Source of the DNA: Vicugna vicugna
Taxonomy: Eukaryota
Assembly (NCBI GenBank): GCA_013265495.1
Contig: MU057416.1
Location: 924,545 to 988,544 of the forward strand
Length of the DNA stretch: 64,000 bases
Direction of reading: 5' to 3'
Of this stretch, positions 1 through 64,000 are shown piece by piece (the first letter of the stretch is position 1; every line of letters begins with the position of its first letter). The notes beneath the pieces were generated by a model, which worked only from the letters and a program-made list of their open reading frames with translations, did not search any database and was not told the origin of the DNA. Position numbers and translations under genes: made by a program.

Positions 1-2166
1 CAAAGGAGGAAAATCTTATATTCTAATTAAAAGCATTTATTTCCAAACTCAGCAGGTTAAAAAGGATGACTCTTTACTAGCTGTGTGTTCTCAAGCAAGA
101 GTTCATCTTCTCTGGGCCTAAGAGAAAGTTAGGCTCATCTGAAGCCAGCCTCTAGGATTTGATGGTAGGATGTATGTAGCCTTCAGTCTATGCTGATGTA
201 TGAGGTGTTACAGTGGTGTTCATAAATTCTGTTAAATATGTGTTAGACTTAATGTAAATTTGGTTCAAAATAAAGACAAAATATTCACAGTTGAAGGCTT
301 ATTACTTAAAGTATTATTGTCCGCTCCTGTAGCAAAATGCACAATCAAAAAAAAAATCCTCTATTGTGAGTAATGCTATCTTACTGACACACTGATGACA
401 TTGTACCGTGACAACGAGTGACTAAGTTCACATTTCTGGGTGAGACGCGGCTCCGGAGGCCCCTGCCTGGGTCCCTGACTTCTCAGCCGGCTCCCTGATC
501 TCATCTCTGCCAGGTCTCTCCTCTTCCACCTCCCTTCTGCCAAAGCTGTCAGAGCAGGAGGCGCCACTGATCAGCCAAAAAATGAAAACTAAACCACCAC
601 ATTTAGTTATAGAAAATGTGTCTTTTCCGGAAGAAAGCATGGCAGCAAGTGTTCAGCAGGTGAAGGGAAAAAACCAGAAGGAGCCCCACGCAGGAGGCCC
701 CGGACCTGCACTCGCACTGGATGCTGACCATGGCTTGCTCACAAGATGGCCTCGCCAGCTCGAGCTGAGCACGGCCACTTAAACACAACAATTTTAAAGC
801 TTTTCAAGGAGCAAATTAATTCATTTGTTGGTTAAACAGAAATAAGGTCCATTTTTCTCTTCTTAGCCTCAGGCCTAGACTCTCCAAAGGCTGCTAAGCG
901 GCATAATGACTTCATCTGAATTTCCCTTTTTTCAGGCTACTTTGGAACAAGTACGTGACCAAATTATATGAGTCATCTCGGAGAAACCTCAGACCCAGTC
1001 CCCACGGGGACCCCTGCTCAGCCTGGTCCCCCTGTGTCCCCACTGGCATGAAGGTGTCGAAAGTTCCAGCATCATGGCTCAATGTCACTGGCCTTGTGGC
1101 TCTTTTTGTGGATCTGTCCCTGATAAGTTAACATAAATTATTGCATAACCAAATTTTCAGAAATTTTAGTTTATGTATAGATTTAAAGTTACACTGAGTA
1201 TAAAACAAATTAAATAAAACCGACTTGGACGCTCATCCTTGGGAACCAGCCTGGTGTCCCAGCCACCTCCTCGTGGTCGCGCCTGAGCCACGTCCAGGTA
1301 GGAAGAATCAGTCAGCGGCCTTCCGCGCTGGTAACTGCTAGTGAACGGCTCACTCCAGGTGGACTGGGAAACTCAAAGGAGCCAGGTTATTTGGTCCGTA
1401 AGTTATGCCTGCTGGGGAATAATTCTGGGAGCCTCCTCGACAACAGAACACAATGGCTCAGATATTAACCCAGTGATGGCCTGACTCGGCAGGACCAGAG
1501 GCGTTTCTGAAAGGGGGAAATTGCTTTTATAAGCTCTCTTGCACTGAGCACACTGTTCCTGGGACTCCCTTCACTCTGCCCTAACCCAATCAGACTCTCA
1601 CTTTCTCTTTTCTTCACTGCCCTTCTTCCTTTTCATCCGCTCTCGAGCCCCGGCTCCGCGAGCAGCGAAGGGCGACGCCAGCAGAGAACAACGAATGCAC
1701 CTCGCAGGTCAGCAAACCAGCAGGGACCCTCCTCACCAGGTAAAGGCATCATCTGCTCCCCTTCGAAAAAACGGCACATTTTATTACTGCACTTGCATTT
1801 CTAGGAAATGTTATTTATTATTACACCCTTCATTTCCAGAAAATACTAAATCTAAACCTAAGTCTACAAAGAGCATCCCAGCCTTGTGAACTCCATGAAG
1901 GGAGGATTCATTTATTTTGTTTAATTATGACTGAAGGGTCTGGCACAGCTGCAAACCACCTGGAGAGCTGAGTGTCTCACTGACACGTGGAAGGAGGGTT
2001 TGCATGATACGTTTAAAGCAGGGTAACAGTTTACAGTTTTATCCTTTGCTTCTGGATGGCCCCACTGAAGCCAGAATCTGTTCCTTCAAGCACCCTCCAA
2101 AATGAAAAACACCAAACCGCCATGCATCTCAGAGTGGGAGGATGGGAACACCACATCCCAGGAACA

Positions 2167-2607
2167 TGGTAACAGGGAAGAACCTTTGTATTCTATTACA
2201 AGTTAATCACCAAAGGGATGCTGCCTGTAAGTTTAAACTACATAAAAGGGCCCCTCTCTGGGAATCCTGTCCCCCAGGTAATGATATTAAGCTAAAATAC
2301 CTTCATTTAGCTCACAGGAAACATCCTGACCAGGCCCCCCTGTGAATGACTGCAGGAAGGAAGAGATTAACACATCCCCTGTGGAGGCTGACCGGAACCA
2401 GGAAATGTTTGACTTTACTCTCTCCCCTTTCAGGATAAAAGCAGCCTGAATTCTAACTCAGGGAGATGGTTCTTTGGGACACGAGTCCACCATCTTCTCA
2501 GTCTGCTGGCTTTCTGAGTAAAGTCATTATTCCTTGCCCCAAAGAACTCATCTCCTGACTTACTGGCCTGTCATGCCACAAGGAGCGTGAGCGTGGACTT
2601 GGTAACA
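2167..2607 (+). mobile_element. Solo ERV LTR (ERV1/MER41-like)
   Basis: ~440 bp beginning (t)ggtaacagggaagaac and ending ggacttggtaaca (TG...CA-type ends); TATA-like gataaaa ~2434, polyA-like agtaaa 2517-2522; the 3' part resembles MER41-like LTR ends as I recall them. Confidence 0.7.
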
Positions 2608-3364
2608 GTGTCCTGAGTTCCTGGGGGAGATCCAGATGTGCTCCCAGCTGTGGCTCTGCTTCTAAAACATGGTGGGCTTCCTGAGGCAGCTGCCTAACCC
2701 ACATTATTTATCAAGGCACGACTGCTGCAGGCTTTCTGGGGGAGAATACTCACAATCTGAAGAATGGGTAGAAGTGAAAAGTGAAAGATGGCCAAGGGTG
2801 GTCCCCCTCTAGACGTGGGGACAAAACGTGCAAAAGTCCTGCAGGGAGCGGAGCAAGGACACGGCACACCCTTGGCATCACAGAGAAGGCCAGACCACAA
2901 GGGACCCAGGGAGAGTTGCAAGAAGCCCCCAGGGATGTAGCAGAGGCCAGAGCACAGAGGCTTCGTGGCCACCACTCCCTAGGAGCAGGAGCGCACTCCA
3001 CCTCGCGTCCTGTCTCCCCTTAGCATCCCACAGAAACTTTTTTCTTCACAGCTGATTAGAAATCCTACGAAATGCTGCGCCAGCATTTGCCTTAGGTTCT
3101 GAAAGTGGCAGCTGAGGCCACAAGGAGCTGGGCATCGCTCCAGCTGTGGGAGGTCTCCAGTGAAGCCTGGGCCTCCGGCTCCAGCTACGGGGGAAAGTGG
3201 GACTCCAGTTAATGAAGGGTAGGACTGCTGAGAGATGAGCCCCTTCTTCCTTTCCGGCATTTTCCCTCTTTCCTTCAAGCACTTCCCCAACTGTGTTCTC
3301 TGTCGCAGGAAAGGGAGGTGGCAGGCGGAAGACAAAAATAAAACCCGCGAAGATAAATGCCTTC

Positions 3365-3650
3365 TGAAAGCACATTCCTTAGTGACATAAACCAGACACA
3401 AAGGACAAACGGGAGGTCCCTGCAACAGGCAGATTCACAGAGACGGGAAGTTTCAGAGGTGCTACCAGGGGCTGAGGGAGAGGGAAATGGGGAGCTACTG
3501 ATTAATGGGCACAGCCACTGTTAGGGACGATGAAAAGTTCTGAAAACAGCGGTGATGCTCACACAGCCCCGTGAATGTGCTCACTGACGCTGAACTGTTC
3601 ACTGAAAAATGGTTAGAGTGGTAAATTTTACATCATGCATATTTTATGTA
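3365..3650 (+). mobile_element. Old L1 (L1MB-like) 3' end fragment
   Basis: accagacacaaaggacaaa...gatgaaaagttctg...tgaactgttcactgaaaaatggtt...gtaaattttacatcatgcatatttta, a typical L1MB 3' UTR. Confidence 0.75.
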
Positions 3651-3904
3651 AGTAATAAGAATCTGTTATTTTATCTTTAGAGAAATATGAAATGTTCCTT
3701 TTGTTTGGTTTTTAAAAAAAATTTTTGGACTTTGTTGGATGATTTTTATTACACAAAAGGACATTTTAAGGGAGTTGCTATTATATACTTTCAAATAAAG
3801 TTGTAATTTCAAAAAAAAATTTTTAAAGCACATTCCTTTAGGGGAACCTAAATAGAGGCTGGCTGGTTCAATGGAAGTTTCAATAAGTTAAATGAGATGA
3901 GAAT

Positions 3905-4560
3905 TTCAGCAGCGCAGCCGCCCAGCCCACCCGAAGCGGCGCGCGGCCCCCCAGCACACCAGCCGCTCCCGTCCTTAAGGCAGCAGGAGAGAGACACCGC
4001 GCTCCCTTCCTCCCTCGGAAGCCACCCTGAAACGACAAAACGAGCAGGTGGCCCAGAAACGCCGCTGGAGGAGAGTCGGCGAGGGCCCCGCCGGCCCGCG
4101 GGACGACACCCGGGCAGGACGCCCGCGCCGGCGGGGCCGGAGGGCCCGCAGGGCCGGCTGTCCCCGCGGCGAGCGAGGCTGGGCGGGGACGTGGGCGGGG
4201 ACGTGGACGGGGCGCCTCCCTGCGCGAGGCCGGGGGACCCGGCGGGGCAACAGCCTGCAGTCACGTCTGGCGAAGCTGAGCAGCAGGGCGTGGGCTGAAC
4301 AGGGAGCCCCGAGGTGCACGGGCCCCGCCGGGGGCCACCTGCCACGAGGCACGGCGTGGGGACAGGGCGCCAGGTGGGGGCCGTCGCGGACCCGCACAGC
4401 TGCTCCCAGGGGACAGTACGTGCGAGGGCGTTCCCTCGGCTGCAGCAACCTGTGCGCGAGGAAGTCCCCCGGGAACCAGGGGGAGCAGCGCTCGGGGAGG
4501 GCACCCCCTCGGCCTGTCCCGCGGCCCGCGGGCAGCTGGTCCCAGAGAGCGCAGCCCGGT
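3905..4560. promoter_or_regulatory. CpG-island-like GC-rich patch with tandem GC boxes
   Basis: Sharp rise in GC/CpG between AT-rich flanks; GGGCGGGG boxes in a 12-bp repeat (tgggcggggacg) at 4180-4212. Confidence 0.6.
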
Positions 4561-4567
4561 TCAAGAT

Positions 4568-4613
4568 TAATAACAATAATAACAGTAGTAGTAGTAGTAG
4601 TAGTAGTAATAAT
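4568..4613. repeat. (AAT)/(AGT)8 microsatellite
   Basis: aataacaataataac(agt)8aataataa read directly. Confidence 0.95.
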
Positions 4614-4619
4614 AAAAGT

Positions 4620-5190
4620 AGACAATCTATATGTAGATAACATAAGGAGAAAAAAGTAGGAACAGGAAAAAACAAACAAATGCTGGAAAAAGAACATTCA
4701 CCAGAAAAATGTTGCCATGTCACTGACAAAATCTGGACCCAATGTACTGCTATAAAATAAACATAATAATAATAATAATAATTCTTTAAAACAAGAGCTA
4801 AAGCAGAGTTCGGGGAAGACACAGCAAGAAAATAAAAGATGCGCAATTAGAGTTCAGAAAAAGTCAGAAGGAAAAACACCCATCACGTAAATAAAAACCA
4901 TGATGGAAACAAAACCAGAAAGGTACTCACTGCACACGGCACGGCAGGGGCCAGAAGGACAGAGACTTCACAAAGAGCTGACCAAATACATGGAAATAAG
5001 CAAGTAGTTTTAAAGGAACGGAGAGAAAACAGTAAATATGAAAGACAGACAATAAAGATAAGTTATACATAATTGGTGCCACCAATAGGGAACGACACAA
5101 ACAGAAAAATACAAAAAACACATAATTCAAGAAAACATTCCTACACTCAGGAAGAATTGTTATTGGAGAGACAGCATTATTTTATTGATA
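4620..5190 (+). mobile_element. Degraded HAL1/ancient L1 ORF1-region remnant
   Basis: A-rich sense strand; motifs such as atacataattggtgcc and ataattcaagaaaacattcct resemble ORF1 of ancient L1/HAL1. Confidence 0.45.
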
Positions 5191-5468
5191 AAAAGGAGGG
5201 TATGAAGTGAACTTCGAAGCGTGCACAGCGAAGCAGATACTGCCACCGCCCCTCGCAGTCCTTGGTCCTCTCGGGGCGCCCACACTGACTTCTAACTACT
5301 CGCACCGGTATCTCCACGCCTGAGGGCATCCCTTCGGCCAGCAGCGGAAGGCTTCTCTGCCCATGCACAAGGCGGGTCGAAAGTGCCAGAGGATTAATAT
5401 TAATTATTAACATAAGATTTTATTATTGTCCTGATTAATATTTATATCATAATTAAAGTGAAAGTTTC

Positions 5469-6280
5469 GTGGGGATGTAAATTGGTGCAGTCACGATAGA
5501 AAATATTATGGAGGTTTCTCAAAAACTTAAAACTAGAATCACCATGTGATTCAGCAATTTCACCTCTGGGTATTTATTTATCTGAAGAAAAAGAAAACAC
5601 TAACTCGAAAGATTTCTGCAGCCCATGTTCACTGCAGTATCGTCTACAGTCGCCAAGATACAGAAGCAATCTAAGTGTCCCCTGATAGATGACTGGCTAA
5701 AGAAAATGTGATGTACACACACACACCACACACACACACACACACAATGAAACACTATTTGGCCATAAAAAAAGAAGGAAATCCTACCATTTGCAGCAAC
5801 ATGAATGGACCCAGAGCGCATTATGCTAAGTGAAATAGGTCAGACAGGGGAAGACAGACACTGTATGATCTCACTTATATGTGGAATCTTAATAAAATAA
5901 AAGCAAAAACAAACTCATAGATACAGAGAACAGATGGGTGGTGGTTGCCAGAGTGGAGGGGCAAGGGGTGGGAGAAACGGGTGGTGGTGGGTCCACAGGT
6001 ACAAACTTCCAGTTATAGGTAAGCCTGGGGATGCGATGTACAACATGGTGTCTACAGTTCATGATGATGTGATGCATATTTGAAAGTTCCTAAGGGAGTA
6101 ACTTAAAAGTTCTCATCACAAGAAAGAAAATATTTTGTAACTATGTGTGGTGACACGTGTTAATTAGATTTATTGTGGTGATTGTTTTGCAAGATATACA
6201 AATATTCAATCACTATGTTATACACTTACAAACTTGTATAATGTTGTGTGTCAGTTATATCTCAATAAAAATTTAAAAAA
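5469..6280 (+). mobile_element. L1 (L1MA9-like) 3' fragment containing (CA)n at 5715-5746
   Basis: ORF2 end gatgtaaattggtgcag, atttgcagcaacatgaatggac, 3' UTR gtacaaacttccagttata...tatctcaataaaa. Confidence 0.9.
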
Positions 6281-7082
6281 CTAGAAAATTAAGTGAAAGG
6301 TAACAAATATAAAAATAGAGTAGCAAGCATAAGCCTGGATACCCCAGGACAGGAAACTAGTGACTAAAGGTTCCCCAAAGAGGAAAAGCAAGGAAGCTCT
6401 AGGTCTTGGCCTGTCTTTATTTCCTCTGAGAGTTTCCCAGAACCTTCCTGGGAAGATCTGTGGGCAAGGCTGTGAGTAAGTCCTGGAGAAAAGGACTCAT
6501 CACAACCAGGGGATCCAGCAAGGATGAGGTGTGGTCCTGGCGTGGGACATCCAGCAAGAATATGGATGGGAGACGGAGACAGATGCTGTCTGTGGCCAGC
6601 CTTTGGTTCTCAGCAGGGCAGATCCTAACGTGACCGGCAGTGAAATGCATACCCTCGGTTTATACGGGTTGCAGGAATGAAACACAAGTGGAGATAGCCT
6701 GTCCCACCCGATACCAAGACTTGCAAAGCAGTAGCATGAAAGGCAGCGTGGCACTGGGGCAAGAAGCATCAAAAAGGCCAGAGGAGCAGCCAGGAGGAGC
6801 CAGATGGAGCACTGATGTGTCACAAACACAGCACTGCAGAGGACAGCGGTGTCTTCAGCCAGCAGTGCTGGGCCAGCCAGCTATCCACACAGAAAACAAT
6901 TAAAACTTGATGGCTAACTTAAGAGCTAAGAATATATTTTTTAAATGAAATTTCAAATGGATGGTAGACATAAACATCTAGGGCAAAACAAGTGATCAAA
7001 ACAAAGTGTAGAATATTTTCAAGTGTTCAGGGTAGGAAAAGTTGTTTTTAAATAGAACACAAAAACACCAGTGCTACTGTCA

Positions 7083-7762
7083 GTTGGAATGTAAATTGGT
7101 GCAGCCACTATAGAAAACAGTATGGAGGTTCCTCAAAAAACTCAAAATAAGAGCATACCACCCAGCAACCCTGCTCCCAGGCGTGTATCCACAAAAGACA
7201 AAAACCCTAATTCAAAAAGACACATGCACCCCAATGTTCACAGCAGCACTATTTACAGTAGCCAAGACATGGAAGCAACTGGATAAAAAAGATGTGGTAT
7301 ATTTATGCAATGGAATACTACTCAGCCATAAAAAAGAATGAAATAATGTCATTTGCAGCAACATGAATGGACCCAGAGATGATCATACTAAGTGAAGTAA
7401 GTCAGACAGAGAGAGACAAATATCATATAATGTCACTTATATGTGGAATCTATAAAATAATGCAAATGAATCTATATACAAAACAGAAAGAGACTTCACA
7501 GACATATAAAACAGACATGGTTATCAAAGAGGAAATGGGCGGAGGAGGGATAAATTAGGAGTTTGGGATTAACATAATTACTATGTATAAAATAGGTAAG
7601 TAAAAAGGATTTACTGCATAATACAGGGAACTACAATCCACATCTTGTAACAACCTGTTACGGAAAATGACCTAAAAAAATTATACGTATATAACTGAAC
7701 CGCTCTGCTGTGTACCTGAAACTAACACACTACTTTAAATCAACTCTACTTCAATATTTTTA
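7083..7762 (+). mobile_element. Cetartiodactyl-type L1 3' fragment
   Basis: ggaatgtaaattggtgcagccact...gggataaattaggagtttgggattaac...aaatcaactctacttcaat. Confidence 0.9.
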
Positions 7763-7984
7763 AAAGCCTGTATATCAAAAATACAGTGTTAAAGGGAATT
7801 TGAATTATGACACCAATTAAACAAAGAATATATGTTCATTTAAAAGTTCTATTAATAGAGTACTAAAAACACACCATGAAACTGGAGAAAGTATTTATAC
7901 ACAAACAACTTTAAAAAGTCTCACATCCAATATATTTAAGCACATTTTACAAATCAGTAAGAAAATAACAGAAAACCTAACAGA

Positions 7985-9620
7985 AAAGTCGGGCCGGGAG
8001 ACGGGCGGGTCCCTGGTGTCTCCGTCCGTTTGGGACGCTACAGCAAACACCAGAGGCTGCGCCGCTTACAGAGAACACACATGCACTGCTCCCGGCGCTG
8101 GATGCGACGGTCCAAGCTCAAGGCGCCAGGGAGGGGCCGCTCTGGGGAGAGCCGGGCCCCTCGCTCAGGGCTGGCACCTCCTCGCCGGGTGCGGGGCGTC
8201 TTTTCTCAGAACTCTAATCCCCTCAGAGGGCTCCACCCTCACCACCTCATCGCCGTCCAGAGACCACTCCTCCGAATGCTATCACCTTTGGGGGTCAACA
8301 TGAATTTTAGGGGGACACAAACATTCCAAGCACAGTAACCTGTCGGGCACTTCTCAAAAGAAAAAAAGAAAAAGAAAAACTCAACCATCTAATTGGCAGG
8401 GAATGTTTATAACGCGTCAGGGACTTGAGACCGACGGCCACAGGAGGCACCAGCCCGCGTCACCGGAGCGGCTAAGACGACGCGTCTGGCGGCGCCAGCA
8501 GCTGGTGTGGAAGGCGCTGGGAGATGCTCGCCCTCATACTTGGCCTGGGGGACGACGGGGGACTATAAACGGGCGCAGCTACTTTGAAAACCACTTTGAC
8601 GTTATTTACGCGAGAGACAGGCTTACCTCACAGCCAGCAGTTCACCCCCGGTACGCGCCCTAGACGGAGGGCCAGCCGGCGAAGCCCCAGGTCAAACCCA
8701 GCTGCCGCCCGCGGCTGAGAGCGCGCGCTGCTGTGCCACCCGCGGCGCCCGCGGCGCCTTCGCACGGACTTGAGAGGCTGCACGACCCGGGGGACCCACA
8801 GCGTTCGCTGGCTGGCCCTTTACCGGAGACACCCAGCAGCCCCCGCCCTGAAGGAGCCGAGCACGGCACCCCCGCCCCGCGGCGACGTCGTCCCCAGCGG
8901 GCCCGAACGAGAGGCGGCCCCGGCGTCGGTGAGATGAGCGGGGTGTGCGCGGACACCAGTGGCAACAAGGGACACACTTCGGCCTCACCGCTAAAGCCAC
9001 GCAGCAACGCGCACTCCTCGTGTTCCTTTCACGTGAAGGTCCAAGCAGGCAGCGGCCAAGGAGCCGCACGCAGCGGCCGAAGCAGGAGAGCGAGCAGGCG
9101 CGCGCCGGGCGGGCAGGGCGGGCCGTCCCGGGGCTGCGGAGGAGCCGCGGGGGCCCGGACGCGAGCAGAGTCGGGGGGGGGGGGAAACTGTGCATACACT
9201 GTATTACCCTGCCATACTTGTGTCCATTTTCAGAGTGGAGTAAGGCTTAAAACAGAGTTGGGAGGACTGGTAAGCCCTGTGCAGTGGGCGCCACCTCGCA
9301 CGCAGCGGCACGCGGGGGGCGCCCTGTGACGCGGAATCCCCAGCTCTTCCCTCTCGGGCTTCTGCTCTGCCTCCCCAGACTAGGCCCCCCGATCTCCCGC
9401 CTGCAGGACAAGGTCTGCGGGTGCGGAGCAGCCCAAGGAGGGCCGAGGGATGTCAGTTTCAGCCAGTTTCAAACACAGAGATTCCTGGGGTCCCCGGGAC
9501 GGTGTCAGGCCTCCCCGTGTCAGGCCTGGCTCCGCCCTCTCCAGGGGCCGAGCCTTGAAGCACTCCGGCAGGTTGGAATGAACAGCCCGCCAGCAGCAGA
9601 GAGCGGGAGAGGGTACCTGA
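7985..9620. promoter_or_regulatory. CpG-island-like region overlying repeat DNA
   Basis: High GC and CpG over ~1.6 kb; G12 run at 9173-9184. Confidence 0.6.
8017..8338 (-). mobile_element. MLT1A-like MaLR solo LTR
   Basis: gagggctccaccctca...catgaattttagggggacacaaacatt matches the reverse complement of the MLT1A start as recalled; near-identical 5-bp flanks cctgg (8012-8016) and cctgt (8339-8343). Confidence 0.85.
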
Positions 9621-10254
9621 GGACCCGACAGTTTCCAGAACTTTTTCTTCCTTGGCTCCCTACGCCCGCTGCTCCCACCTCCGAAGTACCTGGTGCCGGG
9701 CGTTTCTGGGCCTTTTGAGGATTCCACACCCGACTGGACCCAGCTTTCCGTGTTTCGAGCGGGATTTGGCTCTTCTGGGGCCTGCCAAGTCCACTCTCTC
9801 TCCCCTGTCTGCTTTCCAGCTTTCGTACGTGCTGCCTTCTCCCATTTTCTCCATCCCACTGGTTTTAATTTATAAAAATCTCTTTGCTGTATTTTCACTG
9901 AGGTTTCAGAAGAAATAAAGTCAGATGCATCTATACAATCTGCCACCTTTCCACAAAAGGTGTTTTGGTTTCTTAATCTCTAAAACAAACATCAGAATAA
10001 GCATCTCGTGGAGCTGGCTTGACTATGGAAAGAGGTCGACGTATTTAGCGCCACCAGCATCCTCCCCTGTGTCCATTAAAATAGAAGGATTTAATGCAGA
10101 TGAAACCAGTTCCACCAACCCCCTGCGCGCGCGCACACACACCCATCCTCACCCCTCCTCCTCCTGCCCCAGGAAAACCACGTCCATTGAATCAGTTTAT
10201 ACGTGGATTATTCAGAGACAGAGTTTATCCTGAACACGGGGCGTCCCTAATCCA

Positions 10255-10520
10255 CGGTGAGGAAATACAGTGACCACAGGAACCCTGCGGACACTGAGAC
10301 AAGGAGCGTCAAACTTTCTCTTGAAAGACACCATTGAAACAGGACATCCGGTCATCATCGGTCGTGTATGCGGGGAGACACTGGGACTCGAACAGGACAG
10401 CATTAGTACGCCTTAAGTGTGGCTTATTGCCTGACGTGTGAAACCCAGTGGAGAAAGGAGATCACCATTCTTCGTGAATTAGGACCAGCTACAGTGCTGG
10501 AAACCTTTTCGGGTGATCAC
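10255..10520 (+). mobile_element. Highly diverged L1MC-like 3' fragment
   Basis: aaagacaccattgaaaca...gagatcaccattcttcgtgaatt...tgctggaaaccttttcgggtga resembles an L1MC 3' end. Confidence 0.4.
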
Positions 10521-11434
10521 AGAGGAGGCGTTCGTACCCAGGAGACACTGACAAGCTCTTCAGCCAGTTAGCTTAACAGAACCTCCGAAGGACTGTGTGG
10601 CCTCCAGGCTCTTCCATGCTCTGCCACGGTTTGGGCTTCGCAGTTGCTGAAGTGCTATTCCTTGCGTAGACAGTGAAAGTGAGACGGGCACCCGGTCTGT
10701 CCATGAGTCCATCCGTGTGTCACCCAATTCTGAGCGCATTTTTGTGATACTCCCTCTTCCCACAAGAATCAGAAAATAGCATAAGAGATCAGGAATGTTA
10801 TTCTCATTCCTGAATCTGAATCCATGAAGATGGAGAAGGAAGGGGCTCAGGTTACGCAGGAGATCTTCTGTCCCCCTCTCGCCTTCGTCACGACTGACAC
10901 GCTGGTCTCCCATGTTCAGCTTTGGGGAATGGAGAAGAATGCGTTCTTGGTAAGGAGCCTCAGAGCAGTGACTTCCTGGGCTGAGAGGAACCTTTTAAGC
11001 CTGTGGTCTGTGGAAATAGCCCGAGTGGCACAGTGGGAAGATGGTTTCCTTTGGATCAAACAAATCTGCCTCAAGTCCCCACGCCACCACTGGCCACCAG
11101 AGCGCTCGGGGCTGCGTGGTTCCGTCCTCCAGTGAGAAAAACGAGAGTCCTAATGCCAACTCTCAGAGCCGCACGGAAGTGAGAAGAAAACAAAAACCAC
11201 CTGCACACCCGGTTCTCAGGAAGCTGCAGTTCTTCATGATCACCGGGCACTCATTCTGTGTTTTTTTTTTGCTGAGACCAAGAGTAAGAGTCTTTATTGC
11301 AGCAGGTGTTGATGTACTTGCAGAAAAAGAAAAGTTACATGGTATTTAAAATAAGTTGACGTACAGTATCGTTAAAATGATTCCACTTTCTTCCACCTGC
11401 TAACTCCTAAGACGCATCAATCAGGCAAGTTCCC

Positions 11435-12050
11435 TTTGTTAACAAGCATCCACTGAACACTCAGGGACCACTCCGTGCGGGGAGCTGGGCGTGTTCTCGG
11501 GACGGGGCCATCCTGACTCAGCGGATCGAGGCTGGCCACGTGTCCGCTCTCTGTGAGATGGTGGGAAGGGCACCCGTCCCTTTCCACACGCACAACATGA
11601 CGTACACCCAGGGAGGGGAGCTAGGTGATGGCTTCTCTGTACATTTCATACGGTGTTGGGAGAGGCGCTGGCTGTTGCTCTGTAACATCTCTGTCAGAGA
11701 ACAGAGAACAGGCAAGATGAAGAAGCAGTGTAAAAACAGGGCGTGACATACTGCCTGTGATTTGGGTATAAAAAAGAGGGCAGTGGACTCCAGGGGAGAA
11801 GCACTGCTCGGGGGACATCTGGGGAGACCCTCCCCCACCCCCGCCCCGCGCCCTACACCTGCAGTTCAGGGACCGAGGTTGGGGGGTGCTCGCGGGGCTG
11901 GCTGGGGTCAGGACGGGGCGATCAGCCCTCACACTTTCAGCAGGGAAGCCCCGAGACCAAACCAGCTTTTCAGGACAACTCTTTATTGTGGAAAACAGAC
12001 TGGGAGGAGGGGGAGGGAAGACGTGTTAGGAACCAATTAGGAGGCTGTTG
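11435..12050 (-). mobile_element. LINE-2 fragment
   Basis: aacaagcatccactgaacac at the left and ggaaaacagactgggagg...accaattaggaggctgttgc at the right are typical L2 motifs. Confidence 0.6.
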
Positions 12051-14959
12051 CTTATCGGACTTCCTTACACAATAACTATACGTTATTCTATAAAGAATCT
12101 CTAAGGACCTCGGCGTCCTGTAACTTTTAATGTTTATTTAATGTTCGACACAATTTTGCTCCACCAGCGTTTTCCTTCACTCCTCATTAGCGTATGTTTA
12201 CATGCTGCTCTAATAGAAAATGAAAGTTCAATCCAACATGTATCTTCAGATATTCCCAGCAAGCTCCACTCTTCAAAAGAATGAAATGAATAAAATACGC
12301 ATGTTCGCTCTGCATACGTATATGAAAGTAAACTTAAGAAGCCTGTTTCATCTGCAAACACGTTTGCTTTGTGGTCCACGGGAGAATCTGTCTGCCGACG
12401 CACTGACACCACAGGCTGGACACTAACCAGGTGCTCAGCTGCACAGCACCGGCCCGGGCGGGCCTGGGCACTGGTGCCCCGCACACTCCGGGCAGAGCCG
12501 GCGCACACGGGCCCAGGGCCTGGCGTAGCTTTGAGGATCCCACTGAGCCTAAACGGCCTGATACAAAATTGCTCACAGAATCTGCTTGAGTTGCACTTTG
12601 GAAATTCGTTGTTTTTAGAAGTTGTAAAGTATTCATAAAAGCTGAAAAGATGTGCAGAAATTTGCATTGATGGATGTTTCTTTCCCCTCCGTCAGGAAGC
12701 TGTGTACTTGAGACTCATTACAGGCCTTCCCGGGAACTGGGCTGAGCGTGCCTTGGGCTTTGTGCTCATCGGCACACACTGAGCTGACTGCATAATTCAT
12801 CTCTCTGGTGTCACGTCTAATACATAACATGTATTTCCCGTTAATTATGAAAATAAAAACACATCATATATTCTAAGGGCGTAATTACAAAAATGCTGCA
12901 CAAAGTTCTAAGTCTGAAGTCTGTTCGCTGATTCCTCTTTTAAACATTTAAGAGTAAGAGTCATTTTCTCCTGTTTTTCTAAAATCCATTTCGCAGGGCT
13001 TCCTCTTCCTTCCACCTGACTCTGCAGAATGATATAGAGGCCGCATCCCGTAGGAAACAGGAAACAAGAGAGACAGAGGAGTGACCGACTCCATCGTTCT
13101 GAAACATTTAGACAAATAAATAAAATGAACTCAGGACTTCCCAGGACAGAACCGAGACTGTTCTCTGGGTATGGAGACCAAAGCAATTCACTGATTCGTG
13201 ATGAATTATTTTTTTTTCTCTTTTAGAGACATAATTTTTTAATATGCTTCTAGTCCATGGAAAAACAAAATTCCACCAAGGCCCCGATCCCACAAGCCTC
13301 CTGCAGTCAAAGCTCTCTCGGATAACATCTCTCTCCATAAAGAGGAAACGCATCGTGTAATTAACATTCTAACTACTTAATAATTATAATTTGGCTCGAG
13401 AGGACTTTTTAAGTGTCATGGAGGGGTCATAAATCTTGAAGTGCATGTGAAGTTGCAAGCCGGGTCCTGGTCTACGCTTTCACACCGGCATGAGATACGT
13501 GCTTTGGCTGTGTGAGGCAGCCGGCCCTCTTTGGTTGCTAATTAAACAGGCACATATTAAAAATGAATTAGCTGCACGATGAATATTGCATACTTGTCAC
13601 AGGTAGTTGCTGTGGCGCTTTTCCCTCAACTCACAGAAGAGAAGCTTCTTGTTTTTAAACTTCGGTGGGTTAACATGACTCACTGCTCAAGCAGCAGCTG
13701 GACTGCTCGACGGCTGTCATCAGACACGCCCTCTCCCACGGAGCAGACTGTCCACGAAGACAGACTCTGAGTTCCCTCAAGTGACTGTTCCACCAAAACC
13801 CCATCAAAGAAGAGAGTGACTTGTCTACTCACGCATATAACATTCATACACCTATTCACTCGCTGACTTGTTAATCTGCCTACAAGTGCCATCAGGAACT
13901 AGCATGTCTGTAAGGACGAATAAAAAAATTTATTTGCAGAAATGGCAAATGGGTTTTATCTGGCCAATCACTTCTACTCTCTTGGCATCAAGTGCCTACC
14001 ACGTTCATATGAACTCAGCATATGTTAGCAATGATGATAGCTGTTATTGTAATAATCAGGGTCCATAAATGAAAAAGATGGTGAACTGTGGGTCAACTAT
14101 TTTCAGACCTCGAATAAAGCATTTCAGATGCTATCTCAGAAGCTGGTACAATGTACAGCAGAGGTGCCAAAAAGAGAATAACCCACTCCCCGTATGGGGT
14201 CACAGAGAGGAGGCCACGGGAAAGGGTCTCGTGGGGGGTTGAGACGACCCAGAAGAATCCGAGTAGAGGGACTAGCGAGCAGTGTAAGACCTGGAACAGG
14301 AGCTGAGGACGGGTTTGGGCTTGAGATGAAGATTTGTAAGTTACCAGCATCAGATTCTTGAAAGGCGTTTCCTAGGCGGGTCAGGCTGGAAAGACATCCC
14401 AGGGCAAAGCCAGTAACTTGAGCAGAAGAACACCTTCCTAACTTACTCTCCAGGTCGTCACAACAGGAGCGTCAGATGTCCCTTCCTGGGCGATGAGAGG
14501 CAGATGGTAAAGCACTAGAAACCTGTCTGTCTAGAAGGAAACATTCAACTAGCATTTCATCGATTTGTATTTCTCAGACACAAAATATGTCACCAGACTT
14601 ACATCTTTGGGTATGTATATTATACATCTACATACTTCAGCACTCCTAATTGTTAACTTAAACAGGTATGAAATCCTATTACTCACTAAATGATCTGAAG
14701 TAAATGTTTCTTTTTTATCCAATTGTAATTGCTTCTTGGTGACCCTTGCAAACTAAATACATATTTGAGCTAATAACTGCAGTGTGTTACCTCCATTCAA
14801 TGATGAAAAAACTTGAATGATAATTTAATAAAGCTTTTCAAATTTACTTGTATACTTAGGGTTTTCTAAGTAACACATTCTTGAATATATGTAGGACAGA
14901 TACACGGACTTTCAAGGGTTTGCTTAAATGTGTCAAGGCAGAGTTGAAAACAACCCAGT

Positions 14960-15107
14960 TGAGGGGTTTTTATCAGACAAAACTGACTTCAAAGCCTGGG
15001 CAAACTGCTTAACGTTCCCGAACATCTGCTTCTTCTCAATTGAAAAAATAGGATGTAGAGAGGAAAAAACAAGATGAAGCATGTGCAGCATGAAAATGCT
15101 AATAAAT
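14960..15107 (+). mobile_element. MIR SINE fragment
   Basis: cctgggcaaactgcttaacgttcccgaacatctgcttcttctc resembles the MIR core. Confidence 0.5.
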
Positions 15108-17542
15108 CGTGGCTGTGCTATCGCTGGAGCGAGTTATCACGGAACGGTGTATACAGTTTGTACAAGAAGCCCCGAACGCCATGCTGAAGTCATGCAGTTA
15201 AATGCTCACATTTAAAGGCGGCCCCCATTAGAACCTATATCATGTAGTTCCTTTTAAGAAATTACAAGCGAGTGATGTAACACATAAAGGATATCAAAGC
15301 CAATTTGCATCAGGGAAGCAACTAGTGTACGCCACACGGTCCAGCAGAGTTCTGGTCTACCAGCAGTTTACAGGTGATGACTTCTGCAACGTAGGAAAAA
15401 CATTAAAGAACCTACCTTTTTTTAACTTTCCTTTTTAAAGAGCAATTCTTTCTCTAAATGATTTTAAAAGTTGTGAAATTATTTAATTGAATGAAATAGT
15501 GAATTTTAAGCAGCTTCCAATATTTGCTGAAAAACAAGTCTCTCTTTGACTCCAAGAGTTTTCTCCGTGTAAGTTATTTTTAAGCCCCTAGCCTGAGACG
15601 CACTCACATTAGTCAAACGGGAGACTGATGGCCGTTCGGAACATCCCAGTTTGTCCTCGGGATCGGACCCTCTCTCCCCTCTTACCCCTTTCCTCCTCCT
15701 TCCTGCAAAGACTTACTTGCGCCTGTCTCCTGCTTTCCTGTGACTGATCTTGCAGGGCCTGTGGTTTCACATTCATTAAGGCCGGGCCGGGCCGGGCCGG
15801 GCGCAGAGCCGGCTGAAGACGCGGGAACTTGGCCGCGTGCTTTCTGGAGGAACTGGGGTTGGGGTTGCTTTTGTTCTGCCGCAGCCGGATCGGGGGACTT
15901 GCTCCACGCGTCACTGACCCTAACCCTAACTTGCTCGACTGGCCACTAACCCTAGCCTCCCCCGTTAATGTTCTGGCTCACTTTCACAAACACTTTTGAG
16001 TATTCCCTTACGGAAAGCTGCCCTCAAGCTTTTGAACTTCAAACCCCTCACTGCCTGGATGGGGTGAGAACTGTCCTGAGACCAAAGGGAAGGACAAAAG
16101 GTCACCCCCTGAGCTCAGCTCCGGCACGTACCCCCCTGCTTGCCCCTCCCCTCCGCAGCCACAACCTGTTCATCTTTCTACCTCAGATCCACCATGTCTG
16201 AGGACACCTGACTGGACGTCTTTTAAACCTAGCCTGGCTTGGTCTCTTCTTATCATTATACGTAATAATTTTCATTCCCGATTTTTTTTTTCAAAACTGT
16301 TCAGCAACCTTATTTCTTATGAATTTAGCTTCACAAAATCAGACACTTAAAATAAGGAGAATCATGGAGCACAAGAGAGCCCGGACTCTCCCCGGACTCC
16401 GAGGAAGCGACTGTCTGCTGGCGTTACACCCCTTTCCTGGACTCTCTCCTTTTGTTGTGCCTTTTCCTTTCAAGGCCTGACGCAGCACTCAGCATCAGGG
16501 GCCCGAGACAGACACACAAGATGCAAACCTAAGGGGAGTTACCTTTGAACGGCACAGGGCACCTGCTCCCATGAGGAATTCAAAGCGGCCTGTTCATTCA
16601 TAAATTCAGAATCCCCAGACTGTATCATTCAGAGACTCACCCACGACATAAAGCTGTTGTAAGTTTAACATTCACAGAGCAGAGGCTAGAACTCGGACTG
16701 CCCCGTGGACTTTACCCAGGGTCGAGAAACTCAGAGAATTCTTAATCTTTAAGAAATATTTTTAAAAAGGAGAACTGTAGACCTTCAGAGTAAAGGGCAT
16801 TTAAAGTTATAAGGTTACACGTTCAATCAGCCAGGACTTTTTGATCCCAAAGGCTTAACCAGAGTGGACTGAATGCCCTGATATCCCACATGTGGGAATC
16901 CTGGTTGTCCCGGCATTTAACATCCCTGTAAACTTCCTTCTAGAGCAAGACCTGCATTTTAACCAAAGGACTTTTGTGGGATTTCAGGAGAGAAAAAGGA
17001 GATGTGTGATGCACTATGAAGTTCTCTCAAGGAAAAACCGAGAGGTTGGCTCCACGCTAAGTTCTTTGTGTTGATCTGTAAGTGATGGAGGTAAAGTTTT
17101 TCTCTCCTTCACTGCCCACGTGGATCAGGAAACCCCAGCTCACACTTCCCCACGAAATTCCAGGAAGACTTCCGGACCTACAGATCACTAGTAACCAGCC
17201 CTTTGTTACACCTGGGCTTTTCCATCCTCCCTTCTCAGTAACGCCTGATACGCAGCCTCCGAACAGCAGAGCCTCCCCACCCCACCTCGCACCACCACCA
17301 CGGACTTCACGGCGTGGGGCTGGGGGCATCGGTGCGGGAACGTCACGGCAAATCAGCCAGGCTTCTGCTGTAACAAAACGCAAGCGGATGACCTCTTACA
17401 GAGAGCGAGGCCAGTGCGTTCACCCAAGGTCTGAAGTTTACAGATGAATTCGAGCAGGACTTAGAAACTGGGACCGGAACTAGGCGGGAGGCAGCAGGAA
17501 CCAAGTGCTAACTGGATTGGAAGGTTCGACAGGACCACTAAT

Positions 17543-17682
17543 GGGGAGGGCAGAGCTCAGAGGGAGAGCGCGTGCTCAGCGTGCACAAGGTCCTGGGTTC
17601 AATCCCCAGCTCCTCCACTAAAAATTAAAAATAGTAATAATAATAAAATAAGGACACCTCCCCAAACAAAAAAATAAAAATT
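17543..17682 (+). mobile_element. tRNA-Ala-derived SINE (vic-1-like)
   Basis: ggggagggcagagctcag...gtcctgggttcaatccccagc (B-box) plus A-rich tail; homologous to the other copies in the window. Confidence 0.9.
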
Positions 17683-18892
17683 CAGAAAAACAAGACCTCT
17701 AGACATCAGTTAGCCTTTTTCTTCCGAGGACTGTTTTTAGAATAAAATTCAACCATCTGGGGGTTGCTTCAATGAGCTTTGCTCTTCAACACCTTAAAAA
17801 AAATAAGTAACAGTTACTAATTGGAAGTGTAATTCAAGCGCTCTTTAAATTCTTCCCAGAACTAACGAGGGCACGCAGAACACACAGGTGCCCAGAGGGA
17901 GGCATCTGAACACAGCTGGTAAACAAGTTCACGACATGCACAAGAACGGCCACGGGGGCCACCTGCGAGGAGACTGGGAGGCCTTCACGCCCCGAGCAAG
18001 ATCAGAACGTTCTGCCGCAGACCCGCAGCTCTGCGGTGATCGTAGACCAACCCCCAGCGCCTGCGTGAACAGCTTGTCTCATTTTTCTCTTCAATTACAT
18101 CTTGTGACGGCTGAATATTCGTCTTGCCCCCTTTTAAAGGGGAAAATGTCTCTTTGTCTGTCATTCAGAGTTTGTATAAATTCTTTTAATTTCAAGCAGA
18201 TTCATCCAATAACGTGCCCCTACCCTGACGACCTCTGGGTTGCCCGCAGCCCCTACGACCAGGACGCAGGGTGACAGCAAGGGACCTTGGGCTCACTGAG
18301 TGTTTTATGAGCGCTCTCATTTCCAGAAAAAGTATAAATTCGTTTTCCAGACCCACTCCCTCTCTACACGTGTCCGTGATGAAAGAGGCAGGTGCTCTTT
18401 TATCTCACTGAGAGCTTTGTTTTAGAGAAGATACAGAAAACAGAAGACGATCTGTAACAATGAATTTAATGCTTCCGATATTAAATTACAAGTCCGCGAA
18501 CCTCAGATGACCTAAAACGAACGTGGCCACGAAGATACAGTATTCATTTCCCCCTGACGGCAGAGTCTCTACATATGAAAGAAGCGGTTTTTTTCCTCTT
18601 TATTAGCTCCTAATAACTGACTTTCTCACTGAGAATGTAAGAACCACTAACTCTGGTGAGTTCCCCTCTCTCGTAATCATTAAGTTTTCCGCCCCTCTTT
18701 CCCCCCATTGCTCCATGTATAAATCTCTTTGTCCCCAGCAGAGATGTGGGAGAGGCTCTGGGACACCCGCAAAGCGAGTTACCTAACAGGGCACACAGAA
18801 GAGGCGGGTGACAAAGCAGAACAGAGTCAGACAGGAGCATCAGAAAGAACAGCTTAAAGACGTAACTTTGGCTTTGGACCCAAACCATAATA

Positions 18893-19060
18893 AGAGAGGG
18901 AAGGAAGGAAGGAAGGAGGGAAGGAGGGAAGGAGGCAAGGAGGGAAGGAAGGAAGGAAGGAAGGAAGGAAGGAAGGAAGGAAGGAAGGAAAGGGAAGGGA
19001 AGGGAAGGGAAGGGAAGGGAGAGAGACAGAAAGAAAGAAAGAAGGACAGAAAGAAAGAAA
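18893..19060. repeat. Polypurine (GGAA)n/(GGGAA)n/(GAAA)n microsatellite
   Basis: ~165 bp almost entirely purine, read directly. Confidence 0.95.
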
Positions 19061-20684
19061 TCTCATCTACAACTTAAACTATGCATGCAGACCACTTTTC
19101 AAGTGCTTGCTTAAGCTCCTTGACGCCTTAAAAGGATTTTCCGACGTAGAATTTTCATTACTCTTAAATGGTTTGAATAATGAAAACTATTTCTCTGAAA
19201 GCCCTCTGAATTTGTGAGCACACAGCATCATCCCCCGCCTGGCCCTGATCAGAGCCGTCGGGCAGACTCGGGCTGCGTGTCAGCGCGTGGATCATCTGTT
19301 TTACGATTTACTTAATTCAACGTAGTACCTCCCTCTGCTGCTTACGCACCAGCACTATTGATCTGCCCTTTCCCAAAGCAGGTAATCCAGATCCGGATCG
19401 AACCTGTCTCTGCCAGTAACAGTCTCTCTGGGAGACGGTTCTATTTAGAACGTTTCAGGGGCCGCCTAGTTATCTGCTCATTGTTAGGGACGGTGGGCGA
19501 GGCCGAGGCAGACAAGCAGCCTCAGCTGGCCGCTGGAAGGACGGCCAGGGCTGGTATTATTAAAAGGATAGACGATATATTCTATGCCCTATGGAAAAGA
19601 GTTGGATACTACATCTTGACCCAGAACTTATTAAAAAATCCATTACCTTTTTAATTCAATTTCATAATACCCTTTGGAATTTCAATTTAGGCATTTCTTA
19701 CCAAAATAATAGGCAGCTTTACTACCGGACACAGGAAATAGAGTCTCTCCCACTGACAATTCTAACATGACGGTTACTAATTTATTATTGACAAATTCAT
19801 ATTCTTACTCTTTGAAAAAAAAATGGTGGAGAGGTGCATATCTTTTTCTCCGAAGGAGATCTGAGGTGAACTTGGCCGTTTTCCTTGTGTTAATCCTACA
19901 GTGGGGCACAAATTCTAGTTTATTGGACTGTTCGTCTTTGTCTGACAAGACCGAGATCAGCCCCTCCAGGTGCTCAGGAGATCTGCACCCCGTGGACTTT
20001 GAAAACAGCAGTACACAGTGGAAGAGAACAGACAGCAATGTTCTCGCAGTCTGGGGTCATCATTCACTCACAACATCGAAGGTGGCGCGTGGCCACGGCA
20101 GAACCACTGGCTGCCTCTGGTGGCCGGGAGCCAACACCTGCTCCCCTCCTTCCGACGCACATGCAAGACAAACACGTGCCCCGTGAAACGACACCACCGG
20201 CTCCTTCTTCCCCTGCTCTGGGGCAATCAACCGCTCTGAGCATCCTCCGGCCTCTGGAACCAGGTCCCCCTCGGGCCTCCCTCCCACAATGTTCCTGAGT
20301 CTTGCAGGTGCCTTGTGGAAATGCTAACACAGCTGAGCTTCCTCCCGGCTGTGGCTAAAAGCAACTGAAGGCCAGGCGGTGCCCCCGCTCCGGCTAGTGA
20401 AGGTCTTTTCCAGCTGGTTCCTCAGCCATCTTTTAAAATAATCTACCAGCAGAAAACTGTTTGAGTAGTGGGTGCTTCAATGATTGTTCTAACTGACCCA
20501 AGGAACAAGTGCCTGGTAACACCAGCTTTGAGCGTTGCTTCCTTAATCTGGGCCTCAGAATCGACGCGTATCTCATGGGTGGAGCGTGACTGCAATTCGG
20601 GGCACAGCCTGAAAGGCTTTCAAGGGCTTCGATCCGCCACAAGCGTATCACTATTCAGCAGGACGCGTAAGATAGCAGGTGCGG

Positions 20685-20980
20685 GCACCGCTGACCCCGG
20701 GCCCCTACTTTACCCTCCCACACCCCTGTCCCCTTTGGTGGCCGTCGGTTTGTTCTCTACGTCCGAGAGTCTGTTTCTGCTTTGTTAAGTTCATTGTGCC
20801 ATTTTTTTAGATTCCACGTATAAATGATATCATACGGTATTTGTCTCTGTCTGACTTACTTCACTTAGTAAAGAATACGAAAAAAATACATATGTGTAAC
20901 AATCAAAATACTGTACCCCAGAAACTAGCAAAACGTAAATCAACTCTACTTCAGTTTAACAACAACAACAAAAAAAAAAC
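20685..20980. mobile_element. 5'-inverted (twin-primed) L1 insertion
   Basis: Antisense L1 3' UTR piece 20685-20870 joined to sense L1 terminus 20871-20980 with an A tail; degenerate TSD agcaggtgcgg / agcaggtacag. Confidence 0.8.
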
Positions 20981-21732
20981 ACCAGCAGGTACAGCTCAAC
21001 GGGGATTCTAGAAAATACGTAAATTATCATTTAAACACCTCGACGTGTCTGTCAGAAGAGAAACACCGGAGGCAGGCAGTTCTACATTTGAGGAACACGA
21101 TGTTCAGCGCCTTTCCATTTCTGGGCTCTTTCTGACCGCTCAGCGCCCTTTCTTTCTGTTTTAACCCCAGCCCTTCCCAGGAGGGACGCGTGGAGAAAAC
21201 AAGTCCATTTAGCCCGAGAGCCCCCGCAGCGGGCGGGAGCCGCGTGGCCAGTCGGCGCTCAGGGACACGCCAGCCTGGCTCAAAGGTGCGCCATCCAAAC
21301 GATGGAAAAGGCAGAGAGCACCTGACGGGCGCGGGTCAGAGAGGCCAGGAGAGGTTCCAGAGCCGGAAGGCAGCCTTTTTTATTAAACAAATATGCGGCA
21401 CTACCCACCCAGCGCAGAGGAAAAAGCATTCAGCCGCAGATTTCTGTGTCCTGGAATTTAACCTGTGCTTTGGGATTCAGAAAGCTGATAAAAGGCGAAT
21501 GATCAGCACCAGCTGCGGTGCTGCAAACCGCTCTAAAAATGGATCCTCACAGCAGCTAAAATGCTAAGTCCAGCAGAGCTATGTGAGCAGCTTAACTGGT
21601 AAATTGGTACATGCAGTGAAAGTCAGACATACTCATAGATAGGGACAAAGAATATTTGGAAACGAAAATCTAATTCAAAGAGATTTCTTGAGCATCCTTT
21701 CACAAAGCGTCCGGCAAGACCACACGCTTCAG

Positions 21733-21760
21733 GCTGAGTCATGATTTCTGCTGAGTCATG
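21733..21760. promoter_or_regulatory. Tandem AP-1/NF-E2(NRF2-MAF) sites
   Basis: GCTGAGTCATG twice at a 17-bp offset; the second is a perfect TGCTGAGTCAT (21749-21759). Confidence 0.5.
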
Positions 21761-21952
21761 TTATGAAGACCGGATTCTAGGGTTTCCTGCTGCCAAGCCC
21801 CAGGAGCCCTGGCCCAGCTCCTGTGCACATGGCAACCCGAGGGCCACGGCAAGGAGCCGACTGCCGTGCCAGGGGCTGAGAGACAGTCAGAGCCATAGCT
21901 AACTGCCCTCCAGTGTTACTGGGTACCCAGAGCTTTTGTGTGTGTGTGTGTC

Positions 21953-22745
21953 TTTTTTTTCCCCTTTTATTTATTTTTATTTTTTAATTTTTAAAAAAAT
22001 TTTTATTGAAGTGTAGCTGATTTACAATGTTAGTTTCAGGTGTACAGCAAAGTGATTCAATTACACATATACGTACATATGTATTTTCTTTTCAGATTCT
22101 TTTCCATTACATGTTATTACAAGAAATTGAATATAGTTCCCTGTGCTCTACAGTAGGTCCTTGTTTATTTTATATACAGCAGTGTGTGTCTGTTAATACC
22201 CAACCCCTAATTTATCCCTCCCCGCCCTTTCCCCTTTGGTAACTATAGTTTGTTTTCTATGCCTGTGAGTCCATTTCTGATTTGTAAGTAAGTTCATTTG
22301 TATTATATTTTTTAGATTCCACATACAAGTGGTATCATATGGTATTTGTCTTTCTCTGTCTGACTTACTTAGTACGATAATCTCTAGGTCCATCCATGTT
22401 GCTGCAAATGGTATTATTTCATTCTTTTTTATGGCTGAGCAATATTCCATTGTCTGTGTGTGTGTGTGTGCGTGTGTGCGTGTGTGTGTGTGTACACCAC
22501 ATCTTCTTTATCCAGTCATCTGTCAGTGGACACTCAGGTTGCTTCCATGTCTTGGCTGCTGTAAATAGTGCTGCTGTGAACACTGGGGCGCATGTGTCTT
22601 TCTGAGTTATACTCTTCTCTGGGTGTGTGCCCAGGAGACGGACTGCTGGATCATAGGTAAGTCTAGTTTTAGTTTTTTAGGGAACCTCCACACTGTCCTC
22701 CATAGCGGCTGCACCAAGTTACATTCCCACCAGCAGTGCAGGAGA
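21953..22745 (-). mobile_element. Cetartiodactyl-type L1 3' fragment containing (TG)n at 22455-22492
   Basis: T-rich tail then ttttattgaagtgtagctgatttacaatg...ttacattcccaccagcagtgca; reverse-frame peptide [16 protein letters not shown] is the L1 ORF2 C-terminus. Confidence 0.92.
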
Positions 22746-22759
22746 GTCTGGACCTTTTT

Positions 22760-22977
22760 TAAGCACTTCATATATATTGGCTCACTCAACCTTCCTAACA
22801 GCTCCACGAGGTATGTATTTTTATTTTCTTTTTCTCCCCTTTTCCTCCCAATAAGGAGATGAACCTCCCATAGTTTCGGCGACTCGCCCATTTAAACAAC
22901 GAGTAAGAAACAAAGCCGGGGTTCAGCCCCAGGCAGGATGTCCCGGAGTCTGTGGTCTGTCCCCCATACTGTGCTGT
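22760..22977 (-). mobile_element. MIR SINE
   Basis: aagcacttcatatatattggctcactcaacc...aagccggggttcagccccaggcag matches reverse-complement MIR. Confidence 0.7.
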
Positions 22978-24341
22978 TTCTGAAATTTGTCGCAACTTTT
23001 TAATATAGCGATTTTGTCTCTGGAAGTCAAAGAACAACAAGGATCATGTTTCTTAGTTCTACAGACTCATCCCCAATGCTATTTTTCATGGAAATTAATA
23101 ATTAAATGGTTTACTTCATTGACAAATATTCACTAGTATACATTCACGAGAAATCAAATTACTAACATGTTTTCTCTAAAATAAATTTTAAACACTGTAT
23201 GAAATGTGCATGCAGTGAGTAAATCCAGACAACAAATGTGCATAATGAGCCAAAAGTAAATTAAGTAACATTTAATCCATTTGTTTGGGTCAAAATATGG
23301 TTCTGCATAATTTACCAAAATGATGGAAGAAATGGAAAACAGAACAGAAAATTGGCCTTTATCCTCTGATAAAACATTATGTTTTCCTCTTTCCTCTAGT
23401 CCAATCTGAGGTTATGTATCAAGCATCCCCCATAATTTATAAGCAGTGTACTTTCTGTTCCTGAAAACTATTCTGATGTTCAGCCTGCCTACAACTTTAT
23501 TCCTTTAACCACTTCTCCTCCAGAGCTAGCACGAGCAGACTGCCTTTTTGGTACTGAATACAATAAACAGTTACCATCACCTACCAGTGTCACCAGTTTT
23601 CAGGCATCCCTGGATAAGACAGAAGTAAGTCCAAGCTGCCGCTTGTTTACAGTTGCTCTTCTATGATGATCTGGATACTAAATGGTTCATGACACAACTT
23701 GGATGTTGAATGGTTCGTGGAAAAAATATTGTAAAATAAAATTTCTGCCTCGATTAATGAAGTATTCTGATAGGATAATTTGAACGCAAATGTATTAACC
23801 ATTAAACCAACTTATCGAGACAGTTCATGAAACTGAAGACACACAGACCCAGCTACAAAATTATTTTATTTACTATTAGTATTAGGACAGAGTCTGGGAA
23901 AGCAGATTCTTTTTTAAAAGACAGTTCACGGTGACATGTACCATGTGATGCCAGTTGTGATCAAGTATGAATTCATTAGTTCACACACGTATTTTCACTA
24001 GACTTCCTTCATCTGAGAAGGCGCAGAGGAAGGAAATTACTGATTCTTCCTCCTCACGTGACATGAAACGCAGACCAGCTACCTGAAGGGCTGAGTACGC
24101 TGTGCTCCTTACTTCCTGTGATGTAAGTCAACTGCGCAAAGCACCTGAAGGAGTTGTGCTGGTGTGTTCAATACCCTGCATCCTGGGACACTACGTAATT
24201 GAAGGACAGAAAGAGAGAGGAAACGAGGTGTGAAAGTCCCACGTGATGTCGTCGTGCCACTTGAGTCGTTACGCAAAGCAGAGGGAATGAGCACTGCTGG
24301 TTGTGCTGCTGCAGCAGGCGTTCTTAAAACTAGTTTCTCCT

Positions 24342-24980
24342 GAACAGACTCACCGTGTGACCCAGGAACCCCGCTTCTGGGCGTGTACCCAGAAGGAGCC
24401 CTGCTTCAGGATGACACCTGCACCCCAGTGTTCACAGCAGCACTATTTACAACAGCCAAGACACGGAGACAGCCTAAGTGTCCATCAATGGATGACTGGA
24501 TAAAGAAGATGTGGTATATTTATACAATGGAATACTACTCAGCCATAAAAACTGACAACATAATGCCATTTGCAGCAACATGGATGCTCCCGGAGAATGT
24601 CATTCTAAGTGAAGTAAGCCAGAAAGAGAAAGAAAAATATCATGCAAGATCACTCATATGTGGAATATTAAAAAAAAAACAAAGCATAAATACAAAACAG
24701 AAACAGACTCACAGACATAGAATACAAACTTGTGGTTGCCAAGGGGGCAGGGGGTGGGAAGGGACAGACTGGGATTTCAAAATGTAAATAGATAATCAAG
24801 ATTATACTGTATAGCACAGGGAAATATATACAAGATCTTGTGGTAACTCACAGAGACAGAGAAAAAACATTGAATATATACATGTTCATGTATAACTGAA
24901 AAATTGTGCTCTACACTGGAATTTGACACAACATTGTAAAATGATTATAAATCAATAAAAATGTTAAAAAATAAATAAAA
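24342..24980 (+). mobile_element. Young (lineage-specific) L1 3' fragment with TSD
   Basis: ORF 24383-24787 ([14 protein letters not shown]...WIKKMWYIYTMEYYSAIK) is the ORF2 C-terminus; TSD taaaactagtttctcct / taaaattagttttctcct; closely similar to the copies at 54.3 kb and 63 kb. Confidence 0.95.
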
Positions 24981-25239
24981 TTAGTTTTCTCCTTAAATAG
25001 CTGAAGTATTTCTGCTGCAGTTGTAAGTAACTTACAATCTTACAGGGGAGGCGGGCACTGGGGAAGAGATGCGGAAAGTCCAAAGGACCTCAGGCTTGTG
25101 CCCTCCAGAAGCCCACCTCCCCATGGTCCCCTGAAGTGCCTTATTTCCGCCCCATCCCACCCTGTAATATAGCCTGTTCTATGTTAGGTGTCCCCTCTCC
25201 CCTACACTTCCTGAAGGTACCATAAAAAAAGAGAGGTAT

Positions 25240-25350
25240 CAGAGTGAAACAGACTCCTTCCTGAACCCCAGCTCCACCACTAGGTAGCTCTGTGACCTTA
25301 GTTAAGCTTCCTAGTCCTCAAATTTTCAGTTTCTTCACCCACAAAATATG
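25240..25350 (+). mobile_element. MIR fragment
   Basis: ccccagctccaccactaggtagctctgtgaccttag...cagtttcttcacc. Confidence 0.65.
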
Positions 25351-26009
25351 ACTCATAGAAACATTTTAAAAATACCATTTCTGAAAAACTGAGTCCTTCC
25401 CTTTCTCTTTTATGGAAATTTTACTTTAAATGTACTTTCCGAAATCCCCAAGGGTTTTGTTCAATATATCATCTTTCAGTTATTCAAGAGTTGGCCATCC
25501 CACTTACAGACTGTTTTAAATTTGTAACTTCTCCCACTTGCTTGGCTCGTCCGGACCGCTGGGCTGAGTCACCGTCAGGTGCGGAGTCAGAGCAAGGGAA
25601 ACCACCAACTGCACTCAAAGCAGGGAAATCCTGCGAACAGGAGCCAAACGGCCGTGTGTGTCTCACCGGCACGCGCCTCTCGAGGCCAATCGCTGTTCTT
25701 CATCGAACGTCGACAGTTCTCTTCTTCACCATCTCAGACCCCGTCTTCCCGGCTTACAACAGCCGCACCCTGCAAGAGTCTGCCGTTGGTTCCTGGCTCA
25801 GAGTGGACCCCCCGTTTACTAAATCCCTCGTTTATTTGAAACAACTTGCTTGTGATCTGTTGTAACACGTGTCATCATCAAGTCATCATTTCAAATGTAA
25901 GGATGACGTTAGCATGTAATGAAAAAGGGAAACACACAAAAAGAGCTGATCCGGGCCATCCATAAACGCTCTCCTCTTCTCTCTGGACCCTTTAAGCATT
26001 TGCTGAAAA

Positions 26010-26407
26010 TTTTTTTAATTGAAGGACAGCCGATTCACAATGCTGTGTTAGTTTCCGGAGCACAGCACAGTGACTCAGTTACACACACATTTCATACTCG
26101 TTTTCGTTACAGGCCATTACGAGACACTGAATACAGTTCCCTGTGCTCTGCAGTATAGGAACTTGCTTATCTGTTTTATACATAGTAGTTAGTATCTGCT
26201 AATCCCAAACCCCTAATTTATCCCCCCACCTCCTCTCCTTACTGGTAACCGTAAGTCTGTTTTCTACGTCTGTGAATCTGTCTGTTTTGTAAATAAGTTC
26301 ATTTGTGCCATTTTTTTAGATTCCACATCTAAGTATAATATTTGTCTTTCTCTTTCTGGGTTACTTCACTGAGTGTGTCTCTAGGTCCATCCATATTGCT
26401 GCAAATC
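26010..26407 (-). mobile_element. L1 3' fragment with 17-bp TSD
   Basis: L1 3' UTR on the minus strand; flanks ggaccctttaagcattt (25985-26001) / ggaccatttaagcattt (26408-26424). Confidence 0.9.
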
Positions 26408-26934
26408 GGACCATTTAAGCATTTTTATTTTCACTTTGTAGTTATATAGTTGCCAAGTGTACCCAAGAGGATCTACTCCCACAGGTTGGGACTGGAGGAC
26501 CTAGCAAGATGTTACACTCCAGTCGCTGTAGGTGGAAAAGCCAGATTCACATCAAAGCAACAAGCCGCCACACAGCGACCTGACTCTGGAAGCGACCTTG
26601 TTCACCAGCATCACTGAGAGACAGCGCACAGTGGGGTGTGAGATAAAGAGCACGCGTTAAACAAAGGGTCAGGGTCTTCTCCCAAAGATCTACAATGAAC
26701 TCTCTTTGAAATGGAGGATCTTTGTGGATGGTGCAGGCTGTGGTCAGGAAAGAGCCACAAAGGTCTCCAGACACCGCCTTCTCTCACCACTCCCACTGCG
26801 GCTCCTTCCCTGTCACTCGTTCTCCATCAAAGAAAACTGACTTTTCGATGCAGTTTCAAAAATCTGGTGTGTACACCTTACTGTCTGAGTAATGGATGCC
26901 CACCTCCACACCGAAGAGTGTCTGACTGATATTT

Positions 26935-27040
26935 CATAATAACTATAAATGGACTATGATCTTTAGAAATTGTGACGCACACTGTTGTACACTTGTAATT
27001 TTTATAATATTGTACATCAACTATATTTCAATTAAAAAAA
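26935..27040 (+). mobile_element. Short L1 3' terminus
   Basis: tataatattgtacatcaactatatttcaattaaaaaaa. Confidence 0.75.
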
Positions 27041-27164
27041 TAGATATCTGAAAAGATAATCACTTTGGTTTAGGAAAAAAAGAGAGTCTTAATATGGGCA
27101 CTTTGTGTTCATCTCTAAAACAGATGCTAACGTCCTTATCTTATGTATCAATGGGTAAAGAATT

Positions 27165-27245
27165 GTGTTCAATCCCTAGTACTTTCTCTAAATAGATAAA
27201 TAAACCTAATTACCTCCGCTCCTAAAGTAAATAAAATTAAAAAAG
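27165..27245 (+). mobile_element. 5'-truncated vic-1-like SINE
   Basis: gttcaatccctagtac...taaacctaattacctcc tail shared with the other copies. Confidence 0.75.
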
Positions 27246-28069
27246 TATTCCTTGAGAAGAAGTTCCTTTGATCAGCTCGATTTCTGCTTAGACAGATGGA
27301 TCTCAGACTGAGAGGAGTTTGGCTCAAGGACAGGTGAGGTGGGGAGAGAAAGACATTTGGAAGGTGAGGCATGTGGGAGGCAGTGAGCCCTGAGGGCTGT
27401 AAGGCACGGGGCTGTGAGCAGCCCAGGACTGCGTGCAGAGGGGGCACCAGGCAGCAGAAGGGGGTGTCTGGCCACAGGAGACGCACCTTACCAACCCGGC
27501 AGTATTTTCCAGTGCGACCGGCCGGGAGCCCGGGAGCCCAGAGCCGGTCCCTGTGATTTTCTGGTCTGCAGTGCGAGAGGAGGCTGCCTCAAGGGCTCTC
27601 TGAAAGGGCATGGGCGAAGAGCCCAGAGAGGAGGCTGGACTCAAGAAGGAGCCGCCACCTTTCTTCCGTCTGCCTCACCCTACGCCTCTGCCAGGGGGCG
27701 CGATTCGGACGTGCCTGCCTCACTCAGACTGGGGCATTTTGAGAACAAATGATGCAATTTCCTTGTGAGCCAGATCTGTGACCGGAACCGGCACAATGCT
27801 AGACGCTGCCAACGACGCACGGAAATCCCACAGGTGACTGAGGTTCCCGTAACCTCTTACGTTTAATAAGAGAAAGCTGCTTATGAGAACATTTTTAAGA
27901 AATGAGTGTCGCAATGCCTAGAAACTTACTGTTCTCAGAAAAAGTAAGCTGTCCTCTGCAGAGTACGGTGCAAGATGATTTTAGCAGCGATCAGGAACCT
28001 TTCTCGGAGGCCTAAGAACAGGGAGCCATAGAACAGGACTGACTCCCCCGGCCAGGCAGGCGGGGGAGC

Positions 28070-28232
28070 TGGCACCCACCATCTCGGGCGGTCGCCACAG
28101 CGGCCCGGGCAACCGCTGCAGGTGCAGCCGTTGTTCAGATTCGGGATCTGAAGCGTGAAGCACACCTGTTCCAGGCAGCGCAGCCAGTGAATGCTGAAGG
28201 CAGAATTCAGATCCAGACGGGGGGCTCTTAAG
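28070..28232 (-). mobile_element. GC-shifted MIR
   Basis: cagattcgggatctgaagcgtg...gcagccagtgaatgctgaaggcagaattcagatccagac is colinear with reverse-complement MIR. Confidence 0.5.
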
Positions 28233-28457
28233 CAGAGGCTGGCAAATTCTTCCCATAAAGGGCTCCACAGTAAGTATTTCCAGCACCGCGGGACACACAG
28301 CCTCCCTCGCAACGCTTCAGATCTTCCCCGGCAGTGGGAAAGCAGCCACAGATGCCACGGTAACAAACAGGGCGACAATGTCAATAAAACTTTATTTACA
28401 AAAACAGGCAGGCGGAGGACCAGATTTGGTCCAGGTGACTCTGGAATGCCCACCCCG
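28233..28457. mobile_element. MER58A (hAT-Charlie) DNA transposon fossil
   Basis: cagaggctggcaaattcttcccataaaggg...caataaaactttatttacaaaaacaggc...tgcccacccc. Confidence 0.85.
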
Positions 28458-28734
28458 CCCCGACCCATTATTGCCAGGTGCTGCCTCTTAGTATATTTCA
28501 TTTCATGCAGGAAAACTGAAAAGATCTGGAGCTTCCATACCCCAGTTGCTATCTGGCACGCCCTGACTTCCTTGTTACTCTGTTAAGGAGCCCGAAATGC
28601 ACTGAAAACGTGCAGATCGCTTTTATAAAAGGGGTGGAAGACGTGACTGCTGTTTGACAGAGCTGCTGAGACATCCCACTGCTCGCCTGCCTGAAAGAGA
28701 AGCACAGAGGCTGTACCGTCTACCTGAGCCGCCC

Positions 28735-28840
28735 TCTGCCCCCTGGCCCCCGTCCCCTGTTCTCCATCCTCTGTCCCCCGTCCCCTGTCCTCCATCCTCC
28801 ATCCCCCGACCTCCATCCTCTGTCCGCCATCCCCTGACCT
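28735..28840. repeat. Degenerate C/T-rich ~7-mer repeat
   Basis: ctccatc/ctgtccc/ccgtccc units repeated. Confidence 0.7.
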
Positions 28841-30879
28841 CCAGGCTGCCTGAGGAGCCAGAAAACTCCCTGCTGGCTCAAGAGACTGCCCCACGTAGAA
28901 CATTCAGCTTGGTCAGTAGGGCGTTTGCTTCCAAAGACCAAGAGCCATGTAATACCGTCCGATGGTCCAGGACAGATGTGGGGATAAAGTCTACACTGAA
29001 GATACTCCGGGGAACTGAAACGACGACCAGAGGCGCTTCCACCAGGCATGCGGCAGGTCGGAGTCTGGAAAATGTGCTCCGTCTCGGAAGGTTTCCGTGT
29101 CCCACTGAGCCCCACCTTCGACACTTACAGCTGCAGGGGCGGGAGTTCGCATTTACACGTGGTGCTGACCTCATTGTCAAAAGCAGATTTGGTGGCACCA
29201 CCCTCCCCTTACTCCCCGCCATCCCTTCACCTGACGGAAGGGAAAAGGCTTCTGCAAAAAACCAGGGAGCCGACCCCAGCGATCCTCTTGCAGGTCAGCA
29301 CCGTGTGTCTAGAGCTCTGGTCTCCACCACCTCTTCCCTGGAGAGGGCTGTATTCGTTGCGTTTGGGTGCTGCGCGGTGTGCCTGCGTCCCAGAGAAACC
29401 AGGCACTAAGCACAAGTGTTCAAACTGACAAACTAGCCAAGATGTTGGCCAGCCTACTTCCCAGTCCATTAGTTCCTCTATCACAGGGTTAGCATTTCAG
29501 CGTTGCAAGCCGGCTTGTGGTTTTCTTGCCCCTGCTCCTCCTGTTTCTCTCCCTCTCACCCCCACCTCCCTCCCATTCACGACCTGGTTACCTTGTTTCT
29601 ATAGCTACTAATAGCAGAGCTACCTCGGGCCGTAATGGAGTTTGCCTCTCTCATTCTTATTTTAAAGAAAATAGAAAATTGAGTCCTTTAAAACTTAGTG
29701 AATTCCTGCTTTTTAATTGCTCTGCCTCTGATGGAAAATCTGCTTTACCATGCCTGATTTTATATCATTTGAAACGGGGTGGCCAGCATGTGCGCATTTA
29801 GATGATGGGGCAGATAGAGTTATCTTTTCTTGAACTGAATTCTGGAGAATAAACAATTATCCTCATTTCCAGTAGGAAGTGGCAGATAATAAAACCCACC
29901 TGTATTTGCACAAATCTTTCAGCTTTCGCTCCAAATTAAGAGAAAACCTGTTATAGTCACTCGGGCAATTTCAAATTTCAATTAAACGTCTTAAAAAAAA
30001 AAGTGCCACTCTCTGGGTTACAAATAAAAATGCCCCTGTTTTTGTCGGGAAGGCAGAAGATAGTTCAGCAGATTTATGGGAAAGCAAATTTTTTTCTATC
30101 GATCGATCCCTGGAGGGGCATTAACTACTCTTAAGGGAGCTTATTACAGAAGATGGCACAACAGACGTGCCCCACAGACGGAGTGAGGACGCTGAGAAGC
30201 GGAGGAGGAAATGGAACACTTTAATGTTACATCCTGGTCATACCAAGGTCCATCGGCCCTGTGCTCATTCCAGGTAATTAATTTACAACACATTAAACCT
30301 CGATGAGAATAAGGCTGTTATGCATCAAATGTGTAGGAATAAAAAGTGTTACTGATTGAGGATTTCTGTTGTATCATCTGCTGACAGAAACCACCACCAC
30401 CGAGTTACCTCTCACAGACGCAGCGAGTCTTCGCTGAAGGACAAAGCTCCGAGTAAGTGCCCTCTGGACGGCACTCAGCGGGAGCGGCCCTGCCTGCGAG
30501 GGGTTCTGCGGGGTGAATCGGGGAGAGCCATCAGCCAACCGGCGTGTCTAACACATATTGATAAATAAGCACTCTAGACATCAAATTTGGAGATGTGATA
30601 ATGATCTTTACAGTAAAGGTCTAAAATAGCGCCCTGCCCTCTGCCCAAGCCGACCATTAATATTTATTAAATAAAATATGAGGGGAACATTAATTTTAAA
30701 CGACTGACATAAATCAAAGCTCTCTTCCTTTTGAAGTGGAGGAATTAGGAAGGTAAGGCCACGCGAGCTTGAAGCCGTGATGGTTTGAAGAGACCCAGTT
30801 TCAACTTTAAACGTTAAACGGCTTCATTAACGAGGAGAACTAGCACATTGGAGGAAAAAGAAAAGACAATGAGTAACAT

Positions 30880-31025
30880 TATTGGGGTTCAGCTCCTCGG
30901 TGACCAAGGGCAAGTCACTGAACTTCTCTGAAGCCACAAGAGTTGCATCTAATAAAGCAAAAATAGCACCCACTCTACGTGACCCAGGGGGCCTCACGTC
31001 AGGGGTAAAGTGATGGAAAAACATT
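30880..31025 (+). mobile_element. MIR fragment
   Basis: gtgaccaagggcaagtcactgaacttctctgaagcc is the MIR core. Confidence 0.7.
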
Positions 31026-31559
31026 CCTCCTTCGTGTTTACATGCGTTACTGAAATTCTTTTATTTGAAAGTTGATTGTGAAAGACAATACAATGACAAG
31101 GACTTTTTTTTAAGGTGAAATATTCTAAACACAGCTTTCTAATATACCAAAAATTCTCTCCATTTTTTTCTAAGTGGCTTATGATAATTTAGCCTCAAAG
31201 GGCTGAGTTTTAGGTAGACAAAGGAGGATGGGATGGAGGTGTGTGTACGTAACAGAGGCAGATCAACAAAGCTGCAAAATGAATTACTTAAAAATGTGGA
31301 TGCCTATTATCCCATGGGTCAAATTAACACGATCTGAGTCCTTTCCTTAATTCGAGGGCCTCTGTATATCTTAAAGGGCGCCATCACATGAAATTTCCAA
31401 ACTGTTTTTCTCTTGTTCTGTACCTGGCCTATCCAAAATACCTTTTCTACAAGTAGCATTTTCAAATCTACAATAGAAGACCGATAGGACCATCAGCTGG
31501 TGATTATGTTGATCCCTTACAAGTTCTTCCTGTAATAAAAATAGGATTGCTATAGAAAT

Positions 31560-31763
31560 ACATTGCCCAATACGAAAGCCACGAACCACACGTGTATATT
31601 TAAATGTGTATTAGTTAAACTGATATCATTAAAAATTCAGTTTCTCAGTCACCTGAGCCGTATTTCACGTCCTCAGCCAGGTGTGGCTGGCGGGTGGCCA
31701 CAGTGCTGAAGGGAGCAGCTGTAACACACCCATCCTCACAGAAAGTTCCAGTGGACAGCTCTG
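31560..31763 (-). mobile_element. MER3 (hAT-Charlie) fossil
   Basis: aaaaattcagtttctcagtcac...cagaaagttccagtggacagctctg matches reverse-complement MER3 as recalled. Confidence 0.75.
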
Positions 31764-32854
31764 CTGTAGGGGGTCTTTTAAGTCATCGCACCTTTTAAAT
31801 GGGGGCCTAAAACTTAGTGGATTTTTTGAACATTAAACAGACTTTACTGAGTGGGTGAATTGTCCTGTCCACTGACTGACTCAGTAGCATTACAGAGAAA
31901 CTGTAAAACTTACGTAAAGATTCCATAGGTGTGTACATCTATCAAAATTCATCAAACTGTACTTCTGAAATATGTGTAGGTTACTGTACAGGAACCGTAC
32001 CACAATAAAGGTGTTTAACAAAAAAAGTCACCCATCCAAGTGGCTGAGAGGACAGGCTCATTAAAGAATCTACCAGCCAGTGAGACCCACGGAGGCATGG
32101 CTGTTGGCATAACCAGGGTGAACAATTTAGGTGGGAGCAGGAGAGAACGAGCACTAACTGAACACTGAGTGCGTGCTCACAGGGGCTCCATGAACGGGTC
32201 TCAAAGTCCCACTTAGCAGAAGAGGAAACGAATGCTTGGAGTGTAATTTTCCTAAAATCATGCAGCTGTTTGATGACGTATCATTTCAATATATTTCTGT
32301 TTAGCTTCAGGGCTCTAATTTTTTTCCATAACACTTTAAAGACCTCTAAAGAGAATAATATATCAAAAATCTGGAATTCCTGCCTTCTAATCTGGGTAAA
32401 ATCAAGACCTAATACTTTCCTCAGAGGGCAGTTGACCAAGAACAAGATATACCATAAGGTAAAAATTTAAGGGCAGTCAAACCTAGTGTGCAGAAACGGT
32501 GCTGGACACTTGGGGAGCAAAGAAGCTTTCATAACAAAGGTTATAAGGTTTACATAATACTCAGATGCTGATCAAGTGCAGGGGGGACCTTTCATTGTAG
32601 GTAAAAAAGAGGATCAACACAGAACCTGAAAAAATCTAATAAGGAGAAATAGAGGAAGATATGGACTTGGAATGAGCACCTGATTCCAGATGCTCGTGTA
32701 AAGACAGCGTCATCCCTAGTAAGTGGCTATCGAGATGAATAAAAACAACAGCAATTATTCACACGCCCAAAACATCTCTTACATATGCAGATCACCCACA
32801 GCAGTTTGAGGATCTTCTCAAGGAATCCATAGTTTCAAAACTGAAGAACTCATT

Positions 32855-34335
32855 TCTGCTTCGAGCCTTGATGGAGTAATTGGAACAAGACTTGCCCTCC
32901 CACGCTGTAAGGAACTAGGCAGCTGGGTAGGGTACACAAAACAACTGTTTTCAGTCACTGGACTTGGAAAGCACAGAACTGTGTCTCTGAGAGAAGGAAA
33001 ACAGACAAGGTAATGCCTACAGTTGTCCCAGCTGTCTCTCTAGAGGGTTTTTTTTTTTTTTCATACTGTCTGGCAGGGAGGGGGATCTCAAGCAGATTAT
33101 AGTAGTTGCTGAGTTGAAGAGATAGAAAAGGGAGTTCAGGGAGGATGAGGTGCCTGAGGTTTCAGGGGCACAGAACCAGAGAGCAAAAAGTTCAAACTGA
33201 ACTATAACAACCTACCAAAACAACACTCAGCATTCTTTAAAGGAAGACACAACATCAAATACTCAATAAACTACTATTCACAATTCTGCACCCTGTAAAA
33301 AACTATTACACAGGCAACAATGCAGGAGGAGGGAATCCATAATCAGGAGAAAAGTCAATAAATGAAAACAGACCTTAAAATGCCAGAGATGCTGGAATCA
33401 GCAGATAAGGACATTAAGAGGGCTATTATAAATATGCTTGAAGATTTAAAAGAAAACATGAACACAAGTAGGAGAGAAGTGGAAGGCGTAAGAGAGAACC
33501 AAATGGACCTTAAAATGCTGAAAACTACAATATGTGAATTGAAAGATACACTAGCTAAACCAAATAGCAAATTAGATATTGCAGAAAAAAAGATTAGAAT
33601 TTGAAAACACAGCAGTAGATCTGATCCCAACTGAAGCACAGAAAGAAAAAAGACCTTAAAACAAAACCAAAGTCTCAACAACCTGTGGAATAACATTAAG
33701 TGGTCTAACACACATATAATTGGAATTACAGAGACAGGAGGAGGGACCGAAAAATGATGAAATCATGGTATAATTTTTGTCAAATTTCAGTAACACTATA
33801 AATCCATAAATCCAAGAATTTCAAAGAACCCCAAACATAATAAACAAAAATAAAAACAAACCAAGTCACAACATAATCAAATTACTAAAAACCAGTGATT
33901 AGAAAATATCTTAAAAGCAGAGACAGAAAAAAAAGACATTAAATACAGGAGAACACATAATAATAATCTCACTTTTATCATCAGAAATAATACAAGCTAG
34001 AGGGAAATGAAACAACATATTTAAAGTACTGGGATTAAAAAAAAAAATTAACCTTGTATTCTACATCCAGAAAAACATGCTCTTCAAAAATAAAGAATAT
34101 GGGAAAATCTTTGTGACACTGAATTTGGTAATGATTTCATGAATACGACACCAAAAGCACAGGCAACAAAAGATAAAACAGGTAAGCTGAACTTCATCAA
34201 GATTAAAATTTTATGTATCAACAGATAATATCAAGAAACAACCTACTGAAAGGGAGAAAATGTTTGTAAATCATACATCTGATAAGAGATTGACATTAAT
34301 ATATAAACAAATACTAAAACGCAACAACAAAATAC
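32855..34335 (+). mobile_element. Ancient L1M 5' region/ORF1 remnant plus ORF2 fragment
   Basis: ORF 33362-33604 (MLESADKDIKRAIINMLEDLKENM...ELKDTL...KLDIAEKKI) is L1 ORF1p coiled-coil-like; 34100-34335 is ORF2-like (acaccaaaagcacaggcaacaaaag). Confidence 0.85.
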
Positions 34336-35218
34336 AATCCAGTCACTCTTGCTGGTGCTACAGTGGCCCTGACACCTGCCTGTGACACTAATTCAGTTCC
34401 AAGCCGAGGCGGCCCTCCGTGCACCCCTAACTACAGAGCCATTTTAGCAGCTGAGTGACAGTCAGCTTCCCCTTGGCTTAATCTTCACTTTTCCTCTGAT
34501 ATGCTCACCCGCAGTTTGGTGCTAAGACGTCCTACAAAGCAGCCTCTTCTTCAAGTCCCTCAGAGTTCCTCTAGCCCTGTCAAACCCTCTCCTTTCTCCT
34601 GACATAACATGAGGGAATGTCAGGACAGACGCGTCTGGCCCCTAGACTCTCCAATCTCGGTAGCCATCCTCCTCCCATAGTTTAAACGGGATGGGACAGG
34701 TTTCTCCCCCTCTTCTTGTATGCCAGAGAAATGCAAATTAAGACAACTACTTTTGCCCTACCAAAACTGAAGTTTAGTTTTCTTTGGAAATACTGGTGAT
34801 GAGAATGAGGTGAAATGAACATTTTTCCACAGCATGGGTAGGCAGGTGCCTGGATACAGTCTCTTTGGGGGAAAGAACCTGGAACGTGCACCATTCTCTC
34901 AAATGCGGTCATCCTACTTCTGTGAATGTATTATTTTTAAAACTACAAAGCACAGAGGAAGGTTTGTGCAAAACACCCCTCACAGTGTCAGTTACAAAAT
35001 CCAAAATGAAAAATGACCTATTCAATAGCTTGTAATGACCCATAATGAAAAAGAATATATATAACTGAATCACTATGCTGTACACCAGAAATTAACACAA
35101 CATTGTAAGTCAACTATACTTCAAATTAAAAGAAAGACCTAAATCCCAATCAACAGGAGATGGGCAGTAAACCAAATGCTGTATCCATACGAGGGAATAT
35201 AATAATTTAAAAGGTTCG

Positions 35219-35380
35219 GGGGGAGCATGTCACTCAGTGGTAGAGTGTGTGCCTAGCACGCACAACGTCCTGGGTTCAATCCCCTGTACCTCCATTACAA
35301 TAAATAAATACTTAATTACCTCCCCCTAAAATAAAGTTTAAAAAAGTAACTTTTTAAAAATAAGTAAAAATAAAAATAAA
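35219..35380 (+). mobile_element. vic-1-like SINE
   Basis: ctcagtggtagagtg...gtcctgggttcaatcccc, with tail; TSD-like taaaaggttc / taaaagtttc. Confidence 0.9.
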
Positions 35381-35689
35381 TAAAAGTTTCAATACTTGAG
35401 AATTGCTTATATTCTAATTCTCAACTAAAAAGATAGAATGATACCTTTCTCAAAAATCCTATATGCTATATTACTTCAACTAAGTAAAAAAACATACATC
35501 TAAAAACTTTAAAAGTCAATATAACAAAATATGACTTCTAAGAGCAGGCTTAGGAGTGATCTTCTTTGTTCTGTACTATACTTTCTGTAGTTTTCATAAT
35601 TTCTACCCTTAATTCCCTCATTCAACACACTACTGAGCATTATTATATACCATCCACTGTCCTAGACATGGGGGACACAGTAATGGAAA

Positions 35690-36240
35690 AACAAAACACT
35701 CTAATTCTAAAAGACACATGCACCCCAACATACAGCACTATTTACAATAGACAAGAGATGGAAGCAACCCAAGTGTCCATCAACAGATGACTGGATAAAG
35801 CAAATGTGGTGTGTATACAATGAATACTACTCAGCCATAAAAAAGAATGAAATAATGCCGTTTGCAGCAACATGGATGGACGGAGAGATTGTCATAGCAA
35901 GTGAAGTAAGTCAGACAAAGACAAATACAATATGATATCATTTACATGTGGAACCTAAAAATAATGATACCAATGAACACATTTATAAACCAGAAACAGA
36001 CTCACAGACATAGAAAACAAACTACGGTTACCAAGGGGAAATTGGGAGGAGGGAATAAATTAGGAGTTTGGGATTAACAGACACACATTACCATATATAA
36101 AGTAAACAACAAGAGCCTACTGTAGAGCACAGGGAACTATATTCAGTATCTTGTAATAACATACAGTGGAAAAGCACAGAATCACTGAATCAGTTTGCTG
36201 TACACCTGAAACACTGTAAACCAACAATACTTCAACCAAA
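35690..36240 (+). mobile_element. Cetartiodactyl-type L1 3' fragment
   Basis: aaagacacatgcacccca...gccataaaaaagaatgaaataatgcc...tacacctgaaac. Confidence 0.9.
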
Positions 36241-36419
36241 GAAAAAAGGAAGAAAGAAAAAAACAATTGTTCGGTTAGCACCTGGGATGTGGCAGGCACT
36301 GCGCTGGGGCCGGATGCACCCAAGTCAGTCAGATACAGTCTGTCCCCTGGAGAGGCTTCCCTGGAGAAGCCTGGTAAGCACGTATGTTTTTAAAAGATTT
36401 TTCAAAAATTCCCCTAATT

Positions 36420-37000
36420 GCCAGCGCGTTATCGTCGGGCTGCGCCCCCAGACCTGCGCGGCCTGTACTCACCCAGCTTCCAGACCCAAGAGAGAACCGG
36501 GAGTCGGCGACAGAGACGCCGGCGGTTCAGTGGACGGAAGCTCACACAAGGTCCCCGAGCGCCTGGCCGCCTGTGCGGGGACTGCGGGCGGGGAGGGCCC
36601 GCGGTCACCGGGGAAACCAGCGGAGGGGCACGCCCCTGCCGGCCCTCTGATGGGAAGCACCAGCAGCTGAGGCCTGGGGCCTGGGGCCACGTAACTGACC
36701 ACACTTCAATCAAAAAAGAAAAGGTTCCGAGCCGGGAGAATAGGCATGGCACAGAAAAATAGTTCTCCTTCTGCAAACACTTGGTTCTGCCGCAAACTCC
36801 TCAGTTTCTCCATGAGAAGTCAGACAGTGGCCACGGGCCGCTCCAGGCCGCGGCCCCCGCAGAAGGGGACGCGTCCTGCACGGGCACCACCGCCGCCGCC
36901 GGCTCGGGTGCGGCGCCCGCGGAAGCCTGCGGGCGAGGCCGGAAGAGGACGTTCTTCAGAGGAAAACCGACGGTGCGGGCGAAGCCGAACACGTGTGTGA
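36420..37000. promoter_or_regulatory. CpG-rich patch; left half (36434-36700) is probably a minus-strand ERV LTR
   Basis: High CpG; gacctgcgcggcctgtactcaccc...ggcgacagagac...gctcacaca resembles a reversed artiodactyl LTR end (from memory, weak). Confidence 0.45.
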
Positions 37001-40000
37001 AAGCATATTCCTTACGCCGCATGTTGTCACCAAGCTCTGGCAATAACACCACTAACAGGTATAGACTCTGTGCTAAGCCTGCAACCTGACCCTCGACCAC
37101 TCACGGCCTGAGGTCAGCACGCCCCTCAGAGCGCGGTCAGTCCAGTCCTGAGGAAGTTGCACTGTCCGAAGTCGCGCCCAGTAAGCAGTAGAAATGGGAC
37201 TGGCAACCCCAAGGGGTAGCTTAGTCATGACTTTCAAAGATCAGATTATTCCGAATGAATTCTGTGCGTATTTGCTTTTAAGATGATTATAACCCTGGCC
37301 GAGAAAGATGCTTTTTAAATGCTTAAATAATAAATCCAGTTCCCGTTAATACGTCCCCAAAGTGTGAACACAGTCAATGAGTGTCATTGTTTTAGGATAC
37401 CTAATTCACACCTTACATATTTTTCCTTGCATGGGGTTGTTTTTTCAGCCATAGGTTCTCCCATTTGTTTCTAGATGTCTTCTTTGATTTAAAAAATATA
37501 TATAAATAATAATTTCTTACCTCTAGAAAAACAACCTGAAAAAAATTAATGATCTTATTCTATAAACTACAGCTATTCTTGGCATTTAGTGCAGTGCTGT
37601 TCGGCCACCGAACTCAGCCTTCGCGTTCTGACCACGAGGTCTGGCTGCCAGTCCCTCCTCCCAGCGCCACGCTAAACTTTCTCCATTTCCCCCCGGCCGC
37701 CTCTGTGATCCCGCCCCTTTCCGGTCCCTGCTACATATAAAGCAGGCAGCGCAACCTCAAGTATCAGTAATTCCACTCAATCTGATAAATATGTTCAAAG
37801 TACCCGGCTATGTGCCTGGCTCTAGGAACTCCAAGAGACACAGCCCTTGCCCTTAGGGAGCCCACAGTTGAGGGCAGAGAGACATATCCCCTGTCTCTCA
37901 TCCTCCCCTCCATTCCCCCCCTCCTCCCTCTTTCTTCCTTTCTTCCTTGGTCTCAGGAGGAAAAGAGCAAGAGCTGAATCCCACCCCTCCTCCAGGAGCC
38001 AAGCCCAGCGCCCGGCCGGGGCATCACCGGCCCGGGGGAGGTAGGGTCTTTCCCACTGGAGCAGCTCTGCACAAGGATGCCGGTGTGATAAGGGATGTCT
38101 TCCTCCCTCTTCCCTCCCTCCCTCCGTCCTCCATCCTCCATCTTTGCTCCCATCATGATGGACCACTGTCTGTCTAGGTGTCAGATGTGCAGTGGTGACC
38201 AAGGCAGGGTTCCTACACACATGAATCTTATAGCATAGCAGGAAATATAAATAGATAATACCAGGAGGAAATGCAGCAATTTAAATATAAAGTAACATAG
38301 AACCATTAGACCAACCTGAAGAGAGAGGAGAGGAGTGTAGGCAGAAGAACCCGGGTCTGAGCTGGGTTTCCCACGTCAGCTGGAGTCTGCTGAACGGAAG
38401 ACCAACCAGGAATAGGAAACAGGACACTCAGGGACGAGAGGTGGGGCTGCCCCCGGAAGTCCCTTTTGCTCTGGCTTTAAGGAATCCTCCATGTCCCTCT
38501 CAGCACCTGGCCTCCAGGTGGGCCCACGGTCCAGGAAGACCATCACTACTGTAGCATCAGTGAGCTACGTTTTCATCTAGAATCTGCCTCAATAGGGGCA
38601 AAATGCCACGGCATTAGAATTTTCTCAGAATCTAAAATCAGGCAGAGGTCAAGCAAAAAAGGAACAAATTTCATTCCAAAGCAGAGTCAAAGCAGAAGGA
38701 AAAAAAAGTGTCCTTTAAATTGGGGGGGGGGAGCAATTCCTTCTTTCCACTTCACCATCAGTCCATACCCCAGTTGTCCAGACAGCGGCCCCAGCTCTTC
38801 CCTGCTCTCCTGTCTGGTAGAGACAGGAGCGAGCAGATCTCCAAGCATCTCAGCAAAGCCTGGATGGAGGTCGTGGACCACACCTGTTTATAGATCTATT
38901 CAACACACCTGAGACATGTTTGCTCGGGGAAGAGCCAGGGTGGGGCCCTCACACCAGCTCAGCCACCCACCGATTTCTTCATGTGACACATTGGTCCCCT
39001 CGAGTGCGGTCTGGGGTCACCTGTGGGCCACCAGAGAGGGAAGGCGGGGCTGACTTTACGAGGACTGCCGAGAGATAAGGAGCGGGCTGCAGCTTCAACG
39101 GCCACAAGGTCCAATTCTTGACCAAAAGTGAAAACAGAAATGAAGCTAGCAGAATGTTGCAAATGACAGAAAAAGAAAAAAAAGAGAGAGAAATGATCTC
39201 TTAAAGTAATATGCTATAGAGGAGGCGCTGAACAGGCATCCTGCTGAGGGCCCTTTATGAATCGTCGTGTGCTTTCTAGCCGGTCTTTTTATGATCATCT
39301 CAAGGAACTAAGTACGTATGGCGTGTTTGTGAGTAAAGCAGTGGATGAAGTTGGCTACACCTCTGCGTTTATTACCGTGCCCCTGAGTATTGTTAACTTT
39401 TACAGTCCCCATAAAATATAATTTATCACTTAAATAATTTGCTTTGTGTCAGGGTTCAGTGTGCACCAGCGCTCTCCTGCTCATTAAATGAGATATTTTT
39501 ACTTAATGAGCCAAGGATGTCCTTTGTATTTAACATTTGAATTGATTTCTAACACTTCGTCTTTACAATAGTTTGGTGTGTAATTTCAAAAAAAAAAAGT
39601 GGGTATTTCATTTCACATTGCCAAAGGACAACCATTCGGAAACCTGTTAAATACACGTAGCACTTCAAGTGATAAACGGTTTTATCCTTAACTAACCGTA
39701 GAGACTGAGCATACAAAAATCATGAAAGTATGCAGTCATAAAATAATTATTTCTTCCCATAAGGAAATCACAGAATCTGGGGACTGAAGTATGTACTGAT
39801 TGTTCAAAGCAAAACTCTGAGCCGCTCAGAAAAGAAAGTTAGGATCTGACAGGAGACGGAGTTTTAAGTCGCGGCTGCAGTAGTTAACCCCCAGCCTGGG
39901 ACGGCTCTCCACGAGAGCTACCGTCACGGTCTGATCTGGGATGGCCCGTGTGACATAGTGACCGACTGATTCAACAACGGAAAGCTTTTTAACAAACGGA

Positions 40001-40259
40001 AGCTTGACAACTGAATTCTCATGTTTCCTCAATTATTTCCCAGTCCTTTTTCTAAACAGCTAAGGATACTTACTGCCACCCTGTTACCAGGCAGGCAGAG
40101 AGGGAGAAAGGTCTTTGATCTCAGTACTACAAAGATGTTCTATTACTCCAAATTAATTATGATTCATAGTATATACATATATGTACATATCTCTTAATGT
40201 AAAGCTTCCATTTTAGATGACAGCACACTGGATCTATCATTTATTAAGCCTTTACTGCA

Positions 40260-40393
40260 GGGAGGGTATAGCTCAAGTGGTAGAGCGGGTGCTTAGCGTG
40301 CACGAGGTCCTGGGTTCAATCCCCAGCACCTCCTCCAAATATAAAAAATAAACCTAACTGCTTCCTCCTCATAAAACAAACAAAAAAGCAAAA
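40260..40393 (+). mobile_element. vic-1-like SINE, well preserved
   Basis: gggagggtatagctcaagtggtagagc...cttagcg...gggttcaatccccagcacctcc with A-box and B-box, plus tail. Confidence 0.92.
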
Positions 40394-42344
40394 CGTGTGG
40401 GGAAAAAAAGAGTCTGGTAAAAGAGAAGATCTCTCATGTTCTTACCACAATCAAAAAAAGAAGCATTTATTATTATCCTTTTAAGAGATGCCAGTGAGTA
40501 CATGGTTATCGGACAGAGTAGAATCATTAAGGAAACAGGACTGAGAAGGTTTGAAAATAAAACAGTCCGCTGCCCATTTTCATGTTCTACTTTAGAGAAC
40601 TTGAGTGCTTTCCCCCTGTTCCTTACTCAGAATTCTCTCCCATTTCCCTGCTGGGGTCAGCTTAGGACGTGCTGTCCATCCACTGCGCACAACTCCACGG
40701 AGGGGTCCCTCTCAGGTTGTCTTTGCGTGAATGGCGTCCCCGGAGTCGCCCCACACACGGCCTCAGGGGCCATTGTGCCCGCAACCCTGTGTTTGATTTT
40801 TCTAAACCTTGGGGTCTGTGGCGCTCAGACGACATCTGTTCTACACGCAGTGCAGAAGTCAGTTCACTCAAGTATTGCCCTAGAGGAACACAGTACTAAT
40901 AGACTGGAAGGTAAACTTGACACTTGGAGGAAAGTTTAAATTATGAAATATTTCAAAGAAATGCAAATTTATTATTTGAAAGATTAGAGTGTATCTTTGG
41001 GATCCATGCCCTGGAGGACGCAACTTACACAAATGAAATAGTAATTATTTTAATGAGTACATAAACTATTTCCAATCAATTTATTATTAACCACTATTAT
41101 TTATTCATTTTTTAAAAATTACCTCAAGTCCTAATGGAGTATTAATTCCAAGTTAGCACAACGCAAAATAATAAAAATCTTGTCAATTTTGACATCTCGG
41201 GTCAAAATGTACGTTAAAGAAAAACAGGACATTTATAAATAATTGGATTCACTTTTTTAAAAAACTGATTCACACAGTGTGGATTCCTTCAGTCATGGAG
41301 GAATCACTTTTTATTTTTTAACATAAACAAAGGCAACAAATGAGACTTTAAATGGTGCTCAGTAATGTAGTTCTGGAAAATGAACGTTGGTCCCCCCAAA
41401 AATCTTTCAGTTTCCTAACGTATTTGAAATTAAATCGAGTCAAGCCAGTGTAACTTTTCCTTTCATTCTACTGTGTATATAACCTTTAAAATGTATTCAA
41501 ATTTTAGCTCTATATCTAGAAAAATTACTATGAATGAATGTCATTGGAAAAACCCACCCACTGTGAGATGCCCCAGTCCACAAAGGAACCCTCATCTCCT
41601 GTCCCTCCTGACCTTGTCTGTCCTCCAGCAAAACCACCACTCCTCCAGGAAGCCTTTCTTGATTAACTCCTTCTGCTGTCATGGCACCTGCAAGAGTGCC
41701 GCTTACCACGTTCGCACATTACAGCGCGCGTATACTGCAGCTCAGGGTCTACCGGGAGTTGACTCTCCCGCCAGCTTGGTGCCAATGGCTGTGTCATTCT
41801 CTTAATGGCTGCCCCCTGCCCCCTCCCCTCCTGTCTCTTTTTGAAAAAGAAAGTCATCCATGAACTTGAGGGTTGGGAGACTAACCCAGTTAGGCCCCTG
41901 GAGATGATGAAGTCCTAGGGAGCAGGACACACCTTACCATCTGTCTCTGTGACCGAGTTCCTTCCTTTCCAGAGGCAGCCCCTTCCTGATGCCTCCGCAG
42001 AAGCAGTACTGAGTGCAGAACCCAGGGTTACAGACTCAGCCATGGTATCTTCCCATAAGCCCTAATTTCAGGGGATGCCAAAGGAAAAAAGGGTATTCTT
42101 AGCTATCATCAATCACCAAAGGCCTCCTATTAAAATTAGAGCGTTGATCTTGCCAGAAATTTCCTCTGGTGTTTCATAAAAATACTGAGTCCCTGTGGTA
42201 TCTCTTACTTATACAAGATGAGGTTTGCAGTTTGCCCAGCCCCGCAGCTCCGAGCAAACATGCTTTATAGAAAGCAGGTGGAAGAAGCCGGAGCTTCAGC
42301 TTTCAACCATCAGCAAGTTCTCACCCTCTATCTGCACCTGACTT

Positions 42345-42485
42345 CCAGGTGAAGATGCACTGATGAGGGTGAATGAAACTGGTCCTTCTAGCTCCCGGGT
42401 GAAGATGCACTGATGGAAGGGGACGAGGCTGGTCCTTCTAGCTCCCGGGTGAAGATGCACTGATGGAGGTGGACGAGGCTGATCC
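42345..42485. repeat. 50-bp minisatellite, ~2.8 copies
   Basis: Unit gggtgaagatgcactgatggaaggggacgaggctggtccttctagctccc; gaagatgcac recurs at 42351, 42401 and 42451. Confidence 0.95.
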
Positions 42486-44729
42486 TTATCTTGCACACTC
42501 TGCCCAGCATGAATTTCGTGCTGTTGTCCTTAGCACAGCAGCTTGCTATAAAACCATAGTTCCTCCAATAAGAGTGAATGTGGCCGTATCTTGGCAGAGC
42601 TATGCCATTCACAAGGGAAGTATTAAGTCAAATATCACCACTAGACAAGATTGCATGAGCAGCCTGATTCTGTTCCTTCATCCCCTGGGACGCAGTTCTC
42701 GGCTTTGCAGGAATAGCGGCTGTGAGGTACGTGGGGGGGCTTAGGTAAGCACGGACCCCAGACCTCACAGAACCCTGCAGTCTTTCACTCTAAGCAGAGT
42801 CAAACATGGAGTAGAAGATGCTCAAAAAAAAAAAATGAAATTTACAAATCAACCAGAATTTTGCCAAACAATTTAAATTCATTTTTCCTCGCCACCTTGC
42901 GATTTCATTAACAAAAGTGATATGCTAGCTCAAGTCAGATATTTTGTATCATTAAAACATCCACGAGCAAATTTGTTTCACTAAACAGTTGAGTAACCCT
43001 GCAGAGAGTGCAAGCCCAGGGGAACAGAAAATGAAAATACAGTCTTAGCAGCATGATTTAAATTAATTAAAGGAACGTTAACACCTTCAAGCAGTCGCAC
43101 ACTGTTGCTTCAGTCTTTGGTGGGAAAAAGCTGCAATTTACACGTTCCATCATTTTAATACTTTCTATGAATCAGAGATCTACAGTAGCTGCGTTAGCTG
43201 ATGCTGTAAACAAAGGATACAGTTGAAAACACATGCTATAATAATTAAAATGTTATTATGCTGACACCATCATTCTTCTCAGATCCTGTAACATCTGTAT
43301 TGACTGTGATAAGCATTGATTATCTGGAGTGATGTAAATATTTGGGGAGTTAATAACAATCAGGAATTCAGCACATGCTGAGATGCCAAAGATAAATCAC
43401 AGGAAATTCAGATCAAAGCAGGTTTGTGAATAAGCTTGTTTTTATAGTTAATGACTAACTATAAAGGGCACATACACATTTCTTTTCTCCAGTGAAACGC
43501 ACAAGGAAATGTCATAAAGAAACATCCCGTTCTGCAGAGCATTTCTGTACATCTGTCGAATTTCCATATGTAGAGAGGATGTCAACGCAGCGCTACTTCA
43601 ACTACAAAGACCGAATTGATCCAGTCCATCAAGTACTTAACATGCACTTTTCAAATCATTAAAAAGTTCTTTGAATTATTAAGACCTTTTTTCGAAAGAA
43701 AAAAAAAAGCCCACAACTTATAAATCTTGCATTTCCTGAGAGGTTAATTTAAGGATGCTGGGGTCAGCAGTTTTCCAGTTCCAGCCAAGATTCTGAAATT
43801 TCCCTTCAAATATGGCCCGACAACTAAGTTGTTGAGTTTGTTTGCTTTTTTTCTTTAAGAAAATCTCATGCAGCCTCACCAATTGGACATCTTATATTTA
43901 TTGTGAACCCCATTTTGAAAAGGGAACACATGCTTAAGGCACCAAAATGGGGCCCTTTTCAGTTTTCAGGATTAGAACGGAAATAACTGGTGATCTGTGA
44001 CCTATTCCTCACGTGTAGATATATGAGTAAGCAGAAGCTTTGCCGAATATATAACTCCAAAGTTAATCTAAAAACCCGCCATGATCTGCCTCCTCCCATC
44101 TCTCTAGCCGCGAGAGAAAGATCCTCTAGGTTTCAGAGCTACTGACAGCCTCCCGCCCAGCGCCCCACAGCAGCCCCTCTGCCTACAACACACTTCCCTC
44201 CAGGACTCGCTGTTCAGCTGCTCCTGGGCTCCTCACAATGCAAGGCAGTCTGCATGCCCTCCTGTGGGGCACGTGCATGTGCAGGGTCCTAGGACACAGC
44301 ACCCTGCACGGACTTACCACATGGCAGGGAAGTGCCATTTGTGTCATCTGTCTGTCCACAAACCTATGAGCTCTTTGAAGCAGGGGGCCAAGCCTTCATT
44401 CATCTTCACATCCCCAGGGTACAGCACAGAAGGGGAAAATCAGCCAAGGACACATTCATCCTCATGACATAAGTTGAGAAAGATGCTGCCAGAGGCACCC
44501 ACATCCCGACTACAGTGCCAATTGATTCTAAGCAAGTTTCAGGGATCCGGAGGGTCCTGGACTGGTCATCCCAGCCCTTTAGAGAGGATCCGGGTCCTTG
44601 AGAGTTCTAAAAGCAAAGTGAGAAAGAACTACGAGAAAAATTAAGATCAGTCGAGATCCTCAGCCTAGAACAAAGCTGGAAGGTAATCAATAGGACCACC
44701 AATATTTTCCAAAATGACATGAGCCAGTA

Positions 44730-45550
44730 AGATGCTTCCCAAACCTGGTCGCTTCCACTCCTGGGTGTTGACTCCAGAGATGGGGGATGGGCAGAGGGTG
44801 GGGAGGGCCAGAAGCTATGTCCACGATAAGACGTGTACTAGAACGTTTACGGCAACCTTATTTACAAGAGTGGGGACCTGGAGACATCCCACGTGCTCCC
44901 CAAGAGCAGAACGGCTCACCCTTCTGTGGTCTCTTCATGGCACGAAATGCTATCAGCAATAAAAAGGAACCATCTGCCTATACACCCAACAGCAGGGACA
45001 AATTGAAAACCGTGATGCTGCGTGAAGGAAGCCTTGTCCAAAAGCATTCGACTTTTGACCTATTTTAACCTAATTAACCTATGTGACCAAGAAAATCAGA
45101 ACAATAGCTGCCTCCTCTGGAAAGGGCCACGAGGAGACATTCTAAAGTGATGGTAATGCTCTGTATCTCACACCAGTATCATCTGTGTCACCTCTGGGTG
45201 ACACAGGTGTATGTATTTGTCAAAATGTGCCAAATGGTACATTTATGAGCTGTGCACTTCACCATACACAATTTGAACCTAAAAGTCGTAAATAAAGGAG
45301 CTCAGGTTCACTGCATATCTGCTGAAATGTTTAGGAGCGACATGTGCTAATGCTGTTCACCCTACTTTGACATGCATCAGAGAGAAGGTGGGTTGATGAA
45401 CTGATAGAAGGATGAAAAGACAAACAGATACGTGGGAAGGTAAACACAGCAAAACGCTCAGTCGAGACTCTGGGTTGCAGGTAGATGAGATCATGCGATC
45501 ATTCTTTCAACTTTGCCGTCTTCCAGATTTTTTATAATTCAATATTGGAG
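44730..45550 (+). mobile_element. Ancient L1ME-like 3' region
   Basis: tatgtccacgataagacgtgtactagaacgtttac...cagcaataaaaaggaac...gtatgtatttgtcaaaatg. Confidence 0.8.
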
Positions 45551-45899
45551 GTAAAGTATCTGCTCTGGGCCTCCCATCCCAGAGAGACGGGTGGAGATGG
45601 GGGACTGAGGGGCAAACCGGTCACTTCCCTGCACCTTGTTTGGTTTGCCCAGGAGTGTCCCACGCGGCCATCAGCTATGGGGGTAGTGGATGAGCGTGCA
45701 GGCCCCACTGAAAACTGGCCCATCTCATAGCACTTTGAGAACCCACATGGCAACCTCACCTTTTTTCCTCCCATCACAAATTGGCGCCTGAAATTTCACC
45801 AGCGTTGATTCACTCCATGAGGGAAACGTGAAGAAGCCAGCAAGCCAGTCATTCACCCACTATGGCAGAATAACGTCACCATATCTGAAGGTGTATTTT

Positions 45900-46790
45900 C
45901 GAGGTAAGTACGGCAGACCGAGAGCGGAAAAGTCAAGGCGGATCAGAGCGCCTCCCAGCTGTTCCTGAAAGGTGCCGTCCCTGCGAAGCCCGAGCACCCA
46001 ACTCACCGGACTCCTACGCCGTCCGGGCCTCCGCGTCTTCCGCGTGGGAGAGGGACCGCCTTCCCTCACCGTTACCCGTCCTGTTCCAAGATGCGGCTCC
46101 CAGGTGGAGTACGGGTGCTTGACTAAATTTGGGTTTTCCATAAACAGTGGATATTTTAGTATAATTATGTCCCTACTAGTACATGGTACATACACTTAAA
46201 AAAAGGCAGTCAGGCTCTACCTGGTGTTCAGGTTTAGCTGGGCATCCTGTTCCGTTGTTGTGGTTTGTCTTCTGCCACGTCCGGCAACCTCTTATGAGCG
46301 GATGCGAACATCAGAGCTTTGGCCCAGAATCACCAGCGCTCTGATGAAAAACGTCTTTTGACTGAGGAGCCGGAGACCCATTTTGAAAAATGTGATTATT
46401 ACGTGTGCAGATGGTGTTTCCAGCCTCGGTGGTTCCCACGAGGCACCCCGGTTGTCCTGGAGGCACCGGGGGCCTCCCTGCGCCCGGCGGAGGAGCAGCG
46501 GGGGCACCACGTGCCTCTGCAGCGGCCGGAAGGGATGTGCCCGGAGGTGGGACTCCCTGCAGGTGTCCCCACGGCTGGAAGTCGGGGCACAGCCGGCGGG
46601 AGGAGGGGCAGCGCTTGCCTGGAGCCAGCGCGCCTGCCGCGCAGCTTGGACGCGGGCTGCGGTCTCCGCGCGCAGGCGCCCGCCCCTCTCCCGGCCCCGC
46701 GGCTCGGAGAGGTTGCGCGCGGGGCTCCAGCGCCGCCCGGAACCGGCACCAGGTCACGGGCCGGCCCACAGCTCCGCTGTCCTGGGTTAA
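45900..46790. promoter_or_regulatory. CpG-island-like patch
   Basis: High GC/CpG at 45900-46110 and 46440-46790. Confidence 0.55.
46093..46291. mobile_element. MER53 palindromic DNA transposon fossil
   Basis: ttttagtataattatgtccc...catggtacatacac centre, and tttagctgggcatcctgt...ccggcaacct end. Confidence 0.75.
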
Positions 46791-47454
46791 AACCCCACGT
46801 GAAGTGGTCACGGATGAAAAATGAGCTTTTTCTAAAATGCTGACGGAATCTGTTTCGTGGGGAAGGGGCAGGAGGCAGAGACAGCGGAAATCTCCCTGCC
46901 TGAGCGCTCGGCCGCAGTGGGGAAGCTAGCTGTTTCATATTTATTTTTAATTGAAAAAAATTTAAATTGAAGTATGATTTTTATTTTTGTTGTTTAACTG
47001 CAGTATTATTTTTGTTTTTTCATTGAAGTTTTTTTTTTAGCGAGGTCTTCATATTTAAAAGTGGAAACTGAATTTCCAAAATCAGGTATGGAATTCAGAG
47101 GCCTCTATCGTAGGAGGCAGACCCAGAAGTGTCTCATTTATTCTTGTTTATTCTCATAAATGTAGGTCCTCGTGAAAGAAGTTTGCAAAGCGTTGCCAGT
47201 AACATAGAAGTTGCTTGCAGATAGAAGCTGACCATCATCAGAGGTTCTCCAGGCTCCTCTCCCCTGTACGTGGTGGGTGAGAATTTTCTGTCCAGAGTGT
47301 GTGACATGTCTCCCGGGCTTTTGAAATCTTGCCTCAAGAAATAAAAGTGTTTCCCTAAGTGCAGTCTTGTCTCCCCATACACATCAACATGAATTTTATT
47401 TTGTATTTTCTACAAACATTTTAACTTCCTTTCCCCTTTCTTTAAAACACACTG

Positions 47455-47640
47455 AAACAAGAAGTTCATACTGCAGAGCACAGGGACCTATATTCAGTAT
47501 CTTGTAGTAACTTACGGTGAAAAAGAACATGAAAAGGAATATATGTGTGTTCCTGTATGACTGAAGCACCGTGCTGTACACCAGAAACTGACACAGCCTA
47601 GTAAACTGACTCTACTTCAATAAATACATACACATTAAAA
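47455..47640 (+). mobile_element. Short L1 3' terminus
   Basis: gcacagggacctatattcagtatcttgtag...ctctacttcaataaa. Confidence 0.85.
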
Positions 47641-48494
47641 TAAATGCACTGTCTCGTTCTATACTAATTTCTCAGCTAGTCTTCCAGCTTTTTCTGTTGT
47701 TTTGAAGACTGCGCATTAACTTCTCCTGTAACCTCTGTGCAGCTTTTGCTTTGCCGGTTGGAACGGTCTGTACCAGGCGGAGGCTCCAGAATTAATTGTG
47801 TCTCCAGCCAGTATCTTGTCCTTGTGTTTTTCAGACTTGAGGTCTCTGAAATTTTTCAAAACAGCTCACGGCCTAAAAAGACATCTTCTGCACAATAGCA
47901 CCAACGATCGCTCCGTAGACCCAACAGCGGCTGCTTATCGCCCCTCACAAAACTACTTTAATTGCCTCAGATTACCGGTTTTATTCAGACAGATTCATTC
48001 TCGTCCGAGGGCGCCTGTGGACGTTACAGGCAGTCTCCACAGTGCAGGGCGCTATGAGGAGCGATTAGCGTGCTCGCTCTCACTCATATGTTTTAAAAAA
48101 CGAAAGAAGGAAATGGATTTGTATTAAATTTAAAAAAAAAAACAACATTGTAGGTGCTAATGTGACAGAAAGGCTTTTTCATTGTATATAATACGAGTTG
48201 AAAGCCTGGTACCTGAAGACTTCATTTTGTCCCGGTGAGTTCTGGCCCTGTCCCCACACAGACACTACAGCGTCACAGTCAGGTGACACATTGTCAGTCC
48301 CCTGAACAGAACCAAGCCTCCAGTGTCTGCTGACCCATTTATTCAGACATAATATAATATATACGTGTTCTTCTACCCTGAGCATCAACTGAAAAGATAA
48401 GACGTTTGTGTATGACCACCCCCACGTGACTGGAGTGTCCACTTCTGCAAAAAATAAGCAATTCTTTCAAGTTCTAAATTTATAAATAAAAACA

Positions 48495-48720
48495 ATGTAG
48501 CTAATGTGTACTGAATGCCTCGTATGTCGGACACTGTGCTGTGTAATCCATTTGCTTTATGCTCTTTAACCTTTACAATGTCTCTGTGAGGTACTTCCAT
48601 TATGCCCACTCTACAGATAAGGAAACTGAGTCCTAGTGAAATTCAATAACTTGTCCAAAGTCCAAAGCACATGGTGTAGTCGGGATTCATACCCAGGACT
48701 CCAAAGCCCATGAGGCACTG
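48495..48720 (-). mobile_element. MIR SINE
   Basis: ctgtgaggtacttccattatgcccactctacagataaggaaactgag...aacttgtccaaagtc. Confidence 0.85.
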
Positions 48721-49081
48721 GATCATGTGTTAATTATACATATTTTCAGATATATAATATATATATATATGTATATATTCAATTATAGTCATTATAATAT
48801 AGTCAGGTTTTAATTTGGCTAATAGATGATGTAATTTTACAACTGCATATTTATTTCTATTGTATATAAATAAGAAATACTGATAATGCTAAAAGATATC
48901 TAACTTTCCTTACAGCTCTAAAATCCTATGATTTTAATACTCTAGCTAAAAATTAATTTATGCATGACCCAGTTCACGTAAAAGAATCTCTAAAGATGTG
49001 TGAATCTCTGGCCACTGCTCACTGTACCACAAATTAAAGTAAATTCCAGTTTTGAAAAAATAAAAATAAAATAAATTCCAG

Positions 49082-49172
49082 GGGGAGGGAAATAGCTCAG
49101 TGGTAGAGCACATGCTTAGCAAGCATGACGTCATGGGTTCAATCCCCAGTCCCTTCATTAAAAAATAATAAT
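49082..49172 (+). mobile_element. vic-1-like SINE with perfect 17-bp TSD
   Basis: aataaaataaattccag at 49065-49081 and 49173-49189 flanks the SINE. Confidence 0.95.
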
Positions 49173-49697
49173 AATAAAATAAATTCCAGCCAAGGCTTAG
49201 CAGCTGAGGACTGCGCTTGCATGCGCATATGCCATGTGGCATTGCTTTTTCATAGAAACGATAAAAATGATTGGGACACAGGAAAATGTGCCCTTCCAAG
49301 GAAAGTCATTACTAACCACTGTCGCCCTGCACTGAACGTTTCTACCTTCTAAAAGAAGGCAGGTCAGTGGAGATGGAAAACTTCAATTCATTTTAAATGG
49401 TCCAATTAAGTTCGTCTCTCAACACAATCCACACAGTCCTCTTCACAGGTTTCATTAAAAGACACAAGAAATTCCAGACTTTCTCAATATATAAAAATAT
49501 GAATTTGCTCAAATGTCTCGATGTAGAGCTTAACTGAAATCAGTTTTCAGCCATTTGAAATCACATCCAAACTCTCCCATCTGCACTGCCCTCCTTGACA
49601 GAAAATGGACTCTAACATTAGGCTTTCTCATTTATAATAAATAGTTTCACAGTTAGTCTCGGGCAAAATCGTGAAGTGTGTGTGGCCTCTGCGACAC

Positions 49698-50442
49698 TGT
49701 GATTTATAAGAAATGTGTGTTTGCTCATTCTGGTATGTACTAGGGCTTTGGTCACAGGCCTGGCTCACACCTTGGAATTTTGTAAGAGAGGAAAGCCATA
49801 AAGGTGTCTTCTGTCATGTAAACAAGGTGACTTTTGGACCCCATCTAGGGATGGGGACTGGTTGCCAGGGGAACCAACTTTTAGTCCCACCTCTCTGACC
49901 TCCAGGGAGACGTGAGGGGCTAGAGGTTGAATCAGTCGCCAGTGGCCAACAGTATGATCAATCGTGCCTGTGTAATGAAACCTCCATAAAAACCCTAAAG
50001 GGCAGAGTTCAGAGCGCTTCCCAATTGGTAAAACACGTGGGGGTCTGGGGAGAGTGGCGCACTCGGAGAGGGCATGGGGCCCCGCGCCCTCTCCCTGCGC
50101 CTTGCCCTGGGCATCTCTTTCGTCTGGCTGTTCCTGAGTCCTATCCTTTTACAATAAACCAGTCATCTAGGAAGTAAAATGCTTCTCTGAGTTCTGTGAG
50201 CCACGCTAGCAAATGGTGCAACCCAGGAAGGGGGTCACGGGAGCCTCTGATTTATAGTCAAAGCACATAGCAACCTGGGCTTGTGCGGGCATCCGAATGG
50301 GGGGCGGGAGGGGGGATGCAGTCTTACAGGACTGAGCACTTGGCATGTGGAATCTGACCTTATATTTGGCTGAGACAGTGTCAGGATTGAGCTGAATTCT
50401 TGGACACCCTCTAAAAATTGTGTGGTGTTGTGCAGGGAGCCC

Positions 50443-50482
<40 letters not shown>

Positions 50483-50505
50483 TGTTGGAATTAGTCTCAG
50501 GATGC
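49698..50505 (+). mobile_element. MER21-like solo LTR containing (CA)n at 50445-50480
   Basis: tgtgatttataagaaa start; taatgaaacctccataaaaaccctaa; AATAAA at 50153-50158; ctgagttctgtgagccacgctagcaaat. Confidence 0.8.
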
Positions 50506-50526
50506 CAAAACAGTATCCCCTCCATT

Positions 50527-50990
50527 CTTTTTTTTTTTAAATTGGAGTCCAGTCAGTAACAATGTGTCAGTTTCTGGTGTACAGCATAGTGTTCCAGTCA
50601 TACGTATGTGTACATACATTCCTCTTCACATTCTTTTTATTAAAAGTTATTATAAGATGTTGAATAGAGCTCCCTGTGCTATACAGAAGAAATTTGTTTT
50701 TTATCTGATTTTATATATAGTGGTTAATGTTTGCAAATCTCAAACTCCCCAATTTATCCCTTCCCACCCCTTTTCCCCCCAGTAACCATAAGATTATTAT
50801 GTCTGTGAGTCTGTTTCTGTTTTGTAGATGAGTTCATTAGTGTCTTATTTTTTTTTTTAGACTCCACATATGAGTGACATCATACAATATTTTTCTTTCT
50901 CTTTCAGGCTTACTTCACTTAGAATGACAACCTCCAGCTCCATCCATGTTGCTGCAAATGGCATTATTTAATCCTTTCTTATGGCTGATA
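50527..50990 (-). mobile_element. L1 3' fragment
   Basis: Poly-T then L1 3' UTR to catccatgttgctgcaaatggc. Confidence 0.9.
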
Positions 50991-51792
50991 GTACATACAG
51001 CGGATACCACTCAGCCCTCCAGTGACCTCTTCTCTGAGCTTCCGTCTTCCTTCAGCACTTCTTTCCCAAGCAGCCATCCGGGTCCTTTCACCCTATCACT
51101 TCATGGGTTGAGAAAAGCAACGCCAGGACTGCTGGTCAGGAAACGCACCCTTTGTGGGAGAACTGTACACACGAAGGCTCTGAACAAGGAGGCATTTAGG
51201 ATTAAGAGTCTCAGATCAAAATGGTCTCTGCCCATCTCTTCTCTGACCCCTGCTGGGATCCGATAAAGAGCTCCAGTCGATAGCTACCTCTTTTCCTCAA
51301 AGTTGGGGAAGAGAGAAAAAAAACTTTGCCTGTAATATTTCAACTAGAAATCAAAGTCAAGGGAATTTGCAGGATAAGTGGTCCTTTGTTGGCCTTCATT
51401 CTAAAGTAAGAGACCTACCAAAACTAAAGCAAAATTAACGAGCCCCACTGCAGTGTCTGTGAGCCTGAAAGAAGGTGTTGAGAGGATCAGGCGTCTCACC
51501 ACGGGTAGCTCACTCTCCACCCATGAACATCTAAGACAGAGATCCTCAAACAGGAGTCCAGGTAATCCGCAGCGGAAGGCACTTTAACTGCAGAGTGTTT
51601 AGTAAAAAGCTTTTAAGTGTAAAGGATACGTCATATTTTAAGTGTAAAATATGAATTTAAGTGAGAAAATAAATGATACATTTCAACTATAAAAGAAGAT
51701 CTTTTCTGTGTATTTTTTAAATGGATGGTAATGAGTAACAGATTGCTCTGATATTTGGATTCCATAGGATACTTCTCAAGAATTATGGGGTG

Positions 51793-52180
51793 GAGGGAGG
51801 GTATAGCTCGGTGGTAGAGTGCATGCTTAGCATGCACTGGGTCCTGAGTTCAATCCCCAGGGAAAGGGGAGGATGGTGGAGGGGTAAATCGGGAGTTCAG
51901 GATTTACAGATACAAACCACTGCATATGAAATAGATAAGCAGCAAGGTCCTACTGTGGAGAACAGGGAACTGTACTCAATTCCTTGCAATAACCTATAAT
52001 GAAAAAGAGTAGGAAATCATGATGCCGCACAGCTGAATCACTGTGCTGCGCACCTGAAGTTAACACAGCGTTGGAAATCAACTATGCTTCAATAAAAATA
52101 CACTTAAAAATTAAAATAAATAAGTAAATGAGTAAACCTAATTACCCTCCCTCCAAAACAAACACCAACAAAAAAATTTA
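51793..52180 (+). mobile_element. vic-1-like SINE split by an L1 3' fragment (51861-52100)
   Basis: SINE head ends caatccccag, L1 3' UTR follows, and the SINE tail taaacctaattaccctccc resumes after 52100. Confidence 0.85.
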
Positions 52181-52689
52181 GAAAGAGTGATGCAGCAATT
52201 CGTTTCAGTTCTTGGACCCTCTTACTCATATACCCTCCCCTGAACTGCTCTGCGCCAGAGCAAGTCGTGGTCCAGGTGATGACTCCTGTTCTCTTTTCCC
52301 GCCTTGCCTGCACAATTGCCCTTTGCCCTCTTGACAAAAGCCGGGCATGCCCCGGCCCCCAGATCTTATTCTGGTGCCTGGCCCCCCGGGTACAAATTCT
52401 GTGACGTGGAGGGACAACACGACAGGCTCTGTGTGGACTGAGCCCATGTTAATCAAGATGGGGGCTGCTCCCGAGCTGTGCGTGTCTCATGTTTTCAAGG
52501 TGATGAAAAGTTCCTCATTGCCCTTGGACAGCTCAGCGTGACATCGTGGGTAGAAGGAAGACATGTCAGAGGTAACTGGGGGTTATACTTCTCTGGCCAT
52601 GTGTTCAAGCCCATAAAAGAGACATTTTCGCATCAGTCATCACCCCTAATCTCATCAGAAAAGTCTTGAAGTCCTGGGAAGCTGCCATT

Positions 52690-53300
52690 CCTAGTGGCAA
52701 ATACAAATATTCCAACATTTATGTTTTTCTTAAAAACCTGAATTGTATCACTGGCAACAAACACTGTCACTTGTTTTTCTTGACAGGACAGACTCACTTG
52801 GTTCATTTTTTTTTTTTAATGTCTACTAAGCATCCACGTCTCTGTAACCACAGGTTGTCTGTCAATAGCTCTTTCAGTGAAAACGGGTCCCGTGGGAAAA
52901 AAGTAGCCAGTTCAGTTGTCAACATCGCACACGTGCATTTCCTTGAAATAACTGTGTGTGCTTCCCGGTTGTCCTGAGGAGTATGGAAAAGATGTAAACT
53001 CAGGGTCAAGACTTAATACAAAGACTTAATACAGTCAAAGGCGTTCTCAAGTGCAGCTGGCATCTTTTTGCCACAACCGTGTGGCAGCGGAGGAAACGCT
53101 GACTGACCACAAGCACTGCTGGGTGCGCCTGGCTGGAGTCACACTCAGGCGCCAGCAGTTTATCCACTGCTTTTTGCATCGTCAGTATTAATGCCCACCC
53201 GGTGACGAGCGGCTCATAACTACTAATCACCATCATGAAAAGACCAGAAAGAGTCCCCAAAACTCCCAGGGGCCCAAGGACCACATTGTAGAACTGCGGG
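52690..53300 (-). mobile_element. Charlie1a-like hAT transposon fossil
   Basis: Reverse peptide ELATFFPRDPFSLKELLTDNLWLQRRGCLVDI resembles Charlie transposase; ggcgccagcagtttatccactgctttttgcatcgtcagt; terminal ggaccacattgtagaactgc. Confidence 0.85.
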
Positions 53301-53375
53301 GCTAAGCTATTTTGATTCCATTGGATACATTTTTTAAATGATCTAATAAATTCACATTAAAATTTTAACATTTGT

Positions 53376-53457
53376 GGGGGAGGCTATAGCTCAGTGGTAG
53401 AGTGGGTGCTTAGCATGCACGAGATCCTGGGTTCAGTGCCCGCTACTGCCATTAAAA
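53376..53457 (+). mobile_element. vic-1-like SINE head (tail displaced to ~54640-54683)
   Basis: gggggaggctatagctcagtggtagag...; ttttaacattt at 53363-53373 and 54684-54694 flanks the SINE+L1 composite. Confidence 0.88.
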
Positions 53458-54640
53458 TTCAGACAATACTATAGAGCTACAGTCATCAAGACAGCATGGT
53501 ATTGGTACAAAAACAGACATATAGACCAATGGAACAGAACAGAGAGCCCAGAAATGAACCCACAAACTTTTGGTCAACTAATCTTCGACAAAGGAGGCAA
53601 GAATATACAATGGAATAAAGACAGTCTCTTCAGCAAATGGTGTTGGGAAAACTGGACAGCAGCATGTAAAGCAATGAAGCTAGAACACTCCCTTACACCA
53701 TACACAAAAATCAACTATAAATAGATCAAAGACTTAAACATAAGACAAGAAACAATAAACCTCCTAGAAGAAAATATAGACAAAACATTATCTGACATAC
53801 ATCTCAAAAATGTTCTCCTAGAACAGTCTACTCAAGCAATAGAAATAAAAGCAAGAATAAACAAATGGGACCTAATGAAACTTACAAGCTTCTGCACAGC
53901 AAAGGAAACTATAAGTAAGACAAAAAGACAACCTACGGAATGGGAGAAAATTTTTGCAAATGAAACCGACAAAGGCTTGATCTCCAGAATATATAAGCAG
54001 CTCATATGACTTAGTAAGAAACAACCAAACAACCCAATCCAAAAATGGGCAAAAGACTGAAACAAGCAATTCTCCAAGGAAGAAATACAAATGATCAATA
54101 GGCACATGAAAAAATGTTCAATATCACTAATTATCAGACAAATGCAAATCAAAACTACAATGAGGTATCACCTCACACCAGTCAGAATGGCCATCATTCA
54201 AAAATCCACAAATGACAAATGCTGGAGAGGCTGTGGAGAAAGGGGAACCCTCCTACACTGCTGGTGGGAATGCAGTTTGGTGCAGCCACTATGGAAAACA
54301 AGTAACGCACAGTAAAAGAAAAAAAAAAAAAAAAAAAAAAAAAAAAGCACAAATACAAAACAGAAACAGACTCATAGACATAGAATACAAATCTATGGTT
54401 GCCAAGGGGTTGAGGGGTGGGAAGGGATAGACGGGATTTCAAAATTGTAGAATAGATAAGATTATACTGTATAGCACAGGGAAATATATACAAGATCTTA
54501 TGGTAGCTCACAGAGAAAAATATGTGACAATGAATATATACATGTTCATGTATAACTGAAAAATTGTGCTGTACACTGGAATTTGACACAACATTGTAAA
54601 ATGATCATAAATCAATAAAAATGTTAAAAAATAAATAAAT
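53458..54640 (+). mobile_element. Young L1 ORF2 C-terminal/3' UTR fragment with internal deletion
   Basis: Translates [27 protein letters not shown]...KWCWENW and [19 protein letters not shown], with in-frame stops; jumps to the 3' UTR after 54300. Confidence 0.95.
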
Positions 54641-54924
54641 ACATACATAAATAAATAAATAAGCAAGCCTGTTAACCCCCCAGTTTTAACATTTATAATT
54701 CACAGAAGATTACTACAATTCTACTTTTGGCATTAATGCAAAACAAAATTGTAGATGTCAACTTAAGTGTGTGTCACGGAGTACTTGGTTTTTCAAAGCC
54801 CTTTTAGGAAAGATCAGTCCAAATTTTGCAACTCACTCCTAAGCTGAGCTTTTTTTTTTATAGCAACAGGTGTTCCAGAAACAGAAATTTTGTCTCATGA
54901 TCAAGCAGAAGAGACTACAGGGTG

Positions 54925-55430
54925 TCCACCAACAGACGACTGGATGAAGGTGTGGTGAGTGTGTACATACACAATGGAACACTGCTCAGCTGTAAAATGA
55001 GTGAAACAATGCCATTTACAGCAACATGCATGGACTGGAGGTCATCATACTAAGTGCAGTGAGACAGAAAGAGAAAAATAACATATGATATCACTCACAT
55101 GTGGCATCTGAAAAGAAAAAAATGAACTTAATTACAAACTGGAAATAGATTCACAGATATAGAAAATAAACTCATGGTTACCAGTGAGGAAACGGGGTGG
55201 GGAGGGATACATTGGGAGTTCAGAATTTGTAGACACTGACTCCCAAATATAAAATAAACAGCAAGGTCCTGCTGCAGAGCCCAGGGAACTACAGGCAATA
55301 TTTTGTAATAGCCTATAATGAAAGAGAATCTGAAAAGGAGTAGATACATGGGTGTGTAACTGAATCGCTGTGCCGTGCACCAGAAAACTAACACAACGCT
55401 GTAAATTGAGTACACTTCAATTAAAAAAAG
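54925..55430 (+). mobile_element. L1 3' fragment
   Basis: tgtccaccaacagacgactggatg...gtacacttcaattaaaaaa. Confidence 0.9.
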
Positions 55431-58400
55431 AAAGATTTTAGATTCATACAAGCTTTTTCCTCTCCTAACTTCTTTATACTTTATGCAATTGCTCTTTCAT
55501 TTCAGCTTCTTCTTTCTTAAAGTTTTTGGCTATAGTTTCAGAGTTCACATCTAATTGAATTTTAGTGAAGATACCAAAGGATACAAAATTCTTTTCTTCT
55601 GACTCACTCTTGCTTTTACTTACTGATATTTTATACATGGATGTAGATACATGTACACACATGTATGAATATATTTGCATATCCCTTCCCAATGCCAGGG
55701 ACATATACATGCATGCACACACACAACACATACACACACATATAAAGGTTTTGCTACCAGTAGGAATAAGCTATTTCATAATTATTTATTTTTAATAAAA
55801 AAAATTATCAGTGAGATAAATAAATTTCATATTCTGTCAATGATTTGCAATTGTTGTTCTTATCTAAAAATTTATTTGATAAATATTTTACTATAAACTG
55901 CTTAATCTCGAATAGCTTCCTATTTGAATATCTTCTGTCCCTAGGCTCCCCAAGTAGACAGCTTATTTATTTTGTGTTCTCTCTCGTTCTTACCCAATGC
56001 CTTGCACATAGCAAGTAGCTGACAAATATTTGTCATTTAGTTGTTAGTTTAAAATAAAATAGACAAAATTAAGGAAGATCCCTTACAGAGTTAACTATTC
56101 GCACCTATAACTACAACAAAATTAAAATTAGATAATTTCAGAAATGTGCTTCTTTTAAAAAATTACTTGTTTATTTATTTAGAAATGTGATTCTTTTTAA
56201 ACACACCTAGACAAGAGTCTAAATACCCCTACTAGTAAACCACATATCAGCTGCATTTATATCATATTATGCTGCGCTGTGCCGTATTAGATTGCAGTGC
56301 GTCACATCAAAATTTTCAACAAGAGGTAATTATTTCATTATGATCTTACAGCACTGATGTGGTTGCAGATCACAGTAATATGGACCCCAGAGATTTTCTT
56401 TTTCCCTTGCATTGTTTATACATTTTTTTTATCATAGGACATTTAGTAATTCTATAATTAAACTCGTTCAAATTAGGAGAAAATTTCACTACAGTTGCAG
56501 TGTAGGAAAATTGCACTACATCTTGTTCCTGTATGTCGAGGGTTTGGAAAAATTCCAGTTCTGAAAACGAATTCCCCTTTGTGATTCAGATTAAACTGAT
56601 GAGTTCCAACGATTGGTTTAACCAGAAGTTTACCTAAGCTGAGAAAGCTTATTTCCTTCAAAAGAAGATACGGGTGGATGTGTTCTAAATTCTGCGTAAG
56701 CCTGTGGAACATACCGATGTGGGGTGTTACAGATTTAACAGATCAGGTTATGAGCAACTAGAAAGTCCCTATTAACCTGAATCTTGAAAGAAATTCACTC
56801 AAGACTCAGGAGACCTAATCTCCCATCTTCTACCGAGTTTTCATTTTCACCCACAACAGCTTTTTTTTTTTATAAAAGAGGCGGTTTTCCTCCATTGGGC
56901 CAGCATATGAGTCATCAGAATGGACTTTTTCTTTTTTTCCCACTGAACTCAATATCTAGCAGAACAAATTAGAGAAGAGAGCAAATGTGTGATGCCATCT
57001 CAACACCCTCCTCCTCGGCTGCAGAGCTGCCTTTACAAACAAGTAATTAATAAACACACTTATCTGAGATCCCCTGGGCATTAAGCTGTACAAAATTCTG
57101 ACAGACAAGCTTCCAGGCATCCAAAGCAGCAGAACTTTCATGACGCTGTTTAACCCCTGTTCTGTATTTCATCCCTAATGTTCAATTGTTTCAAAGCTGG
57201 AATTACTCTTTTTTCTGGTCTAATTTCTCTCCCTTCCCTCCCAAAAAATAATATAGAAAGAAATACAGAATGTGAGGTGTGAGTCATGAGACAAAATTTC
57301 TGTTTCTGGAACACCTGCCACTGCAAAAAAAAAAAAAAAGCAGATAATACATACCCCTTGCTCACATATGTGAAAAAACAAAAAAATAACTCATGGATAT
57401 ATTTGTTTGGTTTGAGATGAATGGCATCACAATAAACAGAGAACAGTATACTAATTTCCATATCCTTAGGTTTATTTTGTTGAATATAAGAATCAGTCAA
57501 TATCTGGCTCTATTAATTAATTTCCTTCTCATTTCTCCTTTTCATGTTCTCTTCTCTAAAAGTGATCTAAAATAATAGTTAGCTAAGGCGGGGTGGGGTG
57601 AGGGCGGAGACTGGAAGGAAGTTCACCCAGACATTAACAGACATTGCTATGGATAATAAGGCTCTGAGTAATTTTTATGCTTTTCTTGATCTTTCCAAAT
57701 TTGAAACAACAAATGCATCTTAGTTTCACAGGCAAAAGGAATTGTTCTGAAGCATTTAAATTATATTCCTCCTGCTTCACTGAGCATAATAACAAAGTTC
57801 CTCATGCAACAGAAATACTGTTAGCCTTCATTCACCATCGCACTCTGCTGACATCTGGTCCCCAACCATTGTGGATCCTCAGGCTGGCCTCCAGGTCCTC
57901 GGGTGAACATGGGGTCCACCTGGCTGAGCCCTCCGCACAAGGACAAGACCAAGGCTGTGTGGAGATGGAAGGTCTAAGAATAAGAACTGTTGGTCAGGAC
58001 AAGTGCTTGGAGCCTCAAGACCACCAACCAAATTCAGCTCAGCAAGGGCTTTCTACAGACACGGTCCTCCCCTGGAATGCTTGCAGGAGGGTCCTCTCCG
58101 ATGCAGATTTGCCAGTGTCCACAGCGTGCCCTGCAGGGCACGAACTCTAAATCCGTATTCCGTTAGTTATGACTTCCAGGTTTTAATTCACATGTGCCTT
58201 AACTGGATGGTCGAACGGCCATTAGTACTTGGTGAAGGCGTTATCGGGGTGCTATTGTCAGCTCCTTTAAAGACGTGGACTTAGTTATTCATTAAGTGCA
58301 TGGTTTACACCGTGTCAGACCCCCCAGACACCCAGTGGGAGAGCTTATTCAGCAGATTGGAACAGCTATCTAAAATTTTTCCATGGTCACTTCAACTAAA

Positions 58401-58503
58401 TCATAGAAATATGAAACCATATACAAGAAGAGTTGGTTAGAAGGTGCACACACACACACACATGCACACACACGCATCCACATGCACACACAAGTACACT
58501 CTG

Positions 58504-58634
58504 TTTGTTTGGGTTTTTATGGGGAGAGGTAATTTATTTATCTTATTTATTTATTCTTAGTGGAGGTACCAGGGATTGAACCCAGGACCTCGCATGCTAA
58601 GCACACGCTCTACCTCTTGAGCGACACCTTCCCC
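58504..58634 (-). mobile_element. vic-1-like SINE
   Basis: ggaggtaccagggattgaacccaggacctc...ctctacctcttgagcgacaccttcccc is the reverse complement of the SINE. Confidence 0.9.
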
Positions 58635-58684
58635 TACAAAGTGTACTCTAATAATGCATCTTCACGTAGCTCTTCAAGAACAGT

Positions 58685-58772
58685 GGAGGGAGGGGTAGAG
58701 CTCAGCGGTAGAGCACGTGCTTAGCATGCATGAGGTCTTGGCTTCAATCCCAAGTACCTCCATTAAAAAAGA
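58685..58772 (+). mobile_element. vic-1-like SINE
   Basis: gagctcagcggtagagcacgtgcttagcatgcatgaggtc...acctccattaaaaaa. Confidence 0.9.
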
Positions 58773-58889
58773 AGGAAACTGGAATTTTTTAGAGGCTGGA
58801 GGAAATTCTTCACTTTTTAGAAATAGTTGAACACCTTCAAGAAGCTAGACACCCTTTAATGTACCAAAAATGCAACCTTTAAATGACTT

Positions 58890-59190
58890 GATAATATCAT
58901 TTGATATCCCTTATACATGGAATCTTAAAAAAAATGATGCAAATTCTATTTACAAACCCAAAACAGACTCACAGACATAGAAAACAAACTATGGTTACTA
59001 AAGGAGAAATGGCAGGGAGGACCTACTGTACAGCACAGGGAACTATATTCAATTTCTTGTAATAACATATCATGGAAAAGAATCTGAAAAGAAAAAATAT
59101 ATATGTATGTGTATGTGTAACTGAACCACTTTGCTGTACACCTGAAACTAACGTTGTAAATCAGCTACACTTCAATTAATTTTTTTAAAG
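58890..59190 (+). mobile_element. L1 3' fragment
   Basis: aacagactcacagacatagaaaacaaactatggttac...cagctacacttcaatt. Confidence 0.88.
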
Positions 59191-60879
59191 AAAAAAAAGA
59201 AAAGGGATAAATCCAACAAAATCAGGTGTTGGCTTACTTTGCCAATGTTGTAAATAAACTGTATAAAATTTCATATTATAGTTAATAAAAGTGATCATAC
59301 AATGTGAAAACAATGACTTGTCAGAATGACTACATATAAAAGAAGAATGTGATTAATTATTTTCACCTCTAAAACCAGGAAGGAAAAGAAGCATTGTCAG
59401 CAGTGGCAAAACACCTCCCCCCGAACGAGCAGATTGCTCTACGCCAGACGGCCTGTGAGGAATCTCTATAGAAGCCCTTTCGCCTATAGGCAGGTGTCGT
59501 GAGCTCTGTCCTGCAGGCAGGGACATGTCTCGGAGCATGTTACACCCAGGATCACCCAGGCAGTGAGCAGTAGCGTGGGGATTCACATCCAGCCGTGCTG
59601 TCCTCTGACCCAGCGTTCTTTCTAAGGTCTGACCACCTCTTCCGGCCAGTTAGGGATTTAGGATGACAAATACAAGTAGGACTTTTTCCCCTAAACCCAC
59701 TGCAGTACACCTTTAAAACATATCCATGTATGTCCAAAGTCAATGATAACAAAAGATGTGAAATGAGTGGCATAATTATGTCCATGTAGACAAGGGTGGC
59801 AGGTGGGGGCTCTGGGTCCCCTCCATTTGTATGTCATACAAAGACGTCTCCAGACGGAACGAGGCCTCGCCACATCCACGCCAAAGGAATTCTTAATGTC
59901 TCGGCTCATGTGAATGCTTTCTATCATTTGAACATGGCTTTTGTGATTGCCAAGATGTCTGCACGCATTTGTTTCTAAATCACAGGAAGATTGTGAAGGG
60001 AGTTAAATAGAAAATTAAGAAAGAAGCAAAACACAACAGCGTCTATACCATCGACCTTGACTCAGAACAGATTATTTCGCTGTGAGCAGGCGCTCTCCCA
60101 GCCCCGCTTCCAGCCCGGCCTGCCTTTGTTTCATGCTCTCTGCTCGGCTCTGACAAAGGGAAATTGGTTGGAAGATAATTAGATCTTCTTTTTAAAACTG
60201 ACCTACAATAGCAGCTTTAAAGCCACCTGCATCTCTCCAGCAAATGAAGTAACACATAAGTATAAATGTTTCATGCCGTTATCAAACATTGATAATAAAG
60301 GTTTTAATATTTATTGTCACCTTTGGCCAAAGCCCGCGTTCACTCTCGAGCAGGAGAGACCCCGGGAGGTGAGGGTTGCCTTTGGGTACCACTGATTGGG
60401 ACGGCGTCGGTTTTAGAATGTCCCTGTGGGAAAGGGGGCTTGGGCACAGCCCTCTTAATCTCCTTAACATCCTCTTCTCTGCATCCATCTGGAATCAGCT
60501 TTCCTTCAAATTCTAACTGATTCTTCTTGTTTAATGTAAGGCTCTGTGCTTCCTCACTTTCGGGGATATTTAAATAACCCAGGCCCTTCTGCAGTCCACA
60601 GAAGGGGTTTTCCTGGCTGTGCCCTAGAGACTTCACTGTCCCAACAGCAGGAGTGACTCCAGGCAAGATGTGTTTCTATGAACATCAAAGTATTTTGAGC
60701 GCTTACCCAGATCCCATATGAATGCGAAGTTCAAATTTTGCTCTCTGCACCTCTCCTCTGCTGCTGCTAATTGAAGCCAGGTCAGAGTTGAGAGTCACAC
60801 CCAAAACTGGACGGAACGCAGACCTCACAGTTAGATGCAGGGGGCTGGGGGGATTCTGGAAGCTCAACTTTGTAAGCAT

Positions 60880-61070
60880 TAACATGCTTAGCCCTCAAGA
60901 TAGCCTTGGGAGGTAGGTACAAGTCATTATACCCATTTTAGAGATGGTAAAACTGAGGCATGGAGTCCTTAAGAAACTTGCCGACAGGTCACATAACTAG
61001 TAAGTGGTAGAGCTGGGACTTGAACCCAGGCAGTCAGGTTGCAGAACCAAAGCCCTCCAGCACATTCTAT
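60880..61070 (-). mobile_element. MIR SINE
   Basis: cccattttagagatggtaaaactgaggca...ctagtaagtggtagagctgggacttgaacccaggcagtc. Confidence 0.9.
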
Positions 61071-61165
61071 GTAGTGCTGTTCGTGGCTGAGAGCCAGGGA
61101 ACGAGGGAAGTGCCCCATCCCGCTAGAACCTCAGGGTAAGCCCCTCACATCTGCTCACTATGACT

Positions 61166-61555
61166 CCTTTTTTTTATTTTTTAATGTAAATTTTTTAAAT
61201 TGAAGTACAGTCAGTTACAATGTGTCGATTTCTGTTGTCCAGCATCATGTTTCATTCATACACATACATATGTATATTCATTTTCATATTCTTTATATGA
61301 AAATATAAAGATTATTATAGGTTATTACAAGATATTGAATACAGTTCTCTGTGCCAGACAGAAGAAATTCTTTGTCTATTTTATATATAGTGGTTAATAT
61401 TAGCAATTCTGAAACTCCCAATTTATCCTTTCCACCGCCTTTCCCCCCAGTAACCACAGGACTTTTGACTACGCCTGTGAGTCTGCTCCTGTTTTGTAGA
61501 AAAGTTCATTAGCATCTTTTTTCCTTTTTCTTTTCTTTTTGTTTTTAAGATTCCA
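61166..61555 (-). mobile_element. L1 3' fragment
   Basis: ttgaagtacagtcagttacaatgtgtc...ttttaagattcca. Confidence 0.88.
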
Positions 61556-62982
61556 ATTCTTTATCTGTCACCTCTGAACAGTGGCCCAACACCCCTGAGC
61601 TGCACCTGCCGCCCGCATACCCTGCCCCCTAAGTTCAGGTCCCCACAGTGAACTCCCAGCTGCTCCTCACATCCGGGGAGACGAGTGGACTCCGGGCTCC
61701 CGTCCTCTCCTTCCTCAGGCTGTCCTGCTCACTCGTGCTCTTTCCAGGAGTCTTTCATGTTAAACTCTGTTTCCAAGCAGCACTTTCCACCCCGTGCCCC
61801 TCCTGGGTGTCCCCCTCCCCGGCCCGGCCCCGCCTCCTCCATCCCTCTGTGGTCCCGCAGACACCACTGCGAGTGTCCTGTGAGGATTATTGAGGTCCAG
61901 GCCCTGCCAGCGGGGAAGCAGCGGAGAAACACCTTTTCCCTGCTTTGTCTTTCCCGCTCCGCCTTCCTCCTGGGCCTTGGTTCCGTTCCCTTCTCTCCCC
62001 TTCTCAGTAACAGCCCTGAAGAAAAAGAAGAGGGTTTGCCTCCCAGCAAAGAACCAGGAACTATATTTCCAACCATATTTTGCCCAACGAAATTCAACTT
62101 TTTGAAATACTGCCTCAATTTATTTTCAGAAAATATTTTCCTTTAAAGTAATGCTCATTGTTCTTTGACACGGGGGGAATTGCAAAGGATGATGGAGTGT
62201 CATGATCGTGATGGCTTCTGGTGTGCCCTGATGGGGTTTGATTTACAGACGCTCTCACGGTAGGAAAAATATCTGTCACAGGAGCATCGATCGGTGCTTT
62301 GACTGGCGGAGGTTAAGCCACAGAGAGATGCCGTCGGGGGGAAACTCCTCCCTGCTCCCTGCAGAGACTGTGTTTGATGGCTTCCAGCCCAGAGAGCCAC
62401 CGCCAGACAGAGACGTGTGAATAAAAACCGAGCGTGGCATTCACTGAGATCCTGTTCCGTGGGGTCTCATCAGACACCCTCCGCGCACCGTGGCTGACCA
62501 ACTGAGATGCGTAGCAGGGGCTTTGTCTCCCACCCCTCCTCCTCCTGAATTAGAAGGCTATTAACTCATTGGCAGACCCAGTTGTTCAAAACAATGAAAA
62601 GAATTCTGTGTAGACAGTCTCGGTTATTCCAGAGTTTCCAGTTTTGTGAGATGTTTTGTCTTCAGACGTCTTGTTTCACTATCGAGAAGATACTAAAATC
62701 TTTTCCTTTGCACATGGATGGGGCCAACAGGGAAAAGGAAGAAGATTCAATTTAGGTAGAAGTCGTTACATCCAGAGACTGCCAAGATGTTGAAGAGAAC
62801 TTGGGAATCATTTAGTACACCACCTGATGTTGAAAATGAAGAAAGTAAACACCAGAGTAAGGAGACCTTCCAAAAACACCTGTCTCATTTGTGATAAAAC
62901 AGATTGATAATTCTGGAAACCAGCCTCCACAAACAGTATTTTCTTCCAGACCCAAAACAGTATTTAGGAGAAGCCCCCCCAC

Positions 62983-63698
62983 TTTTTTAAACATTTTTTA
63001 TTGAGTTAGAGTCATTTTACAATGTTGTGTCAAATTCCAGTGCAGAGCACAATTTTTCAGTTATACATGAACATATATATATTCATTGTCACATTCTTTT
63101 TTTCGCTGCGAGCTACCACAAGATCTTGCATATATTTCCCTGTGCTATACAGTATAATCTTGTTTATCTATTCTACATTTTGAAATCCCAGTCTGTCCCT
63201 TCCCACCCCTTCCCCCCTGGCAACCACAAGTTTGTATTCTATGTCTATGAGTCTGTTTCTATTTTGTATTTATGTTTTGTTTTGTTTTGTTTTAGATTCC
63301 TCATATAAGTGATCTCATATGGTATTTTTCTTTCTCTTTCTGGCTTACTTCACTTAGAATGACATTCTCCAGGAGCATCCATGTTGCTGCAAATGGCGTT
63401 ATGTTGTCGTTTTATGGCTGAATAGTATTCCATTGCATAAATATACCACAGCTTCTTCATCCAGTCAGCTGTTGATGGACATTTAGGCTGTTTCCATGTC
63501 TTGGCTGTTGTAAATAGTGCTTCTATGAACACTGGGGTGAAGGTGTCATCCTGAAGTAGGGTTCCTTCTGGATATATGCCCAGGAGCGGGATTCCTGGGT
63601 CATATGGTAAGTCTATTCCTAGTCTTTTGAGGAACCTCCATACTTTTTTCCACAGTGGCTGTACCAAACTGCATTCCTACCAGCAGTGCAGGAGGGTT
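62983..63698 (-). mobile_element. Young (lineage-specific) L1 3' fragment
   Basis: ORF 63350-63667 ([32 protein letters not shown]) is the L1 ORF2 C-terminus; same subfamily as 24342-24980. Confidence 0.95.
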
Positions 63699-64000
63699 AG
63701 GAGAAGCCGTGTTTGATAATCGTTGTTGAAGATTTTTTTTTAATTCAAAATGAGGATTGAAGATCTTATTTTTCTGTCTGTCTGAAGTTACCAGTGGACA
63801 CAATTGTGGCAAATATCAGATAACTTTTCTGGAGTCATGTCAACCAATATTTTCCCTTCTCCTTTTCCTATTTCTCTTCTGAGTGTAGAATTTATATATG
63901 TGAGATAGAATAGTCTGCAAATAATCTCTTTTTAATTTCTTTAATTAATATCAGTGAGAGGAATTTAAAGGGACAAAAGAAGGGAGTGAGGGTCAAGGGA

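What the first reader, a model, noticed from the sequence alone, without database searches (positions are those of the whole stretch)
24342..24479. Sharp A/T to G/C rewriting tract in a young L1, measurable against a paralogue in the same window
Seen: I hand-aligned 24342-24479 with the reverse complement of 63481-63618 (same L1 subfamily). There are 17 differences, and 16 have G/C in this copy and A/T in the other (e.g. accgtgtg vs accatatg, ggcgtgtacc vs ggcatatatc, ggagcc vs ggaacc). Both A>G and T>C occur on one strand and most are not at CpGs, which argues against CpG decay of the other copy or single-strand ADAR editing. Immediately downstream (from 24480) the differences go both ways. 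Inference: a recent, localised GC-biased gene conversion (gBGC) tract marking a recombination hotspot that acted after insertion.
Basis: partly seen in the sequence, partly recalled or inferred. Interest (0 to 1): 0.75.

Follow-up and report, generated by a model that had tools for sequence, protein, structure and literature searches.

The report
GC-biased substitution patch in an L1
The first 138 bases of a truncated L1 insert have gained 15 A/T-to-G/C changes and only one reverse change, and similar patches sit beside CpG-rich stretches elsewhere in this window, which is the expected footprint of GC-biased gene conversion rather than a new kind of feature.

Summary
24342-24479 differs from the in-window paralogue at 17 sites, 16 with G/C here. 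Polarised against up to 59 other genome copies, this copy carries 15 weak-to-strong (W>S) changes, all transitions (8 A>G, 7 T>C), and 1 S>W. Other copies average about 2.0 and 2.3 in the same columns. No other copy shares more than 5 of the 17 alleles, and the best other genome match to the tract is 90%.

The tract is the first 138 bp of a 5'-truncated, TSD-flanked L1 3' end. It abuts a single-copy CpG-rich flank.

It is not unique. Older L1 fragments 1.6 kb to either side are also strongly W>S-biased (41:8 and 39:8), in 100-200 bp patches next to CpG-rich stretches.

The excess is a scaled copy of the background transition spectrum, and it has no ADAR context signature. Post-insertion GC-biased gene conversion is the best reading (about 0.6). 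Recombination, timing and read support could not be tested. It is a known kind of feature, of modest interest.

The parts
24326..24341 (+). 5' target-site duplication, AAAACTAGTTTCTCCT
   Evidence: Read directly. It matches 24977-24993 apart from C (here) against T at 24330 and one extra T in the 3' copy.
24342..24479 (+). The W>S tract: the first 138 bp of the 5'-truncated L1 (ORF2 C-terminal region). It carries 15 W>S transitions and 1 S>W. GC is 0.565 now, against 0.46 G/C among the majority states.
24480..24976 (+). The rest of the same L1 3' end, with an A-rich tail. There is no marked bias: about 10 W>S, 7-8 S>W, 6 other.
24977..24993 (+). 3' target-site duplication, AAAATTAGTTTTCTCCT
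23929..24341 (.). Single-copy, CpG-rich 5' flank. GC rises to about 0.5 from about 24000, and windows 24001-24500 have CpG obs/exp of 0.52-0.63. Its run of CpGs continues to 24464 inside the tract. It cannot be polarised within this genome.
26010..26209 (.). Second W>S patch, in an older L1 fragment: 29 W>S and 3 S>W (the 18 relatives average 8.5 and 4.1). It touches the CpG-rich stretch 25548-26120.
22509..22634 (.). Third W>S patch, in another older L1 fragment: 16 W>S and 2 S>W (the 15 relatives average 4.9 and 5.1).
7626..7761 (.). Further W>S patch (17:2; the 16 relatives average 4.3:3.4), at the end of an old L1 fragment nearest the CpG island that starts at about 7900.
62981..63698 (-). 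It is itself mildly W>S-biased (19:8).

Best explanation
A 5'-truncated L1 3' end inserted by ordinary target-primed reverse transcription next to a CpG-rich stretch. After insertion, the roughly 550-bp CpG-rich islet (about 23.93-24.48 kb) evolved under a strong GC-biased fixation process. The most likely process is GC-biased gene conversion during meiotic recombination: heteroduplex mismatches are repaired towards G/C, so ordinary A:T>G:C mutations fix far more often than expected.

The 138 bp of L1 that lie inside the islet record this because they can be polarised against other copies. The tract's 5' edge is an observational limit, not a real boundary. Its 3' edge, near 24479, is where the islet and its CpGs end.

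The same process has written comparable 100-200 bp patches into other L1 fragments beside other CpG-rich stretches in this window.

Shown: the direction, clustering, privacy and spectrum of the changes, and their recurrence in neighbouring elements. Inferred: that recombination (gBGC) is the cause, and that the flank shares the bias.
For: 1. Derived and private. There are 15 W>S against 1 S>W, where 2.0 and 2.3 are expected per copy. No copy shares more than 5 of the 17 alleles. The best other genome match is 90%, among the 40 scored of 1886 candidates.

2. Post-insertional and regional. Independently inserted older L1 fragments on both sides show the same bias only in the window copy: 22005-22760 is 41:8 (15 relatives, W>S fraction 0.40-0.65) and 26010-26410 is 39:8 (18 relatives, 0.45-0.76). 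The bias is weaker at 7082-7761 (41:21 against a mean of 25.2:21.7) and 35694-36176 (28:14 against 14.8:15.2). The paralogue is 19:8.

3. Fixation-bias signature. In 22005-22760, W>S transitions are up (0.082 and 0.084 per site, against 0.058 and 0.045). S>W transitions are about three-fold down (0.024 and 0.034, against 0.091 and 0.086).

4. Scaled background spectrum. Measured in four old window fragments (7082-7761, 22005-22760, 26010-26410, 35694-36176), the transition excess over other copies is 1.7-2.5x for every 5' neighbour. ApT is the most mutable context there, in the background and in the tract alike.

5. Not a CpG artefact. Only 3 of 15 changes make a CpG.

6. Patches abut CpG-rich stretches, and the window as a whole is CpG-retaining: obs/exp 0.51 against 0.18 pooled in 58 other loci.

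7. The one TSD base difference has C in the copy next to the tract and T in the distant copy.

8. Precedent. [quoted passage not shown]
Against: - No recombination, polymorphism, outgroup or read data could be brought to bear, so the link to recombination is an inference.
- W>S transversions are not raised. They are 0 of 15 in the tract, 18 observed against 17.8 expected over five other segments, and 7 against 4.2 in the five patches. A plain W>S fixation bias should raise them too.
- S>W is not clearly depressed in the tract (1 against 2.3), nor at 35.7 kb or 7 kb.
- The implied time-averaged acceleration of non-CpG W>S transitions is about 10-fold (12 against 1.2). That needs a strong or long-lived hotspot. 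The genome carries a PRDM9-like locus, and PRDM9-directed hotspots are usually short-lived (recalled knowledge).
- On the + strand of the five patches, T>C (52 against 9.4 expected) rises more than A>G (29 against 10.8). Most of this comes from one patch. Pure gBGC is strand-symmetric.
- The patches were picked after seeing the data.
- A younger L1 at 53458-54304 shows no bias (4:11, only 6 relatives).
Confidence: 0.6

Rival explanations
1. A local mutational bias, not a fixation bias. Hypomethylated, CpG-rich islets undergo an A:T>G:C transition-prone repair or replication process in the germline. This enriches G/C and grows the islets into neighbouring repeats without any role for recombination.
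For: - The excess is confined to transitions. W>S transversions are 18 against 17.8 expected.
- S>W is near normal in several segments.
- The patches sit against CpG-rich stretches.
- There is a + strand T>C over A>G asymmetry in the patches.
Against: - S>W transitions are three-fold depressed in 22005-22760 and 0.62x in the patches (10 against 16.2). A pure mutational input would not do this.
- In four old window fragments the excess over other copies is uniform across 5' neighbours, so it looks like a scaled background spectrum rather than a distinct signature.
- Stronger gBGC on transitions is already reported (abstract).
Confidence: 0.15
2. An event at or before insertion. Either ADAR-type adenosine deamination of the L1 RNA and/or of the RNA:cDNA hybrid, or error-prone synthesis at the 5' junction, rewrote the last-copied 138 nt in one step.
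For: - The tract begins within 4 bp of the 5' end of the insertion.
- All 16 changes are transitions.
Against: - A>G (8) and T>C (7) are interleaved on one strand.
- There is no 5'-G depletion (2 of 14 sites mutated) and 0 of 18 sites with a 3' G are mutated. ADAR neighbour preferences are recalled, not taken from a call.
- Ten other copies truncated within or near this region show no comparable cluster just inside their 5' ends. The maximum is 6, in L036.
- Older, separately inserted fragments nearby carry the same kind of patch, away from any 5' junction.
Confidence: 0.06
3. Inherited or copied alleles. The G/C states come from a rare L1 sub-lineage, or from ectopic gene conversion by a donor copy.
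For: - L036 shares 5 of 11 comparable alleles (24383G, 24385G, 24428G, 24435C, 24453C).
- Several sites (24355, 24357, 24383, 24385, 24428, 24468) vary among copies.
Against: - The best non-self match to the tract is 90%. Only 40 of 1886 candidates were scored, so a rare donor could have been missed.
- Eight sites have the G/C allele in at most 2 other copies.
- L036 is not close to this copy outside the tract.
- A donor would bring differences of all kinds, not only W>S transitions.
Confidence: 0.05
4. Selection. The flank plus the tract is an exapted regulatory element, exon or structured RNA, and the G/C changes were favoured.
For: - The islet is CpG-island-like.
- It lies about 0.7 kb downstream of an exon-like ORF that ends in a GTAAGT donor.
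- Fold z-scores are -1.9 and -1.8.
Against: - There is no Pfam match in 91 window ORFs, including those spanning the tract.
- There is no Rfam match in 20000-29000.
- The fold z-scores are marginal: 9 of 200 shuffles fold as well on each strand.
- The same W>S pattern recurs in several unrelated L1 fragments, which selection would not predict.
Confidence: 0.05
5. An assembly or sequencing artefact in this stretch.
For:
- The best public run holds 0.86 of the sampled words of 23700-25300. That would still allow the tract to be missing.
Against: - Twenty runs from 8 studies and 3 organism labels hold at least 0.75 of the words.
- I know of no error process that yields only A:T>G:C transitions in several separate patches (my own knowledge, not from a call).
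Confidence: 0.04

Closest known systems
Biased clustered substitutions and gBGC tracts in mammals, for example the human accelerated region HAR1
   Same: A roughly 100-150 bp stretch with many substitutions, nearly all W>S. [quoted passage not shown] HAR1 and HAR3 are best explained by a gBGC model (PMC3278478, passage).
   Different: - Here the substrate is a dead L1 fragment with no sign of function.
- The ancestral state comes from paralogous copies, not from an outgroup.
- All changes are transitions.
- Timing and lineage are unknown.
GC peaks and gBGC-driven CpG islands at recombination hotspots in dogs
   Same: GC-biased substitution is concentrated in and around unmethylated CpG-rich stretches, and gBGC is inferred to have generated new CpG islands away from genes (PMC4350167, abstract only). 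Here the W>S patches abut CpG-rich islets.
   Different: The dog pattern is tied to loss of PRDM9. This genome has a PRDM9-like locus with SSXRD, PR/SET and zinc-finger reading frames. Its intactness was not established. No recombination map was available.
Deaminase-edited retroelements (APOBEC G>A clusters; ADAR A>G hyperediting)
   Same: Dense clusters of one class of transition in a retroelement copy relative to its relatives. Such G-to-A clusters are detected by pairwise and consensus filters (PMC4866542, one passage).
   Different: - The direction is W>S, not G>A.
- Both A>G and T>C occur on one strand.
- There is no ADAR neighbour signature.
- Neighbouring older elements share the bias.

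Membership tests
gBGC tract / biased clustered substitutions | Derived substitutions are overwhelmingly weak-to-strong | tested here: met
   15 W>S against 1 S>W, polarised on up to 59 copies.
gBGC tract / biased clustered substitutions | Substitution density is far above the local and family background, clustered at sub-kb scale | tested here: met
   15 against 2.0 expected. The next-best cluster in 59 copies is 10. Tract against the rest of the element gives Fisher p = 2.7e-6.
gBGC tract / biased clustered substitutions | Strong-to-weak substitutions are depressed at the same time | tested here: inconclusive
   Tract: 1 against 2.3 expected, too few to tell. 22005-22760: 8 against about 24.6, clearly depressed. 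35.7 kb and 7 kb segments: not depressed.
gBGC tract / biased clustered substitutions | The bias applies to all W>S classes (fixation bias, not a special mutational signature) | tested here: inconclusive
   In four old window fragments the transition excess over other copies is uniform across contexts (1.7-2.5x). W>S transversions are not raised (18 against 17.8; 7 against 4.2). A published abstract reports a stronger effect on transitions.
gBGC tract / biased clustered substitutions | Not explained by CpG hypermutability or CpG retention | tested here: met
   12 of 15 changes are outside CpGs. Non-CpG W>S transitions are 12 against 1.2 expected.
gBGC tract / biased clustered substitutions | Coincides with elevated recombination (LD map, DMC1/H3K4me3) and with a W>S derived-allele-frequency skew | not testable with these tools
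ADAR-hyperedited retrocopy | A>G on the sense strand only | tested here: not met
   8 A>G and 7 T>C, interleaved.
ADAR-hyperedited retrocopy | 5' G depleted and 3' G favoured at edited A (preference recalled, not from a call) | tested here: not met
   Tract: 2 of 14 sites with a 5' G and 0 of 18 sites with a 3' G are mutated. In the old window fragments the 5'-G context shows the largest excess.
L1 sub-lineage / diagnostic alleles | Several copies share the allele set | tested here: not met
   At most 5 of 17 alleles shared. The best tract match is 90%, among 40 scored of 1886 candidates.
5'-truncated L1 insertion by target-primed reverse transcription | Target-site duplication, A-rich 3' tail, and a TT/AAAA-like cleavage site (consensus recalled) | tested here: met
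   16/17-nt TSD at 24326-24341 and 24977-24993, an A-rich tail before 24977, and CTT|AAAA at the site. Alignments to other copies mostly start at 24342, and none starts upstream of it.
CpG island (GC > 0.5, obs/exp > 0.6, > 200 bp; criteria recalled) | Composition thresholds over the flank plus the tract | tested here: inconclusive
   The 300-bp windows 24001-24500 have GC 0.507-0.533 and obs/exp 0.52-0.63, which is borderline.

The most novel reading that the evidence does not exclude
The window holds a set of long-lived, roughly 0.5-kb GC/CpG islets that keep converting adjacent sequence by A:T>G:C transitions only. This would happen in a mammal that still carries a PRDM9-like gene. That would mean one of two things. 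Either these are stable, CpG-islet-anchored recombination hotspots acting alongside PRDM9, or there is a transition-specific (G:T/A:C mismatch) GC-biased repair process that grows CpG islets into neighbouring repeats. The dated L1 insertion would give a direct measure of its strength: about a 10-fold acceleration, or a time-averaged B near 10.
Probability: 0.2. Interest if true: 0.55.

Novelty: new member of a known kind. Interest (0 to 1): 0.3.

Why it matters
A dead L1 fragment is a neutral recorder with a known starting sequence and a known start time. This tract therefore shows that a HAR1-like burst of W>S substitutions can arise without function. It also gives a rough measure of how strong the bias was (about 10-fold for non-CpG transitions).

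Together with the neighbouring patches, it points to a cluster of GC/CpG islets in a camelid-like genome. That cluster would be a good place to test whether such islets are made by recombination, and whether the bias acts on transitions only. The process itself is well described in other mammals.

Tried and rejected
- **Read and contig support and cross-species comparison.** Nothing was laid, so the shares say nothing about the tract itself.
- **Metagenome scan** for the junction flank: 0 matches.
- **Earlier findings of this scan:** nothing near the locus and no look-alike windows.
- **Gene context.** Pfam on 91 stop-to-stop ORFs of the window gave no family, so the host gene is unnamed. The exon-like ORF 23436-23627 rests only on its open frame and its GTAAGT donor.
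- **Structured RNA.** No Rfam family in 20000-29000. Fold z-scores were -1.92 and -1.76, each with 9 of 200 shuffles folding as well. Rejected as not significant.
- **Flank polarisation.** 23900-24341, 22761-23900 and 24994-26009 are single copy in this genome, so they cannot be polarised here.
- **CpG-retention artefact of majority-rule polarisation.** Considered because old families lose CpGs in most copies. Rejected for the tract (3 of 15 changes) and for the region (non-CpG W>S transitions 116 against 67.0 expected).
- **Insertion-linked mechanism.** Ten other 5'-truncated copies show no comparable cluster.
- **L036's flank as a replicate CpG-rich context.** It is not CpG-rich.
- **Literature on PRDM9 or hotspots in camelids.** A listing of 12 of 24 papers contained nothing usable.
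- **Literature on ADAR traces in genomic L1.** A listing of 12 papers and one passage gave no direct precedent.

Full report
**Observation**

The stretch 24342-24479 and the reverse complement of 63481-63618 align without gaps and differ at 17 positions. Sixteen of these have G/C in the first copy. A two-sided binomial test against 50:50 gives p = 2.7e-4.

**Anatomy**

- BLAST alignments of 24300-25000 to 30 other genome copies and the in-window paralogue mostly begin at 24342. A few begin up to 18 bp further in, and none begins upstream, although those copies continue upstream.
- The 16 bases before that point, AAAACTAGTTTCTCCT (24326-24341), recur as AAAATTAGTTTTCTCCT at 24977-24993, after an A-rich tail.
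- The element is therefore a roughly 635-bp, 5'-truncated L1 3' end with a target-site duplication, and the tract is exactly its first 138 bp. The site CTT|AAAA fits the L1 endonuclease preference (recalled).
- The 5' flank 23900-24341 is single copy in the 2.03-Gb assembly. From about 24000 its GC is near 0.5. It carries a run of CpGs from 23929 that continues to 24464 inside the tract and then stops.

**Polarisation**

I fetched 30 copies matched with the tract included and 29 matched only on 24480-24965. I aligned all of them and compared each copy with the per-column majority (at least 60%) of the others.

In the tract the window copy has 15 W>S changes, all transitions (8 A>G, 7 T>C), and one S>W change (24376 C>T).

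- 24468 is about half-and-half in the family.
- 24428 and 24453 are additional W>S sites that the paralogue shares.
- Three sites (24355, 24383, 24428) are clearly polymorphic among copies.
- Three of the 15 changes lie in CpGs.

**Is it more than chance or a subfamily effect?**

- The 47 untruncated other copies average 2.0 W>S and 2.3 S>W in the same columns. P(>=15) is about 4e-9.
- Across all 59 other copies, the densest 138-bp W>S cluster is 10.
- Within the same element, W>S per W site is 15/74 in the tract and 10/317 beyond it (p = 2.7e-6). S>W does not differ: 1/63 against 8/159.
- No copy shares more than 5 of the 17 alleles.
- A genome search with the tract alone finds nothing better than 90% identity, among the 40 scored of 1886 candidates.
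- One oddity remains. L036 shares 5 of its 11 comparable sites, yet it is not close to this copy elsewhere.

**Age**

Outside the tract the copy is 87-94% identical to other copies. It has 24 changes against the majority in 476 scored columns. It is not a very young insertion.

**The neighbourhood changes the picture**

The window contains several older L1 fragments. For four of them I fetched 15-18 relatives each and polarised them in the same way.

| Window segment | W>S : S>W in the window copy | Relatives elsewhere |
|---|---|---|
| 7082-7761 | 41:21 | mean 25.2:21.7 (n = 16) |
| 22005-22760 | 41:8 | W>S fraction 0.40-0.65 (n = 15) |
| 24342-24479 (the tract) | 15:1 | mean 2.0:2.3 (n = 47) |
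| 24480-24965 (rest of the L1) | 10:7-8 | mean 7.5:6.9 (n = 47) |
| 26010-26410 | 39:8 | W>S fraction 0.45-0.76 (n = 18) |
| 35694-36176 | 28:14 | mean 14.8:15.2 (n = 16) |
| 53458-54304 (a younger L1) | 4:11 | mean 10.3:11.2 (n = 6) |
| 62981-63698 (the paralogue) | 19:8 | not computed |

The excess is patchy at 100-200 bp:

| Patch | W>S : S>W | Relatives, mean |
|---|---|---|
| 22509-22634 | 16:2 | 4.9:5.1 |
| 26010-26209 | 29:3 | 8.5:4.1 |
| 7626-7761 | 17:2 | 4.3:3.4 |
| 7082-7217 | 11:5 | 4.7:4.6 |

- The stretches between the patches show no excess.
- The alignment under the 26-kb patch is clean.
- The strongest patches lie at the ends of the fragments nearest to CpG-rich stretches: 25548-26120, the island from about 7900, and, for the tract, 23929-24341.
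- The whole window has a CpG obs/exp of 0.51 and GC of 0.449. The 58 other 3.4-kb loci give 0.18 and 0.38 pooled, with a maximum of 0.425.
- Similar patches exist elsewhere in the genome. Among 65 relatives of the old fragments, 7 have at least 12 W>S in 150 columns. Of these, L070 (23:4), L065 (13:3) and L078 (12:4) have at most 4 S>W.

**Spectrum**

- In 22005-22760, W>S transitions are raised (0.082 and 0.084 per site against 0.058 and 0.045) and S>W transitions are about three-fold lower (0.024 and 0.034 against 0.091 and 0.086).
- Summed over five other segments, the window copies give these counts:

| Class | Observed | Expected from relatives |
|---|---|---|
| Non-CpG W>S transitions | 116 | 67.0 |
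| CpG-making W>S transitions | 19 | 8.5 |
| W>S transversions | 18 | 17.8 |
| Non-CpG S>W transitions | 40 | 57.7 |

- In the five patches, W>S transitions are 81 against 20.2, W>S transversions 7 against 4.2, and S>W transitions 10 against 16.2. The patches were chosen after seeing the W>S counts, so only the other classes are unbiased there.
- In four old window fragments the transition excess over other copies is roughly uniform across 5' neighbours (1.7-2.5x, highest after G). ApT is the most mutable context in those window copies, in the background and in the tract, where 12 of the 15 changes sit at such sites.
- That is what a fixation bias acting on the ordinary mutation supply would give. 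It is not what ADAR would give (5'-G avoidance and 3'-G preference, recalled).

**Mechanism**

The best reading is post-insertion GC-biased evolution of a roughly 0.55-kb islet that spans the L1 junction. GC-biased gene conversion is the most likely cause.

- The 5' boundary of the tract is an observational limit.
- The only glimpse into the flank is the TSD. Its one base difference has C next to the tract and T in the distant copy. This is consistent with the bias crossing the junction, but it cannot be polarised.
- The lack of any rise in W>S transversions is the main departure from a simple model. A preprint abstract reports that gBGC strength differs between transitions and transversions, with GC frequency tracking recombination more strongly for transitions. 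That makes the departure less troubling but does not explain it.
- The implied acceleration is about 10-fold for non-CpG W>S transitions. It requires either a very hot or a long-lived hotspot. With the standard relation B/(1-exp(-B)) (established theory, not from a call), that is a time-averaged B near 10.
- In dogs, stable CpG-island hotspots with strong gBGC follow loss of PRDM9 (abstract). This genome has a locus with SSXRD, two PR/SET pieces and a 399-aa zinc-finger reading frame. PRDM9 loss is therefore not indicated, although no KRAB was seen among the ORFs tested and intactness is unproven.

**Rivals**

- *A recombination-independent, transition-specific mutational bias at CpG-rich islets.* This fits the transversion result and a + strand T>C over A>G asymmetry (52 against 29, where 9.4 and 10.8 are expected). 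It does not fit the S>W deficit.
- *An insertion-time event (ADAR, or error-prone synthesis).* This is contradicted by the two-strand pattern, by the context test, by ten other truncated copies without such clusters, and by the patches in older fragments.
- *Subfamily alleles or an ectopic donor.* Contradicted, with the sampling caveat given above.
- *Selection on an RNA or a protein.* No support.

**Comparison with what is known**

The tract works like the biased clustered substitutions described in primates. [quoted passage not shown] It also resembles the GC peaks and new CpG islands of dogs (PMC4350167, abstract). The defining association with recombination was not testable, so membership is inferred from the substitution pattern alone.

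**Verdict**

This is a new example of a known kind of feature, and its main value is as a dated neutral recorder. Interest is 0.3.

Noticed in passing
window 26010-26209, 22509-22634, 7626-7761, 7082-7217: Four further 100-200 bp W>S-dense patches in older L1 fragments (29:3, 16:2, 17:2, 11:5). The strongest lie next to CpG-rich stretches. 26010-26209 is as dense as the reported tract.
   Followed up: yes
window 1-64000: The whole window has a CpG obs/exp of 0.51 and GC of 0.449, against 0.18 and 0.38 pooled in 58 other 3.4-kb loci of the genome. There are strong CpG islands near 3900-4600, 8400-9400, 36300-37200 and 46400-46900.
   Followed up: partly
window 24857-24870: Eight differences from the family majority within 14 bp of the same L1, of mixed types. 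This looks like one complex or slippage event rather than point substitutions.
   Followed up: no
window 53458-54650: A younger L1 copy (about 95% identical to other copies) has an internal deletion of about 350 bp relative to them. The deletion removes the region homologous to the tract. Its W>S:S>W ratio is 4:11, so it shows no GC bias.
   Followed up: partly
window 23436-23627 (+): An open frame that ends at a consensus-like donor (AG|GTAAGT) about 0.7 kb upstream of the L1. It is a possible exon of an unnamed host gene. It has no Pfam match.
   Followed up: partly
L036 (G000:C10346:10738404-10741895): Another 5'-truncated copy shares 5 of 11 comparable tract alleles with the window copy (24383G, 24385G, 24428G, 24435C, 24453C). 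It is not close to the window copy elsewhere, and its flank is not CpG-rich. This is unexplained; recurrent change at mutable ApT sites is possible.
   Followed up: partly
L127:8781-9631 and L128:945-4387 (G000:C4951:22000-41999): A PRDM9-like locus: an SSXRD motif, two PR/SET-domain pieces, and a 399-aa open frame with C2H2 zinc fingers. L128 also contains a 207-N gap. No KRAB was found among the ORFs of at least 40 aa that were tested. A second SSXRD match lies on C9436.
   Followed up: partly
L127:2159-2398: An 80-aa open frame matching Ribosomal_L39 lies upstream of the PRDM9-like locus. It is probably a processed copy.
   Followed up: no
five W>S patches (736 bp in all): On the + strand, T>C (52 against 9.4 expected) rises more than A>G (29 against 10.8). 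Most of this comes from 26010-26209 (21 against 5). It may be a strand asymmetry or an effect of base composition.
   Followed up: partly
L070, L065, L078 (relatives of the old window fragments): Copies elsewhere in the genome also carry W>S-dense patches with few S>W (23:4, 13:3, 12:4 in 150 columns). The phenomenon is therefore genome-wide.
   Followed up: partly
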